Origin: Blastocatellia bacterium | GTDB taxonomy: Bacteria; Acidobacteriota; Blastocatellia; UBA7656 | DNA length: 64,000 nt | NCBI GenBank assembly: GCA_046565505.1 | Contig: JBKHYJ010000061.1 | Location: 26,552-90,551, forward strand | Direction: 5' to 3' | Shown here: one piece after another, positions 1-64,000 of the stretch | How the letters are laid out: every line of letters starts with the position of its first letter | How positions within the stretch are numbered: position 1 is the first letter of the stretch | Notes under the pieces: generated by a model | Database searches by the model: none | Seen by the model: only the letters and a program-made list of their open reading frames with translations | Told to the model about the DNA's origin: nothing | Program-made: the position numbers and the translations under genes

Positions 1-73
1 CATCTTCGGCCTCCGCCGCCCCCCGGCGACCAGGCATCAGGAGAGAGTTCTTCCGCCGCCCGGGGGGCGCGGG

Positions 74-640
74 TTGTTCTCAGGCCCCCCGTCTGAAAAT
101 GGCGCCGGCCGCGACGTTGGCGAAAAATCCATTAACGCCTCGACCCGTGACGCAGAGTTAATAGAACGCGCCCGCAAGGGCGACGCGGCAACGCTTTCGG
201 ACGCCCAGGCGACGGGCAACGTCGAGTTGTACCGCGAGGCGCTCGACGAGCTGATCCGGCATGCGGCGGGGCGTCAGGAGTCTTTGAGCGCGCTCGTCAG
301 TCATGTTTCAAAGAGCGCTGAGTTACGGGCGAACATCGCCCTGGCGGAGGAAGCGTTGGCGATCTTGAGGGCCGCGCCCGGCCGCCGTTCAACATTAGAG
401 GCGCTGCACGTCGCCGCGCTTTCAGACGACGCGGCAACGTATCAAAGGGCGGTCGAAGAAGCCCTGGCCCTGTGGCAGGGCGGAAGGCTCGCGGGAATCT
501 CAGCCGGAGAGTTACTTACGCTGATCGAAAGTGAGTACTGGGTTCTCGCCTCGGAGGCGAGGCTAGGCGGTGCGGGCTTCGCGCTGAAACGCCGGCTCGC
601 AGACGTTCGCCGCAGGCTAGCGGCGGCGGCCGCACGGTAA
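74..640 (+). CDS. Hypothetical Ala-rich soluble protein. The frame is open back to the window edge, so the gene may begin upstream of position 1.
   Basis: 188-codon ORF with a TTG first codon in the ORF track. There is no stop in frame back to position 2, and no recognisable domain. Coding-like codon bias with GC-rich third positions. Confidence 0.4.
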   Translation: MFSGPPSENGAGRDVGEKSINASTRDAELIERARKGDAATLSDAQATGNVELYREALDELIRHAAGRQESLSALVSHVSKSAELRANIALAEEALAILRAAPGRRSTLEALHVAALSDDAATYQRAVEEALALWQGGRLAGISAGELLTLIESEYWVLASEARLGGAGFALKRRLADVRRRLAAAAAR

Positions 641-683
641 AATGGCCCCTCTTATCTTACGGAGCTAGCAATCGAGGTCAGTT

Positions 684-2924
684 ATGAACAACCTAGCTAT
701 GCAAATCAATTCCATCCCCTCCCCGATCCCTTACCTGCTGGTCGCGGCGGTCGCGGTAGTCCTGCTGATCGTCATCCTCAGGCGATTCCTGGTCAACGTC
801 GGCGCCCGCGAGATCGCAATCAAAGAGCGGCGCTACTTCGGCGCGAAGATGCCCCCCGGCCGCGTGGTCGCGACCGAAGGCGAAGTCGGCATTCAAGCCG
901 ACGTGCTCAAGCCCGGCCTGCATTTCATCAACCCGCTCACGGAGAGGGTGGTCCGCAAGGTCCCTCTGATCGAGATCGGCCCGGACGAAATGGGGATGAT
1001 CGAGGCCATAGACGGCGAGCCCATGCCGCCGGGAAGAATCTTTGCGCCGGACCGCGCCCAGAACGCGCACAATAATTTTCAGGACCCCATAGCTTTCATC
1101 AAGCAAGGCGGCGTCAAGGGCGTGCAGCTCCGCACGCTGCCGCCGGGGCTGTGGCCGATTCACCCATACCTGTTTCGGGTTTCGATTGCCAGGGCGACGG
1201 TAATCCCGCAGGGCAAGGTCGGCATAATCACGGCGGCCGATGGCGCGCCGCTCGACGCGGGCCGGCTGCTAGGGAAAGCGATCAACGGCCACATGAACTT
1301 TCAAGACGCGGAGCGATTCATCGCGTCGGGCGGGCAGAAGGGCCCGCAGGTGGAGATACTGACGCCGGGTACCTACCGCATACTGACGGAGTCGGCCACG
1401 CTCGATGGCGGGACCGACAGGCGGCTTGGCCTGTTCAGCGTGCGGCTATACGACGCGACCGTCATCCCCGAAAACAGCATAGGGCTCGTGGAGGCGTTGG
1501 ACGGGGCGCCGCTCGACCCTCGCGATTACGTGGCGACGCCGGTCGAAGGGCACGACAATTTTCAGGACGGCAACGAGTTCATCAGCCGCGGCGGGCAGCG
1601 CGGGCCGCAGAAAGACATACTGCTGCCGGGGACCTATTACATCAACCCGCTGCTGTTCAAAGTGATCCCGGAGTCGGCGAAGGAAGTCAAGCCGGGCGAA
1701 GTGGCGGTCGTCGTGTCGAACGTGGGCAAAGACCCTTCCGAAGAAGTGCGCAAGGCGATGGCGGCCAAGGTGCGCCAGAGGATGGAGCGCGAGGAGCAGG
1801 AGCATGTCGCGCAGGCGGTGGCGCGGCTCGATAAGCTGGATGACGAAAACCGCAGCGTGTCCGAGATCGAACAGGACCTCACGATGAGCGACCCGGCCGA
1901 CCGCCGCCTGGACGAAGGCGCGCACGAGGCTTACGTCGTGCCGAATGGGTTCCGCGGCATACAGGAGACGGTCGTGGGGCCGGGCCGCTACTACGTCAAC
2001 ACGCTCGCCGTATCCCCCATAGTCATACCGACGACGAACCAGACCGTCGAGTGGACGGCCGGCGAGGTGGCGAACACGTTCAACCCGTTCGAGGTGATTT
2101 CAAAAGACGGCTTCACGATGCAGCTTGAAGTGCGCGTCGTGTTCCGCGTCAAACCTGAAGACGCGCCCTTCATGGTGGCGAAGATCGGCTCGGTCGACCG
2201 GCTCATACAGAACGTTATGCACCCGCTGATAGACTCCATCTTCCGCAACCAGGCGTCGGAATCGTCCGCCATGGCCTACTTGCAGAACCGCCACGAAGAG
2301 CAGGAGCGCGCGGAGGCCCGCGTGCGGTCGCACCTGCTGAAGTATCACGTCGATGTCGTGAACGTTTTGATCTGCCACATTCATTTGCCTGAAGAGTTGA
2401 TGAAGACGCAGACGGAAAAGATACTGGCCGAGCAGCGACAGAACATGTTCAACGCCCAGCGCGAGGCCGAGGAGAAGCGCATTCAGCTTGAGAAGACGAA
2501 AGCGCATGCCGACAACCAGCGCGACCTGATGGCGGCGACCGTCGGCGTCGAGATTTCTGGCAAGCGCGCCGAGCAGCGCAAGGCGGAGGCCGACGGCGAG
2601 GCGCACTACATCCTGGCGACAGGTAAGGCGGAAGCCGAGAAGGTTCGCCTGATGGGCGAAGCGCAGGGCGTGGCCTACGCCGAGCAGGTCAACGCGCTCG
2701 GCCCGCAGGGCGTGGCCCTCGTAGAGATATTGAAGGTGATCGGCGAAAAGAACGTCCGCATCACCCCGGACGTAATGGCTACGGGCGGGACGGGCGACGG
2801 CGCGGGGGGTCTCGGCACGCTGCTACTGCTGAACCTGTTTCGCGAGCGGTTGAACATCGGCCCGGCCGCCGATAACGGCTCGCCGAACGGGTCTGCCGTG
2901 CCGGCGAAGCATAAAGAACGTTAG
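684..2924 (+). CDS. Flotillin/SPFH (band 7) family membrane protein with three internal repeats
   Basis: N-terminal TM helix (IPYLLVAAVAVVLLIVIL). Three tandem repeats of about 95 aa carry the motif NFQD-x3-FI-x2-GG-x-G-x-Q-x3-L-PG-Y. The C-terminal charged coiled-coil/flotillin-like region reads EAEEKRIQLEKTKAHADNQRD...KAEAEKVRLMGEAQG. GAGG lies 8 nt upstream of the ATG. Confidence 0.7.
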   Translation: MNNLAMQINSIPSPIPYLLVAAVAVVLLIVILRRFLVNVGAREIAIKERRYFGAKMPPGRVVATEGEVGIQADVLKPGLHFINPLTERVVRKVPLIEIGPDEMGMIEAIDGEPMPPGRIFAPDRAQNAHNNFQDPIAFIKQGGVKGVQLRTLPPGLWPIHPYLFRVSIARATVIPQGKVGIITAADGAPLDAGRLLGKAINGHMNFQDAERFIASGGQKGPQVEILTPGTYRILTESATLDGGTDRRLGLFSVRLYDATVIPENSIGLVEALDGAPLDPRDYVATPVEGHDNFQDGNEFISRGGQRGPQKDILLPGTYYINPLLFKVIPESAKEVKPGEVAVVVSNVGKDPSEEVRKAMAAKVRQRMEREEQEHVAQAVARLDKLDDENRSVSEIEQDLTMSDPADRRLDEGAHEAYVVPNGFRGIQETVVGPGRYYVNTLAVSPIVIPTTNQTVEWTAGEVANTFNPFEVISKDGFTMQLEVRVVFRVKPEDAPFMVAKIGSVDRLIQNVMHPLIDSIFRNQASESSAMAYLQNRHEEQERAEARVRSHLLKYHVDVVNVLICHIHLPEELMKTQTEKILAEQRQNMFNAQREAEEKRIQLEKTKAHADNQRDLMAATVGVEISGKRAEQRKAEADGEAHYILATGKAEAEKVRLMGEAQGVAYAEQVNALGPQGVALVEILKVIGEKNVRITPDVMATGGTGDGAGGLGTLLLLNLFRERLNIGPAADNGSPNGSAVPAKHKER

Positions 2925-2931
2925 AGATTAA

Positions 2932-2965
2932 ATCAGTGGCCCGGCCTTCCGAGCGGGCCACTGAT
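2932..2965 (+). terminator. Stem-loop terminator after the flotillin gene
   Basis: Perfect 12-bp inverted repeat ATCAGTGGCCCG / CGGGCCACTGAT with a 10-nt loop, 8 nt after the TAG stop, followed by the C/T-rich stretch ccccttcttc. Confidence 0.5.
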
Positions 2966-2975
2966 CCCCTTCTTC

Positions 2976-3001
2976 ATAAATCAATCCCTATAAATCAATC
3001 C
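2976..3001 (+). repeat. Direct repeat ATAAATCAATCC x2 (14-bp period) in the subtilisin-1 upstream region
   Basis: Two exact 12-mer copies separated by CT. An AATTATAATT palindrome lies at 3088-3097. Possible operator for the downstream S8 protease gene. Confidence 0.35.
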
Positions 3002-3222
3002 GTGCGAATCTCCCGCGCCTGCGCGACCCCGCCCGTGGTCACATGCTGTGATTTTGTTGCGGTTATTGCTATAACGGGCGGGCCGCAATTATAATTATAG
3101 GCGTCTCCCATTTCTTCCAGTGTTGAGCATAATTGGGTAAAGAGTCGAGCCGTTTTAGAGCCATTAAAATTAATCACGGACGCAGCAGTTACCCCTGCCG
3201 CTATATTCTTTCGAGGTAAGCG

Positions 3223-4878
3223 ATGAAAAAGTATGCAGTGCTGTGCGTGTGCCTGTCGTTAGCTTCCGTCCTTCTGGTGCCCCGCGAAACAGTCCATTCG
3301 CAGTCGCGCGCGGCGACGGGTCGCAATTACGTGGAAGGAGAGATCATCGTCAAATTCAGGGAGAGCGCGGAGCCCTTCTTAGAAGGACAAATCCCTGAAG
3401 AGATATTTAAAGGGAAGGCCACAAGGGTCGAGCCTTTATCTCGAAGAATGCACGGCAGCATCAACCGCATACGGCTCGGTGAGAATGTGTCTGTTGAAGA
3501 GGCGGTCGAGCAGGCGAAATCCGACCCGCGCGTGGAGTACGCCGAACCGAATTACCTGCTGTATGCCTCGGACACGACGCCGAATGACACTTACTTCACG
3601 AGGTTGTGGGGGATGCTGAACCCGGCCTGCCCCGCCTGTGACAATGGCGCGCGCGCGGACATAGGCGCGACGCGCGCGTGGGACATTACGACCGGCAGCG
3701 ACGACCTCGTCGTGGGCGTGATAGACACGGGCATAGACCTTTCTCACCCCGACCTCGCGCCCAACGCGTGGGTGAACCCGCGAGAGGTTGATGGGAATAA
3801 CGTAGACGACGACGGCAACGGCTACGTCGATGACGTGAACGGCTGGAATTTCTTCAGCGACAGCAAGGAGATCTATAAAGAGCGCTCGGAAGATTTGCAT
3901 GGCACGCACGTCGCCGGGACCATAGGCGCGGCGGGCAATAACGCGACGGGCGTCGCGGGCGTGGCCTGGCATGTGAAGCTCATGTCGCTGAAGTTCCTCG
4001 GCGGCAAGGATGGCAAAGGCTCGACCGGCAACGCGATAGAAGCCATCAACTACGCCATAGACCAGAAGCAGCGGGGTGTTAACATAAGAGTGCTCAACGC
4101 GAGCTGGGGCGGGGGCGGAAACTCCGCGGCGCTGCGCGAAGCGATCGCCGCGGCGGGAGAGGCGGGGATCGTGTTCGTATGCGCGGCGGGCAACGACGGC
4201 GAGGACGGCGACGCGTCCGACCATTTCCCTTCCGGCTACGCCCGCGAGCTTTCGAGCTGCGTGTCGGTCGCCGCGATCGACTCGCAAGACAACCTCGCTT
4301 CATTCTCAAACTATGGGCACAGCACCGTGAGCGTGGCCGCGCCCGGTTACCAGATTCTGAGCACGGTGCCGGAGGGCGGCTACAGCTCACTGAGCGGCAC
4401 CTCTATGGCTTCGCCGCACGTGGCCGGCGTGGCGGCGCTGCTTTTGTCCAAAGAGCCGTCGCTCACCCCGGCGGAAGTGAAGCAGCGAATTATCACGACG
4501 GCCGAGCCGATCCCTGCCCTGGTGTCTAAGGCCGTAAGCTCCGGCCGCGTGAATGCGTTTGACGCCCTGACGAGCAGGATCGCCCCCGCCGCTAAACCGG
4601 GCATCGTGAATGTGACGATAGATAAAAAGACGGTCACCATCGATGGCTTAGGTTTCTTGAGCAACTCCTCGGTTGTGGAAGTTAATGGGGCGCCGCTTTC
4701 GGGCATTAACTACGACAACTCCTACTCGCTCGCCAACGGTACGATCACAAGGCTGAGCATAGAACTGGGCAAGAAGGGCATAAAGAAGAACTTCCCGAAG
4801 GGCGAATATGTAAGCTTTACGGTTCTCAATTCGACGACGGGCGAGCGGTCCGCGCGATTCAGCACGGCGAGGTTTTAG
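3223..4878 (+). CDS. Secreted subtilisin-like serine protease, peptidase S8, with I9 propeptide and a C-terminal beta domain
   Basis: Signal peptide MKKYAVLCVCLSLASVLLVP. Catalytic triad motifs IDTGIDLSHPDL (Asp), HGTHVAGTIGA (His) and GTSMASPHVAGVAALL (Ser). Propeptide-like VEGEIIVKFRE. GAGG is 6 nt upstream of the ATG. Confidence 0.9.
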   Translation: MKKYAVLCVCLSLASVLLVPRETVHSQSRAATGRNYVEGEIIVKFRESAEPFLEGQIPEEIFKGKATRVEPLSRRMHGSINRIRLGENVSVEEAVEQAKSDPRVEYAEPNYLLYASDTTPNDTYFTRLWGMLNPACPACDNGARADIGATRAWDITTGSDDLVVGVIDTGIDLSHPDLAPNAWVNPREVDGNNVDDDGNGYVDDVNGWNFFSDSKEIYKERSEDLHGTHVAGTIGAAGNNATGVAGVAWHVKLMSLKFLGGKDGKGSTGNAIEAINYAIDQKQRGVNIRVLNASWGGGGNSAALREAIAAAGEAGIVFVCAAGNDGEDGDASDHFPSGYARELSSCVSVAAIDSQDNLASFSNYGHSTVSVAAPGYQILSTVPEGGYSSLSGTSMASPHVAGVAALLLSKEPSLTPAEVKQRIITTAEPIPALVSKAVSSGRVNAFDALTSRIAPAAKPGIVNVTIDKKTVTIDGLGFLSNSSVVEVNGAPLSGINYDNSYSLANGTITRLSIELGKKGIKKNFPKGEYVSFTVLNSTTGERSARFSTARF

Positions 4879-4910
4879 TCTGACGGCCGCCGTAACGGGA
4901 CGAGCCATTA

Positions 4911-4943
4911 GGCGGGCCGGGAGCGTGACGCTCCCGGCCCGCC
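4911..4943 (+). terminator. Intrinsic terminator after subtilisin-1
   Basis: Perfect 15-bp stem GGCGGGCCGGGAGCG / CGCTCCCGGCCCGCC with a 3-nt loop, followed by TTCTCTC. Confidence 0.6.
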
Positions 4944-5041
4944 TTCTCTCATGAGGCCTCACGCAATTGCGGGCGGCGGAGGCTTCGTCGCAAAGCCAGC
5001 AAGGGCCGTGGGGGCCGCTTTACATCAGGGCTTACTGTTAT

Positions 5042-5091
5042 ATTGCGATTTCATTGCGATATTTACTTCGACAGATGGCGGCACGTATAAT
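5042..5091 (+). promoter_or_regulatory. Candidate promoter (TTACTT-17-TATAAT) with an upstream ATTGCGAT direct repeat, for subtilisin-2
   Basis: ATTGCGAT at 5042-5049 and 5053-5060, one helical turn apart. The -35-like TTACTT is at 5063-5068, followed by a 17-bp spacer and a perfect TATAAT at 5086-5091, about 145 nt upstream of the ATG at 5234. Confidence 0.3.
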
Positions 5092-5233
5092 GAGACGCGC
5101 GCGGCGACCTGATTGCTCACTCATGGGGTCAACCCGGATGAAATGAGCAGTCGATCCGCATTCCGTAAATAAAACACATGACGGCGTGGCGGCTTCTCCG
5201 CACATCGGTGCAAGCCTCACAGAGGTTAGATTG

Positions 5234-6925
5234 ATGAAGAAGTGCGTAGTTTCGTTTTTGGCGCTGGCCATCTTTTCCTTCACTTTCATCCCGCACAACA
5301 TCGCGTATTCGCAGGCGCGCAAAAACACCGGGCGGCGCTTCGTAGAAGGCGAGATCATCGTCAAGCTCAGGGAGGATGTCGAGCAGATTCATGACGAGCA
5401 GATGCCCGAGCAGATACTCAGGGGGAGGAACGCGAGGGTTGAGTCCCTGTCCCGGTCCGGCCGGGGCGGCATGAGCCTGGTCCATCTCGACTCGAACATC
5501 TCTGTCGAAGAGGCCATCCGGGCGGCGAACGAAGACCCGCGCGTGGAGTTCGCCGAGCCCAACTACCTCTACGGCCCGGCCGACACGATCCCGCTAGACG
5601 CGCAGTTCGTGTCCCTCTGGGGCCTGCGCAACACGGGCAACAACTCCCTGTCACAGGGCATCGCCGGCATCGACATAAGCGCGACGCGCGCGTGGGACAT
5701 CACGACAGGGAGCGATAATATAGTCGCGGCGATCATAGATACGGGCGTTGACCTCTCCCACCCCGACCTCAGGCCTAACGCATGGAAGAACCCTGGCGAG
5801 ATCGCGGGCAATAACATAGACGACGATGGCAATGGCTATGTCGATGACGTGAATGGCTGGAACTTCGCCGCCGACAGCAACAGGACGTTCGAGGATTTTT
5901 CTATCGACCGGCACGGCACACACGTGGCGGGCACGCTCGGCGCGGCGGCCGACGACGAGCACATAGGGGTGGTAGGCGTCGCGTGGCACGTGAAGCTCAT
6001 GTCGCTGAAGTTCATAGGCAGGCAGGACGACGGCCGGGTCGCGGGCACAAGCTCGGACGCCGTGAAGGCCATCAACTACGCCATCGACATGAAACACCGT
6101 GGCGTGAACCTCCGCGTAATCAACGCGAGCTGGGCCGGCGACAGTAATTCAAAGGCGCTGCGGAAGGCCATAGATAAAGCGGGCCAGGAAGGAATACTGT
6201 TTGTCTGCGCGGCGGGAAATGGCGGCGACGACAACTCTCAAGACGACGTGGACGAAGGCTCCGTGTTCCCCGCGGGGTGGGCGGCCGATTCACCTTCCGT
6301 CTTATCTGTGACTACGATAACTGCTTCGGGAGCCGTCCCCACCTGGGCCAATTACGGCCACACGGGCGTGAGCGTTGCCGCCCCTGGGACTGACATACTG
6401 AGCACGCTCCCCGGAGGCGGGTATGGCATCGACAGCGGCACGTCTATGTCCACCCCGCACGTGGCCGGGATAGCCGTGTTGCTCTGGGCGCAAAATCCGT
6501 CGCTCAGCCCGGCGGAAGTGAAAGCGCGCATAATCTCGACCGCGGACCCGGTGCTGGGACTTGCTTCTCGTTCCGCCAGCGCGGGCCGCGCTAACGCGTA
6601 CAACGCGCTGACGCCGGGGACTCCGCGCCCGCGCCCCGCGCCCGCTATAAGGCTGGTGAGCAGCGATAAGAAGCACCTGACCGTTGATGGCCTGGGCGTC
6701 CTCGATGGCTCGTCGGTCATCGAGGTGAATGGCCTCGCCGTAGATGGCCGCTACGAGTTCGACGAGGCTTACAGGCTCGCGAACGGGACTCTGACGCGGC
6801 TCAGCGTTAAGCTCAGCAAATCGAAGTTGAAAGAGATTTTACCGTCCGGCCAAACGAGGTCGGTTAGCCTCTATAACCCGACGACCGGCGAGCGGTCAGC
6901 TACGGTCTTTTACGTCAGGAACTGA
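5234..6925 (+). CDS. Secreted subtilisin-like serine protease, peptidase S8, paralog of 3223..4878
   Basis: The ORF-track frame opens at 5186. I prefer the ATG at 5234 (MKKCVVSFLALAIFSF, a signal peptide) with GAGG 8 nt upstream. Motifs IDTGVDLSHPDL, HGTHVAGTLGA and GTSMSTPHVAGIAVLL. Same C-terminal domain as subtilisin-1. Confidence 0.9.
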   Translation: MKKCVVSFLALAIFSFTFIPHNIAYSQARKNTGRRFVEGEIIVKLREDVEQIHDEQMPEQILRGRNARVESLSRSGRGGMSLVHLDSNISVEEAIRAANEDPRVEFAEPNYLYGPADTIPLDAQFVSLWGLRNTGNNSLSQGIAGIDISATRAWDITTGSDNIVAAIIDTGVDLSHPDLRPNAWKNPGEIAGNNIDDDGNGYVDDVNGWNFAADSNRTFEDFSIDRHGTHVAGTLGAAADDEHIGVVGVAWHVKLMSLKFIGRQDDGRVAGTSSDAVKAINYAIDMKHRGVNLRVINASWAGDSNSKALRKAIDKAGQEGILFVCAAGNGGDDNSQDDVDEGSVFPAGWAADSPSVLSVTTITASGAVPTWANYGHTGVSVAAPGTDILSTLPGGGYGIDSGTSMSTPHVAGIAVLLWAQNPSLSPAEVKARIISTADPVLGLASRSASAGRANAYNALTPGTPRPRPAPAIRLVSSDKKHLTVDGLGVLDGSSVIEVNGLAVDGRYEFDEAYRLANGTLTRLSVKLSKSKLKEILPSGQTRSVSLYNPTTGERSATVFYVRN

Positions 6926-6938
6926 GCCCTGTTGAAAG

Positions 6939-6978
6939 AGGGCGAATGGCAGGTTTGCTCAGCCTCGCCATTCGCCCT
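6939..6978 (+). terminator. Stem-loop terminator after subtilisin-2
   Basis: 12-bp stem AGGGCGAATGGC / GCCATTCGCCCT with a 16-nt loop, followed by a long C/T-rich tract. Confidence 0.45.
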
Positions 6979-7106
6979 TCCCCTCCCCCTTTCCCCAGTT
7001 CTTTCCCTTTCTTCCCGCCCCGGCTTGTTGGCCGACGCTGGCTGCCATAAAATACCCTCGCGATCAGGGCCCCGACCCGGCGAGCGAATTCTAAGGGAGG
7101 GATAAG

Positions 7107-7901
7107 GTGAGACAGTATTTAGACCTGCTGAAGCGCGTTCTTGAAGACGGCGCCCCGAAAGGCGACCGCACGGGCACAGGCACTTTATCCGTCTTCGGGC
7201 ACCAGATGAGGTTCGATCTGTCTGAAGGATTCCCGCTTTTGACGACGAAGAAATTGCACGTCAAATCAATCATCTATGAGCTCCTATGGTTTTTGAGAGG
7301 CGACACGAATGTCAACTACCTCCGGGACCGCGGCGTGAACATTTGGAATGAATGGGCGGACGAGACGGGCGACCTCGGCCCTGTCTACGGCGCCCAGTGG
7401 AGGTCATGGAGGACGGCCGATGGCCGCACCGTAGACCAGATCAGCCAGGTGATAGAGCAGATTAAATCTGACCCCGATTCGAGGCGGCTGATCGTAAGCG
7501 CCTGGAACGTGGGCGAGCTTGATAGGATGGCTCTCATGCCCTGCCATGCGCTTTTTCAATTTTACGTCGCGCGAGGCAAGCTCTCTTGCCAGCTTTATCA
7601 GAGGTCGGCCGACGTGTTTCTGGGCGTCCCTTTCAACATCGCGTCTTACTCGCTGCTCACTATGATGGTGGCACAGGTCTGCGGCCTCGAACCCGGAGAG
7701 TTTATCCACACCCTGGGCGACGCCCACCTGTATTCCAACCACCTTGAGCAGGCGCGATTGCAACTCGGCCGCGCGCCCAACAGACTCCCTCGAATGAGGA
7801 TTAATCCGGACGTCACGTCTATTTTTGAATTCGGCTACGAGGATTTCGAGCTTACAGGCTACGAGGCCCACCCGCACATTAAAGCCGAAGTCGCTGTTTA
7901 G
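7107..7901 (+). CDS. thyA: Thymidylate synthase
   Basis: GTG start 6 nt after GGGAGG. Classic ThyA sequence ([52 protein letters not shown] active-site Cys region). 264 aa. Confidence 0.95.
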
Positions 7902-8035
7902 AAGAATACCTGCGATAGCAAAAGATTGCTACAGATTATAGGCCAGACAGGTCAGTTAAGTAATCCGAAAAAGCCACGCTATTTGTCTTAACTATAGAGC
8001 CCCGACACCGCAATCAATTAACAATAATTAGCCTC

Positions 8036-8064
8036 TTGACAGGGATTCCTAAAGTAAATAAGAT
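8036..8064 (+). promoter_or_regulatory. Candidate sigma-70 promoter (TTGACA-17-TAAGAT) inside an AT-rich 480-bp intergenic island
   Basis: Perfect -35 hexamer at 8036-8041, 17-bp spacer, TAAGAT at 8059-8064. A hairpin ACTCTAAAGG...CCTTTTTAGAGT at 8106-8156 follows downstream, and the next ORF begins at 8384. Confidence 0.3.
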
Positions 8065-8383
8065 CGCTGGCCTGTTTATGATTTTTTAACAGATGTCATC
8101 AAGGAACTCTAAAGGCAAGGCTACTGCCCGAATCCGAAAATTGCCCTTTTTAGAGTAGTTTCTTAACCGAATCAACTAATTCTGGCCCGTTTGAAGTACC
8201 CCGAGGCTCAAGCTATCGATCGTAAACCTTTTCCAGTCTTTCTGATTTATTAGTTAGCCCCTGATAGTGCGTCAGTTGTCACAAGCAATTGATGTATGCC
8301 GCAACAACCGTCCGGCTTTGGTCGCGAGTTTTTTATAGCATAAAGCCGCGGCGCTTCCACAATTATGCCCCCGGAGGTTAATC

Positions 8384-10756
8384 ATGCAGGAAAAGAGAAG
8401 TATCTCACTCCCGTTAAAATCACAGGCCGGCACAAGCCGGCTGCGAGTTCTGTCTTGCCTGTCGCTTTTGTTTGCCCTCACGCTCGGGGATGTCGGGTAT
8501 GCTTACTCGCTAGCCGACAGAGCGCATAACTCAAAAGTTAAGGCGGGCCGGGCGAAGCAATCACATCGGTCGCCTTCACGCAGCCTGCACGGCATAGTCA
8601 CAATGGCCCCGTCGCGGCCGGGCAGAACGAAGGCTGAAGGTGATGATCTAAACGAATCATTCAAACCCTGGAGAGGAAAAATTTCGTTCGAGGAGGCCCA
8701 GAGCGTTAGCCCGCAAACCGAGGCGCAGCCTGACAGGTCTTTTACCGTCAACCTATCCGAGCTGGCAGGCAAGAAAGAGGGCATCCGGGAGGCGAGAATT
8801 GTCCCGGCCCCTATGCCCCTTTCAGATGCGCCGGGAAAGATAGATGAAGCACGCAAGCTTGACAGCACCCCGCCCGATGAGGCGCAGCCCCCATTGACCC
8901 CCCGCCCGCCGCCGGGCAAGGAGAATTTCGACCCCCAGGCCGATTATGGCCTGGCGGTGGCTCCTACACAGGTGATTCGCGCAATAGACTCTGATGGGTT
9001 TATCCCGCCCGATACTCAGGGCGCCGTCGGCCCTAACCACCTGCTTTCCGCCGCCAACGGTACGGTGCTGGCTCAGACGAGGTCGGGGGCCATCCTTCAC
9101 GCCGTCTCGCTACAGCAATTCGTCGGCGAAACGGATGCTTTCGACCCCCGCGTAGTGTACGACCGGTATAACAATAAGTGGGTATTGGTCGCGGTCGCGC
9201 GCCGCCGCTCGGCGGAGGCCAGGATAATGTTTTGCTGGTCACAAACGAGCGACCCGACAGGGAATTGGGAGGTACGCTTTTACGACGTGGATTCAGCTAA
9301 TCAGGTGTGGGCGGACTTCCCGCGCGTCGGGATCACTCAGGACAGGGTCATCGTAACGTGGAGCGCCGTGCCTATCTCTGGCAGCAACTCCAGCCAGCGT
9401 ATCTGGGTGTGGGATAGCCCCGGCGTCTATTCACAATCAGACCTAACTGCGAAAGGGTGGACGGACCAATCTGGTGCCTACCTCGTGCCGGCATACTCGC
9501 AAGATGCTACACCCGACATATGGATAGTGTGCAAGTGGAACCCTAATTTTGAAGGCGGCGGCTACCTCCGCATAGGTAAGATCACCGGGCCTTTCAACAA
9601 TATGACGTATACCGACAAGGTTTCTTTCGCCCGATCTTTCACCTGGAATCCCATAGATGGCCGCCTTAATTTAGCCCCGCAACTGGGCTCGGCCGCCAGG
9701 ATTAATATTGGCGATGACAATGTGGCGAGCGTGGTATACCGGGGCGGCCAGCTGTGGTGCGCGCAGGCCGTGCTATCGACGAGCAGTCCTTCCACAAGCG
9801 GCGTATACTTCTGGCAGATATCTCCCGCCACGGGCGCCGTCGTGACTTCGCGCATCATCTATGGCCCTGAATACTGGCAATCGCACCCGAGTATAGCCGT
9901 TAACCGCAACAATGACGTGCTCATAGGCGCGTCATATTTCACGGCGGACAGGTACGCTTCGGCGGTTTACTGGTACAAGGCGGCGGGGGGTGACTTTGAA
10001 GGGCAGATATTCGTGGGCGGGGAGGGCGGTTACGTGAACCTCGACAACCTGTCCCGCAACCGCTGGGGCGATTACAGCTCGACGCTCGTCGACCCTAACG
10101 ACGACACTTCGTTTTGGACAATCCAGCAGTATGCACAGGCGGCAAGCTTCCAATCGAAATGGGGGACCGCCTGGGCAAAGGTGGGAGGCTCGCGCGAGGA
10201 CGGAGGGGGGCTCGCGCCGGGCGCGCCCTCCAATCTTGTGGTGACGGATATAAACACCAATGACCTTGTGCTCAGATGGACGGATAACAGCAACAACGAG
10301 TCTGGTTTCAGGCTGGAAACGCTCGACGGCACTTCCTGGCGCGAATTCGGCACCACCAGTGCGAACGTGATGGCTGTAAGGGTCACAGGGCTTACAGCCG
10401 ACACGTCATACAGATTCCGCATAAGAGCCTACAACGCTGCCGGCCCTTCGGCGTACTCAAATGAGGCCTCGGCTAGAACGTCGCTTGGTCTCTCCGCCCC
10501 GGTCGGCTTGCGCGCCACAAAGATTAAGAAGAAGGCGATAAGCATCGCATGGCAAGACACGGCGTCAAACGAAACCAGGTATGAGGTGCTCCAGCGTGTG
10601 GGGGCGGCATTCTCGGTGATCGGGTCTCTGGGCGCGAACGCGAGCGCGGCGAAGGTAACCGGACTACAACGCCAGACTATTTATACTTTTGCCGTGAGGG
10701 CTTGTAACAGCGGCGGGTGTTCTAGCCAGTCAGAGGTTACTGCCGTAACCCGGTAA
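8384..10756 (+). CDS. Secreted protein of unknown function with two C-terminal fibronectin type III domains
   Basis: Signal-like N-terminus (LRVLSCLSLLFALTLG). Two FN3-like modules of about 90 aa (LVLRWTDNSNNESGFRLE...YRFRIRAYNAAGPS and ISIAWQDTASNETRYEVL...YTFAVRACNSGG). Noticeably lower GC and rarer codons (AGA, ATA) than the neighbouring genes. GGAGG lies 7 nt upstream of the ATG. Confidence 0.6.
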   Translation: MQEKRSISLPLKSQAGTSRLRVLSCLSLLFALTLGDVGYAYSLADRAHNSKVKAGRAKQSHRSPSRSLHGIVTMAPSRPGRTKAEGDDLNESFKPWRGKISFEEAQSVSPQTEAQPDRSFTVNLSELAGKKEGIREARIVPAPMPLSDAPGKIDEARKLDSTPPDEAQPPLTPRPPPGKENFDPQADYGLAVAPTQVIRAIDSDGFIPPDTQGAVGPNHLLSAANGTVLAQTRSGAILHAVSLQQFVGETDAFDPRVVYDRYNNKWVLVAVARRRSAEARIMFCWSQTSDPTGNWEVRFYDVDSANQVWADFPRVGITQDRVIVTWSAVPISGSNSSQRIWVWDSPGVYSQSDLTAKGWTDQSGAYLVPAYSQDATPDIWIVCKWNPNFEGGGYLRIGKITGPFNNMTYTDKVSFARSFTWNPIDGRLNLAPQLGSAARINIGDDNVASVVYRGGQLWCAQAVLSTSSPSTSGVYFWQISPATGAVVTSRIIYGPEYWQSHPSIAVNRNNDVLIGASYFTADRYASAVYWYKAAGGDFEGQIFVGGEGGYVNLDNLSRNRWGDYSSTLVDPNDDTSFWTIQQYAQAASFQSKWGTAWAKVGGSREDGGGLAPGAPSNLVVTDINTNDLVLRWTDNSNNESGFRLETLDGTSWREFGTTSANVMAVRVTGLTADTSYRFRIRAYNAAGPSAYSNEASARTSLGLSAPVGLRATKIKKKAISIAWQDTASNETRYEVLQRVGAAFSVIGSLGANASAAKVTGLQRQTIYTFAVRACNSGGCSSQSEVTAVTR

Positions 10757-10808
10757 ATCGGTTTGCCGGATTACAGGCCCCCTCAGGGACGCTTCATTGA
10801 GCAGTATT

Positions 10809-10836
10809 GAAAGGCGGGCGCTCTTGCCCGCCTTTC
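10809..10836 (+). terminator. Stem-loop terminator after the FN3 protein gene
   Basis: Perfect 11-bp stem GAAAGGCGGGC / GCCCGCCTTTC with loop GCTCTT, followed by the short T-containing stretch CGATTT. Confidence 0.5.
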
Positions 10837-10846
10837 GATTTACCCT

Positions 10847-10865
10847 CCACTGATTACTGCAGTGG
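10847..10865 (+). promoter_or_regulatory. Palindrome CCACTG-N7-CAGTGG upstream of folA; possible operator
   Basis: Perfect 6-bp arms. The half-motifs ATTACTGC (10888) and GCAGTGG (10912) recur about 40 bp downstream. Confidence 0.25.
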
Positions 10866-11103
10866 TATTAAGGTCTTAAATTATGGATTACTGCTGACGA
10901 ATTCATTTATTATTGCAGTGGGTTCGGGTTGAGAGAAAGGAAAGACCGTGAATGCGTAATAGTTTTTTCAAGCGCCGGCGGGAGGCGGTGTGCCTGAGTG
11001 ACGCCGCGCGAAAGAACCCAGGCTTTTTTCGCGGCCCCGTAAGACCGCCCTGTGGCGCTCAAGGGTACGAAGCCCGCCCGCGCATTCACGCCGAGGTGGA
11101 GGT

Positions 11104-11652
11104 GTGATTATATCTCTGCTCGTGGCAATGGATGAGAAGGGCGGGATCGGCAAGGACAATCATTTGCCCTGGCGGTTGTCTACGGACTTGAAAAGATTTC
11201 GGGAATTAACCCTGGGGCACCACATCCTCGTGGGGAGGAAAACTTTTCAGTCCATAGGCAGGCCCCTGCCCGGGAGGCAGACTGTCGTCGTCACTCGCGA
11301 CGAAGGCTTCCGCCCCGAAGGGTGTCTTGTGGCCCGCTCAGTCGAAGATGGCATACGGCTGGCGCGGGAGCGCGGGGAAAGCGAACTCTTCATTTGCGGG
11401 GGCGCGGAAATCTACGCCGGCTCATTGCGCGCGGCGGACCGGATGTACATGACTCTCGTCCACGCGACGGTTGATGCCGATACTTTCTTCCCCGAGTGGG
11501 AGAGCGGTGAATGGGTAGAGCAGGAGGTAGCGCGTCACGAAGCGGACGCCAAGAATGAATTCCCATTCAGTTTCAAAGTGCTCACTAGGAAAGTCGCCGG
11601 CCGCGGGGCGCATAGAGAAGACGCGAACCTCCGAACAGGCTCCGAGAGCTGA
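11104..11652 (+). CDS. folA: Dihydrofolate reductase
   Basis: GTG start after GAGGTGGAGG. DHFR signature MIISLLVAMDEKGGIGKDNHLPWRLSTDLKRFRELT...HILVGRKTF. 182 aa. Confidence 0.9.
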   Translation: MIISLLVAMDEKGGIGKDNHLPWRLSTDLKRFRELTLGHHILVGRKTFQSIGRPLPGRQTVVVTRDEGFRPEGCLVARSVEDGIRLARERGESELFICGGAEIYAGSLRAADRMYMTLVHATVDADTFFPEWESGEWVEQEVARHEADAKNEFPFSFKVLTRKVAGRGAHREDANLRTGSES

Positions 11653-11703
11653 TTCCGGGAGTCGGGCGTCGTCGCCCGATGGCAGGCATTCGCTTCCAGG
11701 AAT

Positions 11704-12180
11704 GTGCGGATTGATACTACCGATATGGTTGAGCTGAAAATCAAGATGCTTGACGAGAGCTTGCCGACGCCGCGCTATCAGCACGAAGGCGACGCGGGCC
11801 TAGACCTGCCGAGCCGCGTGGATTTCGTGCTGGAGCCGGGCGAGCGGGCTACCATACCGACGGGGGTGGCCGTGGCGATACCTCGCGGGTACGCGGGATT
11901 CGTGCTGGTCCGAAGCGGGCTGGCTTCGCGACATGGCATATCCTGTGTGAACTCGCCCGGACTGATCGACGCAGGTTATCGCGGCGAGATAGCCGTGATA
12001 ATGATCAACACGGATAAGCGCGAGCCGCTTCACATCAGGCGGGGCGACCGCATCGCGCAGCTAGTCGTTCAGAAGGTGGAAGAAGCCACTCTAATCAGAG
12101 TTGACGAGTTGGATGAAACGGCGCGCGGGGCGGGCGGCTTCGGCAGCACGGGGAGGGCGGGCGGCCCGACGCGCGAGTGA
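11704..12180 (+). CDS. dut: dUTP diphosphatase (dUTPase)
   Basis: Motifs AGLDLPS, PTGVAVAIPRGYAGFV, RSGLASRHGI and GLIDAGYRGEIAVIMIN are dUTPase motifs I-IV. The start may instead be the ATG at 11725. Confidence 0.9.
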   Translation: MRIDTTDMVELKIKMLDESLPTPRYQHEGDAGLDLPSRVDFVLEPGERATIPTGVAVAIPRGYAGFVLVRSGLASRHGISCVNSPGLIDAGYRGEIAVIMINTDKREPLHIRRGDRIAQLVVQKVEEATLIRVDELDETARGAGGFGSTGRAGGPTRE

Positions 12181-12417
12181 GCGCGGAGCCATTATTCGCC
12201 GTGCGGCGCGGCCGGAACGACCGGAACACGGGCGGGCGCCGGAAGGAGAAATTTATCAACGTTTACGCGACTTTCGGCGCAAAACCCGCAAGAATCTTTA
12301 TTTCCTGAAGCTACCAAAATGTGAAATGCAGTTGACATTTCTGCTTGCCCGGACTGTTGCCGCTGGTAAACTGATACTGTATTCTTACACCAGCAGTTGA
12401 AAATAAGCGAGCAAACC

Positions 12418-13437
12418 ATGCACGATCTAATAATAGTAGGTGGCGGCCCGGCGGGCCTGTCGGCAGCCCTGTACGCAAAGCGGCGCGGACTCGATTATCT
12501 TGTGCTGGAGCGGGGCGCGATTGCCGACACGATCTATCATTACCCGATAGCCAGGCGCCTGTTTTCGACGTCGAATGAGGTGGAGCTTGAGCAAAGCGCT
12601 TTGCCGCGCGGCGCTAAGCCGACCCGTGAAGAAGTGCTCGCACACTACACTAAGCTCCTCAGGCGAGAGCAGGTCGCCATTAATACTGGTGAAGACGTGC
12701 GGCGGGTGGCTCGTACGGGACGGAGTTTCCTGGTCGAGACGAATGAGGGCAGGTACGAGGGCCGCACGGTGTTGTTAGCCATTGGCGGATTCGGGATTCA
12801 GCGGAAGCTCGGCGTCGCGGGCGAATCGGAATCGCGAGTCTCTTATCAATTCGTAGAGGCGCATCCCTACGCCATGAAGCGCGTGCTGGTCGTAGGCGGC
12901 GGCAACTCCGCCGCCGAAGCGGCATTGTACCTTTCAGAAGCGGGGGCCGGCGTCACGCTTTCAATTCGCCGCCGGTCGCTCGACCAGATGGTTGATTATG
13001 ACAACATAGGCACGGCGGCGTCCAAGACAGCCGCTAAAATTAAGCCGTGGGTGCGCGAGCCACTTGAACGCGCGGTGGCAGAAGGGTTGATTGATATAAT
13101 TCTAGCTTCGGAGGTGGCGGAGATTCGGCCCCGTAGCGTGCTTCTGCGCGTCATGAGCGGCGAGGGGGCGGAAATAATAGAGATCGAATGCCATCACGTT
13201 TTCGCCCTGATAGGCGCGGACCCTGATTTGCGCCTGCTACAGCAGGCGGGGGCCGAGATCGCTGCCGATGGCCGCCCGGTTTACACGCGCGAGTTCGAGA
13301 CCACCGTGCCAGGCCTTTACGTGGCCGGGCACCTCACGCGCGAGCTGCACATGAAAAACGCTATAGAGACCGGGCGGAAAGTTGTAGATCATATCGCGTC
13401 CAGAGTATTTGAAGAGAGCCTGACTTGTAACGTGTGA
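12418..13437 (+). CDS. FAD/NAD(P)-binding pyridine-nucleotide-disulfide oxidoreductase (thioredoxin-reductase-like, YpdA-type)
   Basis: GxGxxG Rossmann motif HDLIIVGGGPAGLSAALYA and a second dinucleotide motif RVLVVGGGNSAAEAA. The ORF-track start at 12397 is TTG. ATG at 12418 preferred. Confidence 0.7.
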   Translation: MHDLIIVGGGPAGLSAALYAKRRGLDYLVLERGAIADTIYHYPIARRLFSTSNEVELEQSALPRGAKPTREEVLAHYTKLLRREQVAINTGEDVRRVARTGRSFLVETNEGRYEGRTVLLAIGGFGIQRKLGVAGESESRVSYQFVEAHPYAMKRVLVVGGGNSAAEAALYLSEAGAGVTLSIRRRSLDQMVDYDNIGTAASKTAAKIKPWVREPLERAVAEGLIDIILASEVAEIRPRSVLLRVMSGEGAEIIEIECHHVFALIGADPDLRLLQQAGAEIAADGRPVYTREFETTVPGLYVAGHLTRELHMKNAIETGRKVVDHIASRVFEESLTCNV

Positions 13438-13488
13438 GCGGCGCTTTCACGCCCGCCGCCCTCAGACATTTTAACTGGTAATCACGGG

Positions 13489-15366
13489 ATGTTTTTAGAC
13501 GATTACGACCCCGGACGTGAAGAGGACGTCGAACGCGGCGCGGCCGACCGAGCCGTTGCCGTTGAAGACAACTCCCCGTCGCGTGAGGCCGCCGACGCGC
13601 ATGTCTCTTCAGATTTACAGGAGGGCGCCGGCGCGCGGGCGAGGACTGCCGTAAGAAAATCCGTTGTCACGGGTTTAAGGGCCGGCCCGAAGGCTACACC
13701 CGCGCGCGGCGCCGGCCGCGCCGCGGGCCGCCGACTCGGGACCCGATGGTGGTTGATCGCCGCAGGCTCTGCCCTGCTGCTCACGATCCTTACGACGGCC
13801 GGCGTGTACCTGCTGACTAAGAAGCCTTCGACCGTTGACCAGCTTGTAATACTGACCGTGCCATCGGGCGCGGAGATAAGTCTCGACGCTAAAAACTATG
13901 GGCATTCGCCCGTGAAACTGGAACAGCTCGCCATCGGCACGTACACGCTGACGATCAGCAAGGAGGGGTTCGAGCCCGTCGTTCAGGAGATCAACGTCGT
14001 CGAATCCGTGCCGCTCGAATTCAGGCTGAAGCCCATACCGCCATCCGACAGTTTCGGCCTGTCCCCGGAGGAGGCGGTCAAGCAATACCAGTTGCAATCC
14101 GAGGAGGCTTTCGCGCGCGGGAATTACATGCTCGGCTATGAGGGCACGGCCCTTTACTACGCCGATTTAATCCCGACTTACGACCCCTCAAATCAATTCG
14201 CGTTAGAGATGCGCGAGCGCATCAGGAAGGCCGAGCACCAATTAGCCAGGGAGGCTATCGCCCGCGGCGACCTGGGGCAGGCGCAAGAGATTTATAACTC
14301 GCTCATCGAGAATTACCCGAAAGACGAAGAGGCGCGGGCGGCGGCCTCTAAACTGGAAAATCAACTGGCGTTGCGCCGCGGCGAGGTGCGCGACCTCGTG
14401 CGCAAGGCGGAGGAAGCCCTGCAAGCCGGCAACCTCATCGAGCCTTCGCGGACGAGCGCCTACTACTACTCGAAGCAGGCGCTCGCCATCGACAGGCTGA
14501 ACGCGCAGGCGCGGGCCGTGCGGGATCAGGTGAAGAAGAAGCGCGCGGAAATGAGCGAGCAGGCGTTCGGGCGCGGCGATGTCGAGGCCGCGATCAAGCA
14601 GATGGAGCAGACCATCCAGCTCTTCCCCGACGACAAGCAGTTGCGCGGGCGGCTGCGCGAATTCATGGCTAACCAGAACACCGAAATATCTAAAGCGAGC
14701 GACTCGAATACGCGCCGCGAGCAGGGGCTTTATAAATACCGCCACGATGATTTCGACGAGGCGATTCCAGACCTCGAATCCGCGATACTCAACGGGCGCG
14801 GCACGCCCGACGTCATATTCGCGCTCGCCCGCTCATATATGAAGATCGGCCAGCTCGACAAGGCCGCGAATTACTTTAATAAAGTGACGCCGTCCGGCGA
14901 CGACTTATACCGCTCTTCAATCGCCGCGCTGGGCGACATAGCCAGGGAGCACGGCGATACGGCCGCGGCGCTCGACAGGTACAAAGAGGCGCGCCAGCTC
15001 GGCGGCAGCACCCTGTATTCGATAGCGACTCTCGACGACAAGATAGAGAAGATAGAAAAGAAACAGCGCGAGAAGGCCGCCGAACCGGTCCCGCTGGTGA
15101 TCCGGGCCAAGCACATGCACGGCGGGGTGTTCGGCGGCTCGTGCGGCGGCACGCTATCAATCAACTCGACGGGCGTGCGTTACGACGGGAGCGAACACGT
15201 TTTCTCGTCCAACCTCGTCGGCGTCGGAGTCCGCATGACGAAGGACGAGTTGATCGTGAAGTTTCAAGATAAGCCCGAAAAATTCAAGGCCGCGAGGGCG
15301 GACGCGGAGCGGTTCAGCGAGACCCTCTCACGCTTCCAGCAGGCGTATTCGCCGATAAACAAGTAA
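13489..15366 (+). CDS. Membrane-anchored PEGA-domain protein with C-terminal TPR-like repeats
   Basis: Pro/Ala/Arg-rich N-terminal region, one TM helix (WWLIAAGSALLLTILTTAGVYLL), a PEGA-like segment (LTVPSGAEISLDAKNYGHSPVKLEQLAIGTYTLTISKEGFEP), then helical repeat content. Confidence 0.6.
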   Translation: MFLDDYDPGREEDVERGAADRAVAVEDNSPSREAADAHVSSDLQEGAGARARTAVRKSVVTGLRAGPKATPARGAGRAAGRRLGTRWWLIAAGSALLLTILTTAGVYLLTKKPSTVDQLVILTVPSGAEISLDAKNYGHSPVKLEQLAIGTYTLTISKEGFEPVVQEINVVESVPLEFRLKPIPPSDSFGLSPEEAVKQYQLQSEEAFARGNYMLGYEGTALYYADLIPTYDPSNQFALEMRERIRKAEHQLAREAIARGDLGQAQEIYNSLIENYPKDEEARAAASKLENQLALRRGEVRDLVRKAEEALQAGNLIEPSRTSAYYYSKQALAIDRLNAQARAVRDQVKKKRAEMSEQAFGRGDVEAAIKQMEQTIQLFPDDKQLRGRLREFMANQNTEISKASDSNTRREQGLYKYRHDDFDEAIPDLESAILNGRGTPDVIFALARSYMKIGQLDKAANYFNKVTPSGDDLYRSSIAALGDIAREHGDTAAALDRYKEARQLGGSTLYSIATLDDKIEKIEKKQREKAAEPVPLVIRAKHMHGGVFGGSCGGTLSINSTGVRYDGSEHVFSSNLVGVGVRMTKDELIVKFQDKPEKFKAARADAERFSETLSRFQQAYSPINK

Positions 15367-15611
15367 ATCGCCGCCGCCTACCTGCGCGGGGAATTGACCG
15401 CCCGAATTTTTGATGTATAGTCGCTCATGTCACCGATCCGAAGGTGACGAACGAGCGAAATCGAAGCAAGCGCTCAAGCTTCCTTTAAGTAAAAAGAAGC
15501 GCCCTCGAATGAAAGCTCGCCGCGCCGCGACCTGGAAGGCATTAACGGCCTGTGACCGGGCCGCGCGCCAGTCAGTCGCGCCCGCCTTGAGCAACACGCG
15601 CCCCAGGTCAT

Positions 15612-16904
15612 CTACTGGCCGGCGTGCTCTGAGATGAGGCGAGACATTTCTTCGCTCGCTTCGGCGGGGAAACACACCCTGTCGATGCGGTAGCCGCGCA
15701 TCCCCCGCACGACTTCCGACACTTCGCTGATCTCGCGTATCGCAGAGTGGGGGCCGCCCGTCTCGATGTAGATCAGACTCTTTGGGTCGCCCACCACGGG
15801 CGAGTAGTAGCCGTAATAAGGGATGTCCGAGGCGCGGTCCATGATGAGATAATAACGCGGGTCGAAGCCCGCGCGGCGGATCACTTCCTGCGCGCTCGCC
15901 AGAAAACTCTCGGCCCCGCCGGCCCCCAGGTCCAGGTCCGCCGCCTTGAACAGCCTTCTGTGTATGAAACGCGACGCGAGGTCTGAAAGCAGGGCGTCTT
16001 TGTCGCGAGACCACTGCTTCAGGTGGAACGTCAGGTCGGCGTCGTCGAGCTGGAGGTATTCGCCCGTGCTCACTTCCTCGCCCATCAACATCTTCTCGAA
16101 CGCAGACCCCCGCAGGCGAAACTCCAACTCGTCCCGCTCGATTAATTCGCGCGCGCGCTTGAGCGTAGACACCAGCACCGCCTCCGCGGACCTCAGCGTG
16201 CGGTGGAAGTAGACCTGCCTGAACATGTAGTAGCGCGCCTGAAGGTACTCTTCTATCGCGTAAAGCCCTTTGGACTCCACGTACACGCGGTCCGAACGCT
16301 CGTCGATCTTCAGCGCGTGCAACACCCACTCCGAATCGTATATCCCGTACTTCGCCCCCGTCATCAGGCTGTCGCGCAGCAAGTAATCCATGCGGTCGCA
16401 GTCCAGCTGTGACGAGACGAGCTGCGAAATGAAGGCGGGCGAGTAGTCGTGCCTGTAGAGCGAAGCGAGCTTCGCGGGGAGTCGTTCGTCGTAGTCGCGC
16501 AGGATGCGGTAGACCTCGGTGCCTTCGTCCAACACTATGCGGCGCGTCCAGTCTTCATGGTGGAACCGGAACACCTTCTCTATGACGTGCGAGAACGGGC
16601 CATGCCCCAGGTCGTGTAGCAGCGCGCCCGCCCTGCCGACCGCGCGCGCCTCTTCGCTGATCGTGTGATGAGCGCCCAGCAGATTCAGCGTGCGAGTCAT
16701 CAGGTGCATCACCCCTATGGAGTGCGTGAACCTGCTGTGCTCCGCGCCCTGGTAGGTGAACATGGCGATCCCGAGCTGCTTTATGCGGCGCAGCCTCTGG
16801 AACTCGGACGAGTCTATCAGCCCGACTATCAGCCTGTCGTCGGGCAGCGACTCGTCTAATGAGATGATGTTATGGAGAGGGTCGCGGTAATTTCGTTGAG
16901 CCAA
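15612..16904 (-). CDS. HD-domain dNTP triphosphohydrolase (dGTPase-like)
   Basis: RDPLHNII near the N-terminus, [22 protein letters not shown] and [10 protein letters not shown]. These are diagnostic of the Dgt/EF1143/SAMHD1-like HD hydrolase family. TTG start. Confidence 0.8.
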
Positions 16905-17014
16905 CGTCAGCCCCTGCCGAGTTACGGTTGTTCAGTCACCTGGATATTATCATGTCCCGAACGGCAGGGGCGCCCGGCGGCGGCCCGCCCCGAGTCGAGG
17001 TCAACGGGAGCGGC

Positions 17015-17914
17015 TCAGCGCCGGTTCTGGCTCGAAAGGCCCTGATAAAGGGTCTGTATCCAGACGGGAGTTTTGATGAAGCCCGTGCCCCAGCTATTCC
17101 ACTTCTCGGGCAGCCCTTCGGCTTTGATCTGGTCCAGGCTTTTGCCCGCCTTCATCCGCTCGCGGACTATGCCCGTCGTTTCCACGAGCATCCGGTGGAA
17201 GTTTTTCAGGTCGGCGACGCTCGCCAGCGGGCCGTGGCCCGGGATGATCTTCGCGTCGGCGGGTATCTTCGCGATGACCGACTCGACGTTCCGTGCGTAG
17301 CCTTCAACGTCCCCGCCGCTCGCGAGGTCGATGAATGGGAACATGCCGTTAAAGAAGTCGTCGCCCATGTGGACCACGTTCGAGCGCGTGAAGAAGATCA
17401 CGCTGTCGCCGTCCGTGTGACCGTGCGGGTAGTGAAGCACGCGAATCTCTTCGCCGTTGAAATGGACCGATAGCGACTGGTCGAACGTGATGACCGGCAG
17501 CGCCTCTTTCGGGGACGCGGGCGTCTCCCTGCCCTCGGCCTTCAGCTCACCCGCGAGCCTCTTGCGCACGTTGTCGTGTGCGATGATGGGCGCTTCGGGG
17601 CCGAACTCCTTATTGCCGCCCGTGTGGTCGCCGTGCCAGTGCGTGTTGAGCACGTACTTCAGTTTGCCCTCGCCGAGCTTCTTGAGCGCGGCGCGGATCT
17701 TATCCGCGAGCGGCGCGAATTGATCGTCAACTATTAGTATTCCGTCGGCCCCGACCGAAACTCCTATGTTGCCCCCGGAGCCTTCGAGCATGTGGATGTT
17801 GCCCGCGACGTGAGTCGCTTTAATCTCCACTTTGGAGAGGTCCTGTTGGGCCCGCGCCCCGGCTGCTTGCAGGCAGAGCAGGGTCGAGAATGCGAACAGC
17901 AAGAAACGTTTCAT
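17015..17914 (-). CDS. Secreted metallo-beta-lactamase-fold hydrolase
   Basis: Signal peptide MKRFLLFAFSTLLCLQAAGARAQQ with AGGAGG 7 nt upstream of the ATG at 17914. HWHGDHTGG (HxHxDH zinc motif). Confidence 0.8.
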   Translation of the reverse strand: MKRFLLFAFSTLLCLQAAGARAQQDLSKVEIKATHVAGNIHMLEGSGGNIGVSVGADGILIVDDQFAPLADKIRAALKKLGEGKLKYVLNTHWHGDHTGGNKEFGPEAPIIAHDNVRKRLAGELKAEGRETPASPKEALPVITFDQSLSVHFNGEEIRVLHYPHGHTDGDSVIFFTRSNVVHMGDDFFNGMFPFIDLASGGDVEGYARNVESVIAKIPADAKIIPGHGPLASVADLKNFHRMLVETTGIVRERMKAGKSLDQIKAEGLPEKWNSWGTGFIKTPVWIQTLYQGLSSQNRR

Positions 17915-18107
17915 CTGTCGGCCTCCTGTCAGTAGTCGGCGGTGATCCCGCACCCGACACACTATAACGCATCGGGCGCCGCATCTCGAACGCCGGCAGT
18001 GCTCGAATTAATCAATGACGATATCATCCAAATCATCTGCCCGGCCTCGGGCGACCGCGGTGGCGCTGAGAGCCTGGGCGCTCCGGGCCGGGGGCGGATA
18101 GCACCGG

Positions 18108-18887
18108 TCACAACGCGCTCCCCAGCAGATCGCCCAGTTTCTTCCGGCAGCCGCGGCTTAGCATCAGTTGGGTGCCGTCGCGCAGAAGCACGCGGTACTC
18201 GTTATGAAACCAGGGCTGTAACTCCCGTATGCGATCAATGTTCACGATTGTCGAGCGATGTATGCGGGGGAACCGCTTCGGGTCGAGCTGCGCCTCCAGG
18301 CTGCTGATCGTTTCTCTGAGCAGGTGTGATTCCTTCCCGACATGCAGGCGCACGTACTTGCCCTCCGCCTCAATCCAATCAATCTCTTCAGTCTTGAGAA
18401 AGAAGGCCCTGCCCCCGGATTTGACTATCAGCCGCTCCAGGTGGCTCGTCCGCGCCTTTAGCTCTTCGAGCAGCGCGAGGGCACGCTGGTTAATTTCGCT
18501 GCCCTTATCCGCCCGCAGCCGCGCCTTCGCGCGCTGGAGCGCCTTATCGAACCGCTGGCGGTCGAACGGCTTCAGAAGGTAGTCCAGGGCGTACACCTCG
18601 AAAGCCCGAAGCGCGTACTGGTCGTAGGCGGTGACGAATATCACGAGGGGCAGGGCGTCGGCTTCCAGGGCCTCCATAACGGCAAACCCATCCATCTCGG
18701 GCATCTGTACGTCGAGGAAAACGATGTCGGGCCGGCCCGCCCGGATCGCGTCTATGGCCTCCCGCCCGTTGGCGCACTCCCCTATGACGTCAACGTCCGC
18801 ATGGTAGTTGAGCCGCCTGCGCAGGCGGCGGCGCGCCAGCGGCTCGTCATCTACTATCAGCGCGCGTATCCTCTTCGCCTCTGTCAT
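18108..18887 (-). CDS. LytTR-family two-component response regulator
   Basis: REC domain (LIVDDEPLARRRL...DIVFLDVQMPEMDGF) followed by a C-terminal LytTR DNA-binding domain. Overlaps the kinase gene by 4 bp (operon). Confidence 0.85.
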   Translation of the reverse strand: MTEAKRIRALIVDDEPLARRRLRRRLNYHADVDVIGECANGREAIDAIRAGRPDIVFLDVQMPEMDGFAVMEALEADALPLVIFVTAYDQYALRAFEVYALDYLLKPFDRQRFDKALQRAKARLRADKGSEINQRALALLEELKARTSHLERLIVKSGGRAFFLKTEEIDWIEAEGKYVRLHVGKESHLLRETISSLEAQLDPKRFPRIHRSTIVNIDRIRELQPWFHNEYRVLLRDGTQLMLSRGCRKKLGDLLGSAL

Positions 18888-20044
18888 CTGGCAGCCGCCC
18901 TCTTTTCGCCGGCAAAAACGTTTATCGGCTCGAACGGGATTTCGAGCGTCACTTGCAGCCCCCCTTCCGCCGCGTCGCTCATATCAAAGCGGTGTGACGG
19001 GCCATAGAGCTGTTCCAGCCGCGCGCGAGTATTCGCGAGGCCGAGCCCCCCTTTAAGCTTGCCCGCCGGGTCCTGGGAGGCGACTAAGCCGGGCCCATTA
19101 TCCTTCACCTGCAGCCGGAGCGTGCCGCCGCCGCGGCTCGCGCGGACCTCTATGCGGCCGGGGGCTATGCGCGCCACTATGCCGTGGCGGATCGCGTTCT
19201 CCACGATCGGCTGCAAGATAAGGTTAGGGACTCGCGCGTCGAGCGCCTCGGGCTCTACGTCCAGCCGCACGGTCAGGCGGTCCTGGAAGCGGACTTTCTC
19301 GATCTCCAGGTAACACCGCAGGAACTCCAGCTCTTCTTGCAGGGTGACTTCCTGCGCGCCGGAGTTTTCCAGCGTGAGGCGCAAGAAATCCCCGAGCCGC
19401 GCGATCATTTCGTCGGCCGCCTCCACGTCTTCGTCAAGCAACGCCGATATGGAGTTGAGCGTGTTGAAAAGGAAGTGGGGGTGGAGCTGCATCTTGAGCG
19501 CCTGCAACTGGGCCTGCGTGACTTGGAGCTGCGCCTCCGCAAGCTCGGCTTTTAGCCGGGAGATTTTCAGCTCCTCCTGCTGGTGACGGTTGTGGTAATC
19601 GACCGCCTGGCTTACAAGTAGTATAGTCCCGTAACTCATGAACCCCGTCGGGAGGTTGAAAAGGATGTCGGATTGATACAGCTCGGGGATTGAAGACATC
19701 CGCTGGTAGGCCGCGACCTGTAACAGCCAGCCTATGATTAGATAGATCGCGCGGTGTGCGACCGACAGAAACAGACAGGCGAGTATGTGAAGGAGCGAAT
19801 TGCGAAACCACCGCTCGCGGTCGATCGGGAAACGCCTGGTGAGCCAGAAGACCACTGGCGCGATTGCCGCCCACAAGAACCAGTAAGGTAGCTCCCATGC
19901 CAGCATCCCTTTCAGCGTCGGCCTGTCCTTGAAGATGGCGACGTAGTGATCGGCGAAGAGGTAGTAATTGAACGTGAAAGACAGGCCCACGAGCGACCAC
20001 ATCACCAGGACAAGGAGCCAGAATGTGCGATGGCGGTTGGTCAT
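18884..20044 (-). CDS. LytS/YehU-type sensor histidine kinase
   Basis: Multi-TM N-terminal region. His_kinase-type H-box LHPHFLFNTLNSISALL, and a HATPase_c region. Start at MTNRHR chosen (ATG at 20044). Confidence 0.8.
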   Translation of the reverse strand: MTNRHRTFWLLVLVMWSLVGLSFTFNYYLFADHYVAIFKDRPTLKGMLAWELPYWFLWAAIAPVVFWLTRRFPIDRERWFRNSLLHILACLFLSVAHRAIYLIIGWLLQVAAYQRMSSIPELYQSDILFNLPTGFMSYGTILLVSQAVDYHNRHQQEELKISRLKAELAEAQLQVTQAQLQALKMQLHPHFLFNTLNSISALLDEDVEAADEMIARLGDFLRLTLENSGAQEVTLQEELEFLRCYLEIEKVRFQDRLTVRLDVEPEALDARVPNLILQPIVENAIRHGIVARIAPGRIEVRASRGGGTLRLQVKDNGPGLVASQDPAGKLKGGLGLANTRARLEQLYGPSHRFDMSDAAEGGLQVTLEIPFEPINVFAGEKRAAAR

Positions 20045-20230
20045 AATTAACTTCCCCGGCCGGAGTCCCGCCGGCAAGATGAGTATATAATAGCGCGAAA
20101 TCCCGCGCGCGGGCACGGGATTGTCTCGCGGCGGGCCGCCCAGGTAGTTTTGGGAGGCTTTAAGGCGGGGGCAAAAAAATTCATGTTATGCTGGCCGTCG
20201 GGCGAAGACCCGGCGGGAGGAGGCGCGGTC

Positions 20231-20659
20231 ATGACCAGAATGTCGGCCGAGGAGCTTGAGGCTTTCCTGTATTCACACTTTCCCGACACGCACACGGCGA
20301 GCTTTCGAGTCGAAGAAGTAGGCGAGCGGTTCGCGCGGCTGCGACTGCTATACCATGACCGCCACCTGCGGCCCGGCGGCACGATCTCGGGCCCGTCGTT
20401 AATGACTCTGGCCGACACGGCCATGTACGTAGCCGTCCTCGCGATGATCGGCCCGGTCGCGCTCGCCGTCACCACGAATCTGAACATCAATTTTTTGCGC
20501 AAGCCATCTCGATCCGACGTAATCGCACAGGCCCGCTTGCTCAAGCTCGGCAAGCGCCTGGCCGTGGGCGACGTGACCATGTACTCCGATGGGGACGCGG
20601 AGCCGGTGGCCCATGCGACCTTGACCTACTCTATCCCCGCCGATCGAGAAACGGCCTGA
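20231..20659 (+). CDS. PaaI/YbgC-type hotdog-fold thioesterase
   Basis: GGTISGPSLMTLADTAMYVAVL and a HGG-like hotdog core. The ORF-track start at 20150 lies upstream. ATG at 20231 preferred. Confidence 0.75.
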   Translation: MTRMSAEELEAFLYSHFPDTHTASFRVEEVGERFARLRLLYHDRHLRPGGTISGPSLMTLADTAMYVAVLAMIGPVALAVTTNLNINFLRKPSRSDVIAQARLLKLGKRLAVGDVTMYSDGDAEPVAHATLTYSIPADRETA

Positions 20660-20775
20660 AGAAAGGCGCGGGCCCCTGCCTGTGGCGGTGCCGGGCCGGC
20701 TCGCCGCTGGCGGGCTATCGGCGGCGACCCTAACCGCGGCGCGGTGACGCGGCCAGTCCTTCAAGGCTCCCAACA

Positions 20776-20804
20776 TTGCCGCGCGGATGGTCATCTCGTA
20801 TACT
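20776..20804 (+). promoter_or_regulatory. Candidate sigma-70 promoter TTGCCG-17-TATACT
   Basis: Found in the 275-bp gap upstream of 20936..22111. A direct repeat TCTCGTAT x2 overlaps the -10 region. Confidence 0.3.
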
Positions 20805-20935
20805 TTCCCGTGCCTCGCTTCTCGTATGACCGGGAAGGCGGAACATTTGAAACGCATCTCCACATAATATCTACAGTCTAATCATTTCGGGACCCGCGGA
20901 AGGGGCCTGAAAATACGACGAGCTGGAAGGAGGAC

Positions 20936-22111
20936 GTGTCGGCCATGCGGTTAAAGAGCTTCTTCATTGTCGGCCTCATGATTGTCGGCCTCTTGATGTT
21001 GTGCATACCTTCGTCGGCCTTTGCGCAGGAGGGTTCCTACGACGGGCTGGATAACAATCTGAGCAACCTGTACAGGTCATCGCGGGCGAAGACCTTCTCG
21101 ATCAGCCCCGAGAATCTGACGGGCGAAAAGGGCAAGGGCGGGATGGCGAAGGAGGGGAACGCCTCGGACGCCGCGCGCGAGCTGGGGCAGGGCTGGAAGG
21201 TCAACCCTTTCATAATCATCCAACCCGGTAAGACGTTCACGCTCGCGGAGATTAACGGCCAGGGGGCCATCCAACACATCTGGATGACGCCGACCGGCAA
21301 CTGGCGCTTCTCGATCATCAGGATGTACTGGGACGACGAGGCCGCCCCTTCCGTCGAGACCCCCGTGGGGGATTTCTTCGCGATGGGCTGGGGCAAGTAC
21401 GCCCAGATATCTTCGCTGGCCGTATGCGTCAACCCCGGCAGCGCCTTCAACTCTTACTGGGTGATGCCTTTCAGGAAGAAGGCGAGAATCACGATGGAGA
21501 ATATCGACGCGGAGCCTATGAGGCTCTACTACCAGATAGACTACACGCTGACGCAACTGCCCAGAGACGCCGCCTACTTCCACGCGCAGTTCAGGAGGGT
21601 GAACCCTCTGCCGGAAAAAGAGGTGTATACCATCGTCGATAATATCAAAGGCAGGGGGCACTACGTCGGCACATACATGGCCTGGGGCGTGAACAACAAC
21701 AGGTGGTGGGGGGAAGGCGAGATCAAATTCTACATGGATGGCGACCAGCAGTTCCCCACCATCTGCGGGACCGGCACGGAGGACTACTTCTGCGGGTCGT
21801 ACAACTTCGAGAACCAGGAGAAGAAACAGTACCAGGAATTCTCCACGCCGTACTCCGGGCTGGCGCAGGTCATTAGGCCCGACGGGCTCTACCAATCACA
21901 GCAGAGGTTCGGCCTCTACCGTTGGCACATACCTGACCCCGTGCGGTTCGAGTCCGATCTGAGAGTCACGATTCAAGCCCTCGGCTGGAAGAGCGGGGGC
22001 CGGTACCTCCCCCTCAGAGATGACATCGCGTCGGTGGCTTACTGGTATCAGTCGGAGCCGCATGCGCCGTTCCCGAAACTGCCGAATAAGGACCAACTGG
22101 AAGTGAACTGA
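20936..22111 (+). CDS. Secreted DUF2961/GH172-like protein
   Basis: Signal peptide FFIVGLMIVGLLMLCIPSSAFAQ. The conserved block WWGEGEIKFYMDGD...CGTGTEDYFCGSYNF is typical of DUF2961. GGAGGA lies just upstream of the ATG. Confidence 0.5.
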   Translation: MSAMRLKSFFIVGLMIVGLLMLCIPSSAFAQEGSYDGLDNNLSNLYRSSRAKTFSISPENLTGEKGKGGMAKEGNASDAARELGQGWKVNPFIIIQPGKTFTLAEINGQGAIQHIWMTPTGNWRFSIIRMYWDDEAAPSVETPVGDFFAMGWGKYAQISSLAVCVNPGSAFNSYWVMPFRKKARITMENIDAEPMRLYYQIDYTLTQLPRDAAYFHAQFRRVNPLPEKEVYTIVDNIKGRGHYVGTYMAWGVNNNRWWGEGEIKFYMDGDQQFPTICGTGTEDYFCGSYNFENQEKKQYQEFSTPYSGLAQVIRPDGLYQSQQRFGLYRWHIPDPVRFESDLRVTIQALGWKSGGRYLPLRDDIASVAYWYQSEPHAPFPKLPNKDQLEVN

Positions 22112-22148
22112 GGCGGCGCGGCCGGGCGGCGAGCCGCCGCGGCAAGAA

Positions 22149-23039
22149 TCAGAGCGGCGGGATGTTTTTCTCGAAGATGTAACTGAGCGATTTGTAGACG
22201 AGCTTTGCGGTCAGGAAGTCGGGCGCGGCGTTGCCGGGCGAAGGGGCTAGCTCGGTCACGTCCATCCCCACTATGTTGCGGGCGCGGGCGGCCGCCCGAA
22301 TTATCCCCAGCGCGTCGTACCACCCTAGTCCGCCGGGCTCGGGCGTCCCCGTAGCCGGCACGAGGCTCGGGTCCAGGCCATCAATGTCAATCGTGAGGTA
22401 GACGTTCTCCGTCAGGTGCGAGATGGCCTCCTCGTGCCAGTCGGTCCTGCCGACTACATCTCTCGCCCAAAAAATCTTCGTGGGCGTGTGCGGAAGGCGC
22501 CGCGCCTCCGCCTCCGAGACGGAGCGAATCCCGACCTGCACGACAGGGCATACTTCGACCGCGCGGGCCATTATCGAAGCGTGCGAGTGCGGCGTGCCGT
22601 CATAGCTCTCGCGCAAATCCGCATGCGCGTCTATCTGAAGCACTGACAGATTCTTCACGCGGCGGCCGAGCGCGCGGATGACCGGGCCGCTGATCGAATG
22701 CTCGCCGCCGAGCATCGCGAGGAATTTCCCCGTGCCGAGCAACTCTTCGGCGCGGCGCTCGATCCTGTCCATCATCGCCTCGGGCGGGTCGATGGGGCTC
22801 AACTCTTCGAGCGTGTGTATGCCCATCCGATAGACGGACCCGTTCACCTCCTCGTCGTACAGCTCCATGTTGCGCGAGGCCTCTATGATGGCGCGGGGCC
22901 CGCCGGCGGTCCCGCGGCCGTAGCTCACTGTCCCCTCGTAGGGGACGGGCCACACGAGGATTCGCGCGGGGCCGAACTCTGAATACTCAGGCTCGTTTAT
23001 GCCGCCGAAATTGAAAGGTAGATTCTCTGATTCGCTCAT
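22149..23039 (-). CDS. speB: Agmatinase (ureohydrolase family)
   Basis: Arginase-fold motifs GGEHSIS, QIDAHADL and VGMDVTELAP. It is the last gene of the speA operon. Confidence 0.8.
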   Translation of the reverse strand: MSESENLPFNFGGINEPEYSEFGPARILVWPVPYEGTVSYGRGTAGGPRAIIEASRNMELYDEEVNGSVYRMGIHTLEELSPIDPPEAMMDRIERRAEELLGTGKFLAMLGGEHSISGPVIRALGRRVKNLSVLQIDAHADLRESYDGTPHSHASIMARAVEVCPVVQVGIRSVSEAEARRLPHTPTKIFWARDVVGRTDWHEEAISHLTENVYLTIDIDGLDPSLVPATGTPEPGGLGWYDALGIIRAAARARNIVGMDVTELAPSPGNAAPDFLTAKLVYKSLSYIFEKNIPPL

Positions 23040-23114
23040 CGCAGCAGTGATGTGTGGGGCATGTGGGCCGGAGCCGCGCCAGCTTTCGGCCCGCCGCCGC
23101 GCAATCTTTTTTAA

Positions 23115-24164
23115 TCACCCGAAGTTGACGCTAAGCTCGCGGCCGAAATTGAACTGGGGGCGGCGGCGCTGCTTGAGGGCTTTCGTGCCCGTCTGCGAAA
23201 GCGCGGTCACGAGGATCGGCATAGCGATCGTGGGGTCGCACAGGACGGAGACGGTCTTCGCGTCTTTAGCCACGCGCCCCCAGGTCTGCGCCTCCTCAAA
23301 GCTGCGGCCCGAAGTGGCGCTCGACTCGGGCAGGTCGAGGCCGATCTGCAAGCCATACTTGTGGCCGCGCAGGCCCTGCTTGATTATCGAGGCGGTGACT
23401 TCTATCTGATGAACGAAGCTCTTCGGCGGGCCGCCGCCGAACAGCACCACGGACGTGTTGACGGAGCGGGCCATGATCTGCGCCGCCTCGACCACGTCTT
23501 GAATGATGTCGAACTGGAACGGGTTCTTGCGGTTGATGCGGGAGGTGGCGATGCCGACGGCTATGGCCGAGTCGGCGACGCCCGGGCAGAAGATAGGGAC
23601 CTTCGCCTTGTAGGCGGAGGTGAGTATGCCGTCTTCGGTGGCGATCTCGGAAAGCTCGCGCCCCAGCAGGTGCAGGAACTCGCGCGTCGAGTACGGGCGC
23701 GAATGGTCCACGGTGTTGGCGAAATTGCCGACCCACTCGTCGGCCTCGCGGTACTCGTGGTCGCTCGCCAGCGTGTCGTAAAAGCGGCCCACCTGCGCCT
23801 CCTGAAGCTCGTCGTCATTCCACTCGCCGGACCCCTGGTAGTGGTAACGCCCGAGCGTCTCGTGCAGGTCGTGAAAGAGGTTCGCGCCCGTCGAGACGAC
23901 AACATCAACGTAGTGGTTCTTGATCAGGTAGGAGATCAGCCGCCGCATCCCGGCCGCCACCAGCGCGCCCGACAGCCCCATAAACACAGTCGAGTTGTCC
24001 GTCAGCATGTCGAGCCACAGGTTGTGCGCGTCGGCGAGCGCGCGCGCCTGAAAGCCCGCGCCCTCCATCTTCGTGAGTATGCCGGCCACCGAGCGGTCCC
24101 TGTCTATCTGTATGGGGCGAGTGGGAGTAGTCAAGTACTTTGAACTCTTTTGTTTTCTCATCAT
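23115..24164 (-). CDS. Deoxyhypusine synthase-like protein (probable homospermidine synthase)
   Basis: DHS-family N-terminus (GILTKMEGAGFQARALADAHNL...VFMGLSGALVAAGMR...DVVVSTGANLFHD). It sits between speA and speB. Confidence 0.75.
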   Translation of the reverse strand: MMRKQKSSKYLTTPTRPIQIDRDRSVAGILTKMEGAGFQARALADAHNLWLDMLTDNSTVFMGLSGALVAAGMRRLISYLIKNHYVDVVVSTGANLFHDLHETLGRYHYQGSGEWNDDELQEAQVGRFYDTLASDHEYREADEWVGNFANTVDHSRPYSTREFLHLLGRELSEIATEDGILTSAYKAKVPIFCPGVADSAIAVGIATSRINRKNPFQFDIIQDVVEAAQIMARSVNTSVVLFGGGPPKSFVHQIEVTASIIKQGLRGHKYGLQIGLDLPESSATSGRSFEEAQTWGRVAKDAKTVSVLCDPTIAMPILVTALSQTGTKALKQRRRPQFNFGRELSVNFG

Positions 24165-24256
24165 TGTAGTGTATGCCTCTGGTGGGGTGGGCGCGGGGGC
24201 ATGGGGCGGGGGACGAACTTTATTCCAATCCCTGGCCCCTGCCCCCGCCCCGGCCC

Positions 24257-26155
24257 CTATTCTAGATACGTGTACCTGCTAATGTCACTCTCATATTGCT
24301 TCAGGAGCGCGTCGGCCTCTTCCTGCGTCATGTGCCCGCCCGCGATGCGCGCTTTAGCCATCCGCTGGACGTTGTCCCAGGCCTGGTTCCTGTCGTAACG
24401 CGCGTAAGAGATCATATCGCCTACGCGGCTGCCCGGGACTATCTTCTTGATATGGTAGCGGCCGTCGGTATCTATTATGACTTGCGCTTCGTTGGGCATG
24501 CCGAAAAGGTTATGAAAGCTCCCCATGACTTCCTGGTAAGCGCCGACTAAAAATATAGCGATGTAATACGGCTCGCCTGTGAACGGGTGAAGCTCCAGCA
24601 CCTCCTTGACATCCTTGAGGTCCACGAACTTGTCTATATGCCCGTCTGAATCGCACGTGATGTCGACGAACGTGGCGTAGTCGGTGGGCTGCTCGTTGAG
24701 CCTGTGGATGGGCATTATAGGGAAGAGCTGATCGATGGCCCAGTGGTCGGGCAGGGACCGGAAGACGGAAAAGTTGCACAGGTACTTCGACGCCAGAATC
24801 TTCTTCAGGTCGTCGAACTCTTCTTCCTGCACCTTCGCGGTCTGGGCGAATTTCGACGCGCGCGCGCAGACCTCCCAGAACAACACTTCGCCCTTGGCCC
24901 GGTCTTCGAGGCTGATCAGGCCAAGGTTGAACTGCATGTGGAGCTCCTCCTTGTGGTCGAGCGCGTCGTGGTAGTACTCGCGGTAGTTCTTCGAGGTTAT
25001 GTCGTCGTAGAGCCCCTTCAGCTCCGCGATCACCTGCGGGTCGTCCTCGTCCAGGGTGATCTCGGGCCGGTCGTCGGCGAACGTCTCTATCTCGTCGCGG
25101 ATCGACGTGACAAACACCGCGTGGTAGGCGCTCATCATGCGCCCGCTCTCGGTGACGAGGTTCGGCTCGGGGACGTTCTCGTCCTCGCAGACGGACTTGA
25201 TCGTGTACATAACGTCGTTGGCGAATTCCTGGGTCGTGTAGTTGACCGACGACTCGAAGGTGGTCTTCGACCCATCGTAATCGACGCCCATGCCGCCGCC
25301 TATGTCGAGGTACTCGACGTCGATGTGCATCTGCCGAATCTTGGAGTATACGCGGGCAGCCTCTTTCATCGCGCCCTTGACGCGCTTGATGTCGGTTATC
25401 TGCGACCCTATGTGGAAATGCAGCAGCTTGAGCGCGTCGGTCATCTCGTACTCGCGCAGCATCCTTATGCATTCGAGCATCTCGGATGGGGTCAGGCCGA
25501 ATTTGGCCGACTCGCCGCCCGACGAGGCCCACTTGCCGGAGCCCTTCGAGTAAAGCTTCGCGCGTATGCCGATGCCGGGGCGCACGCCCGTCTCTTGCGC
25601 GCGCCGGATGATCATCTTCAGCTCGTTGAGTTTTTCGACGACCACGATGACGCGCTTGCCTATCTGCACGCCCATCAGCGCCAGGTTGATGAACGCTTCG
25701 TCCTTAAACCCGTTGCATATGAGAAGTGATTCGGGCGTCTGCTCTAGCGACAGCGCGGCGTAAAGCTCCGCCTTCGAGCCGCACTCTACGCCGAAGTTAA
25801 ACTTGCTGCCTTCGCGCAAGAATACTTCGACCACCTCGCGCCGGGGGTTGACCTTCATCGGGAAGACCGCGTAGTGAGTGCCCGAGTAATTGAACTCGCG
25901 CGCGGCCTCGTGAAAGGAGCGCTGAAGCTTCTTCAGCTGGTTGGTCAGAATCTGCGGGAATCGGAGCAGTACAGGGAGTTGAAGCTTGCGCTGGTCTATG
26001 AGGTGATCTATTAGCTCTTTAATATCAACTGATCGGGGGTCGCCCTCAGCAGGGCGAACTGCAAGGTGGCCTTTTCGGTTTACCTCAAAGTATCCTGCCC
26101 CCCAGTTTTCCACACCATAGGTCTGAATGACCTCTTCCAGTGTGATATTCCTCAT
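24257..26155 (-). CDS. speA: Biosynthetic arginine decarboxylase
   Basis: 632 aa. Characteristic SpeA N-terminus (YGVENWGAGYFEVNRKGHLAVRP) and the PLP-fold decarboxylase region (FHIGSQ). Confidence 0.9.
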   Translation of the reverse strand: MRNITLEEVIQTYGVENWGAGYFEVNRKGHLAVRPAEGDPRSVDIKELIDHLIDQRKLQLPVLLRFPQILTNQLKKLQRSFHEAAREFNYSGTHYAVFPMKVNPRREVVEVFLREGSKFNFGVECGSKAELYAALSLEQTPESLLICNGFKDEAFINLALMGVQIGKRVIVVVEKLNELKMIIRRAQETGVRPGIGIRAKLYSKGSGKWASSGGESAKFGLTPSEMLECIRMLREYEMTDALKLLHFHIGSQITDIKRVKGAMKEAARVYSKIRQMHIDVEYLDIGGGMGVDYDGSKTTFESSVNYTTQEFANDVMYTIKSVCEDENVPEPNLVTESGRMMSAYHAVFVTSIRDEIETFADDRPEITLDEDDPQVIAELKGLYDDITSKNYREYYHDALDHKEELHMQFNLGLISLEDRAKGEVLFWEVCARASKFAQTAKVQEEEFDDLKKILASKYLCNFSVFRSLPDHWAIDQLFPIMPIHRLNEQPTDYATFVDITCDSDGHIDKFVDLKDVKEVLELHPFTGEPYYIAIFLVGAYQEVMGSFHNLFGMPNEAQVIIDTDGRYHIKKIVPGSRVGDMISYARYDRNQAWDNVQRMAKARIAGGHMTQEEADALLKQYESDISRYTYLE

Positions 26156-26581
26156 CTATTTCCTTCCCTGCTGGATCTCATACATGCCGCGAAAATAGAG
26201 ATACTTACAAGCGATTGAATTTAACAGAATGAATCAGGGGTGTCAAAAACTTTTTTTCCGCGCACGGCTCGTAACGTCGGCGCGGCAATGGCCGCCGGCC
26301 GGGGCCGCCGCGTTAGATCAAGCATCCCAATGAATACAGGCGGGGCAGGACCAACCGGGTTGCCGCTTCGCCGCGCGGGGCGCTCCGCGCGCTCGGCGTC
26401 CGGCAGCCACCACGGCGGCCTTAAAGGCCTCCGCCCGGCCCCCGGTCGATGCCCGCCGAACGGTGCCGCGGAGTTGTCAATTCGCCCGCGGTTCAACTAG
26501 AATTCGTGTTTCCCCTCAGCTCAAGAATTCTCGCCGTGGCGGGCGGGCATGGGGCAATACTTTCGGAGGCAATAAAACGCT

Positions 26582-28744
26582 ATGTTGAAGTTTCTCAGAG
26601 GGCGCAAGCGGTCGCGCAACGCGCTGTTGTTATTCTTCGTCGGGGTCCTGACGCTCAGCCTCGTGGGGCTGTTCTCTGTGGTGGTGTCGGGCGGCGGGGC
26701 GGGCCTCTTCAAGGGGGCGTCAGGCGACGACACGGTGGTGGCGAAAGTCGCCAGCTATAAAATCACCATGAAAGACCTGAAAGACTCGCTCACAAGCTTC
26801 GGCCAGCAAATATCCCAGGGGCAGGGCAGGATCAACAGGCCCGACATCAGGTCAATTTATGGGCAGTTCGGGCCGCAGGTCCTCGACGGGCTCATAAGCG
26901 ACAAGCTGGTCTTGTATGAGGCCGACCGGCTCAACCTCGGGGCTTCCGACGCCGAGGTGCAGGCGAGGATCAAGCAACTGTTCAACCCCTGGCCGGGAGC
27001 AGAGCAGTACCGCGCGCGGCTCCAGCAGGTGGGACTGACGCCGGTCCGATTTGAAGACAGCTTGCGCGCTTCAATCGCCCGCGAGCACCTCCGCAGCTAC
27101 GTCACGGCCGCCGTGCAGGTTTCGCCGCAGGAGGTCGAAGAGGATTACCGCCGCACCAACACCAAGTACACGTTCCGCTGGGTCGAGGTGAAGCCAGACC
27201 CGTTCCGCGACAAGGTCCAGGTCAGCGACGCGGACCTGCAGGCTTACTTCAACGAACATAAAGACGATTTCAAGATCACCACAGAACAGCGCCGCGCCCG
27301 TTACATCCTTATAGACAAAACTAAAGCGGGCGAGGCGGTCCAGATCTCTGACGACGAATTGAGGCAGGATTTTGACCCCGAGCGCAACGTGCAGCAGGTG
27401 CGCGTGAGCCAGATAGTTCTGGCCGTCCCGAAAGCCGCGCCCGAGCCGGGCGCTTCCGCCAATGCGAACTCGAACACGAACGCGAGCGCCAATAAGAACG
27501 CCCCCGCCTCAAAGCCCGCCCTGACCGAAGAGGAGGTGAGAAACAAGGCTCAGGAAATCGCCAACCGGGCGAGGGGGGGCGAGGACAAACAGGCCGAAGA
27601 TTTCGCGAAGCTCGCCCGCGAAGTCAGTGAGGACCCTAAGTCCAAAGCGAGCGGCGGCGACATCGGCTGGGTCAAAAGGGACGATAAGCGAGACACGGAC
27701 GACCCGCTTAATACGGCCTTCAACCTGAGGCAGGGCGAAGTCAGCCAGCCGGTCAGAAAGGGCGACAAGTATTACGTACTGAAGGTCACCGACCGGAAGG
27801 TTTCTACCTTTGAAGAGGCCAAGCCTCAGCTGCTGAAGGCGGCGCGCGAAAGAAAGAGCTATACGGAGGCGGTGAGCATAGCGAAAGAGGCTCAGGATAA
27901 ATTCAAAGAGTCAAAGAACGCAGAAGCCGTCGCCGCAGAAATCAATCAGAAGCACGGCGCGCAGGTGGCGTCCGTCAAAGAGACGCCCTTCTTCGCCCAG
28001 GGCGACACCCTCCCGGATTTGGGTGACGCGCCCGAGGTGGAGTCGGCCGTGTTCCGGCTCGAAAGCCCCAACGAGATTGCCGATTACGTATCGACCAACA
28101 GCGGGTTCGTCGTCGCACAATACCTGGAAAGGCGCGACCCACATGACCCGACCTTTGACGAAGTAAGGTCGAAGGTCGAGCAGCGTTACCGCGCGGACAA
28201 AGGCAAAGACCTTGCCGCGGAGCGCGCCCGCCAGATCGCCGCCGCCAAGACGCCCGACGAGATGAAAAAGCTTGCCGACTCGATGGGGGTCAAAACGGAC
28301 GAACGGGCCGGGCTCGGCGCGACCGATTCGGTCGGCGTGCTCACGAGCGAGGCGGCCCGCGCCCCGCTTTACAAGCTCAACCCGGGCGAGGTCACCCGCG
28401 AGCCGATCAAGGCCGAAAGCGGCGATTCGTTCGTAGTCGCGTCGCTCGTCACGCGCAAGGACGCGGACATGGGCGAGGCGTTCCAGAAGGAGAAAAAATC
28501 TATCGAACAGCGCTTGCTTGACGAGAAGCGCAACACTTACTTCGCGACGTTCCTGGCTACGACTCAGAAGCAGATGAAGAACGATGGCAAGATCAAAATC
28601 TATGACGATGTGATCGCTTCGGCTATGGAGCCCGGCGAGGACGAACTGCCCGGCGGCCAGCAGATGCCCTTCCCGGGCGCGCCGGCCGGGCCAAGCCGCA
28701 CCGGCCCACGTCGCTCGCCGCAGGGGGCTTTACCACCAAGGTAG
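26582..28744 (+). CDS. Membrane-anchored periplasmic peptidyl-prolyl isomerase/chaperone (PpiD/SurA-like, parvulin domain)
   Basis: N-terminal TM helix, a SurA-N-like region, a parvulin motif (VSQIVLAVPK...SGGDIGWVKRDD), and a Pro/Gly-rich tail. GGAGG lies upstream. Confidence 0.7.
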   Translation: MLKFLRGRKRSRNALLLFFVGVLTLSLVGLFSVVVSGGGAGLFKGASGDDTVVAKVASYKITMKDLKDSLTSFGQQISQGQGRINRPDIRSIYGQFGPQVLDGLISDKLVLYEADRLNLGASDAEVQARIKQLFNPWPGAEQYRARLQQVGLTPVRFEDSLRASIAREHLRSYVTAAVQVSPQEVEEDYRRTNTKYTFRWVEVKPDPFRDKVQVSDADLQAYFNEHKDDFKITTEQRRARYILIDKTKAGEAVQISDDELRQDFDPERNVQQVRVSQIVLAVPKAAPEPGASANANSNTNASANKNAPASKPALTEEEVRNKAQEIANRARGGEDKQAEDFAKLAREVSEDPKSKASGGDIGWVKRDDKRDTDDPLNTAFNLRQGEVSQPVRKGDKYYVLKVTDRKVSTFEEAKPQLLKAARERKSYTEAVSIAKEAQDKFKESKNAEAVAAEINQKHGAQVASVKETPFFAQGDTLPDLGDAPEVESAVFRLESPNEIADYVSTNSGFVVAQYLERRDPHDPTFDEVRSKVEQRYRADKGKDLAAERARQIAAAKTPDEMKKLADSMGVKTDERAGLGATDSVGVLTSEAARAPLYKLNPGEVTREPIKAESGDSFVVASLVTRKDADMGEAFQKEKKSIEQRLLDEKRNTYFATFLATTQKQMKNDGKIKIYDDVIASAMEPGEDELPGGQQMPFPGAPAGPSRTGPRRSPQGALPPR

Positions 28745-28837
28745 ATGGCGGGGCGACCGAACGCAGGCCGCAGTTTGGTATGGGGGCGGGGGGCCGCCCC
28801 CGCCCGACTCGCCTTAGGGTCGTGCGAGGCCTGTGAA

Positions 28838-29608
28838 TTACGCTATGACTATGTCGCCGCTTTTCTCTTTTTCGCGGATGACGACTAAAACATCCGTATC
28901 CGATTCGCTGCTCTCGATGGGCCACATGGCGGCGTCCCAGTAGGTGATCCCGCGCTCGGGATTTTGCGGGGAGGAGTAAGGGTAGCGCGGTATGAAATAA
29001 GGCTGCCTGGTCTGCTGAACCGTCTCTAGCACCTGCCCGGCCTCGCCCGACACGTCGGGGAAAATATCTGTCACCGTCATCCCGATCAACTCCGACGCGC
29101 TGTACCCGCCGGCCGCGGCGTAGGCTTCGCTGACGGCTATATACTTGCGGTTCTTGTCGATCAGGGCCGCCGCGACCGGCGCGTCGGCTATCAGCCCGCT
29201 GAGCCTCGAAAAATCCCGCTCAAGCGGCGTCATCGCCTTTTGCCCCAACAGGTACTTGACCCTGTCGAGGAGGTTCTCGGCGTCGGCCGGTTTCGTCAGG
29301 TAAGCCTGCGCCCCTGCTTTCATCCCGCGCTCCACGTCCTTCTGGTAAGCGGCGGCCGATACGAACATGATGGGCGTCACCCTGTTGAAGGCGCGGATCT
29401 TCTTGCACAACTCGATGCCATCGCCGTCCGGCAGCCGCACGTCCATAACGATCAGGTCGTAGCCCGTCGAAAGCACGCGCGACAGGGCGTCGGCGATAGT
29501 ACCCACATGAGTGACGCAATAACCCTCCATCTGCAAGAGCACGCTGTAAACGAATCGCGTGTCCTCGTCATCCTCGATGATTAATATATGAGGCTTGCTC
29601 GAATTCAT
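28838..29608 (-). CDS. Response regulator with REC domain and C-terminal PAS domain
   Basis: ILIIEDDEDTRFVYS...LIVMDVRLPDGDGIELCKKIR...YLTKP, then a PAS-like IDKNRKYIAVSEAYAAAGGYSASELIGMTVTDIF. Confidence 0.75.
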   Translation of the reverse strand: MNSSKPHILIIEDDEDTRFVYSVLLQMEGYCVTHVGTIADALSRVLSTGYDLIVMDVRLPDGDGIELCKKIRAFNRVTPIMFVSAAAYQKDVERGMKAGAQAYLTKPADAENLLDRVKYLLGQKAMTPLERDFSRLSGLIADAPVAAALIDKNRKYIAVSEAYAAAGGYSASELIGMTVTDIFPDVSGEAGQVLETVQQTRQPYFIPRYPYSSPQNPERGITYWDAAMWPIESSESDTDVLVVIREKEKSGDIVIA

Positions 29609-30145
29609 GCTCCTGGTCTCCTGCCGCTATACCTATACCCTGCCCAATCGACCTGATAAAGGGTTCCGCCCGCGGCCACTTTCGGCCGCTCGCCCCGCCC
29701 CGCACCTAACTGAGATGGAACCGTCTGAGGCTTATGACCGGCTCGCCGCTCACACGAGCATCGTCAAAGTCGAATTTAGCTTAATGCCGAATCATCACCA
29801 GCAGACCGTACCGCCGCGCGTTCGAGCGGAACCGCCCGTTAAACGCCTAAAATTACAACCTGTTTCGTGCTGAGGCCATCCGCTTTCAGCCTGCCCGGCT
29901 TACCGAGCCTGCGTAAAGTCACGTTCACATTAACTGAATTCAAAGTACAAATCAATAGGATCGCTCCCGGGCGCCGTACGAAAAAATGTGCCTTCATTAG
30001 CGTTCAGGGTCTGCGCAATTAACGCCGCGGCCGGCCCGGGGTCCGCGGCCGGCCGTAGGGCCGCGAACGCCTGCGAATCAGACTTGTACGCGCGGCCCGG
30101 TAACCAGCCCCACGCAATTATGAGTTGGGCGATTACGTGCGCCGG

Positions 30146-30934
30146 TCACCTGAGAGGGAGCTTGTCAACTTTCCTGAATCCGGCGGGGATTACGAATTCG
30201 TCAGGTGAAACATCGGTCTTTATGTCGCGGCGCGAAACGATGACTTTCACCGCTTCGTTCGGCGGCTCGGATGAGGTTTCAATCCTGACGACCAGGCCGC
30301 CGAGGTCGAGCGCGCGAAACGTCCTTGTAAGCTCCGCATGGCCGTCGGGGAAAATGGCCCGCTGCTCGTACACCCCGCACGCATGACCTTCCATAGTTTC
30401 ATCGGCGAGCCGGCGAGTCTCTACGCGCTCGGGCGAGGCAGTGGCGTTTACCGCGCGCTCGACCTCCTCCGGGTCAAGCGCCCGGCCGGAATCGCCCGAA
30501 GCATGCGTGACGCCCAGGTCATCGCCCGCGACTGCTTGACCGCCCCCTGTAACCTCCATGCCCGACCCAGGCTCGCGCCGCGCGCCGGAAGGTGAACTGA
30601 CCTCGACGTATACCCGGCCATCGAGATCGAGCAGAAACGCCTTCGACTGGTCGGGCCGCCATATCAGCGCGCGCCTGCCCGCCTGCTCAGTCCACTCCTC
30701 GCGCCTCAATTCGCCCAGACGAGCCACGCGAGTCACGCGCTCTTCGCGCATGCCATTGTCGTCAATGGCGCTGACGACTGTGGCCGAATAGCTGGCAGGC
30801 TCGCCGGCCAAGACCCGGCCCTCTTCGGGGCCGGCATGCCGCCCGCCCCTGCATGCCGACGGGGTCGCTTGTAGCGCAGCTAACGCCGCTACAAGCATCA
30901 CCAGGGATGATCGGCGCTTGGGACGCGATGGCAT
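30146..30934 (-). CDS. Hypothetical secreted/lipoprotein
   Basis: Signal/lipobox-like LVMLVAALAALQATPSAC. No recognisable domain. Confidence 0.4.
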   Translation of the reverse strand: MPSRPKRRSSLVMLVAALAALQATPSACRGGRHAGPEEGRVLAGEPASYSATVVSAIDDNGMREERVTRVARLGELRREEWTEQAGRRALIWRPDQSKAFLLDLDGRVYVEVSSPSGARREPGSGMEVTGGGQAVAGDDLGVTHASGDSGRALDPEEVERAVNATASPERVETRRLADETMEGHACGVYEQRAIFPDGHAELTRTFRALDLGGLVVRIETSSEPPNEAVKVIVSRRDIKTDVSPDEFVIPAGFRKVDKLPLR

Positions 30935-31044
30935 GCGTAAGATTTTACCACCTTATGATTTTGAATTTTGTGTCGGGCGGGAGAAAATAGATAGAGGCGC
31001 GCTGGCGGCGCGCGGGCCTTTTATAGTGATATATTCTGAGCAGG

Positions 31045-33573
31045 ATGAAAGAACTGCTGCCCGCCGACACTATCATCTCGCACTACCGCATAGTCTCTCG
31101 CCTGGGCGCGGGGGGCATGGGTGAAGTTTACCTCGCGGAAGACATTCGCCTGGGCCGCCGCGTCGCGCTCAAGCTGCTGCCCGCGCAGTTCATCAAAGAC
31201 GAAGACAGGCTCCGCCGCTTCGAGCAGGAGGCGCGCGCCGCCTCCGCGCTGAATCACCCGAATATCATCACGATCCACGAAGTCGGCGTCGAGGACGGCA
31301 TGCGCTTTATAGCGACGGAGTTCATAGAAGGCGAGACGCTGCGCCAGCGAATGAGGCGCGCACCCGTCGGGCTGGGCGAGGCGCTGGACGTGGCCATCCA
31401 GGTGGCGAACGCGCTCGCGGCGGCGCACCAGGTGGGCATAGTCCATCGCGACATCAAGCCCGAGAACATAATGCTACGACCGGACGGCTACGTGAAGGTT
31501 CTCGACTTCGGCATAGTGAAACTGACGGAGAAATTCTCGGGGCAGAGGCCCGCGGAACCGGAAGCGGAGGGCGCGGCGGCCCCCGTGCTGACGGAGGCCA
31601 ATATCGTCATGGGCAGCCCGAGTTATATGTCGCCCGAGCAGGCGCGCGGGGTCGCCGTCGATGGCAGGACAGATATTTTCAGCCTCGGGGTCATCATCTA
31701 TGAAATGGTGGCGGGGAGGCGGCCCCACGAGGGGCCTACCGTGAGCGATATTATTGTCGCGATACTTGAGCGGCAGCCGGCGCCGCTGGCGGCCCGCGTG
31801 CCCGGCGTCTCGCCCAGGCTTGAGAAAGTGGTGGCCAAGGCGCTCGCAAAAGACAGGGAGGCCCGCTACCAGACGATCACGGACATGCTCGCCGACTTGA
31901 AGCGCCAGAAGCGCCGCGTAGATTTTGAGGCCGGCCTGGACGAGTCCGTCCCGCCGGACTTTCACTCGGAGCCGACGGTCCCCATAGCGCCCCGGCAGGA
32001 TTCGCACGCGACGGTCAAAGAACTCGGCGTCCCCAGCGACCAGATCGACACCACGCGCGCCACGTCGAGCGCGGAGTATATCGTCACAGAGATCAAACAG
32101 CATAAGCTCGGGTTCATTACCGCCGCCGCCACAATAATCGCGGCGGCGGCGGCGGCCTTCCTGCTCATGCGGGGCGGCCGCGGCCACCCCATCGACTCCA
32201 TAGCCGTGCTGCCGTTGGTCAACGAGACCGCGGACCCGAACACGGAGTACCTATCGGATGGCATAACGGAGAGCCTCATCAACAACCTGTCGCAGTCGCG
32301 CAGCCTGAAGGTGATGTCGCGCAACTCCGTCTTCCGCTACAAGGACCGTGGAGTGAGCCCCGAGGAGGCGGCGCGCGACCTCGGGGTACACGGCGTGCTG
32401 ACGGGGAGGATCGTTCAGCGGGGCGATAATCTCACGATCAGCATCGAGCTTGTGGACGCGCGCGACAACACGCACGTCTGGGGCGAGCAGTACAGCCGCA
32501 AGATGTCAGAGATAATATCGATGCAGGAGGAGATCGCAAAACAGATTTCCGAGAGGCTTCAACTGAGGCTGTCGGGCGAAGACCGCGGGCGCGTCGGCAA
32601 GCGGTACACGGATAATTCGGAGGCCTACCAGCTTTACTTGCGCGGCCGATTCTACTGGAACAAGCGGACGGAAGAGTCGCTCAGGAAGGGGCTGGATTAC
32701 TTCAACCAGGCGATTGAGAAGGACCCCGGCTACGCGCTCGCCTACGTGGGCGTGGCGAACTGCTACGCCATGCTGGCGGAGTTGGAGGCTTCGCCGCCGA
32801 AGGAGCTTTACCCGAAAGTGAAGGCGGCGGCGGCGCGGGCGCTCGAGATTGACGACACGCTGGCGGAGGCTCACACGTCGCTCGCGGCGGTCAACGAGTA
32901 CGAATGGAACTGGTCCGCGGCCGAAGACCAGTACCGGCGCGCCATCGAGCTTAACCCAAACTACGAGACGGCCCACCACTGGTACGCGGCATACCTGACG
33001 AGCCGCCTTCGGTCCGACGAGGCGATGCGCGAGATCAACCTGGCGCTGGGGCTCGACCCGCTGTCGCTCATCATAAACACGTCAGTGGGGAGGGTGCTGT
33101 TCGGCGCGAGGCAGTACGACAAGGCCATAGAGCAGCTCAAGAAGACGCTCGACCTGGACCCGAACTTTGCCGAGGCCCGCTTCCAGATCGCGATGGCTTA
33201 CGAGCAGAAGCGCATGTATGACGACGCCATCCGCGAATTCCAAAAGTCCGTGGAGCTTTATAACGACCCGGCGATGATGGCCTGGGTGGCGCGCGCTTAC
33301 GCGGCGTCCGGGAGGCGGGCCGACGCCGAGCAGGCACTTGCGGACTTAATGGAGATGTCCAGGCAGAAGTACATATCGCCTTACCCGATGGCGACCGTCT
33401 TCGCAGCGCTGGGCGATAAGGAGCGCGCGTTAGAGTGGCTCGAAAAGGTCTACCAGGAGCGGTCCTATTACGTGGTCTGGCTCAACGTAGACCCCGTCTT
33501 CGACGGCATACGCTCGGACTGGCGCTTTCAAGACCTGCTGCGGCGCATCGGCCTCACGCCGGGCCAATCGTAG
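31045..33573 (+). CDS. Ser/Thr protein kinase with transmembrane segment and C-terminal TPR array
   Basis: Hanks kinase motifs GAGGMGEVY, HRDIKPENIML, DFG and SPE. One TM helix (ITAAATIIAAAAAAFLLM). A TolB-like/TPR C-terminal half. Confidence 0.85.
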   Translation: MKELLPADTIISHYRIVSRLGAGGMGEVYLAEDIRLGRRVALKLLPAQFIKDEDRLRRFEQEARAASALNHPNIITIHEVGVEDGMRFIATEFIEGETLRQRMRRAPVGLGEALDVAIQVANALAAAHQVGIVHRDIKPENIMLRPDGYVKVLDFGIVKLTEKFSGQRPAEPEAEGAAAPVLTEANIVMGSPSYMSPEQARGVAVDGRTDIFSLGVIIYEMVAGRRPHEGPTVSDIIVAILERQPAPLAARVPGVSPRLEKVVAKALAKDREARYQTITDMLADLKRQKRRVDFEAGLDESVPPDFHSEPTVPIAPRQDSHATVKELGVPSDQIDTTRATSSAEYIVTEIKQHKLGFITAAATIIAAAAAAFLLMRGGRGHPIDSIAVLPLVNETADPNTEYLSDGITESLINNLSQSRSLKVMSRNSVFRYKDRGVSPEEAARDLGVHGVLTGRIVQRGDNLTISIELVDARDNTHVWGEQYSRKMSEIISMQEEIAKQISERLQLRLSGEDRGRVGKRYTDNSEAYQLYLRGRFYWNKRTEESLRKGLDYFNQAIEKDPGYALAYVGVANCYAMLAELEASPPKELYPKVKAAAARALEIDDTLAEAHTSLAAVNEYEWNWSAAEDQYRRAIELNPNYETAHHWYAAYLTSRLRSDEAMREINLALGLDPLSLIINTSVGRVLFGARQYDKAIEQLKKTLDLDPNFAEARFQIAMAYEQKRMYDDAIREFQKSVELYNDPAMMAWVARAYAASGRRADAEQALADLMEMSRQKYISPYPMATVFAALGDKERALEWLEKVYQERSYYVVWLNVDPVFDGIRSDWRFQDLLRRIGLTPGQS

Positions 33574-33618
33574 GCGCGCGGCTGCCCGCCCCGCTGCGCG
33601 CCGCCCGCGGGCCCGGGC

Positions 33619-36600
33619 TCACCCGGAAAAAGCGTCTTTGACCAGTTGCCGCTGCTCCATCTGGTGGATCGTGTGTGACCCGGTCGCCGGGCTCGCGCTC
33701 GGGGGGCGGCCGGCGTATCTCAATCCCTGACCCGCGCCGAGCAGGCCGCGCAGGCGGGGCTCCATGAAGAACCAGCCGCCCATGTTGTGCGGCTCTTCCT
33801 GGACCCAGCAAATGTCGGCCGCGCCCGCGTACCTGCTCAATTCGCCGGCCACCAGGTTTTTCGGGAATGGGTAGAGCTGCTCGAGGCGGACTATCGCCGT
33901 CGTTTCGTCCCCGAGGTTTTTTCTCTGGGCGATCAGGTCGTAATAGACTTTGCCGCTGCACAACAGAACTCGGACCACGCCCGCGGGGCTCTTGATTTCT
34001 TCGTCGCCCATCACGGGCTGAAACCCCCCTGCCGTGAACTTATCAATCGCGGAGGCCGCCTCCGGTAGCCGGAGTAAGCTTTTCGGCGTTATAGCGACCA
34101 GCGGCTTGCTCGCGGCCTGCCGCACCTGGCGCCGCAGCACATGGAAGTACTGGGCCGCCGTAGTGCAATTGACCACCTGCATGTTTTGCTCGGCGCAAAG
34201 CTGCAGGAATCGCTCGAACCGCGCGCTCGAATGCTCCGGCCCCTGGCCCTCGTACCCGTGAGGCAACAGCAACACGAGGCGCGTCGTCTGGTTCCACTTC
34301 TCTTCGGCCGAAGAGATGAACTGGTCCACTATGACCTGCGCGGCGTTGATGAAATCCCCGAACTGCGCCTCCCACAATACGAGCGTCTGAGGGGACGCCA
34401 CGCTGTAGCCATACTCGAAGCCGAGCGCGCCCGCCTCCGAAAGGGGGCTGTCATAGATTTGATACTTCGCCTTGTCCGTAATGGTCGCCAGCGGCGTCCA
34501 CTCTTCGCCCGTCTGCGTATCGACGAAGGCGGCGTGGCGGTGGCTGAACGTGCCGCGCACGGTGTCCTGCCCGGTGAGCCTCACCGAAGTCCCTTCGACG
34601 AGCAGCGACCCGAACGCGAGAGCTTCGGCCGTGCCCCAGTCGACGGGCACGCCGCCCTCGACCATCTTCGACCGACGCCCGAGCAGGCCGACTATTTTAG
34701 GGTTCAGGTTGAACCCGCGCGGGACCGTCGTGATCGCATGCGTAATCTCGCGCAGCGTGTCGAGGCCCACGCCCGTCTCGGCGACCTCCACGGATTCGGG
34801 CTCGGGCGCGGGCAGGGGCAGCGAGGGCTGCGTGCCTTGCTTGGCGATGATCTCTTTCGCGCCGAGCTGCGCATTCTCGTACCTGCGCATGCGCTCGTCC
34901 ATCAGCGAGGCGACCTCCTGCTCGCTCATGACGCCCTCGCCGACGAGCCGGCGCGCGTAAAGGGCGCGCGCGCCGGGGTGCTCTTTGATCCGCCGGTACA
35001 TAACGGGCTGCGTGTAGGTCGGCTCGTCGCCCTCGTTGTGCCCGAGGCGGCGGAACCCTATCACGTCTATCACCACGTCCTTCTGGAAACGCTGCCTGTA
35101 GTCTAGCGCTATCTGAATGACGTTGTAGGCGGCCTCCGCGTCGTCGCTGTTGACGTGAAAGATCGGCACCTGAATCATCTTCGCGATGTCCGTGCTGTAA
35201 GTCGAAGAGCGGCCCTCTTCCGGCGGCGTGGTGAACCCCAGCTGGTTGTTCGTGATGATGTGAATCGTGCCGCCCGTGCGGTAGCCGGGGAGCTGCGAAA
35301 GGTTGAGCGTCTCTGCCACCACGCCTTCGCCGGCGAATGCGGCGTCGCCGTGGAGCAGTACGGCCAGCTTACTCTCGCGCCTGCCGTCGAGGTCCTGGCG
35401 GGCGCGCACTATGCCTTCGACGACCGGGTCGACAAACTCCAGGTGGCTGGGGTTGGGCACTACGGCCAGGTGCACCTGCCTGCCGTCGTCGGTCTCCCGC
35501 ACGCCGCTCGCGCCCTGGTGGTACTTCACGTCGCCCTGGTCGTGCGGGAAGCGCGGGTGTATGGAGCCTTCAAAGCTCGTGAATATGCGCTCGCAGAATT
35601 TGCCTATGACGTTTGCGATCACGTTCAGCCTGCCGCGGTGCGCCATGCCGATGGTTATGTCGTCCACGCCGCGCGCCGCCGCACACTCGATCAACTGGTC
35701 GAGCACGGCGATGACGGTTTCGTTGCCTTCGATCGAGAATCGCTTCTGGCCGAGGTACTTCGTGCCGAGGAATTTCTCGAACGACTCGGCCGAAATCAGC
35801 TTCCACAAAATTCGCTTCTTAGTTTCGACGGGCGCGGGCTGGGGCTCCGCCTCTACGCGCGCGCGGATCCACTCCTTCTCTTCAGGCCCCTGGATGTTCC
35901 GGTACTCGACCCCGACCTTGCCGCAGTAATAGCGGCGCAGGCGGTCCACTATCTCGCGAAGTGTGCCGGTTTCGGCCCCGCCGAGCCCGCCCGTGATGAA
36001 CTGGCGGTCCAGGTCCCAGATCGTCAGCCCGTAAGTCTCGATGTCGAGTTCCGTGTGATACTGGACCTCCTTCCACCCGAGCGGGTCGATGTCCGCGACC
36101 AGGTGGCCGCGCACGCGGTAGGCGTTGATGAGTTGAAGGACGCGCGCCTGTTTGCTGACCTCGTCGCGGTGGCGGTCTTCGCCGAGTATCGCCGGGTTTA
36201 TGTCGATCGCCCAGCGGTAAGGGCGGAACGGGATGCCCAACTCACGGAATATCTCTTCGTAAAAGTCATGACGGCCGCGCAGCAACTCGTCGATGAGCGC
36301 GAGGAAGGCGCCGGACTCCGCGCCCTGCACTATGCGGTGGTCGTAAGTCGAAGTCATGACCATGACCTTACTGATGCCTATGCGCGACAGCGCTTCGGCA
36401 GACATGGCCTGGTACTCCGGCGGGTACTCGATAGAGCCGGTCGCGACTATGACCCCCTGACCGGCCATCAGCCGGGGGTTGGAAGCCGTGGTGCCTATCG
36501 TGCCGGGGTTCGTGAGGCTGATCGTCGTGCCCTGGAAATCTGAGAGCTGGAGCTTGCCCGCCCGCGCCCGCTTTATCACGTCGTCATAGCTCGCCAGCAG

Positions 36601-37449
36601 CTCGGGGAAGGTCATCCTGCCCGCCCCTTTGATATTCGGGACAAGAAGCGTCCGCGCGCCGTCTTTCTTGGTCACGTCTACCGCCACGCCGAGGTTGACC
36701 TCGGCATGGCGGGCGCGGTAAGCCGCCCCTCCCGCCTCCTCGTATGAATCATTCAACTGGGGGTAAGTTTCCAGGGCCCTGATTATCGCCCGGGCGATCA
36801 GGTGAGTGTAGGATACTTTGCGGTTCGAAGCCTTGAGGTGCTGGTTGATGAGGCGGCGGTTTTCGTCCAACAGCTTGAGCGGTATCTGACGCTGCGAAGT
36901 GGCGGTCGGCACGCTGACGCTCGCCTGCATATTCTCGGCTATGCGGAGCGCGGGGCCGCGGATGGGCACGCGCTCGACCGCGCCGGGCTGCGAGGCAGCA
37001 GCTTGCGCGGCCGGCGGCGGCGCGGTAGCTTTGGCTGCCGGAGCTTCGGCCGCAGCAGCTTCGGGCGCAGTCGCAGGGGCGTGCGATTGCAAACCCGGCG
37101 AGGGCGAAGGCGTCGACGCCTTCGCGCCCCAGTCATATGTCGGCTGCAAAGTACGCGAAGTCTGTCGGCCGGCGGCCGCTTCGGTGCCCGCGGCCTGTGG
37201 CGAGGATTTTGCGCCATCACCTGTCGCCGAGCCGCCCTGGCCGGGCCCGCCCGCGGCCCGGCCGTCGCCTAATAGCTCGTCGAAGTATGAGCGCCATTCC
37301 GCATCGACCGACGCGGGGCTGCGCTCGAATTGTTTGAGGAGTTCGCCCACGTAGTCCGCGTTGACGCCGAACTCGTCGGCGATAATCTGATCGAGTTCCC
37401 CCTGAGTCATTGGCCTTCTTGTCATCTCTTTTCCCCCCGCTGCAATCAT
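33619..37449 (-). CDS. kgd: Multifunctional 2-oxoglutarate dehydrogenase E1 with N-terminal E2-like acyltransferase domain (Kgd/OdhA type)
   Basis: 1276 aa. An N-terminal Ala/Pro-rich linker, an E2 catalytic-like block (SYTHLIARAI), then a ThDP E1 region with strong collinear similarity to the OdhA/Kgd layout (QGPEHSSARFERFLQLCAE). The true start is possibly the ATG at 37410 (MTQGELDQII). Confidence 0.9.
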   Translation of the reverse strand: MIAAGGKEMTRRPMTQGELDQIIADEFGVNADYVGELLKQFERSPASVDAEWRSYFDELLGDGRAAGGPGQGGSATGDGAKSSPQAAGTEAAAGRQTSRTLQPTYDWGAKASTPSPSPGLQSHAPATAPEAAAAEAPAAKATAPPPAAQAAASQPGAVERVPIRGPALRIAENMQASVSVPTATSQRQIPLKLLDENRRLINQHLKASNRKVSYTHLIARAIIRALETYPQLNDSYEEAGGAAYRARHAEVNLGVAVDVTKKDGARTLLVPNIKGAGRMTFPELLASYDDVIKRARAGKLQLSDFQGTTISLTNPGTIGTTASNPRLMAGQGVIVATGSIEYPPEYQAMSAEALSRIGISKVMVMTSTYDHRIVQGAESGAFLALIDELLRGRHDFYEEIFRELGIPFRPYRWAIDINPAILGEDRHRDEVSKQARVLQLINAYRVRGHLVADIDPLGWKEVQYHTELDIETYGLTIWDLDRQFITGGLGGAETGTLREIVDRLRRYYCGKVGVEYRNIQGPEEKEWIRARVEAEPQPAPVETKKRILWKLISAESFEKFLGTKYLGQKRFSIEGNETVIAVLDQLIECAAARGVDDITIGMAHRGRLNVIANVIGKFCERIFTSFEGSIHPRFPHDQGDVKYHQGASGVRETDDGRQVHLAVVPNPSHLEFVDPVVEGIVRARQDLDGRRESKLAVLLHGDAAFAGEGVVAETLNLSQLPGYRTGGTIHIITNNQLGFTTPPEEGRSSTYSTDIAKMIQVPIFHVNSDDAEAAYNVIQIALDYRQRFQKDVVIDVIGFRRLGHNEGDEPTYTQPVMYRRIKEHPGARALYARRLVGEGVMSEQEVASLMDERMRRYENAQLGAKEIIAKQGTQPSLPLPAPEPESVEVAETGVGLDTLREITHAITTVPRGFNLNPKIVGLLGRRSKMVEGGVPVDWGTAEALAFGSLLVEGTSVRLTGQDTVRGTFSHRHAAFVDTQTGEEWTPLATITDKAKYQIYDSPLSEAGALGFEYGYSVASPQTLVLWEAQFGDFINAAQVIVDQFISSAEEKWNQTTRLVLLLPHGYEGQGPEHSSARFERFLQLCAEQNMQVVNCTTAAQYFHVLRRQVRQAASKPLVAITPKSLLRLPEAASAIDKFTAGGFQPVMGDEEIKSPAGVVRVLLCSGKVYYDLIAQRKNLGDETTAIVRLEQLYPFPKNLVAGELSRYAGAADICWVQEEPHNMGGWFFMEPRLRGLLGAGQGLRYAGRPPSASPATGSHTIHQMEQRQLVKDAFSG

Positions 37450-37626
37450 ACAGTTTAATGCGTCGGGCGGTGGTTAACAACCGGAGACAAAAAGGCGTCT
37501 CGATATTCAATATTTTGGGGTCACCCGCGCCGTGACGCGGCCCCGCCCGCCCCGATTTAAGCCCCGGACTTACAATCAAGATTCACTCCTCGCTCCCCCG
37601 CCTTAAACCCGCTACGGCATGTGAGT

Positions 37627-37729
37627 AGCAGCTACACACCTGTGAAGCAGCTACACATAATTAATAAGCCGTTGATTCAACTATCGTTATGGGGTGGCGC
37701 AGGTGAAGTGTGAATCTGCTACACACAGG
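37627..37729 (+). promoter_or_regulatory. Three direct repeats of GCTACACA (two as AGCAGCTACACA) with embedded inverted half-sites ACCTGTG/CACAGGT
   Basis: Copies at 37631, 37650 and 37718 lie in the AT-rich region between kgd (minus strand) and the micro-ORFs. Layout suggests a transcription-factor binding array. Confidence 0.35.
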
Positions 37730-37914
37730 TAATCCCGCGCGGCCTCGGAGGCTATTTGTTAAATCGTTGAATTCGCGCCGGGCGGCGGCGGCGGCCGTGT
37801 CAACCGATCGCGGCACGGCCGTTGCTCAGTAGATAGGCGTAACAAGAATCGCTGGGGCCCTTCAGTAACGCCGCAGCAAAAGACGAAAGATTAAAATAAA
37901 AAGAGGAGATTGCC

Positions 37915-38031
37915 ATGACTAACAAGAATTTGACAGACGGAATGTTGATCAGCAGCGTGAGCCTTCTTAGCGAAGGAATGTTGATCAGTAGCATGAGCCT
38001 TCTTAGCGAAGGAATGTTGATCAGCAGCTAG
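37915..38031 (+). CDS. Micro-ORF of 38 codons (MTNKNLTDGMLISSVSLLSEGMLISSMSLLSEGMLISS). Putative small peptide (precursor, membrane-active or leader peptide).
   Basis: Strong SD AAGAGGAG 6 nt upstream of the ATG, preceded by an A-rich enhancer-like tract. The body is built from a 36-bp tandem repeat. The N-terminus is paralogous to the next micro-ORF. Confidence 0.45.
   Translation: MTNKNLTDGMLISSVSLLSEGMLISSMSLLSEGMLISS
37939..38028 (+). repeat. 36-bp tandem repeat, 2.5 copies (GGAATGTTGATCAGCAGCGTGAGCCTTCTTAGCGAA)
   Basis: Copy 1 is 37939-37974, copy 2 is 37975-38010 with two substitutions, and the half copy is 38011-38028. It is in frame with the micro-ORF and encodes GMLISS[V/M]SLLSE units. 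Confidence 0.85.
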
Positions 38032-38109
38032 CAAGCGACCGCGTACTACCAGAAGCCATGCGCGCTTGATGGCTCGGACCTTCAATCAGAACCTCTAAAG
38101 GAGATGGCC

Positions 38110-38196
38110 ATGAATAACAAACAAAAAAACGACGGCGTGATCCTGGAAGGGATAGAGGCAGCCAGAGTTGAAGAAACGATCGCTCCTAGCAAATGA
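38110..38196 (+). CDS. Micro-ORF of 28 codons (MNNKQKNDGVILEGIEAARVEETIAPSK), paralogous at the N-terminus to the upstream micro-ORF
   Basis: SD AAAGGAG 6 nt upstream of the ATG at 38110 (an alternative ATG is at 38104). The motif N-K-x-x-x-D-G-[MV]-[IL]-[IL] is shared with peptide 1. Confidence 0.4.
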   Translation: MNNKQKNDGVILEGIEAARVEETIAPSK

Positions 38197-38364
38197 CGCT
38201 TTTAGCAGCGAACCGCTGAGTATCAACCCAGAGCCGCGTCAGTCCGGCAGCGAGTTACCTGGAAGTCGAGTTGAAGAGATTGGACCCAAGAGCCGGTATC
38301 ATTATAGCGAAAACTTGAGCATCTACTAAACAAGTAATAAACCCAAAAGTGCTACCTCAAAAGT

Positions 38365-38437
38365 GCGGCGTCGATGAATTTAGGCCTGTCGGGCTGGTTT
38401 TGACAACTTGCCTTAATTCATCGGCGCCGCGTTTTTT
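38365..38437 (+). terminator. Long stem-loop plus T-tract terminator downstream of the micro-ORFs
   Basis: 15/16-bp arms GCGGCGTCGATGAATT / AATTCATCGGCGCCGC with a 34-nt loop, immediately followed by GTTTTTTGTT. Confidence 0.45.
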
Positions 38438-38748
38438 GTTCGCTCAAGAGCATTTGCTAAAACACGCTTGCAGTGCTCCCGCATTCGTCACTTGGCCCGC
38501 GTCCGCCCCGCAGGGGGAAGCAATCAGGAGTCTCGAAAACGGCGACTTCCGCCATCGGCTTGACCTACTGAGTCTGTAACGAATATTCTTTACAAACTTC
38601 CTGGGAAGGCCGATAGTTATGTCTCTAGACGATAAATTCCTCGTCGGCGGGTCACTCGTAAGCAGCCTAGCTTTGCGCCTAATCTTATGACAGAATAATG
38701 GTGCGGCTTTTCACTTGTAGCTTTGTGTTAAGTCATCTCTAAGCCAAG

Positions 38749-40047
38749 ATGCAGCAGACAGAGCGAAGCTTGAAATTTTCCCTAACTCAGCGCGTACGAC
38801 AGTTCCCGCTTTTAAAACCATTCGCCGCAAGTGACTTTCGGTTACTCTGGATCGGCCAGGGCATGTCATTGTTCGGCGATCAGTTTTACCTCGTGGCCTT
38901 GCCATGGCTCGCGCTAAATTTGACGGGCTCAAGCCTCGCGCTCAGCTCGATCCTGATAGTAACAGCAACCACCCGCGCCCTGTTTCAGCTTTTCGGGGGG
39001 GCGCTCAGCGACCGCGTTTCGCCCCCCATGCTAATGCTCATCTCGAATGTGGTCCGCGCGCTGGTGAGCGGCACGCTGACGATGCTCGTGCTGTTTTCCG
39101 TCGCGAGGCTTTGGCACCTTTACATTCTCGCGGCCATCTTCGGACTGGTCGACGCCCTGTTTTTCCCTGCTTACATGGCCATCATTCCTATGGTGGTCGT
39201 GAACGCAGACCTACAGGCCGGCAACGCCGTGCTGCGCGGGATGAACCGTTTCATGGGGCTGATAGGCCCGGCGCTGGCCGGCGCGGTCATATCGAAGATA
39301 AGCCTAGGGGCGGCCTTCGCCATAGACGCGTCCACGTTCGTTTTCGCGGCGCTGATGCTCTGGCCGATAATACAAGGCGGGCGCGTCGGCGCGGACCCGA
39401 ATAGCAAGAAGGACGAGGAGAAAGAGGCGGGCAAAAAAGAAGGGCTGCTTAAGAGCATAGTCGAAGGGCTGCGCTACGCCTGGGAGCACCGGCTTATACG
39501 GTCGCTGCTGCTTTTCATCTCGGCCTTCGAGTTCTCGTACGCGGGCATAGGCGGCGTCGGGCTCCCGGCCCTGGCCAAGACCCGCTTCAGCGAGGAGGGC
39601 GGGGCGAGCGCCTTAGGGTGGATGATGTCGTCGTTCGGCGCGGGCATGATGATAGGGATGCTTCTGGCCGGCTCAATCAAGGTGACGAGGCGGCGCGGGA
39701 AGGTGCTCATCGCACTGATCTTCATGATCGGGACTGGCTTCATAATGCTCGGCTTCGTCTCCCACGTGGCGACGGCCGGGCTCGTGCTAGCGTTCGTGGG
39801 GATAGGCGGCGGGCTGTCAAGCATAATACTGATGGCATGGATACAGGAGTGCACTGAGCCGCGAATGATCGGCCGAGTCATGGGCCTGTTTATGCTCGGG
39901 ATATCGGTGCTCGAGCCGCTCTCGTTTGTGATCGCCGGGTTGATGGCCGACCGCAACCTCGAACTCTTATTCATCGGCGGGGGCATAATCAGCCTGATAA
40001 CCGCCATCACCTCTCTATCAAGCCGCACCTTGCGCAACAGCAATTAA
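38749..40047 (+). CDS. MFS transporter
   Basis: 12-TM MFS architecture with the DUF/MFS_3-like N-terminus FRLLWIGQGMSLFGDQFYLVALPWL. Confidence 0.8.
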   Translation: MQQTERSLKFSLTQRVRQFPLLKPFAASDFRLLWIGQGMSLFGDQFYLVALPWLALNLTGSSLALSSILIVTATTRALFQLFGGALSDRVSPPMLMLISNVVRALVSGTLTMLVLFSVARLWHLYILAAIFGLVDALFFPAYMAIIPMVVVNADLQAGNAVLRGMNRFMGLIGPALAGAVISKISLGAAFAIDASTFVFAALMLWPIIQGGRVGADPNSKKDEEKEAGKKEGLLKSIVEGLRYAWEHRLIRSLLLFISAFEFSYAGIGGVGLPALAKTRFSEEGGASALGWMMSSFGAGMMIGMLLAGSIKVTRRRGKVLIALIFMIGTGFIMLGFVSHVATAGLVLAFVGIGGGLSSIILMAWIQECTEPRMIGRVMGLFMLGISVLEPLSFVIAGLMADRNLELLFIGGGIISLITAITSLSSRTLRNSN

Positions 40048-40302
40048 TCTTCGTAAGACATGCGCACGCCCGCCGGATGCGGGGGCAGGGATTGTTGTGT
40101 AGTGTTAAGCACCACGCATGAATGGATTTAAGGTTGACAAAATCCCGCCTGTTGAGAGATAAACTGCGCTGGTTGGTTTCCCTGTACAAATTGAGCAATT
40201 GTAAGCGACTATCGTGCTTTCTATTCATCCCGGGACGGGTATAGGTTTGTTGGGGTCTGCTCACCAGGTCGTCGAAATCCCGGTTATTTTAAGGAAGTTA
40301 TT

Positions 40303-42768
40303 ATGGAGAATCTTTTTCAGGACCTGCGCTATGGCTTCCGAACACTAATTAAAAACCTCGGGTTCACGATTATAGCCGTGATCGCGCTGGGGCTCGGGAC
40401 CGGGGCCAACAGCGCCATCTTCAGCGTCGTTAACGCCGTGCTGCTCCGGCCGCTGCCTTACAGCAGGCCCGATGAGTTAATGATGGTCTGGGGTAATAAT
40501 CTCAAGAGCGGCAACCCGAAGCTAGGGATATCCGCCCTCGACTTCATCGACTACCAGAACCAGAATAATGTCTTCGAGGGGTTGGCGAGCTTCACCTACG
40601 ACGACTTCAACCTCAGCGGGGGCGACACGCCGGAGCACGTCCAGGGCACGATGGTCTCGTCAAATTTTTTTGAAGTCTTGGGCGTAAACGCCGCGGTCGG
40701 CCGCGCGCTCATGGCAGAGGATGGGCGGCCCGGCGCCGAGCGCGTCGTCGTAATCAGCAATGGGTTGTGGAAGCGGCGCTTCGGGTCTGACCGGGGGCTG
40801 ATAGGCCAGACCATCATGCTCAATGGGGCCAGCTTCACGGTCATCGGCGTCACCCCGCCGAACTTTCAATCCCCCGAAAAGGGCGACGAGCTGTGGGTGC
40901 CTATGTCGTTCGATGGCGGCGATAGGATACGGATCCCATCGAGCGCGTCTTTCGCCGCCCTGACGAACCGCATGGCTACGTTCTTGAAAGGCGTCGCGAG
41001 GCTCAAACCCGGCGTCACCCGCGAGCAGGCCCATGAGGACATGAATGCCATCGCCAAACGCCTCGAACAGGAGTACCCGAACACGAACACGAATATAGGC
41101 ATAACGGTCCTCCCGATGAAAGAGGAAGTCGTGGGCGACATGAGGGCGGCCCTACAGTTTTTATTTATCGCCGTGGGCTTCGTGCTCTTGATAGCGTGCG
41201 CGAACGTGGCGAACCTACTGCTTTCGCGCGCGGCCGCGCGCCAAAAAGAGATCGCCATCCGCGTGGCTTTAGGGGCGGGCCGCCGGCGCGTCATAAGACA
41301 ACTGCTTACAGAAAGCCTGCTGCTGTCTGTGATCGGGGGGGCGCTCGGGCTCGTGCTCGCCTTCGGCGCGATCAAGCTTCTGGTCGCGATAAACCCGGCC
41401 AACATCCCTCGCCTGTCGGAGATCGACATTGATGGACGCGTGCTCGCCTTCACGCTTTTAATCTCGCTGCTGACGGGCGTAATCTTCGGCCTCGTGCCCG
41501 CGCTGCAGGCGACGAAGCCCGACCTCAACGAAACGCTCAAGGCCGAAGGCGCGCGGGGCTCGACAGGCGGCATTCGCAAGCAGCGCGTCCGCAGCCTGCT
41601 GGTGATCTCCGAAGTGGCGCTGACGGTGCTGCTGCTCATCGGCGCGGGGCTGATGATAAAGAGTTTTTACTCGCTACAGAAGGTGAAGCTCGGGTTCAAC
41701 CCGGAAAACGTCCTGACCATGCAGGTGAACCTGCCCGCCGTCAAGTACGCCGAAGACACTCAAATCACTTCTTTCTACGATCAGGTCCTCCAACGCGTGC
41801 AGGCGCTCCCGGGCGTGCAGGCCGCCGGCGCGGCGACGAGCATACCGCTGATGGACAGGATATTCATGCGCCGGTTCACCGTGGACGGCCGCCCGCCCGC
41901 CACGCCCAACGAGCGGCTCATGGCCCACTTCAGGTCCGTCAGCTACGACTATCACAGGGCGATGGGCATCCCGCTGCTGAAGGGCAGATACTTCAGCGAG
42001 CAGGACCGCGACAACTCCGCCCCCGTAATCATAATTAACGAGTCTATGGCGCGCCGCTACTGGCCCGACGAGGACCCGATCGGCAAGCACATGACGATCC
42101 CGGGCGACGGCCCGATTTCGCGCGAGATAGTGGGCGTGGTCGCCGACGTTAAGCACACGAAGCTCGACGCCGAGTCCGGGTCAGAGATGTACGTGCCCTA
42201 CCTCCAGAAGCCTTACACTTTCATGGGCCTCGTCGTGCGCACGGGGACGGACCCCGTGCAGATGACCAACGCCGTCCGCACCCAGGTCCTCGCCGTCGAC
42301 GACACCCAGGCGGTTTACGACATCAAGACCATGCAGCAGATGGTCGGCGAATCCGTCTCGCAGCCGCGGCTGAATATGCTGCTGCTCACGATTTTCGCGG
42401 GCATCGCGCTCGTGCTCGCGGCGGTAGGGATTTATGGCGTGATGAGCACCACCGTCAGCCAGCGGAAGCAGGAGATAGGGATTCGCCTGGCGCTCGGCGC
42501 GCAGGCTTCGGACATACTCAAGATGATTGTCGGGCAGGGGATGATTCTCGCACTGGCGGGGCTGGCGATTGGCGTGGTGACGGCGCTCTTGCTGGCGCTC
42601 GCGTTGACGCGATTCATAGAGGGTTTCCTCTTCGGAGTGAGCTCGACCGACCTGACGATCTTTATCGGCATCCCTATGCTGCTCTTCCTCGTGGCGCTTT
42701 TATCCTGCTACATCCCCGCGCGCAGGGCGACGAGGGTTGACCCGATGATGGCCTTGCGCGCCGAGTGA
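40303..42768 (+). CDS. Duplicated FtsX/MacB-type ABC permease (ADOP family) without an adjacent ATPase
   Basis: Signature N-terminus MENLFQDLRYGFRTLIKNLGFTIIAVIALGLGTGANSAIFSVVNAVLLRPLPY. Two MacB-like periplasmic domains plus two FtsX 4-TM modules. AAGGAAG lies upstream of the ATG. Confidence 0.85.
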   Translation: MENLFQDLRYGFRTLIKNLGFTIIAVIALGLGTGANSAIFSVVNAVLLRPLPYSRPDELMMVWGNNLKSGNPKLGISALDFIDYQNQNNVFEGLASFTYDDFNLSGGDTPEHVQGTMVSSNFFEVLGVNAAVGRALMAEDGRPGAERVVVISNGLWKRRFGSDRGLIGQTIMLNGASFTVIGVTPPNFQSPEKGDELWVPMSFDGGDRIRIPSSASFAALTNRMATFLKGVARLKPGVTREQAHEDMNAIAKRLEQEYPNTNTNIGITVLPMKEEVVGDMRAALQFLFIAVGFVLLIACANVANLLLSRAAARQKEIAIRVALGAGRRRVIRQLLTESLLLSVIGGALGLVLAFGAIKLLVAINPANIPRLSEIDIDGRVLAFTLLISLLTGVIFGLVPALQATKPDLNETLKAEGARGSTGGIRKQRVRSLLVISEVALTVLLLIGAGLMIKSFYSLQKVKLGFNPENVLTMQVNLPAVKYAEDTQITSFYDQVLQRVQALPGVQAAGAATSIPLMDRIFMRRFTVDGRPPATPNERLMAHFRSVSYDYHRAMGIPLLKGRYFSEQDRDNSAPVIIINESMARRYWPDEDPIGKHMTIPGDGPISREIVGVVADVKHTKLDAESGSEMYVPYLQKPYTFMGLVVRTGTDPVQMTNAVRTQVLAVDDTQAVYDIKTMQQMVGESVSQPRLNMLLLTIFAGIALVLAAVGIYGVMSTTVSQRKQEIGIRLALGAQASDILKMIVGQGMILALAGLAIGVVTALLLALALTRFIEGFLFGVSSTDLTIFIGIPMLLFLVALLSCYIPARRATRVDPMMALRAE

Positions 42769-42907
42769 CGGGGAATGGTTTGAATTCGGGAGAAGCCTCG
42801 CCCGCGGCCTACGAGGTCTTTTACCACGGTAGTGAAACCGGGACTGACGTGGCGCGTGAATTTAGAGTTTGAACCCTTACCCCTTCACGTTCTATCCTGA
42901 TTTAGTT

Positions 42908-43477
42908 ATGCCTACACGAGATGACGCCTGGAACCTGCTTTGTGAGTTCACCAAAGGCGAGCCGCTGAGGAAGCATGCGCTGGCGGTGGAAGCCGTGATG
43001 AGGGCTTACGCCCGCCGCCTCGGCGAAGACGAAGAGAACTGGGGCATCACCGGGATGCTGCACGATTTCGACTACGAGATGTATCCAGACCCGCCCGACC
43101 ATCCCGTGAAGGGGTCAGAGATACTGGCCGCGCGCGGCTATGGCGAAGATATCCGCCGGGCGATACTCGGGCACGCGAACTATACGGGCGTGGCGCGCGA
43201 CACGCTGCTTGCCAGGGGGCTTTACGCCTGCGACGAGCTGACGGGGTTCGTCGTCGCCTGCGCGCTCGTCCGCCCGAACGGCATCTGGGACCTCGAATCG
43301 AAGTCCGTGAAGAAGAAGCTTAAGGATAAAGCGTTCGCCCGCACGGTAAATCGTGACGAGGTGTACGAGGGCGCGCAAGAACTGGGGGTGGACCTCGGCG
43401 AGCACATCGACTTCATCATCGCCGCGCTGCGAGGCGTCGCGGGCGAAGTCGGGCTCAAGCCGCGCGGCGGGCAATGA
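42908..43477 (+). CDS. HD/HDIG-domain phosphohydrolase
   Basis: HALAVEAVMRAYA...GMLHDFDY...GHANYTG motifs. The ORF-track frame opens at a TTG at 42869. ATG at 42908 preferred. Confidence 0.7.
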   Translation: MPTRDDAWNLLCEFTKGEPLRKHALAVEAVMRAYARRLGEDEENWGITGMLHDFDYEMYPDPPDHPVKGSEILAARGYGEDIRRAILGHANYTGVARDTLLARGLYACDELTGFVVACALVRPNGIWDLESKSVKKKLKDKAFARTVNRDEVYEGAQELGVDLGEHIDFIIAALRGVAGEVGLKPRGGQ

Positions 43478-43498
43478 GAGACAAAACACAATAAATAG

Positions 43499-45247
43499 AT
43501 GAAAGGCAACAGGCACATCCATCCGGCCGCGGCGCGGGCCGCATTACTCTACCTTCAGCTTTGCCTTTTCGTATTTGCATCCCCCGTTTCGGTTTCGGGC
43601 GCACAAAGCTTGGCGCCGCGGCGCGCGGCGCCGGCCGGGACTGCCGCGGAGGCGGCGACCGACGCTGTAAAACGCGGCGAAGGACTCAGACGCAAGTGGG
43701 ACCTGGCCGCGGCGGAGGCGGCATTCCGCCAGGCCCTCGCTATAGACCCGACGAGCCTCGGCGCGGAACTCGGCCTTGCCCGCGTCGCCAGGGCGAGGTT
43801 TGATTACGCGGGGGCGATACGCTCGATTGACAGGGCCATCGCCCTACACCCTTATTCGGCCGACGCGCTCGCGGAGTACGGCTCGACTTATGTCGCGGCT
43901 GAAGAGCCTTCACGCGCCGGCGCATACTTCGAGAGGGCGTTGCGGCTTGAGCCATCGAACGCGGCGGCGATCATCGGGCAGGCGACCGTCGACCTGCTGG
44001 TACGAAATTACGGGGGCGCGATCTCCAGGCTGCGCGACTTTCTCACCCGCGACCCGCAAAACAGCCGCGCGCACGTGGCCCTGGCGCGGGCGCTCGTCGA
44101 GAGCAACAAAAACAGCGAGGCCGCCGCAGAGGCGCAGCGGGCGCTCGCGCTCGACCCATTCGACGTGGAGGCCCTGAACACGCTCGCGTTCGTCAGGGCC
44201 TCCGAGCGCAAGCCGGGCGAGGTCCGCGCGCTGGCGCGGCGCGCGGTCTCGCTCGACCCGCTTAACGTCGCGGCGCGGCGGCTGCTGTCCCAATACGTGG
44301 ATGGCCGAATCGGTTACGATCAAAAAGTCGGCCCGGCGGCGCGGGCGCATTACGACAGGGGCCGCGCGCTCAAGCAGGGTGGCAAGCTGCGCGAGGCGGT
44401 AGCAGAATTTGAAGCCGCCCTCGGGATAGAGCCGCGTTATTACAGGGCGCTCGTGGCGCTCGGCGACGTGTGGCTTAGGGAAGGCGACTACGAGCGGGCG
44501 GCGACGGCCGCGCGGCTGGCTAGCGAGGTCGACGCGGACGGCGCGGTCGCGCACATGGAGTTGAGCTACGCCAACCGCGGCCTACAGGAGCGTGCGAGGA
44601 TAGAGGCAGGCGGGACGGATTTCGCGGCCTCATATTACGCGGGGCCGGCGGCGCCGAGCTACGGGCTTACGCGCGAAATTTTCCCGAACTATGAATCTCT
44701 CACGCGCCGCCAGCAGGTGGTCATTGATCGGGCGGTCGCGCCGCTGGCGCGGTTTCTGCCGGCCCTCGCCAGAAGCAAAGCGCGTCACTACCTGCTCGCT
44801 TTCGACGAGCGCGTAAGCGACCTGGGCGATTTCGATGACCTCAACGAGGAGAAGACGTTTGACGGGCGCTACTATGCGAGCATCCGCGGCGTGGGCGGGC
44901 GCGTCACCGTTTCGGGCGTCGAGTACTTGGAGCTGGCGGCGCAGGGAGGCTTCAATACCGTCGCGCATGAGTTCGCGCACCAGGTGCACATAACCGCGCT
45001 GGGGAAACAGGACGTGGCCATTATACGCAACCTATACGAGAGTGCGCGACGCGAAGGGCGGATGCTTGATTATTACGCGGCGGCCAACGAGTACGAGTAC
45101 TTCGCGCAAGGGTATGAGGCATTCATCTCGGACCATAAACGCCCGTCGGCGGGCGTCACCGCGCGGCACACGAGCCAGGAGTTATTAACGCGCGACGGCC
45201 AGCTTTACTCGTTCCTCAAGAACCTGACCGCGGGCAAAAGGTCATAG
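43499..45247 (+). CDS. Secreted TPR-repeat protein with a C-terminal HExxH zincin-like domain
   Basis: Signal peptide LLYLQLCLFVFASPVSVSGAQS. Multiple TPR-like helices. The C-terminal motif is GGFNTVAHEFAHQVH, with downstream Glu-rich NEYEYFAQGYEAF (gluzincin-like). Only 21 bp after the HD gene. Confidence 0.6.
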   Translation: MKGNRHIHPAAARAALLYLQLCLFVFASPVSVSGAQSLAPRRAAPAGTAAEAATDAVKRGEGLRRKWDLAAAEAAFRQALAIDPTSLGAELGLARVARARFDYAGAIRSIDRAIALHPYSADALAEYGSTYVAAEEPSRAGAYFERALRLEPSNAAAIIGQATVDLLVRNYGGAISRLRDFLTRDPQNSRAHVALARALVESNKNSEAAAEAQRALALDPFDVEALNTLAFVRASERKPGEVRALARRAVSLDPLNVAARRLLSQYVDGRIGYDQKVGPAARAHYDRGRALKQGGKLREAVAEFEAALGIEPRYYRALVALGDVWLREGDYERAATAARLASEVDADGAVAHMELSYANRGLQERARIEAGGTDFAASYYAGPAAPSYGLTREIFPNYESLTRRQQVVIDRAVAPLARFLPALARSKARHYLLAFDERVSDLGDFDDLNEEKTFDGRYYASIRGVGGRVTVSGVEYLELAAQGGFNTVAHEFAHQVHITALGKQDVAIIRNLYESARREGRMLDYYAAANEYEYFAQGYEAFISDHKRPSAGVTARHTSQELLTRDGQLYSFLKNLTAGKRS

Positions 45248-45541
45248 CTCCCGGCGAGGGAAACGCGGCCAGACGCGGGCCCTCGTCGCGCGGTGTAACT
45301 TCAGACGTGGGCCATCGAATTGCGAACTGGGCGCTTGCGTTTCAGGGTCTTTGCTTGACAAAAAATATAGCCGCGTGCGACCATAAAATCGGAGCTTTTC
45401 CTGTGAGTGACGACAGCAACTCCGATCTGCTCCGCAAGCATCCTAGAGTTGCATCAATTTCAGTACAATCACTTAAGGTATCGATAGAGAGTCGTTTCGA
45501 GTGCGCTCGGAATAAATCAGTTTATAGAGGAGTATCGTCTG

Positions 45542-46687
45542 ATGAAAAGATCAGTAATGATGATGGCGGCGCTCACCTTCATGCTGGCGCTGTTTGTGCC
45601 CCTAATCTCAGCTCAGACGCAACCGGCAGCCGGGTCTCAACCGGCCGCGGCGCAGGACCCGGCCAAAGAAGAGTACGACGCTTACACGGCCTGGTACACC
45701 GCATACAAGGCTCAGGATAGCGCGAAGGCGCTTGAATTGGGCAAGGCTTTCATAGCCAAGTTCCCCAACAGCAAGTACACAGATTTTATTAAGAAGGATA
45801 ATTTGCGCCAGCGCGGCCTGCTGTACGCCAAGGCGGCAAAGGAAAAGAACACGGCGGAGATGATACGCATCGGCAAGGAGGTGCTCGCCGACGACCCCGA
45901 CAACCTCGATTACCTCAGCGCGATGGCCGTCCAACTGAGCACGGACGAATTATACGCCACGCCGGCTAACTTCACGCACGCGGCGGAGGCGAGCGAATTC
46001 ACCGAGCGCGCCATACGACTCATCGAGGCGGGAAAGACTCCGAGCGGCGACCCATCCAAGTTCGACAAGAACAAAACGCTCGCCTATTTCCACCGGACGC
46101 TGGCAGTAATAGAGGACCACAACAAGAATACCGACAAGGCGCTTGAGCATTACATGGCGGGCGCGAAGCTCGAGCCGATGAACGCGACGAATTACTTTAA
46201 TTGCGGCCGACTGCACCAGATAAAATACCGCGCCGCCGCCGAGAAGTACGGCGCCCTGCCGCAGGCAGATCGCGACGCCGCCCCGGCTGAAATGAAGCCG
46301 GAAGTTAAGGCTACCCTTGATGAGCTGAACAAAGAGGCCGACGCGGTTATTAACTGCTGGGTGCGGTTCCTGGGGCTGACCGCCACCGACATGAAGGGAT
46401 GGGAGAGCAGCCGCCCGCAGGTGGAGACCGCGGTCACTCAGCTATACAAGTACCGCCATAATGATTCGACCGAAGGCTTGCAGAAACTGATAGACCAGAA
46501 TAAAGGCGCGGCCCCTGTCAGCATGCCCACCCCGACCGAGCCGTCCGCGTCCGGCAACGCTTCGTCAGGCTCCGGCACAGCGCCCGCGAAGCCCGTCGCG
46601 GACCAGAGCGCGACTATGAGCAAGCCCGGCGCCGCACCCGCGAAAGCCAACACCGCGCCCGCAAAGCCGAACGGCAAGAAGCCCTGA
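45542..46687 (+). CDS. Hypothetical secreted helical protein with a Pro/Ala/Ser-rich tail
   Basis: Signal peptide MKRSVMMMAALTFMLALFVPLISAQ. GAGGAG lies upstream. No recognisable catalytic motif. Confidence 0.5.
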   Translation: MKRSVMMMAALTFMLALFVPLISAQTQPAAGSQPAAAQDPAKEEYDAYTAWYTAYKAQDSAKALELGKAFIAKFPNSKYTDFIKKDNLRQRGLLYAKAAKEKNTAEMIRIGKEVLADDPDNLDYLSAMAVQLSTDELYATPANFTHAAEASEFTERAIRLIEAGKTPSGDPSKFDKNKTLAYFHRTLAVIEDHNKNTDKALEHYMAGAKLEPMNATNYFNCGRLHQIKYRAAAEKYGALPQADRDAAPAEMKPEVKATLDELNKEADAVINCWVRFLGLTATDMKGWESSRPQVETAVTQLYKYRHNDSTEGLQKLIDQNKGAAPVSMPTPTEPSASGNASSGSGTAPAKPVADQSATMSKPGAAPAKANTAPAKPNGKKP

Positions 46688-46720
46688 AGGTGACCCGCAC
46701 GGCGTGAGGATATATCTGGG

Positions 46721-46750
46721 AGCCAGCCCTCGGCGGAGGGCTGGCTTTTC
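46721..46750 (+). terminator. Intrinsic terminator
   Basis: AGCCAGCCCTC-GGCG-GAGGGCTGGCT followed by TTTT. Confidence 0.65.
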
Positions 46751-46827
46751 TCTCGTTCGCCGACCGACCTCCCCAGACCTAAAATCGCCATGCCGGCCGG
46801 TTCAGGCTGACGGGCGGTCACTTTTGT

Positions 46828-46837
46828 ATGCTATATT
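46828..46837 (+). promoter_or_regulatory. Extended -10 element TGcTATATT upstream of rnc
   Basis: TG at 46829-46830 and TATATT at 46832-46837, about 40 nt upstream of the rnc ATG. No convincing -35. Confidence 0.25.
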
Positions 46838-46876
46838 GTCAGGGCGGGCGAGATTAAGGCTTGCCCGAAGCGCGTT

Positions 46877-47917
46877 ATGATTCTACTCGAACGCGAAAAA
46901 TTGCTTTCCGAGCTTGAGCAAAAGATCGGTTACTCTTTCCGCTCGCGCGCGCTGCTTGACCGCGCGCTCACTCACCGCTCATTCGCCAACGAGCGCGCGG
47001 CAGAAAAATGTTTGCACAACGAGGCGCTGGAATTCCTGGGCGACGCCGTGCTCGGGTTCATCGTCAGCGCGTGGCTGCTAGAGCGTTTCCCCGAGCTTTC
47101 CGAAGGGAAGCTGTCGAAGATGAAAGCCTACCTGGTGAGCGAGGCGAGTCTCGTCGAGCTTGCCGAGGATATAGACCTCGGCCGCTACATCCTTCTCAAC
47201 CGCGGCGAGGAGAAGACGGGCGGGCGACAAAAACGGGCGCTCCTGGCCGACGCTTACGAGGCGCTCATAGGGGTGCTTTACATTGATGGCGGGATCAGTG
47301 TCGCGGAGCGTTTCCTGCGCCATGAGCTGCGCCATAAGGTGACCGCTATAGACCCGACCTCCATGATAGGGACCGATTACAAATCGGCGCTACAAGAGCA
47401 GCTACAGGCGGCGGGGGCGTCCGCCCCGGATTATGCGGTGGTCGAGGTCCTCGGGCCCGACCACCGTCGCACGTTCCGAGTCGAGCTTCGCGTGGCAGGC
47501 CGCCCGGTGGCGCGCGGCGAAGGTCACACCATTAAGATCGCACAACAGGATGCCGCCCGTGCCGCACTCGCAGACCCCGCGGCCCTCCGCCGCTTAGCAG
47601 GCGGAGAGGGCTACGTCCCGCCGGTCGATGGCGATGAAGGCCAGGCATTCGGCGGCTTCGAGGCCGCGCCGGAGCGCGGATTATCATCGGAGGGTGATGA
47701 CCGCCCATCGCATGCCCGCCGCGTCATGGACGGCGCGCGCGATTCATTTGAGCGAATGGGCGGCCGCGAAGAATCGGACGCGACATCGGACGCGACAATG
47801 GCTTCTCCGTCTTTCGGAGGGTCTGCTGGCGCGCGGCCTGAATCCGGCAGTAACATGGAACTTTCGGCCGATGCCGAAACAGAGGACGAAGCGCGCGGCG
47901 TCGCCACCGACGCTTGA
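46877..47917 (+). CDS. rnc: Ribonuclease III with a C-terminal extension of about 110 aa
   Basis: RNase III signature HRSFANE...NEALEFLGDAVLG, the catalytic D/E-containing core, and a dsRBD (FRVELRVAGRPVARGEGHTIKIAQQDAA). It is followed by an acidic low-complexity tail. Confidence 0.9.
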   Translation: MILLEREKLLSELEQKIGYSFRSRALLDRALTHRSFANERAAEKCLHNEALEFLGDAVLGFIVSAWLLERFPELSEGKLSKMKAYLVSEASLVELAEDIDLGRYILLNRGEEKTGGRQKRALLADAYEALIGVLYIDGGISVAERFLRHELRHKVTAIDPTSMIGTDYKSALQEQLQAAGASAPDYAVVEVLGPDHRRTFRVELRVAGRPVARGEGHTIKIAQQDAARAALADPAALRRLAGGEGYVPPVDGDEGQAFGGFEAAPERGLSSEGDDRPSHARRVMDGARDSFERMGGREESDATSDATMASPSFGGSAGARPESGSNMELSADAETEDEARGVATDA

Positions 47918-47952
47918 ACTACCGGCGTAGAGAATTCGGAGTGACGAAATTT

Positions 47953-48930
47953 ATGAGCGACGAATTGGATTTGAGAACTGAGGAGCAGGCCGCCCGGGCC
48001 GGCAGGCCCGACGTGCGCGAGGTGAGCGCGCCGCGCGAGTTGCCGCCGCCCGAGATACGAACTATGGACGTGCCGGAGAATAAGAAGCACGAGCCGCCCT
48101 TTAGAAAGAGTCTGCCGCGGGAGTACTTCGAGTCGGCCGTCGTGACGCTCATCATGGCCTTATTCGGCATGACGTTCATCGTCCAGGCGGTGAAGGTCCC
48201 GACGGGCTCTATGAAGGATACGATCTGGATTCAGGACCACTTGCTCGTCAACAAATTCATCTTTGGCCCGCACGAGCGGTTGAACCTCCCGCTATTCCCC
48301 ACGCGCGATATTAAGCGGGGCGACGTGATAGTCTTCAAGTACCCCGTCGAGCCTCAGACCAACTTCGTTAAGCGCGTCATAGGCCTGCCCGGGGAGACAA
48401 TCGAATACAAAGGCAACCGCGTATACATCAACGGCCAGGAGCTGCCCGAGCACCGCATCTACGTCGAGCGCGAGGCGAGCAGCAGCAGCCCGGACCCGCT
48501 CAAGCATGTCCGCGACGACGGCGCGCAGGCGGGCGCGCAGTGGACCGTCTATAATTACGAGGACGAAGAAGAGAGCGTCGCCGCGAGGTTCAGCGACGAG
48601 AGCGAGAAATTCGGCGTGCGACAGCCATCTAAAGTGCCCGTTAAAGGCGACCCGGTGTCGGACGAGATCAAGAATAACCCTCACCTTCAGCACATATACG
48701 ACGCGGACGGCGACGGGCTCTATGACAGCGACCAGTATTTCTGCATGGGCGACAACCGCGATAACAGCCTCGACAGCCGGTTCTGGGGCACGGTCCCGCG
48801 CAGCAGCATCGTGGGCCGGGCGATGTTCGTTTACTGGTCTATAGACCGCAGCGACCCGGGCTCGGGCAGCCTGCTGGTTGATTTCTTTACCAAGTCGCGC
48901 TGGTCGCGCACCGGCACGTTCATCAAGTAG
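47953..48930 (+). CDS. lepB: Signal peptidase I
   Basis: S26 boxes SMKDTI (Ser), GDVIVFKYP, VKRVIGLPGE and GDNRDNSLDSRFWG. The upstream in-frame TTG at 47914 overlaps the rnc stop. Confidence 0.85.
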   Translation: MSDELDLRTEEQAARAGRPDVREVSAPRELPPPEIRTMDVPENKKHEPPFRKSLPREYFESAVVTLIMALFGMTFIVQAVKVPTGSMKDTIWIQDHLLVNKFIFGPHERLNLPLFPTRDIKRGDVIVFKYPVEPQTNFVKRVIGLPGETIEYKGNRVYINGQELPEHRIYVEREASSSSPDPLKHVRDDGAQAGAQWTVYNYEDEEESVAARFSDESEKFGVRQPSKVPVKGDPVSDEIKNNPHLQHIYDADGDGLYDSDQYFCMGDNRDNSLDSRFWGTVPRSSIVGRAMFVYWSIDRSDPGSGSLLVDFFTKSRWSRTGTFIK

Positions 48931-48948
48931 CGAAGGGCGCGGGCGACT

Positions 48949-49434
48949 ATGGTTCCGCCCGACGCCCATCAGTCCCAAGGGGCCCGCGCAGTGAAATCAG
49001 AGCATCAGGAAGCCGCCGCGCACGCCGCGGCCACGGGCGGCGACGGACCCGCGCCCGAGGAATTGAATTCCATCGACAGGCAGTTGTTAGAAGTGCGCTC
49101 GCAGATAAGCGACCTGGGCTACGAGGTTGACTTACACAAGGCAGGCGTCGCCGCGTCGATGGGGGGCGGATTATTTTTGCTTTTACTGGCCGCGGGCGCG
49201 GGGTACGACCTGATGACGGGCAAGGCAGGCGTCTGGTCGCCTGTCGGCGTGACCCATGACCTGCTCTTATTTATCGCATGGGGGCTGGGGGCGGCGGGGG
49301 CGGCGTTGCTGGCGCAGGGGGTTGTCCGTCAGCGCGGCCGCGACCTCAAGCGGGAGGCACTGCTCGCGGACCTCGAACAACAGTACTCCCGCCTGCTCGA
49401 ACGCAAGGGGGCCATCTCGCAAGAACGGCCATGA
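48949..49434 (+). CDS. Hypothetical membrane protein
   Basis: Two predicted hydrophobic helices (GGGLFLLLLAAGAGY and LLLFIAWGLGAAGAALLA). No recognisable domain. Confidence 0.35.
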   Translation: MVPPDAHQSQGARAVKSEHQEAAAHAAATGGDGPAPEELNSIDRQLLEVRSQISDLGYEVDLHKAGVAASMGGGLFLLLLAAGAGYDLMTGKAGVWSPVGVTHDLLLFIAWGLGAAGAALLAQGVVRQRGRDLKREALLADLEQQYSRLLERKGAISQERP

Positions 49435-49499
49435 AGAAATTCGGCGGGCCACCACGCGGTCAGGGCGGCCCGCCGAAATCAAATCCAGATGAAGTGCCG

Positions 49500-50306
49500 C
49501 TACTGGCCGGACGGTTTATTGAACTTCGTATCCTCGACCGGAACGTTATGCTTGACCTCTTCGACCTTTATCGTGAAGCTGATGGCCGGAGTGACCTGCC
49601 TGACCGTGAACGGCATCTTGATGCCATCTACCTCCCTGTAATCCTCCAGGTAAGTCTCAACGTGCATCTTGCCTTGCGGGGTCTCCGCCTCTCTGTCGCT
49701 GCGGAGCAGTAGACCGGTCTGTGTGTCGAAGTAGAGTTGGGCCGGGCTGCCTTCGGATGGCGTAGCCTCTACGACGTACACCTCTTTATCGCCCACCTTG
49801 TCTTTGCCCTTGACGGTCATCTTTGGATACATCTCTTTGAATTTGATGTCGGCGTAGAATTCTGCCTCGCGCTTCGCGGACACTAACTCACCGCCGCTCA
49901 ATTCGCGCAGCCCGCTCGTGGGCTCCTGCGCCCAGGCGACCGCGCCATTGTAGCCCTGCTGGACTGTGCCGAAGCCGGGGATGTTGATTATCACCAGGTT
50001 CTTGTTAGGTGCCTTCGCGTACATCTCTATGGGCCCGCCCGCGCCCATCGCAGGAATCTCAAACGTCCCTTTGGAGACCCGGCTGGTCACTTTTTCGACC
50101 GCGGCTTTGCCGCCGATCGCTTGCACGAATTTGTCTAGTATCTGGTCAACGCTCGGCAGCGCCGCGGCAGGTTTCGCGTCGGCAGGCTTCGTCTCCGCTG
50201 GCTTCGCGGGCTGCTGCCCCGCGGCCGGTTTCTGCTGACTGCCCTGCGCGAACGCTGATGCCGCAAGCATCGCGCAGGTGAGTGCCATCGTCATTGTTCG
50301 CTTCAT
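49500..50306 (-). CDS. Hypothetical secreted protein
   Basis: Signal peptide MKRTMTMALTCAMLAASAFAQ chosen as the start (ATG at 50306). The ORF-track frame opens further upstream at 50399. Beta-rich, with no catalytic motif. Confidence 0.5.
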   Translation of the reverse strand: MKRTMTMALTCAMLAASAFAQGSQQKPAAGQQPAKPAETKPADAKPAAALPSVDQILDKFVQAIGGKAAVEKVTSRVSKGTFEIPAMGAGGPIEMYAKAPNKNLVIINIPGFGTVQQGYNGAVAWAQEPTSGLRELSGGELVSAKREAEFYADIKFKEMYPKMTVKGKDKVGDKEVYVVEATPSEGSPAQLYFDTQTGLLLRSDREAETPQGKMHVETYLEDYREVDGIKMPFTVRQVTPAISFTIKVEEVKHNVPVEDTKFNKPSGQ

Positions 50307-50409
50307 GATTTTATCCTTTCTTACCCTAAACAGTGATGAGTGATAAATAAAACGTAATGAGTCATGCGTGACGGCCGTGGCCTGCGACGCCCGTGTCACG
50401 CATCACGCA

Positions 50410-51705
50410 TCACGTTTTACTTTTTCTGATCTGCTCGATCGCGGCCTCCAGTTGCGAGTCGCGGCCTTCGAGCAGAGCGCGGCGCGAGAGACTCACTTCA
50501 ACATCGGGTCTGACCCCGCGCCCTTCTATCAGCACGCCCTTCGGGGTCTTAAAGTCGGCGACCGCGTATTGCAGCCGCGCGCCCGTGGGCAGTTGAATAA
50601 TCTGCGACGGCAGGGCCGCGCCCATGCTCTGCTCCCCCACCACGGTCGCGCGGCCAAGCTCCTGAATCCCGGCCGCGAACACTTCGCTGGTTGACGCGCT
50701 GCCGCCATCGATCAGCACGACGACAGGCCCGGCGTACGCGCCCGCCTGCGGGAAGGCTATGAAGCTCAATTGAGTCGTTCGCATCTTCATGACGCCGAGC
50801 GAGACCTGTTTCGTTTCGAGCATCCCGGCTATGCCATTCGCCATGCCCCCGACCCCGCCGGGGTTGCCGCGCAGGTCTATGATGATCCCGGGCGCGTCGC
50901 TCATCTCGCGTATCGCCGCGCGTATCTTATCCATCAGCATGGTGACGAATATGTTGAAGCGGATGTACCCGATTTTGTTCTCCAGCCGCTTCGACTCGAA
51001 TTCCGTGTACTGGGGCGGGAAGTTCCCGAAGGCGGGAGACATCTCCCCTTTAAACCTTTCGCGCGTCACCACCGCCTCGCGCGGCTGGTCCTTCTCGTCG
51101 AGGTAGGTAATGCGGACGGGAGTGTCCGGCTTGCCGTTGATGCGACGGAGCACGGCGTGAATCATGAAGAGGCGTGTCATGGCGGGCGATTCCTTGCTCT
51201 TTAAGAATGGCCCGGTGATCTGCTCCACGGTCGCATCATCGACTTTCTTGATTACGAACCCCGTGCGCAGGCCGGCGCCCGCCGCGCTCGACCCCGGCTG
51301 GAGCCGCGTAATCACTGCCTGGTTGTCTATGAACCGGATGTCTATGCCGATCCCGCCGCCTTCTGGGACCTTCGACTCGCTCTGGATTATGGCCTCGGGA
51401 GGGATGACGCGGAAATGAGATTGATGCAGCTCGCCGAGCATCTGCTGTAGCAAGTCGTAAAGCTCGCCGTCACTCTTGACCGCGCTCACGCGGGGCGCGT
51501 AACGCTCGCGCACCTTGTCCCAGTCGACGCCGCCGAGCGTCGGGTCGAAATGCTTTTCTTTGACCGTGCGCCAGACCACATCAAAAGTTTCCTGGCGCAG
51601 GTCTGCCGCCGAGGCTTTCGCGCCGCCCGCCGCGGGCCCGGTCTGCGCCGCCGCGCTCGTAAGCGTCAAGGCGCATAGGTAAACAATCAGTGCGATCTTT
51701 TTCAC
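50410..51705 (-). CDS. C-terminal processing (tail-specific) peptidase S41 with PDZ domain
   Basis: The S41 motif IIDLRGNPGG and a PDZ-like GIGIDIRFIDNQAVITRLQPGSSAAGAGL. Signal peptide. A GTG start at 51705 with GAGGAA 6 nt upstream is preferred over the TTG at 51711. Confidence 0.85.
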   Translation of the reverse strand: MKKIALIVYLCALTLTSAAAQTGPAAGGAKASAADLRQETFDVVWRTVKEKHFDPTLGGVDWDKVRERYAPRVSAVKSDGELYDLLQQMLGELHQSHFRVIPPEAIIQSESKVPEGGGIGIDIRFIDNQAVITRLQPGSSAAGAGLRTGFVIKKVDDATVEQITGPFLKSKESPAMTRLFMIHAVLRRINGKPDTPVRITYLDEKDQPREAVVTRERFKGEMSPAFGNFPPQYTEFESKRLENKIGYIRFNIFVTMLMDKIRAAIREMSDAPGIIIDLRGNPGGVGGMANGIAGMLETKQVSLGVMKMRTTQLSFIAFPQAGAYAGPVVVLIDGGSASTSEVFAAGIQELGRATVVGEQSMGAALPSQIIQLPTGARLQYAVADFKTPKGVLIEGRGVRPDVEVSLSRRALLEGRDSQLEAAIEQIRKSKT

Positions 51706-51995
51706 TATCAATTCCTCAGTGGGCTAAGCTCGACAATCAGAGCGAGGGCCGCTTAAGTTGTACGATGATACGAGGACGAGACTCATCGATTCATCGCGAT
51801 TAACTGCCATAAATTTTATCGCACCCTTCGCCGGGCGGACAAGGCGATGCGGGCGGGCCGACTCGCCCTTCTCAGAATTAATACTAGACCGGGGTCGGAA
51901 TCTGATATAATTTTTCGGCCAATTCAGTTCATATAACCCATTGTCAGTTCGCCGTCTCTTCGGGTTAGAAGAGCGGCTTCCGAGGGAGATTCGCA

Positions 51996-54941
51996 GTGGA
52001 CGTCAATACACACAATCGCAGCGGCCGCGCGGCCGCCTTCATACTGATGGCCGTTATCGCGCTCGGGCCGCAGTACCCGGCCGCGGCAAAAATGGACGCC
52101 CCGGCCGCACCGGACGAGCGGGGGTTAACGAGACTACCTGACTTCAACATAAGGGCGGCCGGCAGGCGGCGGGCCGCTAAGCGCGGCGTTGATCGTAAAA
52201 AGGAGCTGCTCGCTTTAAGCCCTGCGGCGCTAGACAAAGTCGAGTTGCGGTGGGACGAAGAGTTAGACTTGCCGCATCATCTTTTCTCTCTGGGCGCGCC
52301 GCTGACGCCCCCTTCGGCAGAGGGCGCAGTGGCAATCGCAGAGAGATTCGTGCGCGACAACAGCGCTTTATTCGCCCTGGCTCAGGGCGACCTGGAGGGC
52401 GCGCGCGTGTCCGCCTACGACAGGGACGAGCGGGATGGCATCACGCGGCTGGCGCTCGAGCAGCGTGTCAGCAACGTGCGCGTGTTCGACTCCGAGATGC
52501 TATTCGCGTTGGACCGCGAGGGCAGAATAGTGTCCGAATCAGGCAGCTTCATCCCCCAGATTGAGCGCCGCGCGCCGGACCCCGCGCCCGCGCTCAGCGC
52601 CGAACAAGCCCTTCATCGGGCCGCCGCTATTTGCGGCGGGAAGCTGACGGCCCCCGTTGATGCGACGGACGACGTGACGCCCGCCCGTGAGCGAGTCGTC
52701 TTTTCATCCGAGGAGGTGGATGGCCGGTCGGAGGCGAGCCTGGTCTATTTTCCTGTGACGCGCGATGACGTGAGGCTTGCTTACCAGGTGTTGCTCTACG
52801 GGGTGCCTGACCCGCTCGACTCATACCTTGTTCTGGTAGACGCGGGCACGGGCGAGGCGCTCGTGCGCGAGTCGCTCACGTGCGCCGCCGATGGCCCCAC
52901 GGGCCGCGTGTTCGTAAAAGAAAACCCGATTTCGTCGGGAGAGCGCGAGGTCGCTTCTTTAAAGGGAGACCCGAACGCCTCGCCGCAGGGATGGGTCAGC
53001 GGGGGGCGCACGGGAGGCAACAACGCACAGGTGTTCTATAACCCCGACCTCAAAGGCGGCGCGATGGTGAGCGCGAACGCGGACGGCAATTTCGACTTCC
53101 CCATAGACCTCTCGCCCGGCCACTCCCCGCTCAATTCGAGCAATGCTTCGGCCGTGAATCTCTTCTACTGGGTCAACTACGCGCACGACAGGTTCTACGC
53201 GCTGGGCTTCGACGAGGGCTCACGTAATTTTCAGGCGAATAATTTCGGCAAGGGGGGCCGCGGGGGCGACGCCTTGCGGGCAGAGACCCTGCGCGGCGCG
53301 ATGCTCAATCAGTCGGAGACCTCTCAACTGGTGCGTAACAACGCGTACTTCAGCCCTTCGCTCGAAGGCACGCCGCCCATGCTTGCTATGCTGATGTGGA
53401 CGCTCAACCTGAACGGGCAACTGGTGGAACTCGATAGCTCTTACGACGCCGGCGTGATTATTCATGAGTATACGCATGGCGTTTCGACGCGGCTGGCGGG
53501 CACGGACAACAGCATAGGGTTGCGGTCGAACCAGGGCAGCGGGATGGGGGAAGGCTGGTCCGACTTTTTTGCCATGTCTTTCCTCAACGGCCCCGACAAG
53601 CCGTCGGGCGGGGCTTTCCCCACGGGAACCTACGTCACGGGCCGCCCGCGCGGCGTGCGCGCTTACCCCTACAGCACGAGCTTCGACACAGACCCCCTGA
53701 CGTTCGGGGACATACGCTTTAACACTGAAGTGCATGCGCAGGGCACCGTCTGGTGCTCAATACTCTGGGACATGAGGCAGGGGCTCATCGAGCGCTATGG
53801 CTTCGACGCGGGGCGACAGGCGGCCGAGCGGCTTGTCGTCGGCGGGCTGAAGCTGACGCCGCTTGCGCCGACTTTCATTGACGCGCGAAACGCGATACTC
53901 GTCGCAGACCGTGCGATCAACGGCGGCGCGAATCAAGATTTAATCTGGCGCGCGTTCGCCGCTCGGGGGCTGGGCAATTCCGCGGCCCTGGCGAACACTG
54001 CCGGCAGCGGGTATCGCATCAACGTGATCGAAGGCTACGACGTGGCGCCCGAGGCGTCGGCCGGCGCCATCGTGATTAACGACAGGCCGGGCTCTCCCAT
54101 AGTTATAGGCGAGCATGCCGAAATTGTCGTAACCGACCGGGACCTGCTCGACTCGCCCGCGGTCGATGTTCACGCGAAAAATATGCGGACAGGCGCGGAC
54201 GCGGTATTCCGCCTTGAAAGAAGCCGGCCTGGTCGTTTCGCCGCGCCCGTCGCGCTGACGCCGCCCGAAGGCGCGGGTCAGCAGGGCGTAAACATTATTG
54301 CTCAACCCGGCGACGAGATAGTGTTCTCCTACGCCAACGCCCGCAACGAATCGGGCGCGGCAGAGGCCGTCGAAACCCGGGGGGTGGCCGGCCGCCGCGT
54401 CACCCTCTACATGATTGATTTCGAGCAGGAGGCGGCCGGGTGGACGCTTCAAAATGAGTGGCATCTCACCAGCCGACGCGCGACGAGCGGGGCGACTTCC
54501 ATGTACTTCGCGAAGCGCAAAGGCCAGAACGATTCCAAATCGTATACGAAGCAGGGCAGCTCCGGCTCGGCCTTCTCACCCGTGGTAGATTTGCAAAACC
54601 TATTTAAGCCGCGGCTCGAATTCGACTACTTCTTCAGCGGCGCGGTGCAGGGCGTCCAGACCAGCTCTCCGGGCGACATCGTGAGCCTCGCCGCGAGGAA
54701 TTACCCCTTCATAGGTTCGGGCTCCCCGGTCGCAGGCGAGCCCCCGCTCGCGCTCGCGTTCGACATTCGGCCCGACCCAGACGCGGCATTTCACCCGGCG
54801 CAGGTCGAGCTGCAATTCATCGGGAAGAATCGTGCGTATTTAAATTTTGCTTTCGCCGCTTCGCAGGCGGACTTGAAGCGCAAGAAACTTGAAGGCTTCT
54901 ACATGGACAATGTTCGCCTCACGGCTGTTTCCACGAAATAG
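51996..54941 (+). CDS. Secreted M36 (fungalysin-like) zinc metallopeptidase with a long C-terminal extension
   Basis: HEXXH context VIIHEYTHGVSTRL matches the fungalysin signature HEYTHG.S.RL. Signal-like N-terminus. GTG start after GGGAG. 981 aa. Confidence 0.7.
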   Translation: MDVNTHNRSGRAAAFILMAVIALGPQYPAAAKMDAPAAPDERGLTRLPDFNIRAAGRRRAAKRGVDRKKELLALSPAALDKVELRWDEELDLPHHLFSLGAPLTPPSAEGAVAIAERFVRDNSALFALAQGDLEGARVSAYDRDERDGITRLALEQRVSNVRVFDSEMLFALDREGRIVSESGSFIPQIERRAPDPAPALSAEQALHRAAAICGGKLTAPVDATDDVTPARERVVFSSEEVDGRSEASLVYFPVTRDDVRLAYQVLLYGVPDPLDSYLVLVDAGTGEALVRESLTCAADGPTGRVFVKENPISSGEREVASLKGDPNASPQGWVSGGRTGGNNAQVFYNPDLKGGAMVSANADGNFDFPIDLSPGHSPLNSSNASAVNLFYWVNYAHDRFYALGFDEGSRNFQANNFGKGGRGGDALRAETLRGAMLNQSETSQLVRNNAYFSPSLEGTPPMLAMLMWTLNLNGQLVELDSSYDAGVIIHEYTHGVSTRLAGTDNSIGLRSNQGSGMGEGWSDFFAMSFLNGPDKPSGGAFPTGTYVTGRPRGVRAYPYSTSFDTDPLTFGDIRFNTEVHAQGTVWCSILWDMRQGLIERYGFDAGRQAAERLVVGGLKLTPLAPTFIDARNAILVADRAINGGANQDLIWRAFAARGLGNSAALANTAGSGYRINVIEGYDVAPEASAGAIVINDRPGSPIVIGEHAEIVVTDRDLLDSPAVDVHAKNMRTGADAVFRLERSRPGRFAAPVALTPPEGAGQQGVNIIAQPGDEIVFSYANARNESGAAEAVETRGVAGRRVTLYMIDFEQEAAGWTLQNEWHLTSRRATSGATSMYFAKRKGQNDSKSYTKQGSSGSAFSPVVDLQNLFKPRLEFDYFFSGAVQGVQTSSPGDIVSLAARNYPFIGSGSPVAGEPPLALAFDIRPDPDAAFHPAQVELQFIGKNRAYLNFAFAASQADLKRKKLEGFYMDNVRLTAVSTK

Positions 54942-54999
54942 TCAGGGCCGCAACGAAGCGTACGGGCGGCGCGCGCATGAGCGTCGCCCTTCGCGGGCC

Positions 55000-55037
55000 G
55001 AAAGGAGCCTCGCGCGCGCGAGGCTCCTTTCTTCTTC
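55000..55037 (+). terminator. Intrinsic terminator after the M36 peptidase gene
   Basis: Perfect 32-nt palindrome GAAAGGAGCCTCGCGCGCGCGAGGCTCCTTTC followed by TTCTTCT. Confidence 0.6.
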
Positions 55038-55303
55038 TGGAATACATGCAGGTTGTATAGAGATTTCCCATCGCCGGTACTTTATTCCCGGCACACCTGT
55101 AACCAAGCTCCCCCACCGACCCGGATCAACCCGGGCGCCGCACAAGTTGAACTCGCCTGAAGGCTAACACTTAGATCCGCTGCCGCACTATACGCCCGAG
55201 CCCAAAGTAGCTGGCATAGCATATGCACTCTTGATTCGTACCTGTTTACCAAGTTTCAAAGCCGGTTGAATGAGCACGGTCGGGAACCAGGTGAAAAGAG
55301 TTT

Positions 55304-55780
55304 ATGACGGCTTCATGGAAGTATGTGAAACGGTTGATAGCTGTGGTGCTGGGGTTGTTGGGATTAGCAAGCTGGGTCGCGCTACAAACGCCCGCCATGA
55401 TGGCCGCGTCTGTATCTTCATGCGGCACCTCCAACTCAATTACATTCGCAGGCGAATCATACGACCGGGCCGCGTATGATGGGGCAGGTCTTGCACGCGG
55501 CCGGACGGCGCGCAAGCTGCGCGGCGATATCCCGCCGGTATCTGAAGCGAATCGCGAGCACGCAGGTACTGGTATAAAGTTCATCTCGGGCGATGGCGGA
55601 TACAATTTTCACTCGGCCCCATGCGGGGCGGTAACGGGATTGCGGATTGCGCATTTGGGCATACGGAATGCGGGACTGCGCAGCGCGGTTTATAGTCCTC
55701 CCCAATCGCAATCCGCAACTATATTGAAAGCAAATCTGAAATACCGTGTCCGGCCAAGCCTGGTCATGGCTGAACGATGA
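55304..55780 (+). CDS. Doubtful ORF (158 aa, signal-like N-terminus) overlapping a palindromic repeat
   Basis: Hydrophobic N-terminus LIAVVLGLLGLASWVAL, but the body overlaps inverted repeats sharing the CGGATTGCG core and has atypical composition. Confidence 0.2.
   Translation: MTASWKYVKRLIAVVLGLLGLASWVALQTPAMMAASVSSCGTSNSITFAGESYDRAAYDGAGLARGRTARKLRGDIPPVSEANREHAGTGIKFISGDGGYNFHSAPCGAVTGLRIAHLGIRNAGLRSAVYSPPQSQSATILKANLKYRVRPSLVMAER
55641..55717. repeat. Inverted repeat with 11-bp arms TGCGGATTGCG / CGCAATCCGCA and a 55-nt spacer (palindrome family member A)
   Basis: Perfect arms at 55641-55651 and 55707-55717. The core CGGATTGCG is shared with the palindrome at 56317-56414. Confidence 0.5.
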
Positions 55781-56047
55781 AGATCAGAAAGCAACGCGGG
55801 ACGTTGGCGACATGAATGCGACCTGGCATGGCGAGAGTGCGATCTTATTGAGCGGCGGCGGCGCGAGCGCGGCTCCGCGCCGGGCAGTAGGCCGAGTGGT
55901 CTACCTTTATGTGCCGGGCGGCGACGTGGCCTAGTGTGCGGCGGGGCGTTTATATGATGAGGGTTTCAGCTGCCCCCCGCGGAGCCATCCGCAGTTTTCC
56001 CGTCGCGAAAGACCGGCGAGCGGTCGCCTTGCATGATTTACAAAGAT

Positions 56048-56120
56048 CGGATTTGGGACGAGTGATTCAAGGGAGAAGTGGTTCGGTGTCAGAATCAACA
56101 GACTCACTGTCCCAAATCCG
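56048..56120. repeat. Inverted repeat with 12-bp arms CGGATTTGGGAC / GTCCCAAATCCG and a 49-nt spacer (palindrome family member B)
   Basis: Perfect arms. The flanks extend imperfectly (GACGAGTGA / TCACTGTC). The arm core CGGATT is related to members A and C. Confidence 0.5.
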
Positions 56121-56316
56121 TAATCCGATTACTGACGGAGGCTTGTTGATGCTAATACTTCCTTTAACACGCAAGCTCTCGAACAACCACAAACAAAGTA
56201 TAGCCATCTTTTAGGAAGTGGCAATCGAAGCGGCGCGACCGTATTCGGTTCCTAATATTTCGACTCTGAATATTTCGGCCCCGCGCGTTTTAAGCGCGAA
56301 GAGTTGCCGCGCAGGC

Positions 56317-56414
56317 GGGGCAAGCTTACGGATTGCGGGATGAGACGCCCTGCCGTCAAAAGACCGCGGGGGCAGTTCCCAAGTCTCATTGCCCGCAATC
56401 CGTAAGCCTGCCCC
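56317..56414. repeat. Long inverted repeat with 30-bp arms (2 mismatches) and a 36-nt loop (palindrome family member C)
   Basis: GGGGCAAGCTTACGGATTGCGGGATGAGAC / GTCTCATTGCCCGCAATCCGTAAGCCTGCCCC. It lies directly downstream of the minus-strand sigma-54 regulator gene, with no T-tract on either side. Confidence 0.55.
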
Positions 56415-56492
56415 ACCCCCTCAGGAACCAGGGGCGGCAGGTGCCACCACGCCTGCCGCCCTGCCTAGAATGGAACTTTCCCGCCAGTGAAT

Positions 56493-57863
56493 TCAACTCT
56501 GACCGCCGCCGGGCCGCTTATCGCTGATGCCCAGGGCCTTCATCCTGCGATAAAGGTGTGAGCGGTCGATGCCCAGAGCCTCCGCCGTGCGCGTGATGTT
56601 GCCGTCGCACTCGGCGAGCTTTCGCATGATGTAGCTGCGCTCGTATGATTCGCGCCCTTCGCGGTACGAAGTGAAGTTGTAGCGCGCGGGCGCCTTCACC
56701 GCGTCGGGCGTCCCGAGCGGCGGCAGGTCTTCGGCGGCAATCCGCTCTCTCGCCGACATTATAACCACGCGCTCAATCGTGTTCCTGAGCTCGCGCACGT
56801 TGCCGGGCCAGTCGTAAGACCCTAAACGCTCGATGGCGTCATCAGTGAAAGACTTAGGCGCGCGGTTGTAATGGGCGGAGTATTTTCGATTGAAGTGATC
56901 TATCAGGAGGGGTATGTCTTCGCCGCGGTCGCGAAGCGGGGGCACCTCGAACGGTATGACGTTCAGGCGGTAGAAAAGGTCCGCGCGAAACGTGCCGCGC
57001 TCTATCCCTTCGTCGAGCCGCTTGTTAGTCGCCGCGATTATCCTCACGTCGACTTTAACGGGCGTGTTCGACCCGACGGGCTCGAACCGCTGCTCTTCCA
57101 AGACGCGCAAGACCTTGGCCTGCACCTTCAGGCTCATGTCGCTCACCTCATCAAGTAAGAGCGTGCCGGCGTCCGCCTGCTCGAACTTGCCGCGCTTGGC
57201 TTGCGTGGCGCCCGTGAACGCGCCTTTCGTGTGGCCGAACAATTCAGACTCGATCAGCTCTTCTGGAATGGCCGCGCAGTTTAGTTCGACGAACGGCATG
57301 GACGCGCGCGGGGAATGTTCATGGATGGCGCGCGCGACAAGCTCTTTGCCCGTACCCGACTCGCCATAGATGAGGATGCGCCCGCCCGTGGGCGCGGCTA
57401 TGGCTATCTGCTGGCGGAGCGCGCGCATGGGGACGCTCTCGCCTATCATCACGTAGTCGTCGAGCTGGTCGCGGAGTCGCTGGTTGTCCGCCTCTAGCTG
57501 CCGCTGCCGCAGGGCGTTGCGAATGGCGAGCACGGTGCGGTCGATCTGGAGCGGCTTTTCGATGAAGTCGAGCGCGCCTAGCCTCGTCGCGCGCACGGCG
57601 GTTTCAATGTTGCCGTGGCCGCTTATCATAATCACGGCCGTGTCGGGATAGGACGCCTTCAGCCGCTCAAGCGTTTCAATGCCATCCATCCCGGGCAGCC
57701 ACACGTCGAGCAAAACGCAACTGAACAGGCGGCGCTCGAATATTGCCATGCACTCCTCGCCGGACGCGGCCGTCTCTACCGACAGGCCCTCGTCTTCGAG
57801 CACGCCTGCGAGCGTCTGCCGTATTCCTTCTTCGTCGTCAACGACAAGCACGGAGTTGGGCAT
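56493..57863 (-). CDS. Sigma-54-dependent NtrC-family response regulator (REC-AAA+-HTH)
   Basis: REC domain (VLVVDDEEGIRQTL...LLDVWLPGMDG), Walker A GESGTGKE, the sigma-54 interaction region (GAFTGA) and a C-terminal Fis-type HTH. Confidence 0.9.
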   Translation of the reverse strand: MPNSVLVVDDEEGIRQTLAGVLEDEGLSVETAASGEECMAIFERRLFSCVLLDVWLPGMDGIETLERLKASYPDTAVIMISGHGNIETAVRATRLGALDFIEKPLQIDRTVLAIRNALRQRQLEADNQRLRDQLDDYVMIGESVPMRALRQQIAIAAPTGGRILIYGESGTGKELVARAIHEHSPRASMPFVELNCAAIPEELIESELFGHTKGAFTGATQAKRGKFEQADAGTLLLDEVSDMSLKVQAKVLRVLEEQRFEPVGSNTPVKVDVRIIAATNKRLDEGIERGTFRADLFYRLNVIPFEVPPLRDRGEDIPLLIDHFNRKYSAHYNRAPKSFTDDAIERLGSYDWPGNVRELRNTIERVVIMSARERIAAEDLPPLGTPDAVKAPARYNFTSYREGRESYERSYIMRKLAECDGNITRTAEALGIDRSHLYRRMKALGISDKRPGGGQS

Positions 57864-57987
57864 GGTCAGGGGCGGGCGATGAGCGGCGGGGAGTGAGTGA
57901 AAGAAGTTAAACGCGGCCCGCAGCCGCCGGACGCAAACCGCCGCATGCGGCCAACTGCCCGTTCTTCTCCCGCCGGCTCCTCAGCCC

Positions 57988-59304
57988 TCAGTCCTCGTTA
58001 CTCCTTTTGGGCGGCAGGCCGAGCAACGTCGCCTCGAACGGGTCCAGTTCGAGCCGCAGCATGCCGCCCGCGTTGGAAAAGATTTCTTGCTGTTGCTTGC
58101 GCCGCTTCAAAAATATCGCCGTCCCGACGGCCCCCCCGCCTACCAGGACTGTCAGTATCAGCAACCCCAGCAGCGTAAAGGTCGATAACAACATCTGTGC
58201 CGCTTTCTGCATGCGGAACGGGTCGTTGCTCGGGAGTCGCGGGTCGCGCAGCCACTTCACGCCGTAGGGGTATTTGACCGCCTCTACTAGCGCCTGGGAG
58301 GTCGGGCGCTCGTAAACGTTCAGGGCCTCGACTATATAATTGCCTTCGCGCTTTACGATCATGCGGGCACGCTCGTCTTCCGGCAGCGTCGCGATGTATT
58401 CGTTGACGCGGGCCATCGCGTCATAAGCAAACTGAGGCGTGTGGTACTCGACGATGACCAGTTTCAAAGGCGGTCGCTCGTCCTGAGCCTGCGGGCCGGC
58501 CTGGCCGCGCGTCGAGGCGGCGGGCCCGCCCTGGGCGTCCGCGGCAGGGCTGCCGGCCTTCCCCTCCTCCGCGCCGCCGAGGTATTCCGCCATCACGGCT
58601 TCCGCGTCGCCCGCGAATCCGAACATCTCGGCGCCCCGCGCGACATGGGTGTTGAGCGATTCAGGCCCGAGGAAGTAACGCCGGCTGCCGGCGATTATCG
58701 AATCGGCCGGGAGGCTTTCAAGCAGCGGCGGCAGAGGGGCGTCTGCGCCGCCTGGGCCGATCTCGGCCGCGACCGCGCGCGCGAGCGCGACGAGGGGGGC
58801 CTCGCCGGCTCCAGCCTTTTGCCGGTTCGCGTCCGCCACGCGCACGAAATAATTATCTTTCCAGAAGATCAGCCCGCCATCTATCCGCGACGCCCCCGAG
58901 CCGACCGCTTCCGACACGGCTTTACCGCGCGCGGGGCCGGCGTTATAGGTGAACAATCCGAATGCGGCGAACGGGTTCGCCGTTTCAAAAATATCGACGC
59001 GAGCCTCCGCGTACTGGCGCGACACGGCCCCCGTGACGAGGTACTCCTGGTAGACTGCCGGCTTGTCCGCCACTAACTCGGCGAGTTTGTCGCCGGCGTA
59101 CTGCCTGACAGCGCCCGCCGAGTTCTTGCCCGCCAGCTTATCCGGCAGAAGCTCCGCAAGCGCGCGCGCGGCGGCCCCCCCTACCGCAAGCGGAGCGGGC
59201 GAGGCGTCCCCGGCCTGCGAGGGCTGCTGAGCCTTGATGACAAACGGGGCCGCGAGCAGCAACACAACCGCTACGATGAATAAAGACTCTTTTCTAAACC
59301 GCAT
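57988..59304 (-). CDS. Hypothetical bitopic protein (N-terminal signal peptide, C-terminal TM anchor)
   Basis: MRFRKESLFIVAVVLLLAAPFVIKAQQ chosen as the start (ATG at 59304). C-terminal helix LLSTFTLLGLLILTVLVGGGAVGTAIFL followed by KRRKQQQ. Confidence 0.5.
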   Translation of the reverse strand: MRFRKESLFIVAVVLLLAAPFVIKAQQPSQAGDASPAPLAVGGAAARALAELLPDKLAGKNSAGAVRQYAGDKLAELVADKPAVYQEYLVTGAVSRQYAEARVDIFETANPFAAFGLFTYNAGPARGKAVSEAVGSGASRIDGGLIFWKDNYFVRVADANRQKAGAGEAPLVALARAVAAEIGPGGADAPLPPLLESLPADSIIAGSRRYFLGPESLNTHVARGAEMFGFAGDAEAVMAEYLGGAEEGKAGSPAADAQGGPAASTRGQAGPQAQDERPPLKLVIVEYHTPQFAYDAMARVNEYIATLPEDERARMIVKREGNYIVEALNVYERPTSQALVEAVKYPYGVKWLRDPRLPSNDPFRMQKAAQMLLSTFTLLGLLILTVLVGGGAVGTAIFLKRRKQQQEIFSNAGGMLRLELDPFEATLLGLPPKRSNED

Positions 59305-59378
59305 ATTTAGTACTGCGCCTTTTTGATTCCGGTCTGAAATTTTCAGCCACGCCTTAATTAGACTCCCTGTCACTCGCA

Positions 59379-60053
59379 TTAGTTCCGGCGGCGAAGCTCA
59401 CCCAGAATTATATTAGCGTAGCGGTCAGGATGGTGTATGTCATCCAGGACTATCTTGCCCTGTTCGGACGCGCTCTCTATCTCGATGTCGCCTATCTTGA
59501 TAAGGCGCTGCCACAGGGACGCCGTGACTGTGACATCTTGAATGTTGCGGAGCGGTATGTTGCGCACGGTCTTCGAGAAGAACCCGTAGCGCATTTCCAG
59601 CTTATGATTCGTAAGGGTGTAGACTTCGCGCCGCCTCAGAATGTGCTTGTAAACGGGATTGACGAACGCGACGAGCCCCGTGCCGAGTATCACCAGGAAG
59701 GCCACCCAGCCGCTTATCTGGCTTTTCCATATGCTGCTCATCACGCCCATCAACGCGGCCGCGGCCAGGACTATGAGCGTAGCCACGCTGTAGCGCACGA
59801 AGACGAAGATCAGCGTCGGGCGCAGCGTGAAGATCACATTCTCATCGGCCGGGTAGACCGCGCCGCCGCGCACGTCATCGCGCAACCCCCTCTGCACGTC
59901 GCGGCCCTGGGGGGCGGGCGCGCGCCGGGTCGCAGTGTTCATTTGCGGATGCGGGTCCGCCGGGTCTGAACCGCCCGCGGCGACCGACGAGCCGCAGTGA
60001 TTACAGAAGCGGCTCGTCAGAGGGATCTCCTGCCCGCACTGATTGCAATACAT
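59379..60053 (-). CDS. Zinc-ribbon plus membrane bPH (YdbT/DUF304-like) domain protein
   Basis: N-terminal MYCNQCGQEIPLTSRFCNHCG (CxxC...CxxC). Two TM helices, then a PH-like YTLTNHKLEMRYGFFSKTVRNIPLRNIQDVTV. Confidence 0.55.
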   Translation of the reverse strand: MYCNQCGQEIPLTSRFCNHCGSSVAAGGSDPADPHPQMNTATRRAPAPQGRDVQRGLRDDVRGGAVYPADENVIFTLRPTLIFVFVRYSVATLIVLAAAALMGVMSSIWKSQISGWVAFLVILGTGLVAFVNPVYKHILRRREVYTLTNHKLEMRYGFFSKTVRNIPLRNIQDVTVTASLWQRLIKIGDIEIESASEQGKIVLDDIHHPDRYANIILGELRRRN

Positions 60054-60288
60054 AATCTTCACCTTCGGGCTCCGCCCATTCAGGGCCGCGTGGCGGCTCC
60101 CCGGCCGGCCCACGCGCCGCCCGCTTCAACCGCAAGCCCGGTAAAATTTTATCACACGAGCAGCCCGCGAGATAAGAAGCAGCCGCAGGCTAACTCTCCC
60201 GCGATGGGGGCCGCCGCGGGCGAAACAACTCCTCGGCTGTTGCGTATCATCTTATAATGAGAGCAGCCCCGCGAAAGAGGTAAGGGGT

Positions 60289-61296
60289 ATGAACGACGGG
60301 AAGGTTGACAACGAAAGAATTCTGGCCCCGCAGCCCGCGCCGGACGGCGGCCTTTCGACTGCGCGCGCAAGGAGCTGGCTGCGCGTGGCCTCGCTGTTCG
60401 CGCTCGGCACGGCCGGTTCGCTTACGCTCGCGATTGGGGCGGCGAGTTATCCGCTGTCGGGGTTGCTTATTCGGCCCCGACTGAAGCGCCTCTCCCAGCT
60501 AAAAAGCCCGCACCTCAGACACCTGATTCGCCGCAAAGGCATTGAGTTTGAAGACATCACAGTCCGGTCATTTGACGGCACGCGGCTGTATGGGTGGTGG
60601 ATGCCCGCGGCGGGCGAAGCGCCTACGGTCGTCGTGCTTCATGGCGTGAAGAAGAATCGCACGGACGTCTTGCGGGCCGCGCTCATGCTGAGCAACGCGG
60701 GCTTCAACGTGCTCGTCTTCGATGGCCGCGGGCATGGCAACAGCGAGGGCCGTTACGTGACTTACGGCTTCTACGAGCGGCGCGACGTTGAGGCGGCTAT
60801 AGAATGGCTCGTGGCCGAAAAGAAGATTGACAGGGGCCGCGTGGGCGTCGCGGGCGAATCGATGGGCGCGGCCATCGCGCTACAGGTCGCCGCGCACAAC
60901 CCCTGGGTAAGGGCCGTCTGGGCCGACAGCCCATTCGCGTCTTTGCGCCGCGTGGCCGAAGAATTCGTCCGCCGCGTCACACGGCTGCCGGGTGCGGTAC
61001 TGAATCCCGTACTGTGGACGACGCTTCAGGTCGCTAATTACCGCGGCAAATTCGACATTAAGACCGTCGACCCGCAGACGCTGGCCGCGCAGATAAAGTG
61101 CCCCGTTTTTCTCGTGCACGGGGACGCGGATCAGTTAATATCGACCGCACATTCCGAGAACATTTATGACGCACTGGGCGGCGAGAAACACCTGTGGATT
61201 GTGGAAGGCGCGCGCCACGCCCGCTCGGTCCGTCATGCCAAGCGCGAGTACAGCGAGCGGCTCATACGCTTCTTCAACGAAAGGCTCAAGGGGTAA
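60289..61296 (+). CDS. Alpha/beta hydrolase
   Basis: Nucleophile elbow GESMG, HGVKKNRTD, and a catalytic His near the C-terminus (GARHARS). AAGGGG lies upstream of the ATG. Confidence 0.75.
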   Translation: MNDGKVDNERILAPQPAPDGGLSTARARSWLRVASLFALGTAGSLTLAIGAASYPLSGLLIRPRLKRLSQLKSPHLRHLIRRKGIEFEDITVRSFDGTRLYGWWMPAAGEAPTVVVLHGVKKNRTDVLRAALMLSNAGFNVLVFDGRGHGNSEGRYVTYGFYERRDVEAAIEWLVAEKKIDRGRVGVAGESMGAAIALQVAAHNPWVRAVWADSPFASLRRVAEEFVRRVTRLPGAVLNPVLWTTLQVANYRGKFDIKTVDPQTLAAQIKCPVFLVHGDADQLISTAHSENIYDALGGEKHLWIVEGARHARSVRHAKREYSERLIRFFNERLKG

Positions 61297-61528
61297 TCGT
61301 CGGCCGTAAGCGGCGTAGCTTTCGCGGCGACCGGGCCGACCGAGCGAGAGCGGACCAATCATACGAGGCGCGCTTACGCGTGCCCCGTCTCTTCCGCAGC
61401 CAAACAGCTTCGCCTAACGTAGTTGCTCCGTTTTGACCTGTTCGGATGAGCCGGCCGTAAGAAAACGCCCGGCGGGTCGCCTGGAAGTGCCGGCACTTAA
61501 CTTATGTCTGAATATCGGCGGCCGCTTC

Positions 61529-62626
61529 TCATTGATGTACCAGGAAAACATCCCAGGCCCACCGGCCGGCGTGCGCGCCTTTCGCGTCATAAACTTTGGC
61601 CCGATATCTGAAGCCGTTTCCGTACTGGTCAGTCCGCTTTGACTCTTCGTATTTGAGGTCTATGCCGGTCACGCCGAGCGCCGGCAGCGTGAACGTCTCG
61701 CCGGGGTCTGAAAAACCATTATGGTTCTGATCTTTCCATAAACGGAGGGAAGAAAAGATTGCGTCTTTGCTGTCTACTCTCTCATCAAGGTTGCCGCCGT
61801 TCTCCGGCCTGTCATATTCGGCCAGCGCCTTGAAGCCATTCGCAGACATTGAGTAAGCCTGCGGGGTGAGGGTCCCGAATAACTCCGTCGCGTCGTCTAT
61901 AATGCCATTCGCATTGCGGTCTAAAACAAGCCAGGCGTCATCAGAGTTAGCAGAGGTCCAGGATATCCTCATCCTAGTGCCGCTCGCCGTAATGTCGAAG
62001 TTCACTCCGTTCTGCGCATCAGTTAAATCAAACCCATCGCCCGACGTGTCTATAACGATAGGTGATATGCAACGATTTGCCCAGCAGATCTGTTGATCGG
62101 AGCAGGTGTCGCAAGCGGCTACGGGGTCAGTCACGGTCAGGGTAAGATTGCTTATTTGTGCGGGAGTACCCAGCGTCGCTCCGGTAGGCGAGGAGAGAGT
62201 CACACGGCTTGTGATCGACCCACCAGTCGAGTTAGTGTTGGTAGTTTTGAACTTGAAAGTTACGGTCGTACTTTGACCTCCGCCTGGCAAATTAATCGTT
62301 TGGGAGCGGGTTAACGTACCGCTGGGGTCGGCAACAGTATATGCTACGCCGCTGAAATTAGTGTCCTCGGTTACTGTAACCGTTGCCGATGCCCCACTCG
62401 TGTCTACAGAGGTCGCGATACCGATGTTTAAATTGGAAGCTTGCCCTTGCGCTCCAATAGAAGTAGGCGTAAAGGATGCGCCACCTAGCCAGACTGTGCC
62501 GGCAAGAGGTCTAATAATTGAAGCAGAAGTCGATGCTATGGGACTATCTATATCTGAAACGGGAATGAGGGCGGCACTGCACAGGAAAATAACGCTTCCG
62601 ATTGTCAGCAATATACGCCCCGACAT
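61529..62626 (-). CDS. Hypothetical secreted Thr/Ser-rich beta protein
   Basis: Signal peptide MSGRILLTIGSVIFLCSAALIP with AAGGGGGG upstream of the ATG at 62626. The N-terminal half is T/S-rich repeats. The C-terminal half carries D-rich segments (DTSGDGFDLTD) that may bind calcium. Confidence 0.45.
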   Translation of the reverse strand: MSGRILLTIGSVIFLCSAALIPVSDIDSPIASTSASIIRPLAGTVWLGGASFTPTSIGAQGQASNLNIGIATSVDTSGASATVTVTEDTNFSGVAYTVADPSGTLTRSQTINLPGGGQSTTVTFKFKTTNTNSTGGSITSRVTLSSPTGATLGTPAQISNLTLTVTDPVAACDTCSDQQICWANRCISPIVIDTSGDGFDLTDAQNGVNFDITASGTRMRISWTSANSDDAWLVLDRNANGIIDDATELFGTLTPQAYSMSANGFKALAEYDRPENGGNLDERVDSKDAIFSSLRLWKDQNHNGFSDPGETFTLPALGVTGIDLKYEESKRTDQYGNGFRYRAKVYDAKGAHAGRWAWDVFLVHQ

Positions 62627-63189
62627 AAAGCCCCCCTTAAGTGTAAATTTTTGCGACCATAATAACGCAACGTTTATATCATTTACTCGATGGGCGGTCA
62701 AGAAAATAGTCCTGCCCTTAGACAAGGGTATGGTTTAGCTCTCCTCATCAGCGGGCGCGTCGAAAACTTCGAAGTGCTGTGTGATACTCGCTCCGCGCAC
62801 TCAGCGGGCTGTACTCATCAGATGGCGTCAGGCTATAGGCATAGGCGCGTCTGCGGCGCGCGCAATGACTGTTCGACCAGGAAGGGCCGGGTCAGTTGGC
62901 CGGTGTTACTGACCTTTGAAGGCTATGAATTCTAACACATGACTCTAGAGGCTCGACCCGCTGAACACCTACCACTGCCGCATGAGGATAGATTTCAACT
63001 TTACGGATCGGACGCGAGTATTCTACCTTAATTTCATTAAAGCTCATGAGAAGCTATTCAATATGGCGTATGAAGTGGGGGAGGGTGATTACATTAATGG
63101 GCCTACGCGCTGACCGCGGCGCGGCCGTTGACGGCATTGCTCGCGTCGGGTCTGGGCCTGAATTCAATTGACACACCCGGAGGGTACTC

Positions 63190-64000
63190 GTGAATAAGCG
63201 TAAGAACTTTGCTCTGACTATACTTCTATTACTCTCGCTCGGCTCTCGCGCCGTGACTCAACAGCCGACCGACCTTCAGCAGACGGCCGCTCACATGGCT
63301 GGTTCGATACTCGTCAATGGCCGCTCGATGGACTACTTGCAGAATCTAACTGATAGATTCGGAGGCAGGTTGACGGGCTCTACCGCCTACCAGCGTTCCG
63401 CCGAATGGGCCGCAGAAGAGTTCCGCTCTATGGGCATCAAGGGCGTAAGGCTGGAAGCATTCACAATCCCTAATGGGTGGGAAAGGGGCCAGGCGCGCGG
63501 CCGCATGGTGTCGCCCCTTGATCGGGCCATACATATCGAATCGCTCGGCTGGGCCCCTTCCACGCCGGCCGGCGGCGTCAGGGGGGAGGTGGTGCTAATC
63601 GGAGACATTGACCCCGAAAAAATCAAGGCGCAGGGCGACAAGATTAAAGGCAGAGTTCTTATGCTCGACCTTAACGCGATCTTTGCCGCCGGGCTCAGCG
63701 GCTTCGGGCGGCTGATGGCTTCTTTTCAGCGATTCAAAGACGCGGGCGCGGCAGCGGTCATCGTGGCCGACAGCGAGCGCAATAACGTGCTTAACGCTTT
63801 CGGCTTCACATGGGGCGGCACGCTAAGCCCGTTACCTATCGCGCAAGTCGGCATGGAAGACGGAAAGCTGATCGGGCGGTTGATGGAGAAAGGGCCCGTG
63901 ACCGTCGAATTCCAGTATGAGAATAAAGTGACCGGCCCCTTGCAGGTTAATAACGTCATAGCGGAGATCCCGGGCGCGGAGAAACCTGACGAGTGGGTCA
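63190..64000 (+). CDS. M28-family peptidase with PA domain (partial, runs off the window)
   Basis: GTG start 7 nt after GGAGG. Signal peptide. NGRSMDYLQNLTDRFGGRLTGS and a PA-domain-like KGRVLMLD are typical of secreted M28 aminopeptidases. Open to the end of the window. Confidence 0.65.
   Translation, partial: MNKRKNFALTILLLLSLGSRAVTQQPTDLQQTAAHMAGSILVNGRSMDYLQNLTDRFGGRLTGSTAYQRSAEWAAEEFRSMGIKGVRLEAFTIPNGWERGQARGRMVSPLDRAIHIESLGWAPSTPAGGVRGEVVLIGDIDPEKIKAQGDKIKGRVLMLDLNAIFAAGLSGFGRLMASFQRFKDAGAAAVIVADSERNNVLNAFGFTWGGTLSPLPIAQVGMEDGKLIGRLMEKGPVTVEFQYENKVTGPLQVNNVIAEIPGAEKPDEWV

Follow-up and report, generated by a model that had tools for sequence, protein, structure and literature searches.

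The window analyzed here is a 64-kb stretch of a contig from a soil Blastocatellia bacterium in which the thymidylate synthase gene thyA is separated by 3.2 kb from folA and dut. All three genes were identified by Pfam, in agreement with an earlier note on this DNA that had recognized them as a dTMP-synthesis cluster. The interval between thyA and folA contains an ORF, hereafter X, whose product is identical to GenBank MFP5262691.1, together with several noncoding elements. The features are listed below, where L001 denotes a sister strain and L002 another Blastocatellia contig.

7107..7901, + strand: thyA, thymidylate synthase, 264 aa (PF00303, E 1e-127)
7857-7901, + strand: left copy of a duplicated junction, the last 45 nt of thyA
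7902..8008, no strand: spacer free of constraint that separates the thyA stop from the conserved cassette
8009..8070, + strand: predicted promoter block (consensus scan and conservation)
8008-8019, + strand: upstream box CCGCAATCAATT, which contains TCAATT and is invariant in the window, L001, and L002
8036-8041, + strand: -35 element TTGACA (consensus scan)
8059-8064, + strand: -10 element TAAGAT (consensus scan)
8071..8383, + strand: noncoding 5' leader, ~313 nt, recognized by conservation (transcription start inferred)
8106-8156, + strand: hairpin proposed in the earlier note, within the leader
8189-8213, + strand: candidate hairpin, within the leader
8272-8292, + strand: palindrome TCAGTTG-N7-CAATTGA, within the leader
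8373-8377, + strand: Shine-Dalgarno sequence GGAGG of X, within the leader
8384..10756, + strand: X, 790 aa
X, aa 1-43: signal peptide
X, following the signal peptide: disordered linker in which aa 102-128 form one short conserved beta-hairpin motif
X, aa 191-605 (nt 8954-10198): beta-propeller
X, aa 611-700: first FN3 module
X, aa ~703-790: second FN3 module
10806..10839, + strand: predicted intrinsic terminator of the cassette, with a 14-bp stem AUUGAAAGGCGGGC/GCCCGCCUUUCGAU around a 6-nt loop, then a U-rich tail
10848..10979, no strand: conserved AT-rich block downstream of the terminator, before the thyA fossil
11063..11107, + strand: fossil of the ancestral thyA 3' end, GYEARPRIHAEVEV followed by a stop (match to the ThyA C terminus)
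11104-11652, + strand: folA (PF00186, E 9e-55), now apart from thyA
11704-12180, + strand: dut (PF00692, E 3e-32), now apart from thyA

The separation of thyA from folA departs from the usual arrangement. In a synteny comparison of 80 genomes, folA lay within 30 nt of thyA in 37 of the 80 thyA loci and within 250 nt in 57, and the adjacency was found across phyla. In the three closest Acidobacteriota loci (L003, L008, and L057), the two genes overlap, sharing the sequence GTGA. The first of these, also from Blastocatellia, has a thyA 78% identical to that of the window and shares its upstream Band_7-S8 synteny. Directly before the displaced folA, we found at positions 11063 to 11107 a degraded duplicate of the final 14 codons and stop of thyA, matching the C terminus of the window ThyA at 10 of 14 residues, a match score reached by only 3 of 2000 shuffles. 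The corresponding fossil in the sister strain matches at 11 of 14 residues and retains an 18-nt identical core, CCCGCACATTAAAGCCGA. The TGA of the fossil overlaps the GTG start of folA as GTGA, with position and overlap identical to those in L003, and the folA ribosome-binding site GGAGG lies within the fossil. A longer fossil was rejected, as identity decays beyond ~45 to 55 nt and is at background by 90 to 120 nt. Because the decayed thyA end keeps the GTGA overlap, the insert must have split the thyA-folA junction and duplicated ~45 nt. These results show an insertion of ~3.16 kb into an overlapping thyA-folA pair with duplication of ~45 nt of thyA. The earlier note had proposed an insertion into the conserved cluster, and the synteny of the 80 genomes and the fossil before folA now provide stronger evidence for it than was offered there.

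That the order thyA-X-folA is ancestral and was repeatedly lost elsewhere is, on this evidence, next to impossible. Its sole support is the presence of X in three near-identical contigs of one species, whereas the thyA fossil with its GTGA overlap upstream of folA effectively refutes it; the adjacency of the two genes across phyla and in the nearest Acidobacteriota and the occurrence of an X ortholog at a different locus in L002 speak against it as well. We therefore return to the insertion. The ancestor of this species carried the usual pair, with GTGA shared by stop and start and with the ribosome-binding site of folA located within the 3' end of thyA. Some 3.16 kb (7902-11062) then entered the junction, the last ~45 nt of thyA being duplicated in the event. 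One duplicate (7857-7901) still completes thyA, while the other (11063-11107) is a decayed coding sequence, yet continues to supply the ribosome-binding site and start context of folA. The locus is thus a clean, datable case in which an overlapping, translationally coupled essential pair was split without killing the cell: through the junction duplication, thyA retains its catalytically important C terminus and folA its ribosome-binding site.

Within the insert, the core at ~8009 to 10840 has the predicted layout of an autonomous monocistronic cassette, comprising a sigma-70-type promoter, a leader of ~313 nt, one ORF, and a terminator. The spacer that precedes it (7902-8008) is 84% identical to that of the sister strain, at or below the neutral level, and has weak homology at most to L002. 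The constraint begins at the promoter block: positions 8009 to 8092 show no differences from L001 (P ~2e-5 at 12% neutral divergence). The predicted sigma-70-like promoter matches the consensus at 10 of 12 positions with a 17-nt spacer. The TTGACA-17-TAAGAT element that the earlier note had placed at 8036-8064 is indeed present and is conserved in L002, although the consensus match is not significant by itself because 2.3 such matches are expected by chance in 5 kb and one was found. It is the conservation that sets it apart; in L002, the promoter reads TTGACT-17-TAAAAT, so that the -35 element, the -10 element, and the spacing are all kept.

At the other end, the strong predicted rho-independent terminator (10806-10839) starts 50 nt past the X stop, with UUUCGAUUU after it. 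Its folding energy of -27.5 kcal/mol (z = -6.4) was equaled by 0 of 200 shuffles. The terminator scan picked it up as well, and among the inverted repeats it appears as I5. Both L001 and L002 retain it; the loop varies, and the base of the stem carries compensatory changes. Between the terminator and the fossil, the block at 10848-10979 differs from L001 at only 5 of 132 nt (P ~9e-4), contains three ATTAYTGC(A/T)G repeats (direct-repeat family D1), and has no homology to L002. The block may act as a replacement promoter or operator for folA-dut, which would now be expressed from a new promoter within it or by read-through; the consensus scan detected no promoter-like site for folA.

The same cassette was found between guaB and proS in L002, with 70% amino acid identity in X and with promoter, leader, and terminator conserved. 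In two relatives (L092 and L093), X is absent from the guaB-proS interval, and the homology breakpoints lie at positions 1168 and 4346 of L002. The recurrence of all four parts at the guaB-proS locus of a second Blastocatellia lineage shows that the cassette moves as one piece. Among ~5.8 billion proteins, no more than two diverged lineages of it were found.

X is the only credible ORF in the 3.2-kb insert; no integrase, transposase, or other mobility gene was found there, and we detected neither terminal inverted repeats bounding 7902-11062 nor a short target-site duplication. An insertion sequence or transposon was rejected, the flanking repeat being 45 nt of thyA and not a duplication of 2 to 14 nt. 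Another candidate is an eroded integrase-type island that targeted the thyA 3' end and later lost its integrase and the rest by deletion; 7857-7901 would then be the replacement 3' end and 11063-11107 the displaced original. Such an island would leave what is seen here, a degenerate direct repeat of ~45 nt from the 3' end of a conserved gene on either side of the insert, with the 18-nt core surviving in the sister strain. Nevertheless, we consider it improbable. Although the thyA 3' end forms direct repeats here, a recombinase gene is absent from both the insert and the L002 locus, and there is neither an integrase nor any second gene within the 3.2 kb. The other known site, guaB-proS, is intergenic and unrelated, and the flanks of the two copies lack homology. 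When these flanks were aligned as the two halves of a circular intermediate, no alignment rose above the shuffles, and that origin was rejected. Moreover, selection alone can explain the duplication, because an event is viable only when it leaves both the end of thyA and the ribosome-binding site of folA in place.

The earlier note had regarded the insert as compositionally distinct and X as horizontally acquired. Its description of 7902-8383 as AT-rich was accurate: this is the lowest-GC stretch of the 64-kb window, with a minimum of 0.397 per 300 nt compared to 0.609 overall. Of the codons said to be unusual in X, AGA is enriched (17% of Arg compared to 4.6%; z = +2.7), but ATA and AAA are ordinary (z = +0.8 within Ile and -0.6 within Lys), and AGA is also enriched in thyA (15%) and folA (11%). 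The GC3 of X, at 0.680 against a mean of 0.782 (z = -2.35), is the same as that of its neighbors, namely 0.709 in thyA, 0.694 in folA, and 0.671 in the gene at 12397-13437. With GC3 this low in thyA and folA as well, composition makes a weak argument. Horizontal acquisition is thus not borne out, as composition and codons fail to separate the ORF from its native neighbors, and a foreign origin is unsupported because the ORF resembles those neighbors and both known carriers belong to Blastocatellia. Relocation or transfer within Blastocatellia is the most that can be said.

Over 8132-8383, the leader differs from L001 at 9 of 252 nt, against a pS of 0.158 (P <= 2e-6). Compared with L002, it aligns in blocks of 59 to 71% identity with frame-breaking indels and without 3-nt periodicity. 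A small ORF was rejected on these grounds, the frames being broken by indels and none being conserved between the window and L002. Purifying selection acts on the leader, either as RNA or through DNA operators. Because 8009-8383 is conserved far beyond the neutral expectation, a regulatory role is likely; the leader most likely serves the cassette's own regulation through repeated TCAATTG operators, RNA structure, or both. The analysis effectively compares two independent sequences, as only two diverged cassette lineages are available. Homologs of the leader were found neither elsewhere in the window nor, by nhmmer, upstream of the distant paralogs P0003 and P0004, and patterns built from the leader blocks gave no matches in metagenomes, a collection that evidently lacks the sample of L001.

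The earlier note had suggested that the leader might encode an independent small RNA ending at a hairpin. A transcript starting at 8071 and ending at 8106-8156 would have a good promoter upstream, and substitutions between the window and L001 concentrate in the loop of the hairpin (8120-8131) and spare its stems. The hairpin itself, however, folds at only -16.1 kcal/mol, with 13 of 200 shuffles as stable (z = -1.75), and is lost in the L002 ortholog. It is AT-rich, has no GC-rich stem with a U-run, and was not picked up by the terminator scan. Conservation, moreover, runs undiminished to the start codon of X. We regard a separate small RNA as very unlikely.

A structured cis-regulatory RNA (riboswitch-like, thermoresponsive, or protein-responsive) that controls translation or termination of X is a possibility we advance tentatively. 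As one possible mechanism, the 5' end CCUGU (8071-8075) could pair with the AUGCAGG start region. Strong purifying selection on a noncoding leader is consistent with such an element, as is an RNAalifold consensus of 79 pairs in which 94.9% of the cells are paired. Eight pairs show two-sided changes, compared to 3.0 ± 1.5 in shuffles (2 of 500 reach 8), though these controls are biased because the structure itself comes from the alignment being tested. Compensatory or wobble changes preserve the hairpins at 8189-8213 and 8267-8299. Against this stand the effective number of two independent sequences, a single-sequence fold that is not unusual (z = -1.7), and the lack of any match to the Rfam 15 covariance models in 7902-8383 at E <= 1; the only Rfam match in 6500-12500 was a chance match to the terminator. 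Furthermore, the best-conserved helix doubles as a palindrome in the DNA, and its motif recurs upstream of the promoter; the RNA model leaves this unexplained.

That motif may instead mark operator sites for a DNA-binding regulator that represses the cassette promoter by looping or as a roadblock, an explanation to which we assign somewhat under even odds. Half-sites of the TCAATTG type lie upstream of the -35 element (8014), near +95 (8163-8172), and in the palindrome near +205 (8272-8292). TCAATT occurs four times in the 389-nt promoter and leader of L002, where 0.29 are expected (P = 2e-4), and all three TCAATTG copies of the 11-kb L002 locus fall within the promoter and leader. The window carries exact or one-off copies at the same aligned positions (P = 0.04 for the exact ones), and one site, at 8008-8019, precedes the transcribed region and does not vary among the three sequences. 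On the other hand, the cassette travels without a regulator gene, much of the conserved sequence lies outside TCAATTG-type motifs, and the motif is short and AT-rich in DNA that is itself AT-rich. Whichever mechanism applies, a strongly constrained noncoding region of 375 nt that moves with X is worth cataloguing.

X itself is under constraint, with a pN/pS of 0.12 relative to L001. The signal peptide and two FN3 modules of the earlier note are confirmed, the former as an N-terminal signal-like helix, but the central domain spans ~415 aa, not ~500. The C-terminal modules belong to the Fibronectin type III family (PF00041; 77.9 bits against a cutoff of 25, in two stretches), with PDB FN3 matches down to E 1e-23 and an AF2 model of two seven-strand modules. 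Residues 195 to 600 are modeled by AF2 as all-beta with pLDDT >90, and the central domain is probably a seven-bladed beta-propeller. In line with the earlier note, this region has no known family: it gave no Pfam match and no NCBIfam match at E <= 1, and against the PDB, a profile built from 60 aligned sequences reached no better than E 0.54. Residues D210, H219, D254, D260, R453, R560, and D563 of the propeller are invariant. We nonetheless found the propeller in 9575 clusters (50% identity, E <= 1e-3), in secreted multidomain proteins of Acidobacteriota, Planctomycetota, Verrucomicrobiota, Bacteroidota, and others. It always lies N-terminal to variable modules (P-domain, Calx-beta, BACON, T9SS tail, or FN3), and the members are named in the sources only by these accessory domains. 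Five distant members are mostly monocistronic and lie amid housekeeping genes, proteases, and other secreted propellers, with no conserved partner gene near them. A literature search on the RWGDY motif found nothing relevant. A propeller family of this size without a Pfam or NCBIfam model or a solved relative is worth cataloguing.

When the full-length model of X was submitted to Foldseek, FN3 matches dominated and were uninformative. With the propeller only, sialidases and polysaccharide lyases ranked at the top (E 1e-6, TM 0.49), the leading structures being 7mhu (E 1.2e-6), 7esk, and 7drq. Like GH33, GH93, the PL42 enzyme FoRham1, and ulvan lyase, X has a secreted all-beta propeller of ~400 aa, which, as in carbohydrate enzymes, is followed by FN3 or other accessory modules. 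A GH33/BNR assignment would call for a six-bladed propeller with a FRIP motif and several Asp-boxes (SxDxGxTW), and for a Pfam BNR, BNR_2, or Sialidase match. One Asp-box-like turn, SQTSDPTGNW, lies at aa 286-295; X has no sialidase sequence motifs and no Pfam BNR match, and it was rejected as a GH33-type sialidase/BNR propeller. The seven-bladed propellers of Escherichia coli YncE, Vgb lyase, and the CylK type share only 7 to 9% identity with X and differ in their conserved residues, and no sequence-level relationship to them was found. X would be exported via its signal peptide, carrying a flexible linker, the propeller, and two FN3 modules. Its most likely role, proposed with low confidence, is that of an extracellular carbohydrate-binding or carbohydrate-cleaving protein, because of the fold, the accessory modules in the family, and the weak likeness to sialidase and lyase propellers.

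Taken together, we put a probability of roughly 0.8 on the full explanation, in which an autonomous cassette encoding an exported propeller protein was inserted into the thyA-folA junction. A bolder proposal is that promoter, leader, gene, and terminator constitute a new minimal mobile cassette without a recombinase, with an undescribed cis-regulatory leader and a cargo that founds a propeller enzyme family, and that it inserts at housekeeping junctions. We consider this a long shot. If true, such an element would drop into thyA/folA and guaB/proS junctions in Blastocatellia, its leader would be a structured RNA or a multioperator switch, and its cargo family, with a seven-bladed propeller at its core, would number ~10,000 clusters. 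The insertion between thyA and folA is well-documented and fairly ordinary genome evolution, and it does not overturn current understanding.

A literature search on thyA-folA insertions in Acidobacteria found nothing relevant. In other phyla, independent and unrelated genes have been inserted at the same junction: PMT_2, UbiA, HAD, and methyltransferase genes in L035, arginase and ornithine cyclodeaminase in L031, and a beta-lactamase-family gene in L077. As in other lineage-specific accessory insertions, a widely conserved pair is broken in the window by an unrelated gene equipped with a promoter and terminator of its own. Unlike those, the event in the window left a datable scar, the 45-nt duplicated and decayed thyA end, and a second locus, in a different lineage, carries the same cassette with its noncoding parts. 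Some integrative elements restore the 3' end of the gene they enter, such as islands at tRNA 3' ends and, at icd, phage 21 and e14, where the element brings a replacement 3' end and displaces the original. The thyA locus resembles the icd case in that diverged direct repeats of a gene 3' end flank the insert, the target gene stays intact, and the displaced end decays. It differs from phage 21 and e14 in that the insert is 3.2 kb long, carries one cargo gene and no integrase, and has an unrelated second site.

The 790-aa ORF lying between thyA and folA, here called X, has the same sequence as GenBank MFP5262691.1 ('MAG: fibronectin type III domain-containing protein [Blastocatellia bacterium]', on a 255-kb contig). 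The features of the locus are as follows.

7107-7901, + strand, thyA
8384-10756, + strand, X, 790-aa ORF
11063-11107, + strand, thyA fossil, 45 nt directly 5' of folA
11104-11652, + strand, folA
11704-12180, + strand, dut

For synteny, we took thyA loci from a single genome of each species and used the 80 best. Of these, 68 have folA 3' of thyA in the same orientation, with a gap of at most 30 nt in 37 and at most 250 nt in 57, and none of the 80 loci encodes a relative of X. In all three of the nearest loci, which are from Acidobacteriota (L003, L008, and L057), thyA and folA overlap; L003, a Blastocatellia MAG, shares with the window the upstream order Band_7-S8 peptidase-thyA. The same X arrangement is present in two further contigs of the species, L001 and L083 (~95% nucleotide identity). 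Just 5' of thyA, the window carries a tandem pair of secreted S8 subtilases, each with a fervidolysin-like prodomain (3223-4878 and 5186-6925; 54% identical paralogues), one of which is syntenic with L003.

A second, independent ground is a decayed duplicate of the thyA 3' end directly 5' of folA. This fossil (GGG TAC GAA GCC CGC CCG CGC ATT CAC GCC GAG GTG GAG GTG TGA) translates to GYEARPRIHAEVEV followed by a stop, and its counterpart is the true ThyA C-terminus at 7857-7901. The folA GTG shares GTGA with the fossil TGA, the same overlap that the real thyA stop makes in L003. In L001, a sister strain, the fossil is closer still to thyA, with an 18-nt identical core. Only 3 of 2000 spacer shuffles scored as high in any frame, a test that does not count the positional coincidence; the similarity fades ~50 nt upstream. 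Some 3.16 kb thus entered the thyA/folA junction, and the last ~45 nt of thyA were duplicated. One copy leaves thyA intact, and the second, although otherwise decaying, still provides folA with its start context and its ribosome-binding site (GGAGG). DNA was thus inserted between thyA and folA, as the earlier note had proposed for the thyA-folA-dut cluster, and synteny and the fossil now provide firmer evidence for it.

Among ~5.8 billion proteins, X has a single other orthologue, P0002, which is 70% identical overall and 79% identical in the propeller. P0002 is encoded on the Logan contig L002, and many ProS proteins of Blastocatellia are ~80% identical to the one encoded there. On L002, X is flanked by guaB (divergent) and proS; both flanks are kept in relatives of L002 at 83-85% nucleotide identity, and the homology breakpoints enclose 3,177 bp of L002. 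Alignment of the window with L002 revealed that non-coding parts were kept along with the ORF:

CCGCAATCAATT, a box 5' of the promoter
both promoter hexamers (-35 and -10), with the distance between them
GCTGGCCTGTT, lying at the predicted start
several leader blocks and the Shine-Dalgarno region
terminator hairpin, whose loop varies and whose stem has compensatory changes at its base

We conclude that ~8009-10840 is a self-contained cassette of putative promoter, leader, X, and terminator, which has settled in two different housekeeping intervals in two lineages. Neither a recombinase or transposase nor inverted repeats or flanks in common were found for it, and a test for circular permutation of its flanks was negative. 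The guaB-proS interval of Blastocatellia is itself a variable slot, holding the X cassette in L002 (1169-4345), an SBP_bac_3+SLT gene in L092 (2006-3911), and a 109-aa ORF in L093 (5161-6000).

The G+C content of the window is 60.9%. The 482 nt at 7902-8383, previously described as strongly AT-rich, are indeed its AT-richest part (minimum 0.397 G+C per 300 nt; next-lowest regions ~0.46). X is low in GC3 (0.680, where the 37 other ORFs average 0.782; z=-2.35) and in a CAI-like index (z=-2.2), but thyA (0.709), folA (0.694), and an oxidoreductase gene at 12397-13437 (0.671), all clearly native, have similarly low GC3. An appeal to AGA, ATA, and AAA codons mostly fails: ATA and AAA usage is ordinary, and AGA, at 17% of Arg codons in X (z=+2.7), is also enriched in thyA (15%) and folA (11%). 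Since GC3 of the L002 copy is likewise ~0.08 below its neighbours, low GC3 is a trait of X itself and no clear mark of recent foreign origin. The compositional argument for a foreign X is weak, and acquisition from outside the class is not demonstrated for X, which the earlier note read as probably horizontally acquired. Much stronger GC3 outliers are two ORFs without a Pfam match, 61529-62725 (- strand, 398 aa, 0.551) and 55304-55780 (+ strand, 158 aa, 0.572), which could be spurious or truly foreign genes.

The promoter-like TTGACA-17-TAAGAT lies exactly where it had been placed, at 8036-8064. As a neutral yardstick against L001, we took the pS of X (0.158), third-position identity in nine genes (0.88-0.91), and ordinary intergenic identity (0.82-0.94, mostly 0.86-0.89). 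The spacer at 7902-8008 is neutral (0.84), while 8009-8092 shows zero differences and 8132-8383 shows only 9 over 252 nt (P<=2e-6, taking divergence as 12%). The few changes gather at 8093-8131, in part within the loop of a hairpin at 8106-8156. This hairpin, noted previously, exists, but there is nothing unusual in its stability (-16.1 kcal/mol, z=-1.75; equally good in 13 of 200 shuffles), and the argument built on it is weak. An independent small RNA running from the cassette promoter to this hairpin is the least supported reading, as the hairpin is not terminator-like and is not kept in L002, and leader conservation continues up to the start codon. The conserved leader is non-coding: mismatches to L002 lack periodicity, every frame is interrupted by indels, and the two leaders have no ORF in common. 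It has no Rfam match, and when folded as a single sequence it does not stand out (z=-1.7). Of the 79 pairs in an RNAalifold consensus, 8 show double-sided changes versus 3.0±1.5 in shuffles, which is only suggestive of RNA structure, there being effectively two sequences from which the structure was itself derived. A competing signal at the DNA level is TCAATT(G), which recurs at aligned positions of both cassettes, first 5' of the -35, then around +95, and in palindromic form around +205 (window, exact or one-off copies at 8008-8019, 8163-8172, and 8272-8292; L002, four copies at 1411, 1563, 1665, and 1679, P=2e-4), and may be an operator for a regulator. Operator sites and RNA structure may both apply.

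With a predicted strong terminator closing the cassette, a separate promoter is probably required for folA-dut. Right after the terminator lies a 132-nt AT-rich block (10848-10979), missing from the L002 copy and conserved between strains well beyond the neutral level, with 5 differences from L001 (P~9e-4) and three ATTAYTGC(A/T)G repeats (10852, 10886, and 10908). A consensus scan found no sigma-70 site in this block, which may serve folA-dut as a new promoter or operator.

Purifying selection acts on X (pN/pS 0.12). An AlphaFold2 model built with 60 homologues comprises a helix resembling a signal anchor (aa 18-43), linkers of low confidence on either side of one short, conserved beta-hairpin (aa 102-128), an all-beta domain modelled with confidence (aa ~191-605, pLDDT mostly above 90; the probable propeller), and two FN3 modules. 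The layout in the earlier note stands, except that the central domain is ~415 aa long rather than ~500 aa. As also stated there, this domain matches no recognised family: it has no Pfam, NCBIfam, or PDB sequence relative, profile search included. It matches 9,575 clusters (50% identity) at E<=1e-3 and 4,353 at E<=1e-10, nearly always just past the signal peptide and ahead of variable C-terminal modules (P-domain, Calx-beta, BACON, Big, T9SS tail, and FN3). Invariant residues include D210, D311, D444, R453, and D570, with H219, D254, D260, R560, and D563 nearly invariant; the motifs carrying them are IPPDTxGAVGPNH, FDPxVxYD, SQTSDPTGxW, and NRWGDYS. No partner gene is common to the neighbourhoods of five distant members. 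Our best guess, a tentative one held at well under even odds, is that X is an extracellular glycan-binding or glycan-cleaving propeller. Two distant members (on L084 and L085; 35-37% identity) are also monocistronic amid housekeeping genes. Their upstream gaps of 650-770 nt (L084 4227-5000 and L085 4349-5000) have a lower G+C content than the loci around them and lack sequence similarity to the window leader; long upstream regions may be a family trait.

The locus is of modest interest for two by-products, a leader under constraint and a large propeller family that lacks annotation. Elsewhere, the gap between thyA and folA exceeds 250 nt at 11 of the 68 loci, making their junction a recurrent insertion point. 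In other phyla, it is interrupted by unrelated genes: PMT_2, UbiA, HAD, and methyltransferase in L035 (7796-11679), arginase and ornithine cyclodeaminase in L031 (836-2829), and a beta-lactamase-family gene in L077 (7796-9071). The insertion described here therefore belongs to a class of event that is not unusual.

What the first reader, a model, noticed from the sequence alone, without database searches (positions are those of the whole stretch)
37450..38748. AT-rich 1.3-kb island with two tandem, paralogous micro-ORFs (38 and 28 codons) built on a 36-bp repeat, followed by a terminator, an MFS exporter and an orphan ADOP permease
Observed directly: the 1.3 kb between kgd and the MFS gene has much lower GC than the flanks and no ORF of 60 codons or more with a ribosome-binding site. 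It does contain two short ORFs, each with a near-consensus Shine-Dalgarno at ideal spacing (AAGAGGAG-6-ATG at 37915; AAAGGAG-6-ATG at 38110). Their N-termini are paralogous (MTNKNLTDGMLI vs MNNKQKNDGVIL). The first is composed of 2.5 copies of a 36-bp tandem repeat, giving the Ser/Leu/Ile/Met-rich, Cys-free units GMLISS[V/M]SLLSE. A strong hairpin plus T-tract (38365-38437) follows, then an MFS transporter and an ATPase-less duplicated FtsX permease. Inference: this layout of tandem small-peptide genes, a repeat-encoded core, and two exporters fits three readings. It could be a ribosomal peptide precursor or bacteriocin-like locus, a pair of small membrane-active peptides, or a Leu/Ile/Ser/Met-codon-rich leader-peptide attenuator controlling the downstream transporter. 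No modification enzyme is present, so if it is a RiPP the tailoring genes lie elsewhere. The two substitutions between repeat copies, one synonymous and one Val/Met, are consistent with purifying selection on a coding repeat.
Basis: partly seen in the sequence, partly recalled or inferred. Interest (0 to 1): 0.65.

Follow-up and report, generated by a model that had tools for sequence, protein, structure and literature searches.

The report
Sigma-54-driven micro-peptide operon beside exporters
The two tiny ORFs are real, conserved genes: a stand-alone sigma-54-controlled operon encoding a repeated hexapeptide and a 28-residue acidic peptide, which in related Acidobacteria always sits with an MFS/ADOP exporter pair and usually with a TPR-domain sigma-54 activator, so it looks like an undescribed secreted-peptide (possibly cell-to-cell signalling) module.

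Summary
In detail: ORF1 (37915-38031, 38 aa, 2.5 copies of a 36-bp repeat), ORF2 (38110-38196, 28 aa), both Shine-Dalgarno sites, the low-GC island and the hairpin are all there.

Three 17-bp palindromes (TGTGnAGCnGCTnCACA) and an IHF-like site precede a sigma-54 promoter (CGGCACGGCCGTTGCT, 37811-37826).

Comparison with 10 related metagenomic loci shows this is a conserved transcription unit:
- **ORF2 is protein-coding.** dN/dS is 0.07-0.3, and variable columns by codon position are 7/7/20.
- **ORF1's functional unit is a hexapeptide, G-hydrophobic x3-x-x.** It occurs once (14-aa ORFs), as in-frame multi-copy arrays of 18-, 30- or 36-nt period, or as tandem 7-codon mini-genes (MGVVLGD).
- **The promoter geometry does not change.** The palindrome spacing and the distance to the promoter are the same in every lineage.
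- **The neighbours recur.** In distant relatives the operon lies downstream of TPR-bEBP/MFS/ADOP. In one locus it lies next to a protease-HlyD fusion instead.

The attenuator reading is rejected. A RiPP reading is unsupported but not excluded. The best reading (about 0.4) is exported short peptides controlled, and perhaps sensed, by a TPR-domain sigma-54 activator. No described family matches. No expression or export data exist.

The parts
37622..37638 (.). Upstream activator site 1 (TGAGTAGCAGCTACACA), an imperfect 17-bp palindrome
   Evidence: 3 matches to TGTGnAGCnGCTnCACA in 64 kb, against 0.08 expected. Present at the same relative position in every related locus.
37641..37657 (.). Upstream activator site 2 (TGTGAAGCAGCTACACA)
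   Evidence: It starts 19 nt after site 1 in all 9 loci that include sites 1 and 2 (the 8 tabulated plus L021; L007 is cut upstream of site 3).
37709..37725 (.). Upstream activator site 3 (TGTGAATCTGCTACACA)
   Evidence: It starts 67-69 nt after site 2 and 102-105 nt before the promoter motif in all loci.
37758..37774 (.). Conserved block GTTAAATCGTTGAATTC, IHF-like, between the activator sites and the promoter
   Evidence: conserved in sequence and position in all lineages. It matches the IHF consensus WATCAANNNNTTR on the minus strand with 1 mismatch here, and matches it perfectly in L015. Calling it an IHF site is inference.
37811..37826 (+). Sigma-54 promoter CGGCACGGCCGTTGCT (GG at -24, GC at -12, exact spacing)
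   Evidence: the only match to TGGCAC-N5-TTGCW with 1 mismatch or fewer in the 64-kb window. Conserved in 10 loci, 65-120 nt upstream of the first peptide ATG.
37837..37914 (+). Inferred 5' UTR, with the conserved CGTAAC[AG]AG motif (37838-37847) and a small hairpin (37851-37866)
   Evidence: The transcription start is inferred from the promoter geometry. Conservation is shown. The motif's function is unknown.
37901..37908 (+). Shine-Dalgarno site of ORF1 (AAGAGGAG)
   Evidence: GGAGAttGCCATG is conserved in relatives down to 53-59% MFS identity (L013, L020); L015 has a diverged site.
37915..38031 (+). ORF1, 38 aa: MTNKNLTD-(GMLISS-VSLLSE)-(GMLISS-MSLLSE)-GMLISS. A multi-copy hexapeptide precursor.
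   Evidence: Orthologues have 14, 26 or 38 aa and always end in the G-hydrophobic x3-x-x hexapeptide. L006 differs from the window only by 3 synonymous codons in the shared 14 codons.
37939..38028 (+). 36-bp tandem repeat, 2.5 copies (12 codons: hexapeptide plus a 6-residue linker)
   Evidence: The copy number is 1.5 in L001, L002 and L005. In L005 the linker differs (VRAHND) while the core is identical.
38097..38103 (+). Shine-Dalgarno site of ORF2 (AAAGGAG)
38110..38196 (+). ORF2, 28 aa: MNNKQKNDGVILEGIEAARVEETIAPSK. The conserved acidic peptide class.
   Evidence: dN/dS is 0.07-0.51 across pairs, and variable columns by codon position are 7/7/20. M1, G-V-I, E-E and A-P are invariant in 10 sequences from 5 lineages. 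Two more members were found among 1.84 billion representative proteins.
38197..38358 (+). Poorly conserved 3' untranslated stretch
   Evidence: the highest substitution density in the unit, and largely deleted in L008.
38359..38442 (+). Long terminator hairpin (arms 38359-85 and 38410-36) plus T tract
   Evidence: I1; 23 consensus pairs, 9 of them with compensatory double changes across 6 loci. Folding energies are -37 to -47 kcal/mol.
38749..40047 (+). MFS transporter (MFS_1 / MFS_3 'transmembrane secretion effector'), the candidate peptide exporter
   Evidence: Linked to the peptide operon in the window's clade and in L013, L014, L015 and L020.
40303..42768 (+). ADOP duplicated MacB-like permease with no adjacent ATPase gene, the candidate partner exporter
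   Evidence: TIGR03434, 1045 bits. It immediately follows the MFS gene in all MFS-anchored loci that extend that far (L010 ends at the MFS gene).

Best explanation
The island is a self-contained, sigma-54-dependent operon for two classes of very short peptides that share a Gly-hydrophobic-hydrophobic-hydrophobic core.

**Shown**
- A bEBP-type enhancer sits upstream: three 17-bp palindromes with invariant spacing, then a conserved IHF-like block, then a -24/-12 promoter.
- The promoter drives ORF1, ORF2 and a long terminator hairpin.
- ORF1 delivers the hexapeptide G-[MVI]-[LVI]-[ILV]-[SG]-[SDNQ] in one to five copies.
- ORF2 is a 25-34-residue acidic peptide, GVI[LF]..I..EE.[IV]AP, under purifying selection.
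- The operon travels with an MFS/ADOP transporter pair.
- In more distant relatives it also travels with a roughly 1015-aa regulator built from about 680 aa of TPR, a sigma-54 AAA+ domain and an HTH_8 domain.

**Inferred**
- The TPR-bEBP binds the three palindromes as three dimers, which makes one hexamer, and activates the promoter.
- The peptides are trimmed in front of the Gly. This would be Met removal in the 7-codon versions and endoproteolysis after Asp/Glu in the longer ones.
- The trimmed peptides are exported by the MFS/ADOP pair.
- The most likely role is a secreted peptide signal that feeds back on its own promoter through the peptide-binding TPR domain, giving an autoinduction loop.
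- ORF2 would be a second ligand or a competitor, because it shares the same core.

I put the anatomy (a real, translated, sigma-54-controlled peptide operon linked to the transporters) at about 0.9. I put the export-plus-signalling mechanism at about 0.4.
For: **Control region**
- The promoter is the only near-consensus sigma-54 site in the 64-kb window.
- The three palindromes occur 3 times against 0.08 expected.
- The same palindrome consensus recurs with start-to-start spacings of 19 and 67-69 nt (9 loci) and 102-105 nt to the promoter (10 loci), spanning 51-96% MFS identity.

**Coding evidence for ORF2**
- dN/dS is 0.07-0.3 for most pairs, and variable columns by codon position are 7/7/20.
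- The motif is conserved in 5 lineages.

**Coding evidence for ORF1**
- Arrays of 18-, 30- and 36-nt period, all in frame, have arisen independently, and each keeps the hexapeptide.
- The four GMLLGD copies in L013 differ only at synonymous sites.
- L005 keeps the core but has a different linker.
- L014 has at least 4 tandem 7-codon genes (MGVVLGD, MGVILGD), each with its own strong Shine-Dalgarno site.

**Linkage**
- MFS and ADOP are adjacent to the peptide operon in the window's clade and in L013, L014, L015 and L020.
- The TPR-bEBP is adjacent in L013, L015-18, L020 and L021. In L019 it is adjacent to MFS/ADOP, but no peptide operon was found within the stretch fetched.
- At least 14 contigs in all carry homologues of both, judged by matching contig lengths or by direct inspection.
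- A search started from the bEBP alone (L021) recovered the same enhancer, promoter and ORF2-type genes. There they lie next to an HExxH intramembrane protease-HlyD fusion, which is peptide maturation and secretion machinery.

**TPR domain**
- The closest solved relatives of the TPR region by sequence are LGN/GPSM2 and kinesin light chain, both peptide-binding TPRs.

**Terminator**
- 9 of 23 pairs show compensatory changes.
Against: - No transcription, translation or peptide data exist. All loci are metagenome or MAG contigs.
- The TPR-bEBP gene is not in this 64-kb window. The only bEBP here (56493-57863) has a receiver-domain sensor, so the activator of this particular promoter is unidentified.
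- No oligopeptide importer is linked, although a cytoplasmic receptor would need one.
- L014 shows no recognisable sigma-54 promoter or palindromes.
- L021 lacks MFS and ADOP.
- A TPR domain binding the peptides is pure inference.
- The ADOP has no ATPase partner, and its substrate is unknown.
Confidence: 0.4

Rival explanations
1. Intracellular feedback modulators. The peptides are not exported. They act in the cytoplasm as small-protein ligands (activating or inhibiting) of the TPR domain of the sigma-54 activator, or of another target. The MFS/ADOP genes would be co-regulated cargo or an unrelated output.
For: - The peptide operon is the only place in each locus that carries the activator's palindromes.
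- The ORF2 type is acidic and about 25-30 residues long, similar in size to the peptides that bind LGN- and KLC-type TPR grooves.
- No importer gene is linked.
- L021 has the operon without MFS or ADOP.
Against: - The operon is tightly and repeatedly linked to exporter-type genes. In L021 it is linked to a membrane protease-HlyD secretion adaptor.
- Amplifying a hexapeptide to 3-5 copies, or to 4 or more mini-genes, suits a diffusible product made in bulk better than a stoichiometric ligand.
- A free cytoplasmic hexapeptide would be quickly degraded.
Confidence: 0.2
2. An antimicrobial or otherwise bioactive secreted peptide (RiPP-like or unmodified). The MFS/ADOP pair would provide export and self-protection, and the TPR-bEBP would sense an unrelated cue. 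Any tailoring genes would lie elsewhere.
For: - The multi-core precursor layout resembles cyanobactin-type RiPPs.
- A 7-codon gene next to an MFS exporter recalls microcin C (PMC4010828).
- MacB/FtsX-type permeases often handle antimicrobial peptides.
- L021 has a relative of the daptide and epipeptide maturation proteases (NF041824, E = 5e-60, below the cut-off; NF058609).
- Methyltransferase and flavoprotein genes lie beside the bEBP in L013, L015, L020 and L021.
Against: - No modification enzyme is present in the 64-kb window.
- None is conserved next to the peptides.
- The neighbouring methyltransferase and flavoprotein look like quinone or isoprenoid enzymes (UbiG model above its cut-off; geranylgeranyl reductase family).
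- The leaderless MGVVLGD genes leave nothing for a leader-dependent enzyme to recognise.
- The peptides have no Cys, Ser or Thr pattern typical of known RiPP classes.
- There is no MccB/ThiF gene, and a C-terminal Asn is not conserved.
Confidence: 0.2
3. A leader-peptide attenuator. Translation of the Leu/Ile/Val/Met-rich micro-ORFs would control read-through of the hairpin into the MFS/ADOP genes.
For: - In the window the ORFs lie upstream of the MFS gene, and a terminator lies between them.
- The T tract after the hairpin is imperfect in L006, L007 and L008, so some read-through is conceivable.
Against: - In L013, L015 and L020 the same operon is downstream of ADOP and is followed by convergent genes. 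In L021 there is no MFS or ADOP at all.
- The hairpin starts 160 nt after the ORF2 stop codon, and no alternative pairing involving the ORFs was found. The whole-transcript fold has a z-score of only -1.6.
- The hydrophobic positions interchange among V, L, I and M, so no single amino acid is being sensed.
- ORF2's peptide sequence itself is under purifying selection.
Confidence: 0.03
4. A non-coding sigma-54-dependent sRNA whose repeats are RNA or protein-binding motifs, with the ORFs being incidental.
For: - Sigma-54-dependent regulatory RNAs exist, for example Qrr (PMC10162802).
- The unit has a promoter, a strong 3' hairpin and repeated GGA-containing units.
Against: - There is no Rfam match and no significant global structure.
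- Third-codon-position variation dominates in ORF2.
- Repeat copies differ only synonymously.
- The nucleotide sequence of the repeats is unrelated between lineages, while the encoded hexapeptide is kept.
- Shine-Dalgarno sites are conserved in front of every ORF, including the 7-codon ones.
Confidence: 0.02

Closest known systems
RRNPP-type peptide quorum sensing (Rap/Phr, NprR/NprX, PlcR/PapR, PrgX/cCF10-iCF10, Rgg/SHP) of Firmicutes (PMC3509411, PMC3519770; otherwise my own knowledge)
   Same: - Very short, hydrophobic, ribosomally made peptides of 5-8 mature residues, encoded next to a regulator whose sensor is a TPR-type repeat domain.
- The peptide gene is itself the regulator's target, which gives autoinduction logic.
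- The mature SHP peptide begins at an Asp/Glu, and here an Asp/Glu usually precedes the core Gly.
- An intramembrane metalloprotease (Eep) matures SHP and cCF10, and L021 has an HExxH intramembrane protease next to the peptides.
- An agonist/antagonist peptide pair sharing a core (cCF10 and iCF10) would parallel ORF1 and ORF2.
   Different: - The regulator here is a sigma-54 AAA+ enhancer-binding protein with a C-terminal HTH_8. It is not an N-terminal-HTH one-component sigma-70 activator or a phosphatase.
- The phylum is Acidobacteriota, which has an outer membrane.
- The precursors have no signal-peptide-like hydrophobic leader. Some are multi-copy arrays or leaderless 7-codon genes.
- The linked transporters are MFS and ADOP, not PptAB or Sec.
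- No Opp importer is linked.
- Peptide binding by the TPR domain has not been shown.
Microcin C (mccABCDEF) and McC-like peptidyl-nucleotides (PMC4010828)
   Same: A 7-codon ribosomally translated gene, among the shortest known, sits next to an MFS efflux pump. Peptide length varies between homologous clusters.
   Different: - No MccB/ThiF adenylyltransferase is present in any locus.
- The obligatory C-terminal Asn is absent (the ends are S, D, Q or N).
- The genes occur as tandem gene arrays and internal repeats.
- Control is by sigma-54 and a bEBP.
Multi-core precursors: yeast alpha-factor and cyanobactin PatE-type precursors (my own knowledge)
   Same: Several copies of one short mature peptide lie in a single ORF, separated by variable spacers. 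The core is conserved and the spacers are free to drift, as with GMLISS between VSLLSE and VRAHND. Copy number varies between strains.
   Different: No Kex2-type or PatA/PatG-type protease or heterocyclase is linked. The L013 arrays have no spacer at all. The taxa and the regulation differ.
Classical sigma-54/bEBP enhancer promoters (glnAp2/NtrC, nifH/NifA) (PMC7057263; otherwise my own knowledge)
   Same: -24 GG and -12 GC elements, multiple dyad activator sites 100-200 bp upstream, and an IHF-like site between them. TGT-N11-ACA is one base longer than the NifA site TGT-N10-ACA.
   Different: The target is a pair of micro-peptide genes. The associated activator has a roughly 680-aa TPR sensor instead of a receiver, GAF, PAS or V4R domain. 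I found no characterised bEBP with that architecture in the searchable literature.
ADOP family (TIGR03434), MacB-like duplicated permeases of Acidobacteria
   Same: The window protein is a full-length member (1045 bits) with no adjacent ATPase gene, as the family is defined.
   Different: No substrate or partner has been assigned to the family. Here one ADOP subfamily is consistently paired with an MFS_3 transporter and a micro-peptide operon, which suggests a candidate substrate.

Membership tests
Sigma-54-dependent, bEBP-activated promoter | -24 GG and -12 GC elements with 10 nt between them, close to TGGCAC-N5-TTGCW | tested here: met
   CGGCACGGCCGTTGCT at 37811-37826 is the only hit with 1 mismatch or fewer in 64 kb. 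It is conserved in 10 loci.
Sigma-54-dependent, bEBP-activated promoter | Dyad-symmetric activator sites about 100-200 bp upstream | tested here: met
   Three 17-bp palindromes lie 102-189 nt upstream (3 found, 0.08 expected). Their geometry does not change across lineages.
Sigma-54-dependent, bEBP-activated promoter | A cognate enhancer-binding protein encoded in the genome | tested here: inconclusive
   A TPR-AAA+-HTH_8 bEBP is adjacent in L013, L015-18, L020 and L021. It is not within this window, whose only bEBP (56493-57863) is of the receiver-domain type.
Sigma-54-dependent, bEBP-activated promoter | rpoN-dependent transcription start | not testable with these tools
   Needs RNA-seq or 5' RACE, and an rpoN mutant.
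RRNPP peptide quorum sensing | A cytoplasmic receptor with a TPR-type peptide-binding domain, encoded next to the propeptide gene | tested here: inconclusive
   A TPR-domain regulator is adjacent in distant relatives but not in the window. Peptide binding is untested. The nearest solved TPRs are peptide binders.
RRNPP peptide quorum sensing | The receptor is an HTH-TPR one-component regulator (or a Rap phosphatase) acting without sigma-54 | tested here: not met
   The domain order is TPR, then Sigma54_activat, then AAA_lid, then HTH_8.
RRNPP peptide quorum sensing | Secreted propeptide that is re-imported by an oligopeptide permease | not tested
   No Opp-type genes appear in any of the fetched loci. 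The rest of each genome was not available.
Microcin C-like | An MccB (ThiF/E1-like) adenylyltransferase in the cluster | tested here: not met
   No ThiF-family hit among the window ORFs of 150 aa or more or among the called genes of the related loci.
Microcin C-like | The precursor ends in Asn | tested here: not met
   The C-termini are S (window), Q, N, D and D.
RiPP precursor (generic) | Co-clustered post-translational modification enzyme(s) that recognise a leader or follower sequence | tested here: not met
   None in the window or conserved across the loci. Only L021 has a protease-HlyD fusion. The 7-codon leaderless genes in L014 leave no recognition sequence.
Leader-peptide transcription attenuator | The leader ORF lies directly upstream of the regulated genes, in the same transcript | tested here: not met
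   The operon lies downstream of MFS and ADOP and is followed by convergent genes in L013, L015 and L020.
Leader-peptide transcription attenuator | Alternative terminator and antiterminator pairing that overlaps the leader ORF | tested here: not met
   The hairpin is self-contained and lies 160 nt beyond ORF2. The intervening RNA is unconserved and is deleted in L008.
ADOP (TIGR03434) | Full-length match above the curated cut-off, two MacB_PCD plus FtsX modules, and no adjacent ABC ATPase | tested here: met
   1044.9 bits against a cut-off of 622.3. Pfam finds 2 MacB_PCD and 2 FtsX domains. The next gene encodes an HD-domain protein.
Any curated small-peptide family (Pfam, NCBIfam) or RNA family (Rfam) | Significant profile match | tested here: not met
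   No hit at E <= 10 apart from one noise match. Rfam gives only noise.

The most novel reading that the evidence does not exclude
This would be a peptide-based autoinduction (quorum-sensing-like) circuit in Acidobacteriota, of a kind not yet described.

- The receptor would be a cytoplasmic sigma-54 enhancer-binding protein whose sensor is a large TPR domain.
- The signals would be unmodified hexapeptides, encoded as multi-copy precursors or as 7-codon genes. These would be among the shortest functional bacterial genes.
- The long-orphan ADOP permeases, together with an MFS_3 partner, would be the peptide exporters.
- ORF2-type peptides would act as a second ligand or as an antagonist.
Probability: 0.3. 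Interest if true: 0.9.

Novelty: new variant of a known kind. Interest (0 to 1): 0.8.

Why it matters
1. It gives a first candidate substrate and partner set for ADOP permeases. This large acidobacterial family has had no assigned function since it was defined.
2. It identifies a widespread but uncharacterised bEBP architecture (TPR sensor; at least 206 clusters at 90% identity in public data) together with its probable DNA site and target promoter. That makes it directly testable in a heterologous sigma-54 reporter system.
3. It suggests ribosomal-peptide signalling in a dominant soil phylum where no communication system of this kind is known.
4. It shows that functional genes of 7-38 codons escape annotation almost entirely. 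Only 2 called homologues were found among 1.84 billion representative proteins.
5. The independent 18-, 30- and 36-nt in-frame amplifications of one hexapeptide are a clean natural example of selection for the dosage of a mature peptide.

Tried and rejected
- **Genome-contig scan with the MFS protein.** It returned only an unrelated 26%-identity locus, so GTDB representative genomes lack close relatives.
- **Word-indexed protein search with ORF1, the linker and ORF2 joined.** Nothing was found. The peptides are too short for that database, although one 29-aa orthologue (P0129) does exist in it.
- **Metagenome-contig scans.** The profile search matched 180 stretches, but none passed tblastn with a 28-aa query. 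A degenerate 47-nt codon pattern gave only two chance hits inside large ORFs.
- **Rfam, Pfam and NCBIfam** gave no family for the RNA or the peptides.
- **Whole-transcript RNA folding** was not significant (z = -1.6), so I dropped a structured-sRNA reading.
- **Antisense ORFs.** Long stop-free stretches exist on the minus strand, but the frame switches between loci, the sequence is not conserved, and there is no start codon or Shine-Dalgarno site.
- **Read-through of the ORF1 TAG into ORF2.** The two are in the same frame with 26 sense codons between them, but the in-frame extension is not conserved, and L008 has none.
- **A functional link to kgd.** The adjacency is limited to the window's own clade.
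- **The methyltransferase and flavoprotein genes beside the bEBP in distant loci as tailoring enzymes.** They score as UbiG and geranylgeranyl-reductase family proteins and are absent from the window.
- **Literature searches.** Searches for a TPR-sensor bEBP, ADOP substrates and acidobacterial peptide signals found nothing relevant.


Full report
**1. The observation**

- ORF1 runs from 37915 to 38031 and encodes 38 aa. AAGAGGAG lies 6 nt upstream of its ATG.
- ORF2 runs from 38110 to 38196 and encodes 28 aa. AAAGGAG lies 6 nt upstream of its ATG.
- The 36-bp repeat has 2.5 copies at 37939-38028 (TRF score 166).
- A 27-nt-arm inverted repeat at 38359-38436 is followed by a T run.
- GC falls to 0.47-0.56, against 0.60-0.75 in the flanks.
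- The neighbours are an OdhA-type 2-oxoglutarate dehydrogenase, an MFS_1/MFS_3 transporter and a duplicated MacB_PCD/FtsX permease. The permease is a full-length ADOP, TIGR03434, at 1045 bits.
- The 22 nt around the two start codons are shared at 20 of 22 positions. Shuffles expect no such match.
- The source is a Blastocatellia MAG.

**2.

Upstream of ORF1 there is a near-consensus sigma-54 promoter, CGGCACGGCCGTTGCT, at 37811-37826. It is the only match with 1 mismatch or fewer in the 64-kb window.

It is preceded by three copies of a 17-bp palindrome, TGTGnAGCnGCTnCACA, at 37622, 37641 and 37709. Three were found against 0.08 expected. A conserved IHF-like block lies between them and the promoter, at 37758-37774.

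This is the classical layout of a promoter activated by an enhancer-binding protein (bEBP). The unit therefore has its own promoter and its own terminator. The MFS gene has separate sigma-70-like candidate promoters after the hairpin.

**3. Relatives of the same clade**

The peptides themselves are absent from the protein collections, so I reached relatives through the MFS protein and fetched their contigs.

Five further lineages, with MFS identity of 77-96%, keep the order kgd, island, MFS, ADOP. They also keep every element of the unit: the three palindromes, the promoter, ORF1, ORF2 and the hairpin.

ORF2 is plainly protein-coding.
- Among six sequences, 7, 7 and 20 columns vary at codon positions 1, 2 and 3.
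- Pairwise dN/dS is mostly 0.07-0.3.
- GVILEG..A.VEETIAP is invariant.

ORF1 is more variable, but informatively so.
- Its basal form is 14 residues: MTNKNLTDGMLISS in L006, which differs from the window only by three synonymous codons. L007 has MTSKHLTDGMVLGQ, with the whole gene duplicated in tandem. L008 has MTNITLSDGIVLSN.
- L001 and L005 have 26 residues, and the window has 38.
- The repeat therefore adds further copies of the C-terminal hexapeptide GMLISS, each joined by a 6-residue linker.
- In L005 the linker is different (VRAHND) while the hexapeptide is identical.

The hairpin keeps 23 pairs. Nine of them show compensatory double changes.

**4. Distant relatives**

MFS homologues at 51-59% identity sit in a different neighbourhood. 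The order there is a roughly 1015-aa regulator, then MFS, then ADOP, and then, downstream of ADOP, the same operon.

The regulator is built from about 680 aa of TPR repeats, a sigma-54 AAA+ domain and a C-terminal HTH_8.

The operon has the three palindromes with start-to-start spacings of 19 and 67-69 nt, the IHF-like block, and a sigma-54 promoter 102-105 nt after the third palindrome. An ORF1-type gene, an ORF2-type gene and a hairpin follow.

The ORF1-type genes are:
- MCK(GMLLGD)x4 in L013;
- MCIGNLFGDVKCD(GVLLGDVKCD)x2 in L020;
- MCESRVLTGAHLLTD in L015.

L013 has two more ORF1-type genes upstream of its MFS gene, each MTKKLTT[DS] followed by five GVL[IV]GD-type units (the last unit of the second gene is DVLIGD).

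L014 (55% MFS identity) has at least four tandem 7-codon genes upstream of its MFS gene: MGVVLGD twice and MGVILGD twice. Each has a strong Shine-Dalgarno site, and an assembly gap lies inside the array.

The unit G-[VMI]-[LVI]-[ILV]-[GS]-[DSNQ] has therefore been amplified independently with periods of 18, 30 and 36 nt and as whole mini-genes. Within L013 the four GMLLGD copies differ only at synonymous sites.

The ORF2-type genes are:
- MLKQNNPEMGVIFDEIGIEEVIAPRV in L013;
- MANKLNLEMGVIFDEIQIEEVIAPRL in L020;
- MICSGAIYSEGVILTEIGIEEVIAP in L015.

Across ten sequences M1, G-V-I, E-E and A-P are invariant.

**5. An independent check from the regulator side**

The TPR region of the L013 regulator finds at least 206 clusters of the same architecture, mostly from Blastocatellia and other Acidobacteriota MAGs.

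I looked up one regulator (P0245, 54% identity) whose contig was not among the MFS hits. The resulting locus, L021, has no MFS or ADOP gene, but it has:
- the same three palindromes, at 16046, 16065 and 16133;
- the promoter (CGGCACGCGCCTTGCC);
- two identical 34-residue ORF2-type genes, MTNEMTILNEGVILDDLMIEEIEEVVAPAVIVCG, each with a hairpin;
- immediately downstream, an 838-aa fusion of an HExxH intramembrane metalloprotease with a HlyD-type secretion adaptor.

The protease half is related to the daptide and YydH/LiaK maturation proteases (E = 5e-60, below the equivalog cut-off).

So the regulator, its DNA sites and the peptide genes stay together, while the membrane machinery beside them can change. 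In every case that machinery is of a peptide-processing or export type.

**6. Interpretation**

Shown:
- The unit is a real, conserved, translated operon with a sigma-54 and bEBP control region.
- Its products are two classes of very short peptides sharing a Gly-hydrophobic x3 core.
- It is linked to MFS/ADOP and to a TPR-sensor bEBP.

Inferred:
- The TPR-bEBP binds the three palindromes. Three dimers would make one hexamer.
- The peptides are trimmed in front of the Gly and exported.
- The TPR domain senses the peptides, which would close an autoinduction loop. By sequence, its closest solved relatives are the peptide-binding LGN/GPSM2 and kinesin-light-chain TPRs.

I give the full export-and-signalling mechanism about 0.4. 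The rivals are:
- cytoplasmic feedback ligands (0.2);
- a bioactive or RiPP-like secreted peptide with export and immunity genes (0.2);
- an attenuator (0.03);
- a non-coding RNA (0.02).

The attenuator reading fails on gene order in the relatives and on the absence of any alternative pairing. The RNA reading fails on the codon-position and synonymous-repeat evidence.

**7. Comparison with known systems**

The logic is closest to the RRNPP systems of Firmicutes, which pair a short hydrophobic peptide with a TPR receptor and target the peptide gene itself. Every component differs, however: a sigma-54 AAA+ activator rather than an HTH-TPR protein, MFS/ADOP rather than PptAB or Sec, no linked Opp importer, and a different phylum. 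It cannot be filed as a member.

The 7-codon gene beside an MFS pump recalls microcin C. MccB and the obligatory C-terminal Asn are both absent.

The multi-copy layout recalls alpha-factor or cyanobactin precursors, without their processing enzymes.

No Pfam, NCBIfam or Rfam family matches. Literature searches found no description of a TPR-sensor bEBP, an ADOP substrate or acidobacterial peptide signals. Only two called homologues of ORF2 exist among 1.84 billion representative proteins.

**8. Limits**

- All evidence is comparative. There are no expression, translation or peptide data.
- All loci are metagenomic.
- The regulator for this particular window was not found within the 64 kb. The only bEBP here, at 56493-57863, has a receiver domain.
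- L014 lacks a recognisable sigma-54 promoter.
- Two conserved DNA blocks remain unexplained: the IHF-like block, and CGTAAC[AG]AG at the inferred transcript start.

**9. Verdict**

The feature is a new variant of peptide-plus-exporter-plus-regulator modules, with several unprecedented parts. Interest is 0.8.

Noticed in passing
window 31045-33573 (+) and 33619-37449 (-): A Ser/Thr protein kinase with C-terminal TPR repeats (PknG-like architecture) lies convergent with a kgd that carries a fused E2 acyltransferase domain (OdhA/Kgd type). This pairing is known from Actinobacteria and appears here in an acidobacterium. The kgd adjacency to the peptide operon holds only in the window's own clade.
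   Followed up: partly
window 56493-57863 (-), 57988-59379 (-), 59379-60113 (-): An NtrC-type bEBP (receiver, sigma-54 AAA+, HTH_8) sits next to a DUF6599 protein and a zinc-ribbon/bacterial-PH protein on the same strand. It is the only bEBP in the window. Whether it acts on the 37811 promoter is unknown.
   Followed up: no
window 3900 (+) and 15605 (-): Two weaker sigma-54-like motifs, TGGCACGCACGTCGCC and TGGGGCGCGTGTTGCT, score 10 of 12 consensus positions. The first lies inside the S8 peptidase ORF.
   Followed up: no
window 22149-26155 (-): A polyamine gene cluster: an arginase/agmatinase-family protein, a deoxyhypusine-synthase-like protein and a biosynthetic arginine decarboxylase.
   Followed up: no
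window 37838-37847; same position in L001, L005-L008, L013, L015, L020, L021: The motif CGTAAC[AG]AG is conserved just after the -12 element, at about +2 to +11 of the inferred transcript, in every lineage. In the window, TAACAAGAAT recurs inside ORF1 at 37920 (D12). Its function is unknown.
   Followed up: partly
window 38029-38109: ORF1's TAG stop codon is in frame with ORF2, with 26 sense codons and no further stop between them. Read-through would fuse the two peptides. The in-frame extension is not conserved in relatives, and L008 has none.
   Followed up: yes
L007 230-274 and 381-425: The whole 14-codon ORF1 gene, with its Shine-Dalgarno site, is duplicated in tandem with a 151-nt period and identical copies. 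This is a third way of raising the hexapeptide dose.
   Followed up: yes
L014 1375-1474: A run of N (an assembly gap) lies inside the array of 7-codon mini-genes, so the true copy number is undetermined. Tandem arrays of this kind probably break assemblies. No sigma-54 promoter or palindromes are recognisable in this locus.
   Followed up: partly
L021 16837-19353 (+): A single 838-aa protein fuses an HExxH intramembrane metalloprotease (related to the daptide and YydH/LiaK RiPP proteases) to a HlyD-family periplasmic adaptor. It lies directly after the two ORF2-type genes.
   Followed up: partly
L015 549-2401 (-), L021 5554-9538 (-), also L013 1-1956 and L020 412-2502: Diverging from the TPR-bEBP gene is a conserved set of genes. 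In L015 and L021 there are four small unannotated proteins of 50-109 aa, one weakly SemiSWEET-like, followed by a UbiG-like and a second methyltransferase; L021 also has a geranylgeranyl-reductase-family flavoprotein. L013 and L020 show one methyltransferase and a FAD-binding flavoprotein at the same place. L015 has a sigma-54-like motif (TGGCATATCTCTTGCA, position 2458, minus strand) in front of the set, but no palindromes.
   Followed up: partly
window 38443-38748: The 300 nt between the hairpin and the MFS start codon are almost identical between the window and L001/L002 and contain sigma-70-like promoter candidates at 38560-38617. This suggests the MFS/ADOP genes have a separate, conserved control region.
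   Followed up: no

What the first reader, a model, noticed from the sequence alone, without database searches (positions are those of the whole stretch)
55146..56492. Poorly coding 1.3-kb island containing a family of three related long palindromes (core CGGATTGCGG / CGGATTTGGGAC)
Three imperfect-to-perfect inverted repeats lie between the M36 peptidase terminator and the end of the sigma-54 regulator gene. Their arms are 11, 12 and 30 bp, with loops of 36-55 nt, and the arm sequences are mutually related: TGCGGATTGCG, CGGATTTGGGAC and TTACGGATTGCGGGATGAGAC. None is followed by a T-tract, so they are not ordinary terminators. The only sizeable ORF here (55304-55780) overlaps palindrome A and has odd composition. 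Candidates include a genome-specific REP/BIME-like or MITE-like repeat family, a structured non-coding RNA locus, or enhancer-like binding sites for the adjacent NtrC-type activator, although its sigma-54 promoter is not evident.
Basis: seen in the sequence. Interest (0 to 1): 0.5.

Follow-up and report, generated by a model that had tools for sequence, protein, structure and literature searches.

The report
Three conserved hairpins beside sigma-54 regulator
The three related palindromes are real, belong to a widespread and apparently undescribed family of hairpins whose arms are tandem CGGATTG heptamers, and in this soil acidobacterium sit as strongly conserved single copies inside a sigma-54-controlled locus, so they probably work as RNA stem-loops rather than as junk repeats.

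Summary
Hairpins A (55640-55718), B (56048-56120) and C (56314-56418) exist, and a fourth (B2, 56138-56180) lies between B and C. The island is not simply "poorly coding". It is a conserved block (55054-56440) found at the same place in at least six related Blastocatellia lineages. A and B are 91-98% identical between lineages, where synonymous sites of the neighbouring regulator are 58-67% identical. C is kept by compensatory changes (8 of 39 pairs). A covariance model built only from (CGGATTG)n hairpins of unrelated genomes finds exactly A, B and C in the 64-kb window. In other genomes such hairpins occur several per contig, like REP elements. Here they are single, orthologous copies under purifying selection. 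My best reading is that they are domesticated repeat copies acting as RNA stem-loops. A would end the sigma-54 transcript, B plus B2 would form a candidate small RNA, and C would be a two-way terminator against the convergent regulator operon. The strands and the function are inferred, not shown.

The parts
55054..55106 (.). Conserved upstream block (UAS1), a candidate enhancer site for the adjacent sigma-54 activator. It is also the sharp left boundary of the conserved island.
   Evidence: 94-100% identical in all lineages. Its centre is about 130 bp upstream of the -24 element. It shows no RNA structure signal, z about 0. Left-flanking genes differ between lineages.
55137..55177 (.). Second conserved upstream block. 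It contains an IHF-like sequence (AATCTAAGTGTTA on the minus strand in relatives).
   Evidence: 81-100% identical. The IHF resemblance, one mismatch to WATCAANNNNTTR, rests on my own knowledge of the consensus and was not tested.
55212..55227 (+). Sigma-54 (-24/-12) type promoter, TGGCATAGCATATGCA.
   Evidence: One of only three matches to TGGC-N8-TGCW in the window. Invariant except one spacer base in all lineages. The 88% lineage L331 has TGGCACAGTGAATGCA at the same distance from the UAS1-like block.
55304..55780 (+). ORF158, a small protein with a signal-peptide or transmembrane N-terminus. Only about the first 33 codons are clearly constrained as protein.
   Evidence: 10 homologues and alignment A1. 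In codons 1-33 the third position is the least conserved, though a rough hand chi-square over the three codon positions (my estimate, p about 0.2; no tool call) is not significant; the middle is near neutral. There is a 174-nt deletion in L290 and a frameshift in L291. A distant homologue exists in L331 (E=1e-6). No Pfam family matches.
55636..55722 (+). Hairpin A, with arms at 55640-55651 and 55707-55718. The left arm is degenerate CGGATTG heptamers. It overlaps the 3' part of ORF158.
   Evidence: 94-98% identical against a neutral value of 58-67%, and 95-100% in seven lineages. Third codon positions are the most conserved. The + strand fold is more stable in all five lineages and carries four invariant G.U pairs. 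Family model R2 gives E=8.5e-4.
56040..56127 (.). Hairpin B, with arms at 56048-56059 and 56109-56120, extended by 56061-56065 and 56104-56108. The loop is invariant and contains GGGAGAAG (+ strand), which reads CUUCUCCC on the - strand.
   Evidence: 91-94% identical, 93-100%. Strand evidence is balanced. R2 gives E=0.015. On the minus strand it is followed by the conserved AUCUUUGUAAAU.
56138..56180 (.). On the minus strand it is flanked by the invariant GCAUCAACAAGCCUC(C).
   Evidence: Found by alifold on both strands. Pair 56154/56165 occurs as A-T, T-A and G-C, and pair 56153/56166 as T-A and C-G.
56197..56224 (-). Sigma-70-like promoter, TTGCCA-16 nt-TATACT. It would start a roughly 155-nt minus-strand RNA running through B2 and ending at B.
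   Evidence: 10 of 12 consensus matches. The -10 element is invariant and the -35 element is TTGNCN in four of five lineages. The conserved block ends at the -35 element on one side and at the U-rich tail on the other. This is a consensus match only.
56314..56418 (.). Hairpin C: 33-pair outer stem, 2-nt bulge, inner 6-pair stem. It lies between the convergent transcription units, 75 nt beyond the regulator stop codon.
   Evidence: dG is -73.7 (+ strand) and -88.7 (- strand) kcal/mol. 95.8% of cells are paired and 8 of 39 pairs carry compensatory changes in 5 sequences, against none in the slid controls. R2 gives E=5.6e-8.
56493..57863 (-). Sigma-54-dependent response regulator (receiver, AAA+ and Fis-type HTH domains; JGI calls relatives NtrX). 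It is the last gene of a bPH/Zn-ribbon, DUF6599, regulator operon and is the presumed activator of the 55212 promoter.
   Evidence: Pfam domains. Synteny with the island in every lineage that has the island. Source names.

Best explanation
The three palindromes, plus a fourth hairpin B2, are domesticated copies of a widespread REP-like repeat family. In that family each element is a hairpin with arms made of tandem CGGATTG heptamers.

In this Blastocatellia clade the copies became fixed between two convergent transcription units and are now kept by selection as RNA stem-loops.

The first unit starts at a sigma-54 promoter at 55212-55227, with a conserved enhancer-like block about 130 bp upstream. 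It is presumably switched on by the adjacent NtrX-like activator. It encodes a small secreted or membrane protein (ORF158) and ends in hairpin A, which would act as its 3' terminal, terminator or stabiliser structure on the + strand.

Hairpins B2 and B, together with a conserved sigma-70-like promoter, look like a separate minus-strand RNA of about 155 nt. It would have CU-rich single-stranded segments (CCUCC, CUUCUCCC) and B as its terminator-like 3' hairpin.

Hairpin C, a 33-bp stem just beyond the regulator's stop codon, would act as a two-way terminator or insulator between the converging transcripts.

Shown: the structures, their family relationship, their orthologous conservation, the compensatory changes in C and B2, and the conserved sigma-54 promoter. 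Inferred: that the elements act as RNA, the strand assignments, termination, and control by the neighbouring activator.
For: - Family membership. 36% of these arrays are followed by an inverted array, and the CGGATTG arm is 5' in 47 of 48 cases, as in A, B and C. Model R2, built only from those foreign hairpins, hits exactly A, B and C in the window.
- Selection. The island is present once, at the same position, in seven lineages. A is 0.94-0.98 identical and B 0.91-0.94, against 0.58-0.67 at four-fold sites of the regulator and 0.14-0.56 in the spacers.
- Hairpin A is constrained as nucleic acid. Its third codon positions are the most conserved. In L291 it is read in another frame. P0010 keeps hairpin A with the signal peptide deleted.
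- Hairpin C has 8 of 39 pairs with compensatory changes. B2 has a pair occurring in three Watson-Crick types.
- A favours the + strand in all lineages.
- The sigma-54 promoter and UAS1 are conserved, and are also present in the 88% lineage L331, which lacks B and C.
- The minus-strand promoter has an invariant -10 element, and the conserved B block is bounded by the -35 element and the U-rich tail.
- In L331 and L210 a different large hairpin occupies the 3' end of the ORF, so a structure at that position predates hairpin A.
Against: - No expression data exist. None of the hairpins has a canonical short-loop, U-tract terminator form.
- For B, B2 and C, positions that pair as G.U only on the + strand and only on the - strand are about equal in number. 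This fits DNA-level constraint as well as RNA.
- The loops of A and B are invariant. That is more than a terminator needs and suggests a sequence-specific partner not identified here.
- The ORF158 frame runs through hairpin A, which is unusual for a terminator.
- Only five to seven closely related lineages are available, so the covariation statistics are weak. Compensatory-looking changes in long palindromes can also arise by intrastrand templated repair.
- R2's alignment was seeded by a model of hairpin C, so the membership test is not fully independent. B's E-value is marginal.
Confidence: 0.45

Rival explanations
1. All hairpins are modules of one long sigma-54-dependent regulatory RNA on the + strand. 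It would be a dual-function mRNA and sRNA whose repeated stem-loops are the active or processed units, as in NrsZ or Pxr.
For: - The conserved sigma-54 promoter lies upstream of all of them and next to an NtrC-family activator.
- A prefers the + strand.
- Three substitutions in B and in a possible pairing between the B loop and downstream sequence (AUCAACA with UGUUGAU) are all G.U-compatible on the + strand only.
- P0010 keeps the start of the ORF fused directly to hairpin A.
- There are precedents. NrsZ is NtrC/RpoN-dependent and is processed into three similar stem-loop modules whose number varies between species (PMC4253122). Pxr lies downstream of the sigma-54 regulator nla19, has a sigma-54 promoter and forms three stem-loops (PMC5568312).
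Against: - The hairpins are spread over 1.2 kb, with unconserved spacers that can be deleted. A 270-nt spacer is missing in L291.
- C is more stable on the minus strand in four of five lineages.
- B2 has three positions that pair only on the minus strand.
- A conserved minus-strand promoter lies between B2 and C.
- No Rfam family, including any known sigma-54-dependent sRNA, matches.
Confidence: 0.2
2. The palindromes act as DNA. They would be binding sites for a dimeric or oligomeric protein (extra enhancer sites for the NtrX-like activator, a nucleoid protein or a recombinase) or cruciform-forming sites.
For: - G.T and A.C departures are balanced, with no strand preference in B, B2 and C.
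- The arms consist of repeated heptamers, iteron-like.
- They are adjacent to a DNA-binding activator.
- The left edge of the island is a rearrangement hotspot, with an integrase next to it in L288.
Against: - Enhancer sites normally lie 100-200 bp upstream. A better candidate, UAS1 at 55054-55106, is there and shares no motif with the hairpins.
- Half-sites 50-60 bp apart do not fit a dimer.
- The loops of A and B are as conserved as the arms.
- Compensatory changes in C alter the arm sequence while keeping the pairing, which a sequence-reading protein would not tolerate.
- A shows a consistent + strand advantage with invariant G.U pairs.
Confidence: 0.15
3. They are ordinary selfish or neutral REP/MITE-like repeats with no role at this locus. 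The apparent conservation would come from recent common ancestry or from homogenisation within the repeat family.
For: They belong to a family that is dispersed several per contig in other genomes. Heptamer tandem arrays in general are common: three composition-matched control heptamers gave 5, 16 and 12 stretches in IMG/VR.
Against: - There are single copies at orthologous positions in seven lineages and no other copy in 1.03 Mb.
- Flanking spacers have decayed to 14-56% identity and synonymous sites to 58-67%, while A and B stay at 91-98%, including their unique loops. Family-level homogenisation cannot explain conserved loops.
- No target-site duplications are visible in the sequence.
Confidence: 0.1

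Closest known systems
REP/BIME elements (repetitive extragenic palindromes) of Proteobacteria
   Same: Imperfect palindromes in extragenic DNA, often just after gene 3' ends. In some genomes this family occurs several times per contig: 4 in 11 kb in L008 and 3 in 8 kb in L103. REPs are known to serve as mRNA 3' stabilisers or terminators (own knowledge).
   Different: The elements are 75-110 nt rather than about 35 nt, and their arms are built from tandem heptamers. The same unit is seen in many phyla. No RAYT transposase was looked for. At this locus the copies are single, orthologous and under purifying selection.
Heptanucleotide tandem repeats: cyanobacterial STRR (own knowledge) and TAACTGA repeats of Beggiatoaceae, Cyanobacteria and Bacteroidetes (PMC4679880)
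   Same: A specific heptamer is repeated in tandem, mostly 3-5 copies. It is found in distantly related phyla with no evident transfer mechanism, and often sits a few nucleotides upstream of start codons.
   Different: The unit is CGGATTG. About a third of arrays are paired with an inverted array to form a long hairpin, whereas one inverted set against 169 direct sets was reported for TAACTGA. The window copies are degenerate, with 2.7 units at best.
NrsZ (Pseudomonas) and Pxr (Myxococcus): sigma-54-dependent sRNAs encoded next to an NtrC-family regulator
   Same: A sigma-54 promoter next to the gene of a sigma-54 activator, several related stem-loops, and a module number or content that varies between lineages.
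   Different: Here the sigma-54 transcript starts with a protein-coding ORF. The hairpins are spread over 1.2 kb and may lie on different strands. The unit is convergent with the regulator rather than co-directional. There is no sequence or Rfam similarity.
Bidirectional intrinsic terminators between convergent genes
   Same: Hairpin C is a very stable symmetric stem between two converging units, and its structure is kept by compensatory changes. The window has a classical example at 38359-38436.
   Different: The 33-bp stem has a 36-nt internal region and no U- or A-tracts on either side.

Membership tests
(CGGATTG)n heptamer-palindrome family (defined here; not found in Rfam or the paper library) | Scores against a covariance model built only from such hairpins of unrelated genomes. 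| tested here: met
   Model R2 (52 matches from L087-L186) gives C 44.2 bits (E=5.6e-8), A 27.6 bits (E=8.5e-4) and B 22.7 bits (E=0.015). There are no other hits in the 64-kb window. Caveats: the alignment was seeded by a model of C, the E-values are rough, and B is marginal.
(CGGATTG)n heptamer-palindrome family | Polarity: the CGGATTG-type arm is 5' and the CAATCCG-type arm is 3' on either strand. | tested here: met
   47 of 48 hairpin-type arrays in genome loci have this polarity. A, B and C all do.
(CGGATTG)n heptamer-palindrome family | At least three tandem heptamer units in an arm. | tested here: inconclusive
   TRF finds 2.7 copies of GGATTGC at 55637-55655. C has CGGATTG followed by CGGGATG. 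The minus strand of B has CGGATTA followed by CGGATTT. All are degenerate relative to the family.
REP/BIME | Many dispersed copies in the same genome. | tested here: not met
   There are no further copies in the 64-kb window or in 1.03 Mb of window plus relatives' loci. The whole source genome was not available.
REP/BIME | A cognate RAYT (Y1 transposase) in the genome. | not tested
   Only nine proteins around the island were scanned. The genome is not available.
MITE | Terminal inverted repeats flanked by target-site duplications, with presence/absence polymorphism between relatives. | tested here: not met
   No direct repeats flank A, B or C (sequence). All three are present at the same positions in every lineage of the clade.
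Rho-independent terminator | G+C-rich stem, 3-8 nt loop, followed by a U-tract. | tested here: not met
   The scan reports the M36 terminator at 55000-55031 but none of A, B or C. Their loops are 36-55 nt. Only B on the minus strand has a U-rich tail (AUCUUUGU).
Sigma-54 promoter | GG at -24 and GC at -12 with TGGCAC-N5-TTGCW spacing. | tested here: met
   TGGCATAGCATATGCA at 55212-55227. It is invariant apart from one spacer base in all lineages. L331 has TGGCACAGTGAATGCA. Activity is not testable here.
Enhancer (UAS) of a bacterial enhancer-binding protein | Dyad sites about 80-200 bp upstream of the sigma-54 promoter. | tested here: not met
   The hairpins lie 400-1200 bp downstream of the promoter. 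The conserved block in the usual position is 55054-55106, and it shares no motif with them.
Any Rfam 15 family (including Pxr, Acido-1, Acido-Lenti-1 and known sRNAs) | Reaches the family gathering score. | tested here: not met
   There are no hits at gathering thresholds in the window or in 12 related loci. The best sub-threshold hits are miRNA-like long hairpins and BjrC80 at 24 bits against a threshold of 80.
Integron attC site | R''/R' core sites RYYYAAC ... GTTRRRY at the ends of the imperfect palindrome. | tested here: not met
   By reading the sequence, the arms end in CGGATT/AATCCG and no GTTRRRY core is present. There is no integron integrase among the neighbours. The core consensus is from my own knowledge.

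The most novel reading that the evidence does not exclude
Hairpins built from inverted arrays of the heptamer CGGATTG may be a cross-phylum class of functional nucleic-acid elements, present in Acidobacteriota, Planctomycetota, Verrucomicrobiota, Gemmatimonadota, Chloroflexota, Bacteroidota and their viruses, and recognised by a shared cellular factor. The three copies here would then be the working parts of the first sigma-54/NtrX-dependent riboregulator locus described in Acidobacteria. That locus would be a modular RNA system analogous to NrsZ or Pxr, in which repeat-derived stem-loops have been recruited as regulatory modules.
Probability: 0.2. Interest if true: 0.7.

Novelty: new variant of a known kind. 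Interest (0 to 1): 0.5.

Why it matters
Three points would matter if this holds.

- It would give a concrete, datable example of repeat domestication. Copies of a dispersed palindromic repeat family are absent from the 88% sister lineage. They are fixed and then frozen by selection in the lineages whose regulator is at least 92% identical.
- It would define a candidate sigma-54 regulon member: enhancer-like block, promoter, small secreted protein and structured RNA. It lies next to an NtrX-like activator in Blastocatellia, a soil group with almost no experimentally studied regulation.
- It draws attention to (CGGATTG)n palindromes. This hairpin family appears in many phyla and viral contigs, but is not in Rfam and did not turn up in full-text searches for the repeat sequence.

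Tried and rejected
- Rfam scans of the window at gathering thresholds, of the island at E<=10, and of 12 loci at gathering thresholds found nothing meaningful.
- There are no tRNA or tmRNA genes that could explain the sharp left boundary of the island.
- An 18-base palindromic pattern, CGGATTGCG-N40-70-CGCAATCCG, gave 27 stretches in viral contigs. That is close to my own rough estimate of chance, which assumes a collection size the tool does not report. Inspecting them revealed the heptamer arrays.
- A metagenome scan with the regulator protein returned 80 loci at 87% identity or less. None has island DNA or ORF158, so they were useless for covariation. The informative orthologues came from homologues of ORF158 instead.
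- I considered whether (CGGATTG)n arrays are themselves sigma-54 promoters, since GG-N8-TTGC fits the -24/-12 spacing. Flanking genes mostly run in the opposite (CAATCCG) sense: 106 against 36, and 81 against 21. The idea was dropped.
- A 21-codon ORF at 56149 with GGAGG-N7-ATG shows no codon-position signature, and its stop codon is lost in the closest relative. I judge it probably not a gene.
- A motif shared between UAS1 and the leader (ACCTGTWWAC) has a single match in the window and was not pursued.
- Strand assignment by counting G.U against A.C positions gave an answer only for A.
- Full-text searches for the repeat sequence or its translation found no relevant paper.
- Look-ups of P0008, P0010 and P0012 gave no DNA.
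Full report
**1. The observation**

The three inverted repeats are present as described.
- A has 12-bp perfect arms at 55640-55651 and 55707-55718.
- B has 12-bp perfect arms at 56048-56059 and 56109-56120, 17 bp with one bulge.
- C spans 56314-56418, with 33 pairs, a 2-nt bulge and an inner stem.

Each folds better than shuffled sequence. z-scores are -2.85 for A, -2.87 for B, and -6.5 or -9.0 for C on the two strands. The arms are related to one another. Six of the 12 near-matches to CGGATTGCGGATTG in the whole 64-kb window lie inside 55636-56409. The neighbours are an M36 peptidase with a classical terminator at 55000-55031 and a sigma-54-dependent response regulator. JGI names relatives of the regulator NtrX, and every close homologue comes from Blastocatellia MAGs.

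**2. What the arms are made of**

The left arm of A reads GGGATTG CGGATTG CGCATTT GGGCATA CGGAATG CGGGACT, which is a degenerate tandem heptamer. TRF reports 2.7 copies.

Exact (CGGATTG)x3 occurs in 61 stretches of IMG/VR. All of those are MAGs. Among the 80 rows shown, about 25 are Acidobacteriota, 16 Planctomycetota, 14 Verrucomicrobiota, and the rest Gemmatimonadota, Chloroflexota, Bacteroidota and others.

Three composition-matched control heptamers gave 5, 16 and 12 stretches in IMG/VR. Heptamer arrays are therefore common in general, and CGGATTG is 4-12 times more frequent than those controls.

In the genome loci, 47 of 131 arrays are followed within 120 nt by an inverted array, which forms a hairpin. 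Only one array has the opposite polarity. A, B and C share the common polarity.

A covariance model of hairpin C alone (R1) finds such hairpins in unrelated contigs, often several per contig: four in 11 kb of L008 and three in 8 kb of L103. That is a REP-like distribution.

A second model (R2) was built only from 52 matches in genome loci L087-L186. In the window it finds exactly three hits: C (E=5.6e-8), A (E=8.5e-4) and B (E=0.015). A, B and C are therefore members or derivatives of this family. There are two caveats. The R2 alignment was seeded by C, and B is marginal.

Nothing in Rfam matches. Full-text searches for the repeat sequence or its translation found no description. The nearest published analogue I read is the TAACTGA heptamer repeat of Beggiatoaceae, Cyanobacteria and Bacteroidetes (PMC4679880).

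**3. The island is a conserved unit**

Eighty metagenome loci with regulators at 87% identity or less lack the island. ORF158, however, has ten homologues. Their contigs show the same arrangement: an ORF158-like gene convergent with the regulator, DUF6599 and bPH/Zn-ribbon operon. The left-flanking genes differ. They are M36, an SLFN helicase plus integrase, HhH-GPD, or a Pkinase/TIR gene. The regulators in these loci are 92-99% identical to the window's.

The DNA from 55054 to about 56440 aligns throughout at 72-92% identity. Each element occurs once per locus, and nowhere else in 1.03 Mb.

Four-fold degenerate sites of the regulator serve as a neutral yardstick. They are 0.58-0.67 identical to the three more distant lineages. 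Block identities are as follows.

| Block | Identity |
|---|---|
| UAS1 (55054-55106) | 0.94-1.00 |
| Sigma-54 promoter and leader | 0.85-0.89 |
| ORF N-terminus | 0.78-0.90 |
| ORF middle | 0.13-0.66 |
| Hairpin A | 0.94-0.98 |
| Hairpin B | 0.91-0.94 |
| Hairpin C | 0.74-0.81 |
| Spacers | 0.14-0.56 |

**4. A sigma-54 transcription unit**

TGGCATAGCATATGCA at 55212-55227 matches the -24/-12 consensus spacing. It is invariant except for one spacer base. A nearly invariant block lies about 130 bp upstream. That block shows no RNA-structure signal, which fits a DNA-level enhancer.

The 88% lineage L331 keeps a UAS1-like block, TGGCACAGTGAATGCA at the same distance, and a diverged homologue of the ORF (blastp E=1e-6 against P0004). 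It has no hairpin B or C and no right arm of A. A different large hairpin sits at the 3' end of its ORF. The promoter and ORF are therefore older, and the three palindromes are an innovation of the narrower clade.

ORF158 is real but only partly constrained.
- Codons 1-33, a signal-peptide-like helix, change mostly at third positions and by conservative replacements. The codon-position skew is not statistically significant by a rough hand chi-square (my estimate, p about 0.2; no tool call).
- The middle evolves near neutrality, carries a 174-nt deletion in L290, and is frameshifted in L291.
- Across hairpin A, third positions are the most conserved (0.96-1.00).
- One homologue (P0010) joins MTAS directly to hairpin A.

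Hairpin A is thus conserved as nucleic acid, not as protein.

**5. Structure and strand**

Hairpin C has 95.8% of cells paired. Eight of its 39 pairs carry changes on both sides in only five sequences. There are none when the partners are slid by 1-3 columns, and at most 1 of 500 shuffles reaches the observed values.

A new hairpin, B2 (56138-56180), has one pair that occurs as A-T, T-A and G-C.

A is more stable on the + strand in all five lineages and carries four invariant G.U pairs. For B, B2 and C, positions that pair only on one strand are balanced between the strands. C is more stable on the minus strand in four of five lineages.

A sigma-70-like promoter on the minus strand (TTGCCA-16 nt-TATACT, 56224-56197) has an invariant -10 element. 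The conserved B block runs from that promoter to the U-rich sequence AUCUUUGUAAAU that follows B on the minus strand. A minus-strand RNA of about 155 nt would carry B2 and the invariant single-stranded GCAUCAACAAGCCUC(C). It would also carry CUUCUCCC in the loop of B. This is typical sRNA anatomy, and it is inference only.

**6. Interpretation**

The copies are not active or neutral repeats at this locus. They are single, orthologous and strongly constrained, including their unique loops.

They are poor candidates for enhancer sites. Their position is wrong, their loops are conserved, and C tolerates arm changes as long as pairing is kept.

My best-supported reading (confidence 0.45) is that they are repeat-derived RNA stem-loops recruited at the ends of three transcription units in a sigma-54-regulated locus.
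- A closes the sigma-54-dependent ORF158 transcript.
- B2 and B form a candidate minus-strand sRNA.
- C insulates the converging regulator operon.

The main rival (0.2) is one long modular sigma-54-dependent RNA in the manner of NrsZ (PMC4253122) or Pxr (PMC5568312). DNA-level binding (0.15) and non-functional repeats (0.1) follow.

The invariant loops of A and B remain unexplained by a pure terminator role and point to an unidentified sequence-specific partner.

**7. Verdict**

The feature is a new variant of known kinds: REP-like palindromes built from heptamer arrays, here domesticated next to a sigma-54 regulator. It is of moderate interest. Expression data would be decisive.

Noticed in passing
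window 50345-50422: Another heptamer-built palindrome with a different unit (TCACGCA x2.7, arms 28 nt, 86% complementary). It spans the 10-nt gap between the S41 peptidase gene and the LolA-like gene.
   Followed up: partly
L288 4973-5728 and L289 1445-2167, against window 55054: In one lineage an SLFN-type helicase and a DUF4420/phage-integrase gene are inserted exactly at the left edge of the conserved island. Four lineages have four different left neighbours, so the site just upstream of UAS1 looks like an insertion or rearrangement hotspot. No tRNA is present.
   Followed up: partly
L244, about 760-800 on the + strand (minus-strand 4135-4165): A (CAATCCG)n array lies in frame inside what reads as a sensor-kinase coding region (…GTERNPHSAIRNPQSDDQ…). 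Simple arrays in general sit inside or at the 5' end of open frames in the CAATCCG sense far more often than in the opposite sense (106 against 36). The repeat has no stop codon in any of the six frames.
   Followed up: partly
L290 8461-8546: A family-type hairpin (R2 E=6e-4) sits in the short gap between the DUF6599 gene and the regulator gene of one relative. The window has none at the equivalent place (57864-57987).
   Followed up: no
L331 5484-5589 and L210 10876-10981: Sister lineages have a different large hairpin (about -53 to -57 kcal/mol) at the 3' end of the ORF158 homologue. It encloses a sequence similar to the left arm of hairpin A, so a structure at this position predates hairpin A.
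   Followed up: partly
L221 about 7345-7420; L223 about 6660-6720: Downstream of more distant regulator homologues there are other repeat-built hairpins. One has an octamer-like unit (CGACGGGG)n with an inverted copy. The other consists of GGACAGNCTAAAGNCTGTCC hairpins.
   Followed up: no
window 37939-38028: A 36-nt tandem repeat, 2.5 copies, 94% matches (TRF score 166).
   Followed up: no
window 24184-24257: A G-rich/C-rich imperfect palindrome with 28-nt arms (79% complementary), containing CCCTGCC heptamer repeats.
   Followed up: no
window about 55002 (end of Logan contig SRR23730088_2546): The only public contig carrying identical proteins ends right at the M36 terminator palindrome. This suggests that short-read assembly breaks at that hairpin.
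   Followed up: no
window 56149-56214: A 21-codon ORF with a strong GGAGG-N7-ATG start, kept in frame in four lineages. It has no codon-position signature, and its stop codon is lost in the closest relative. Its start codon could pair with the loop of hairpin B (AUCAACA with UGUUGAU).
   Followed up: yes
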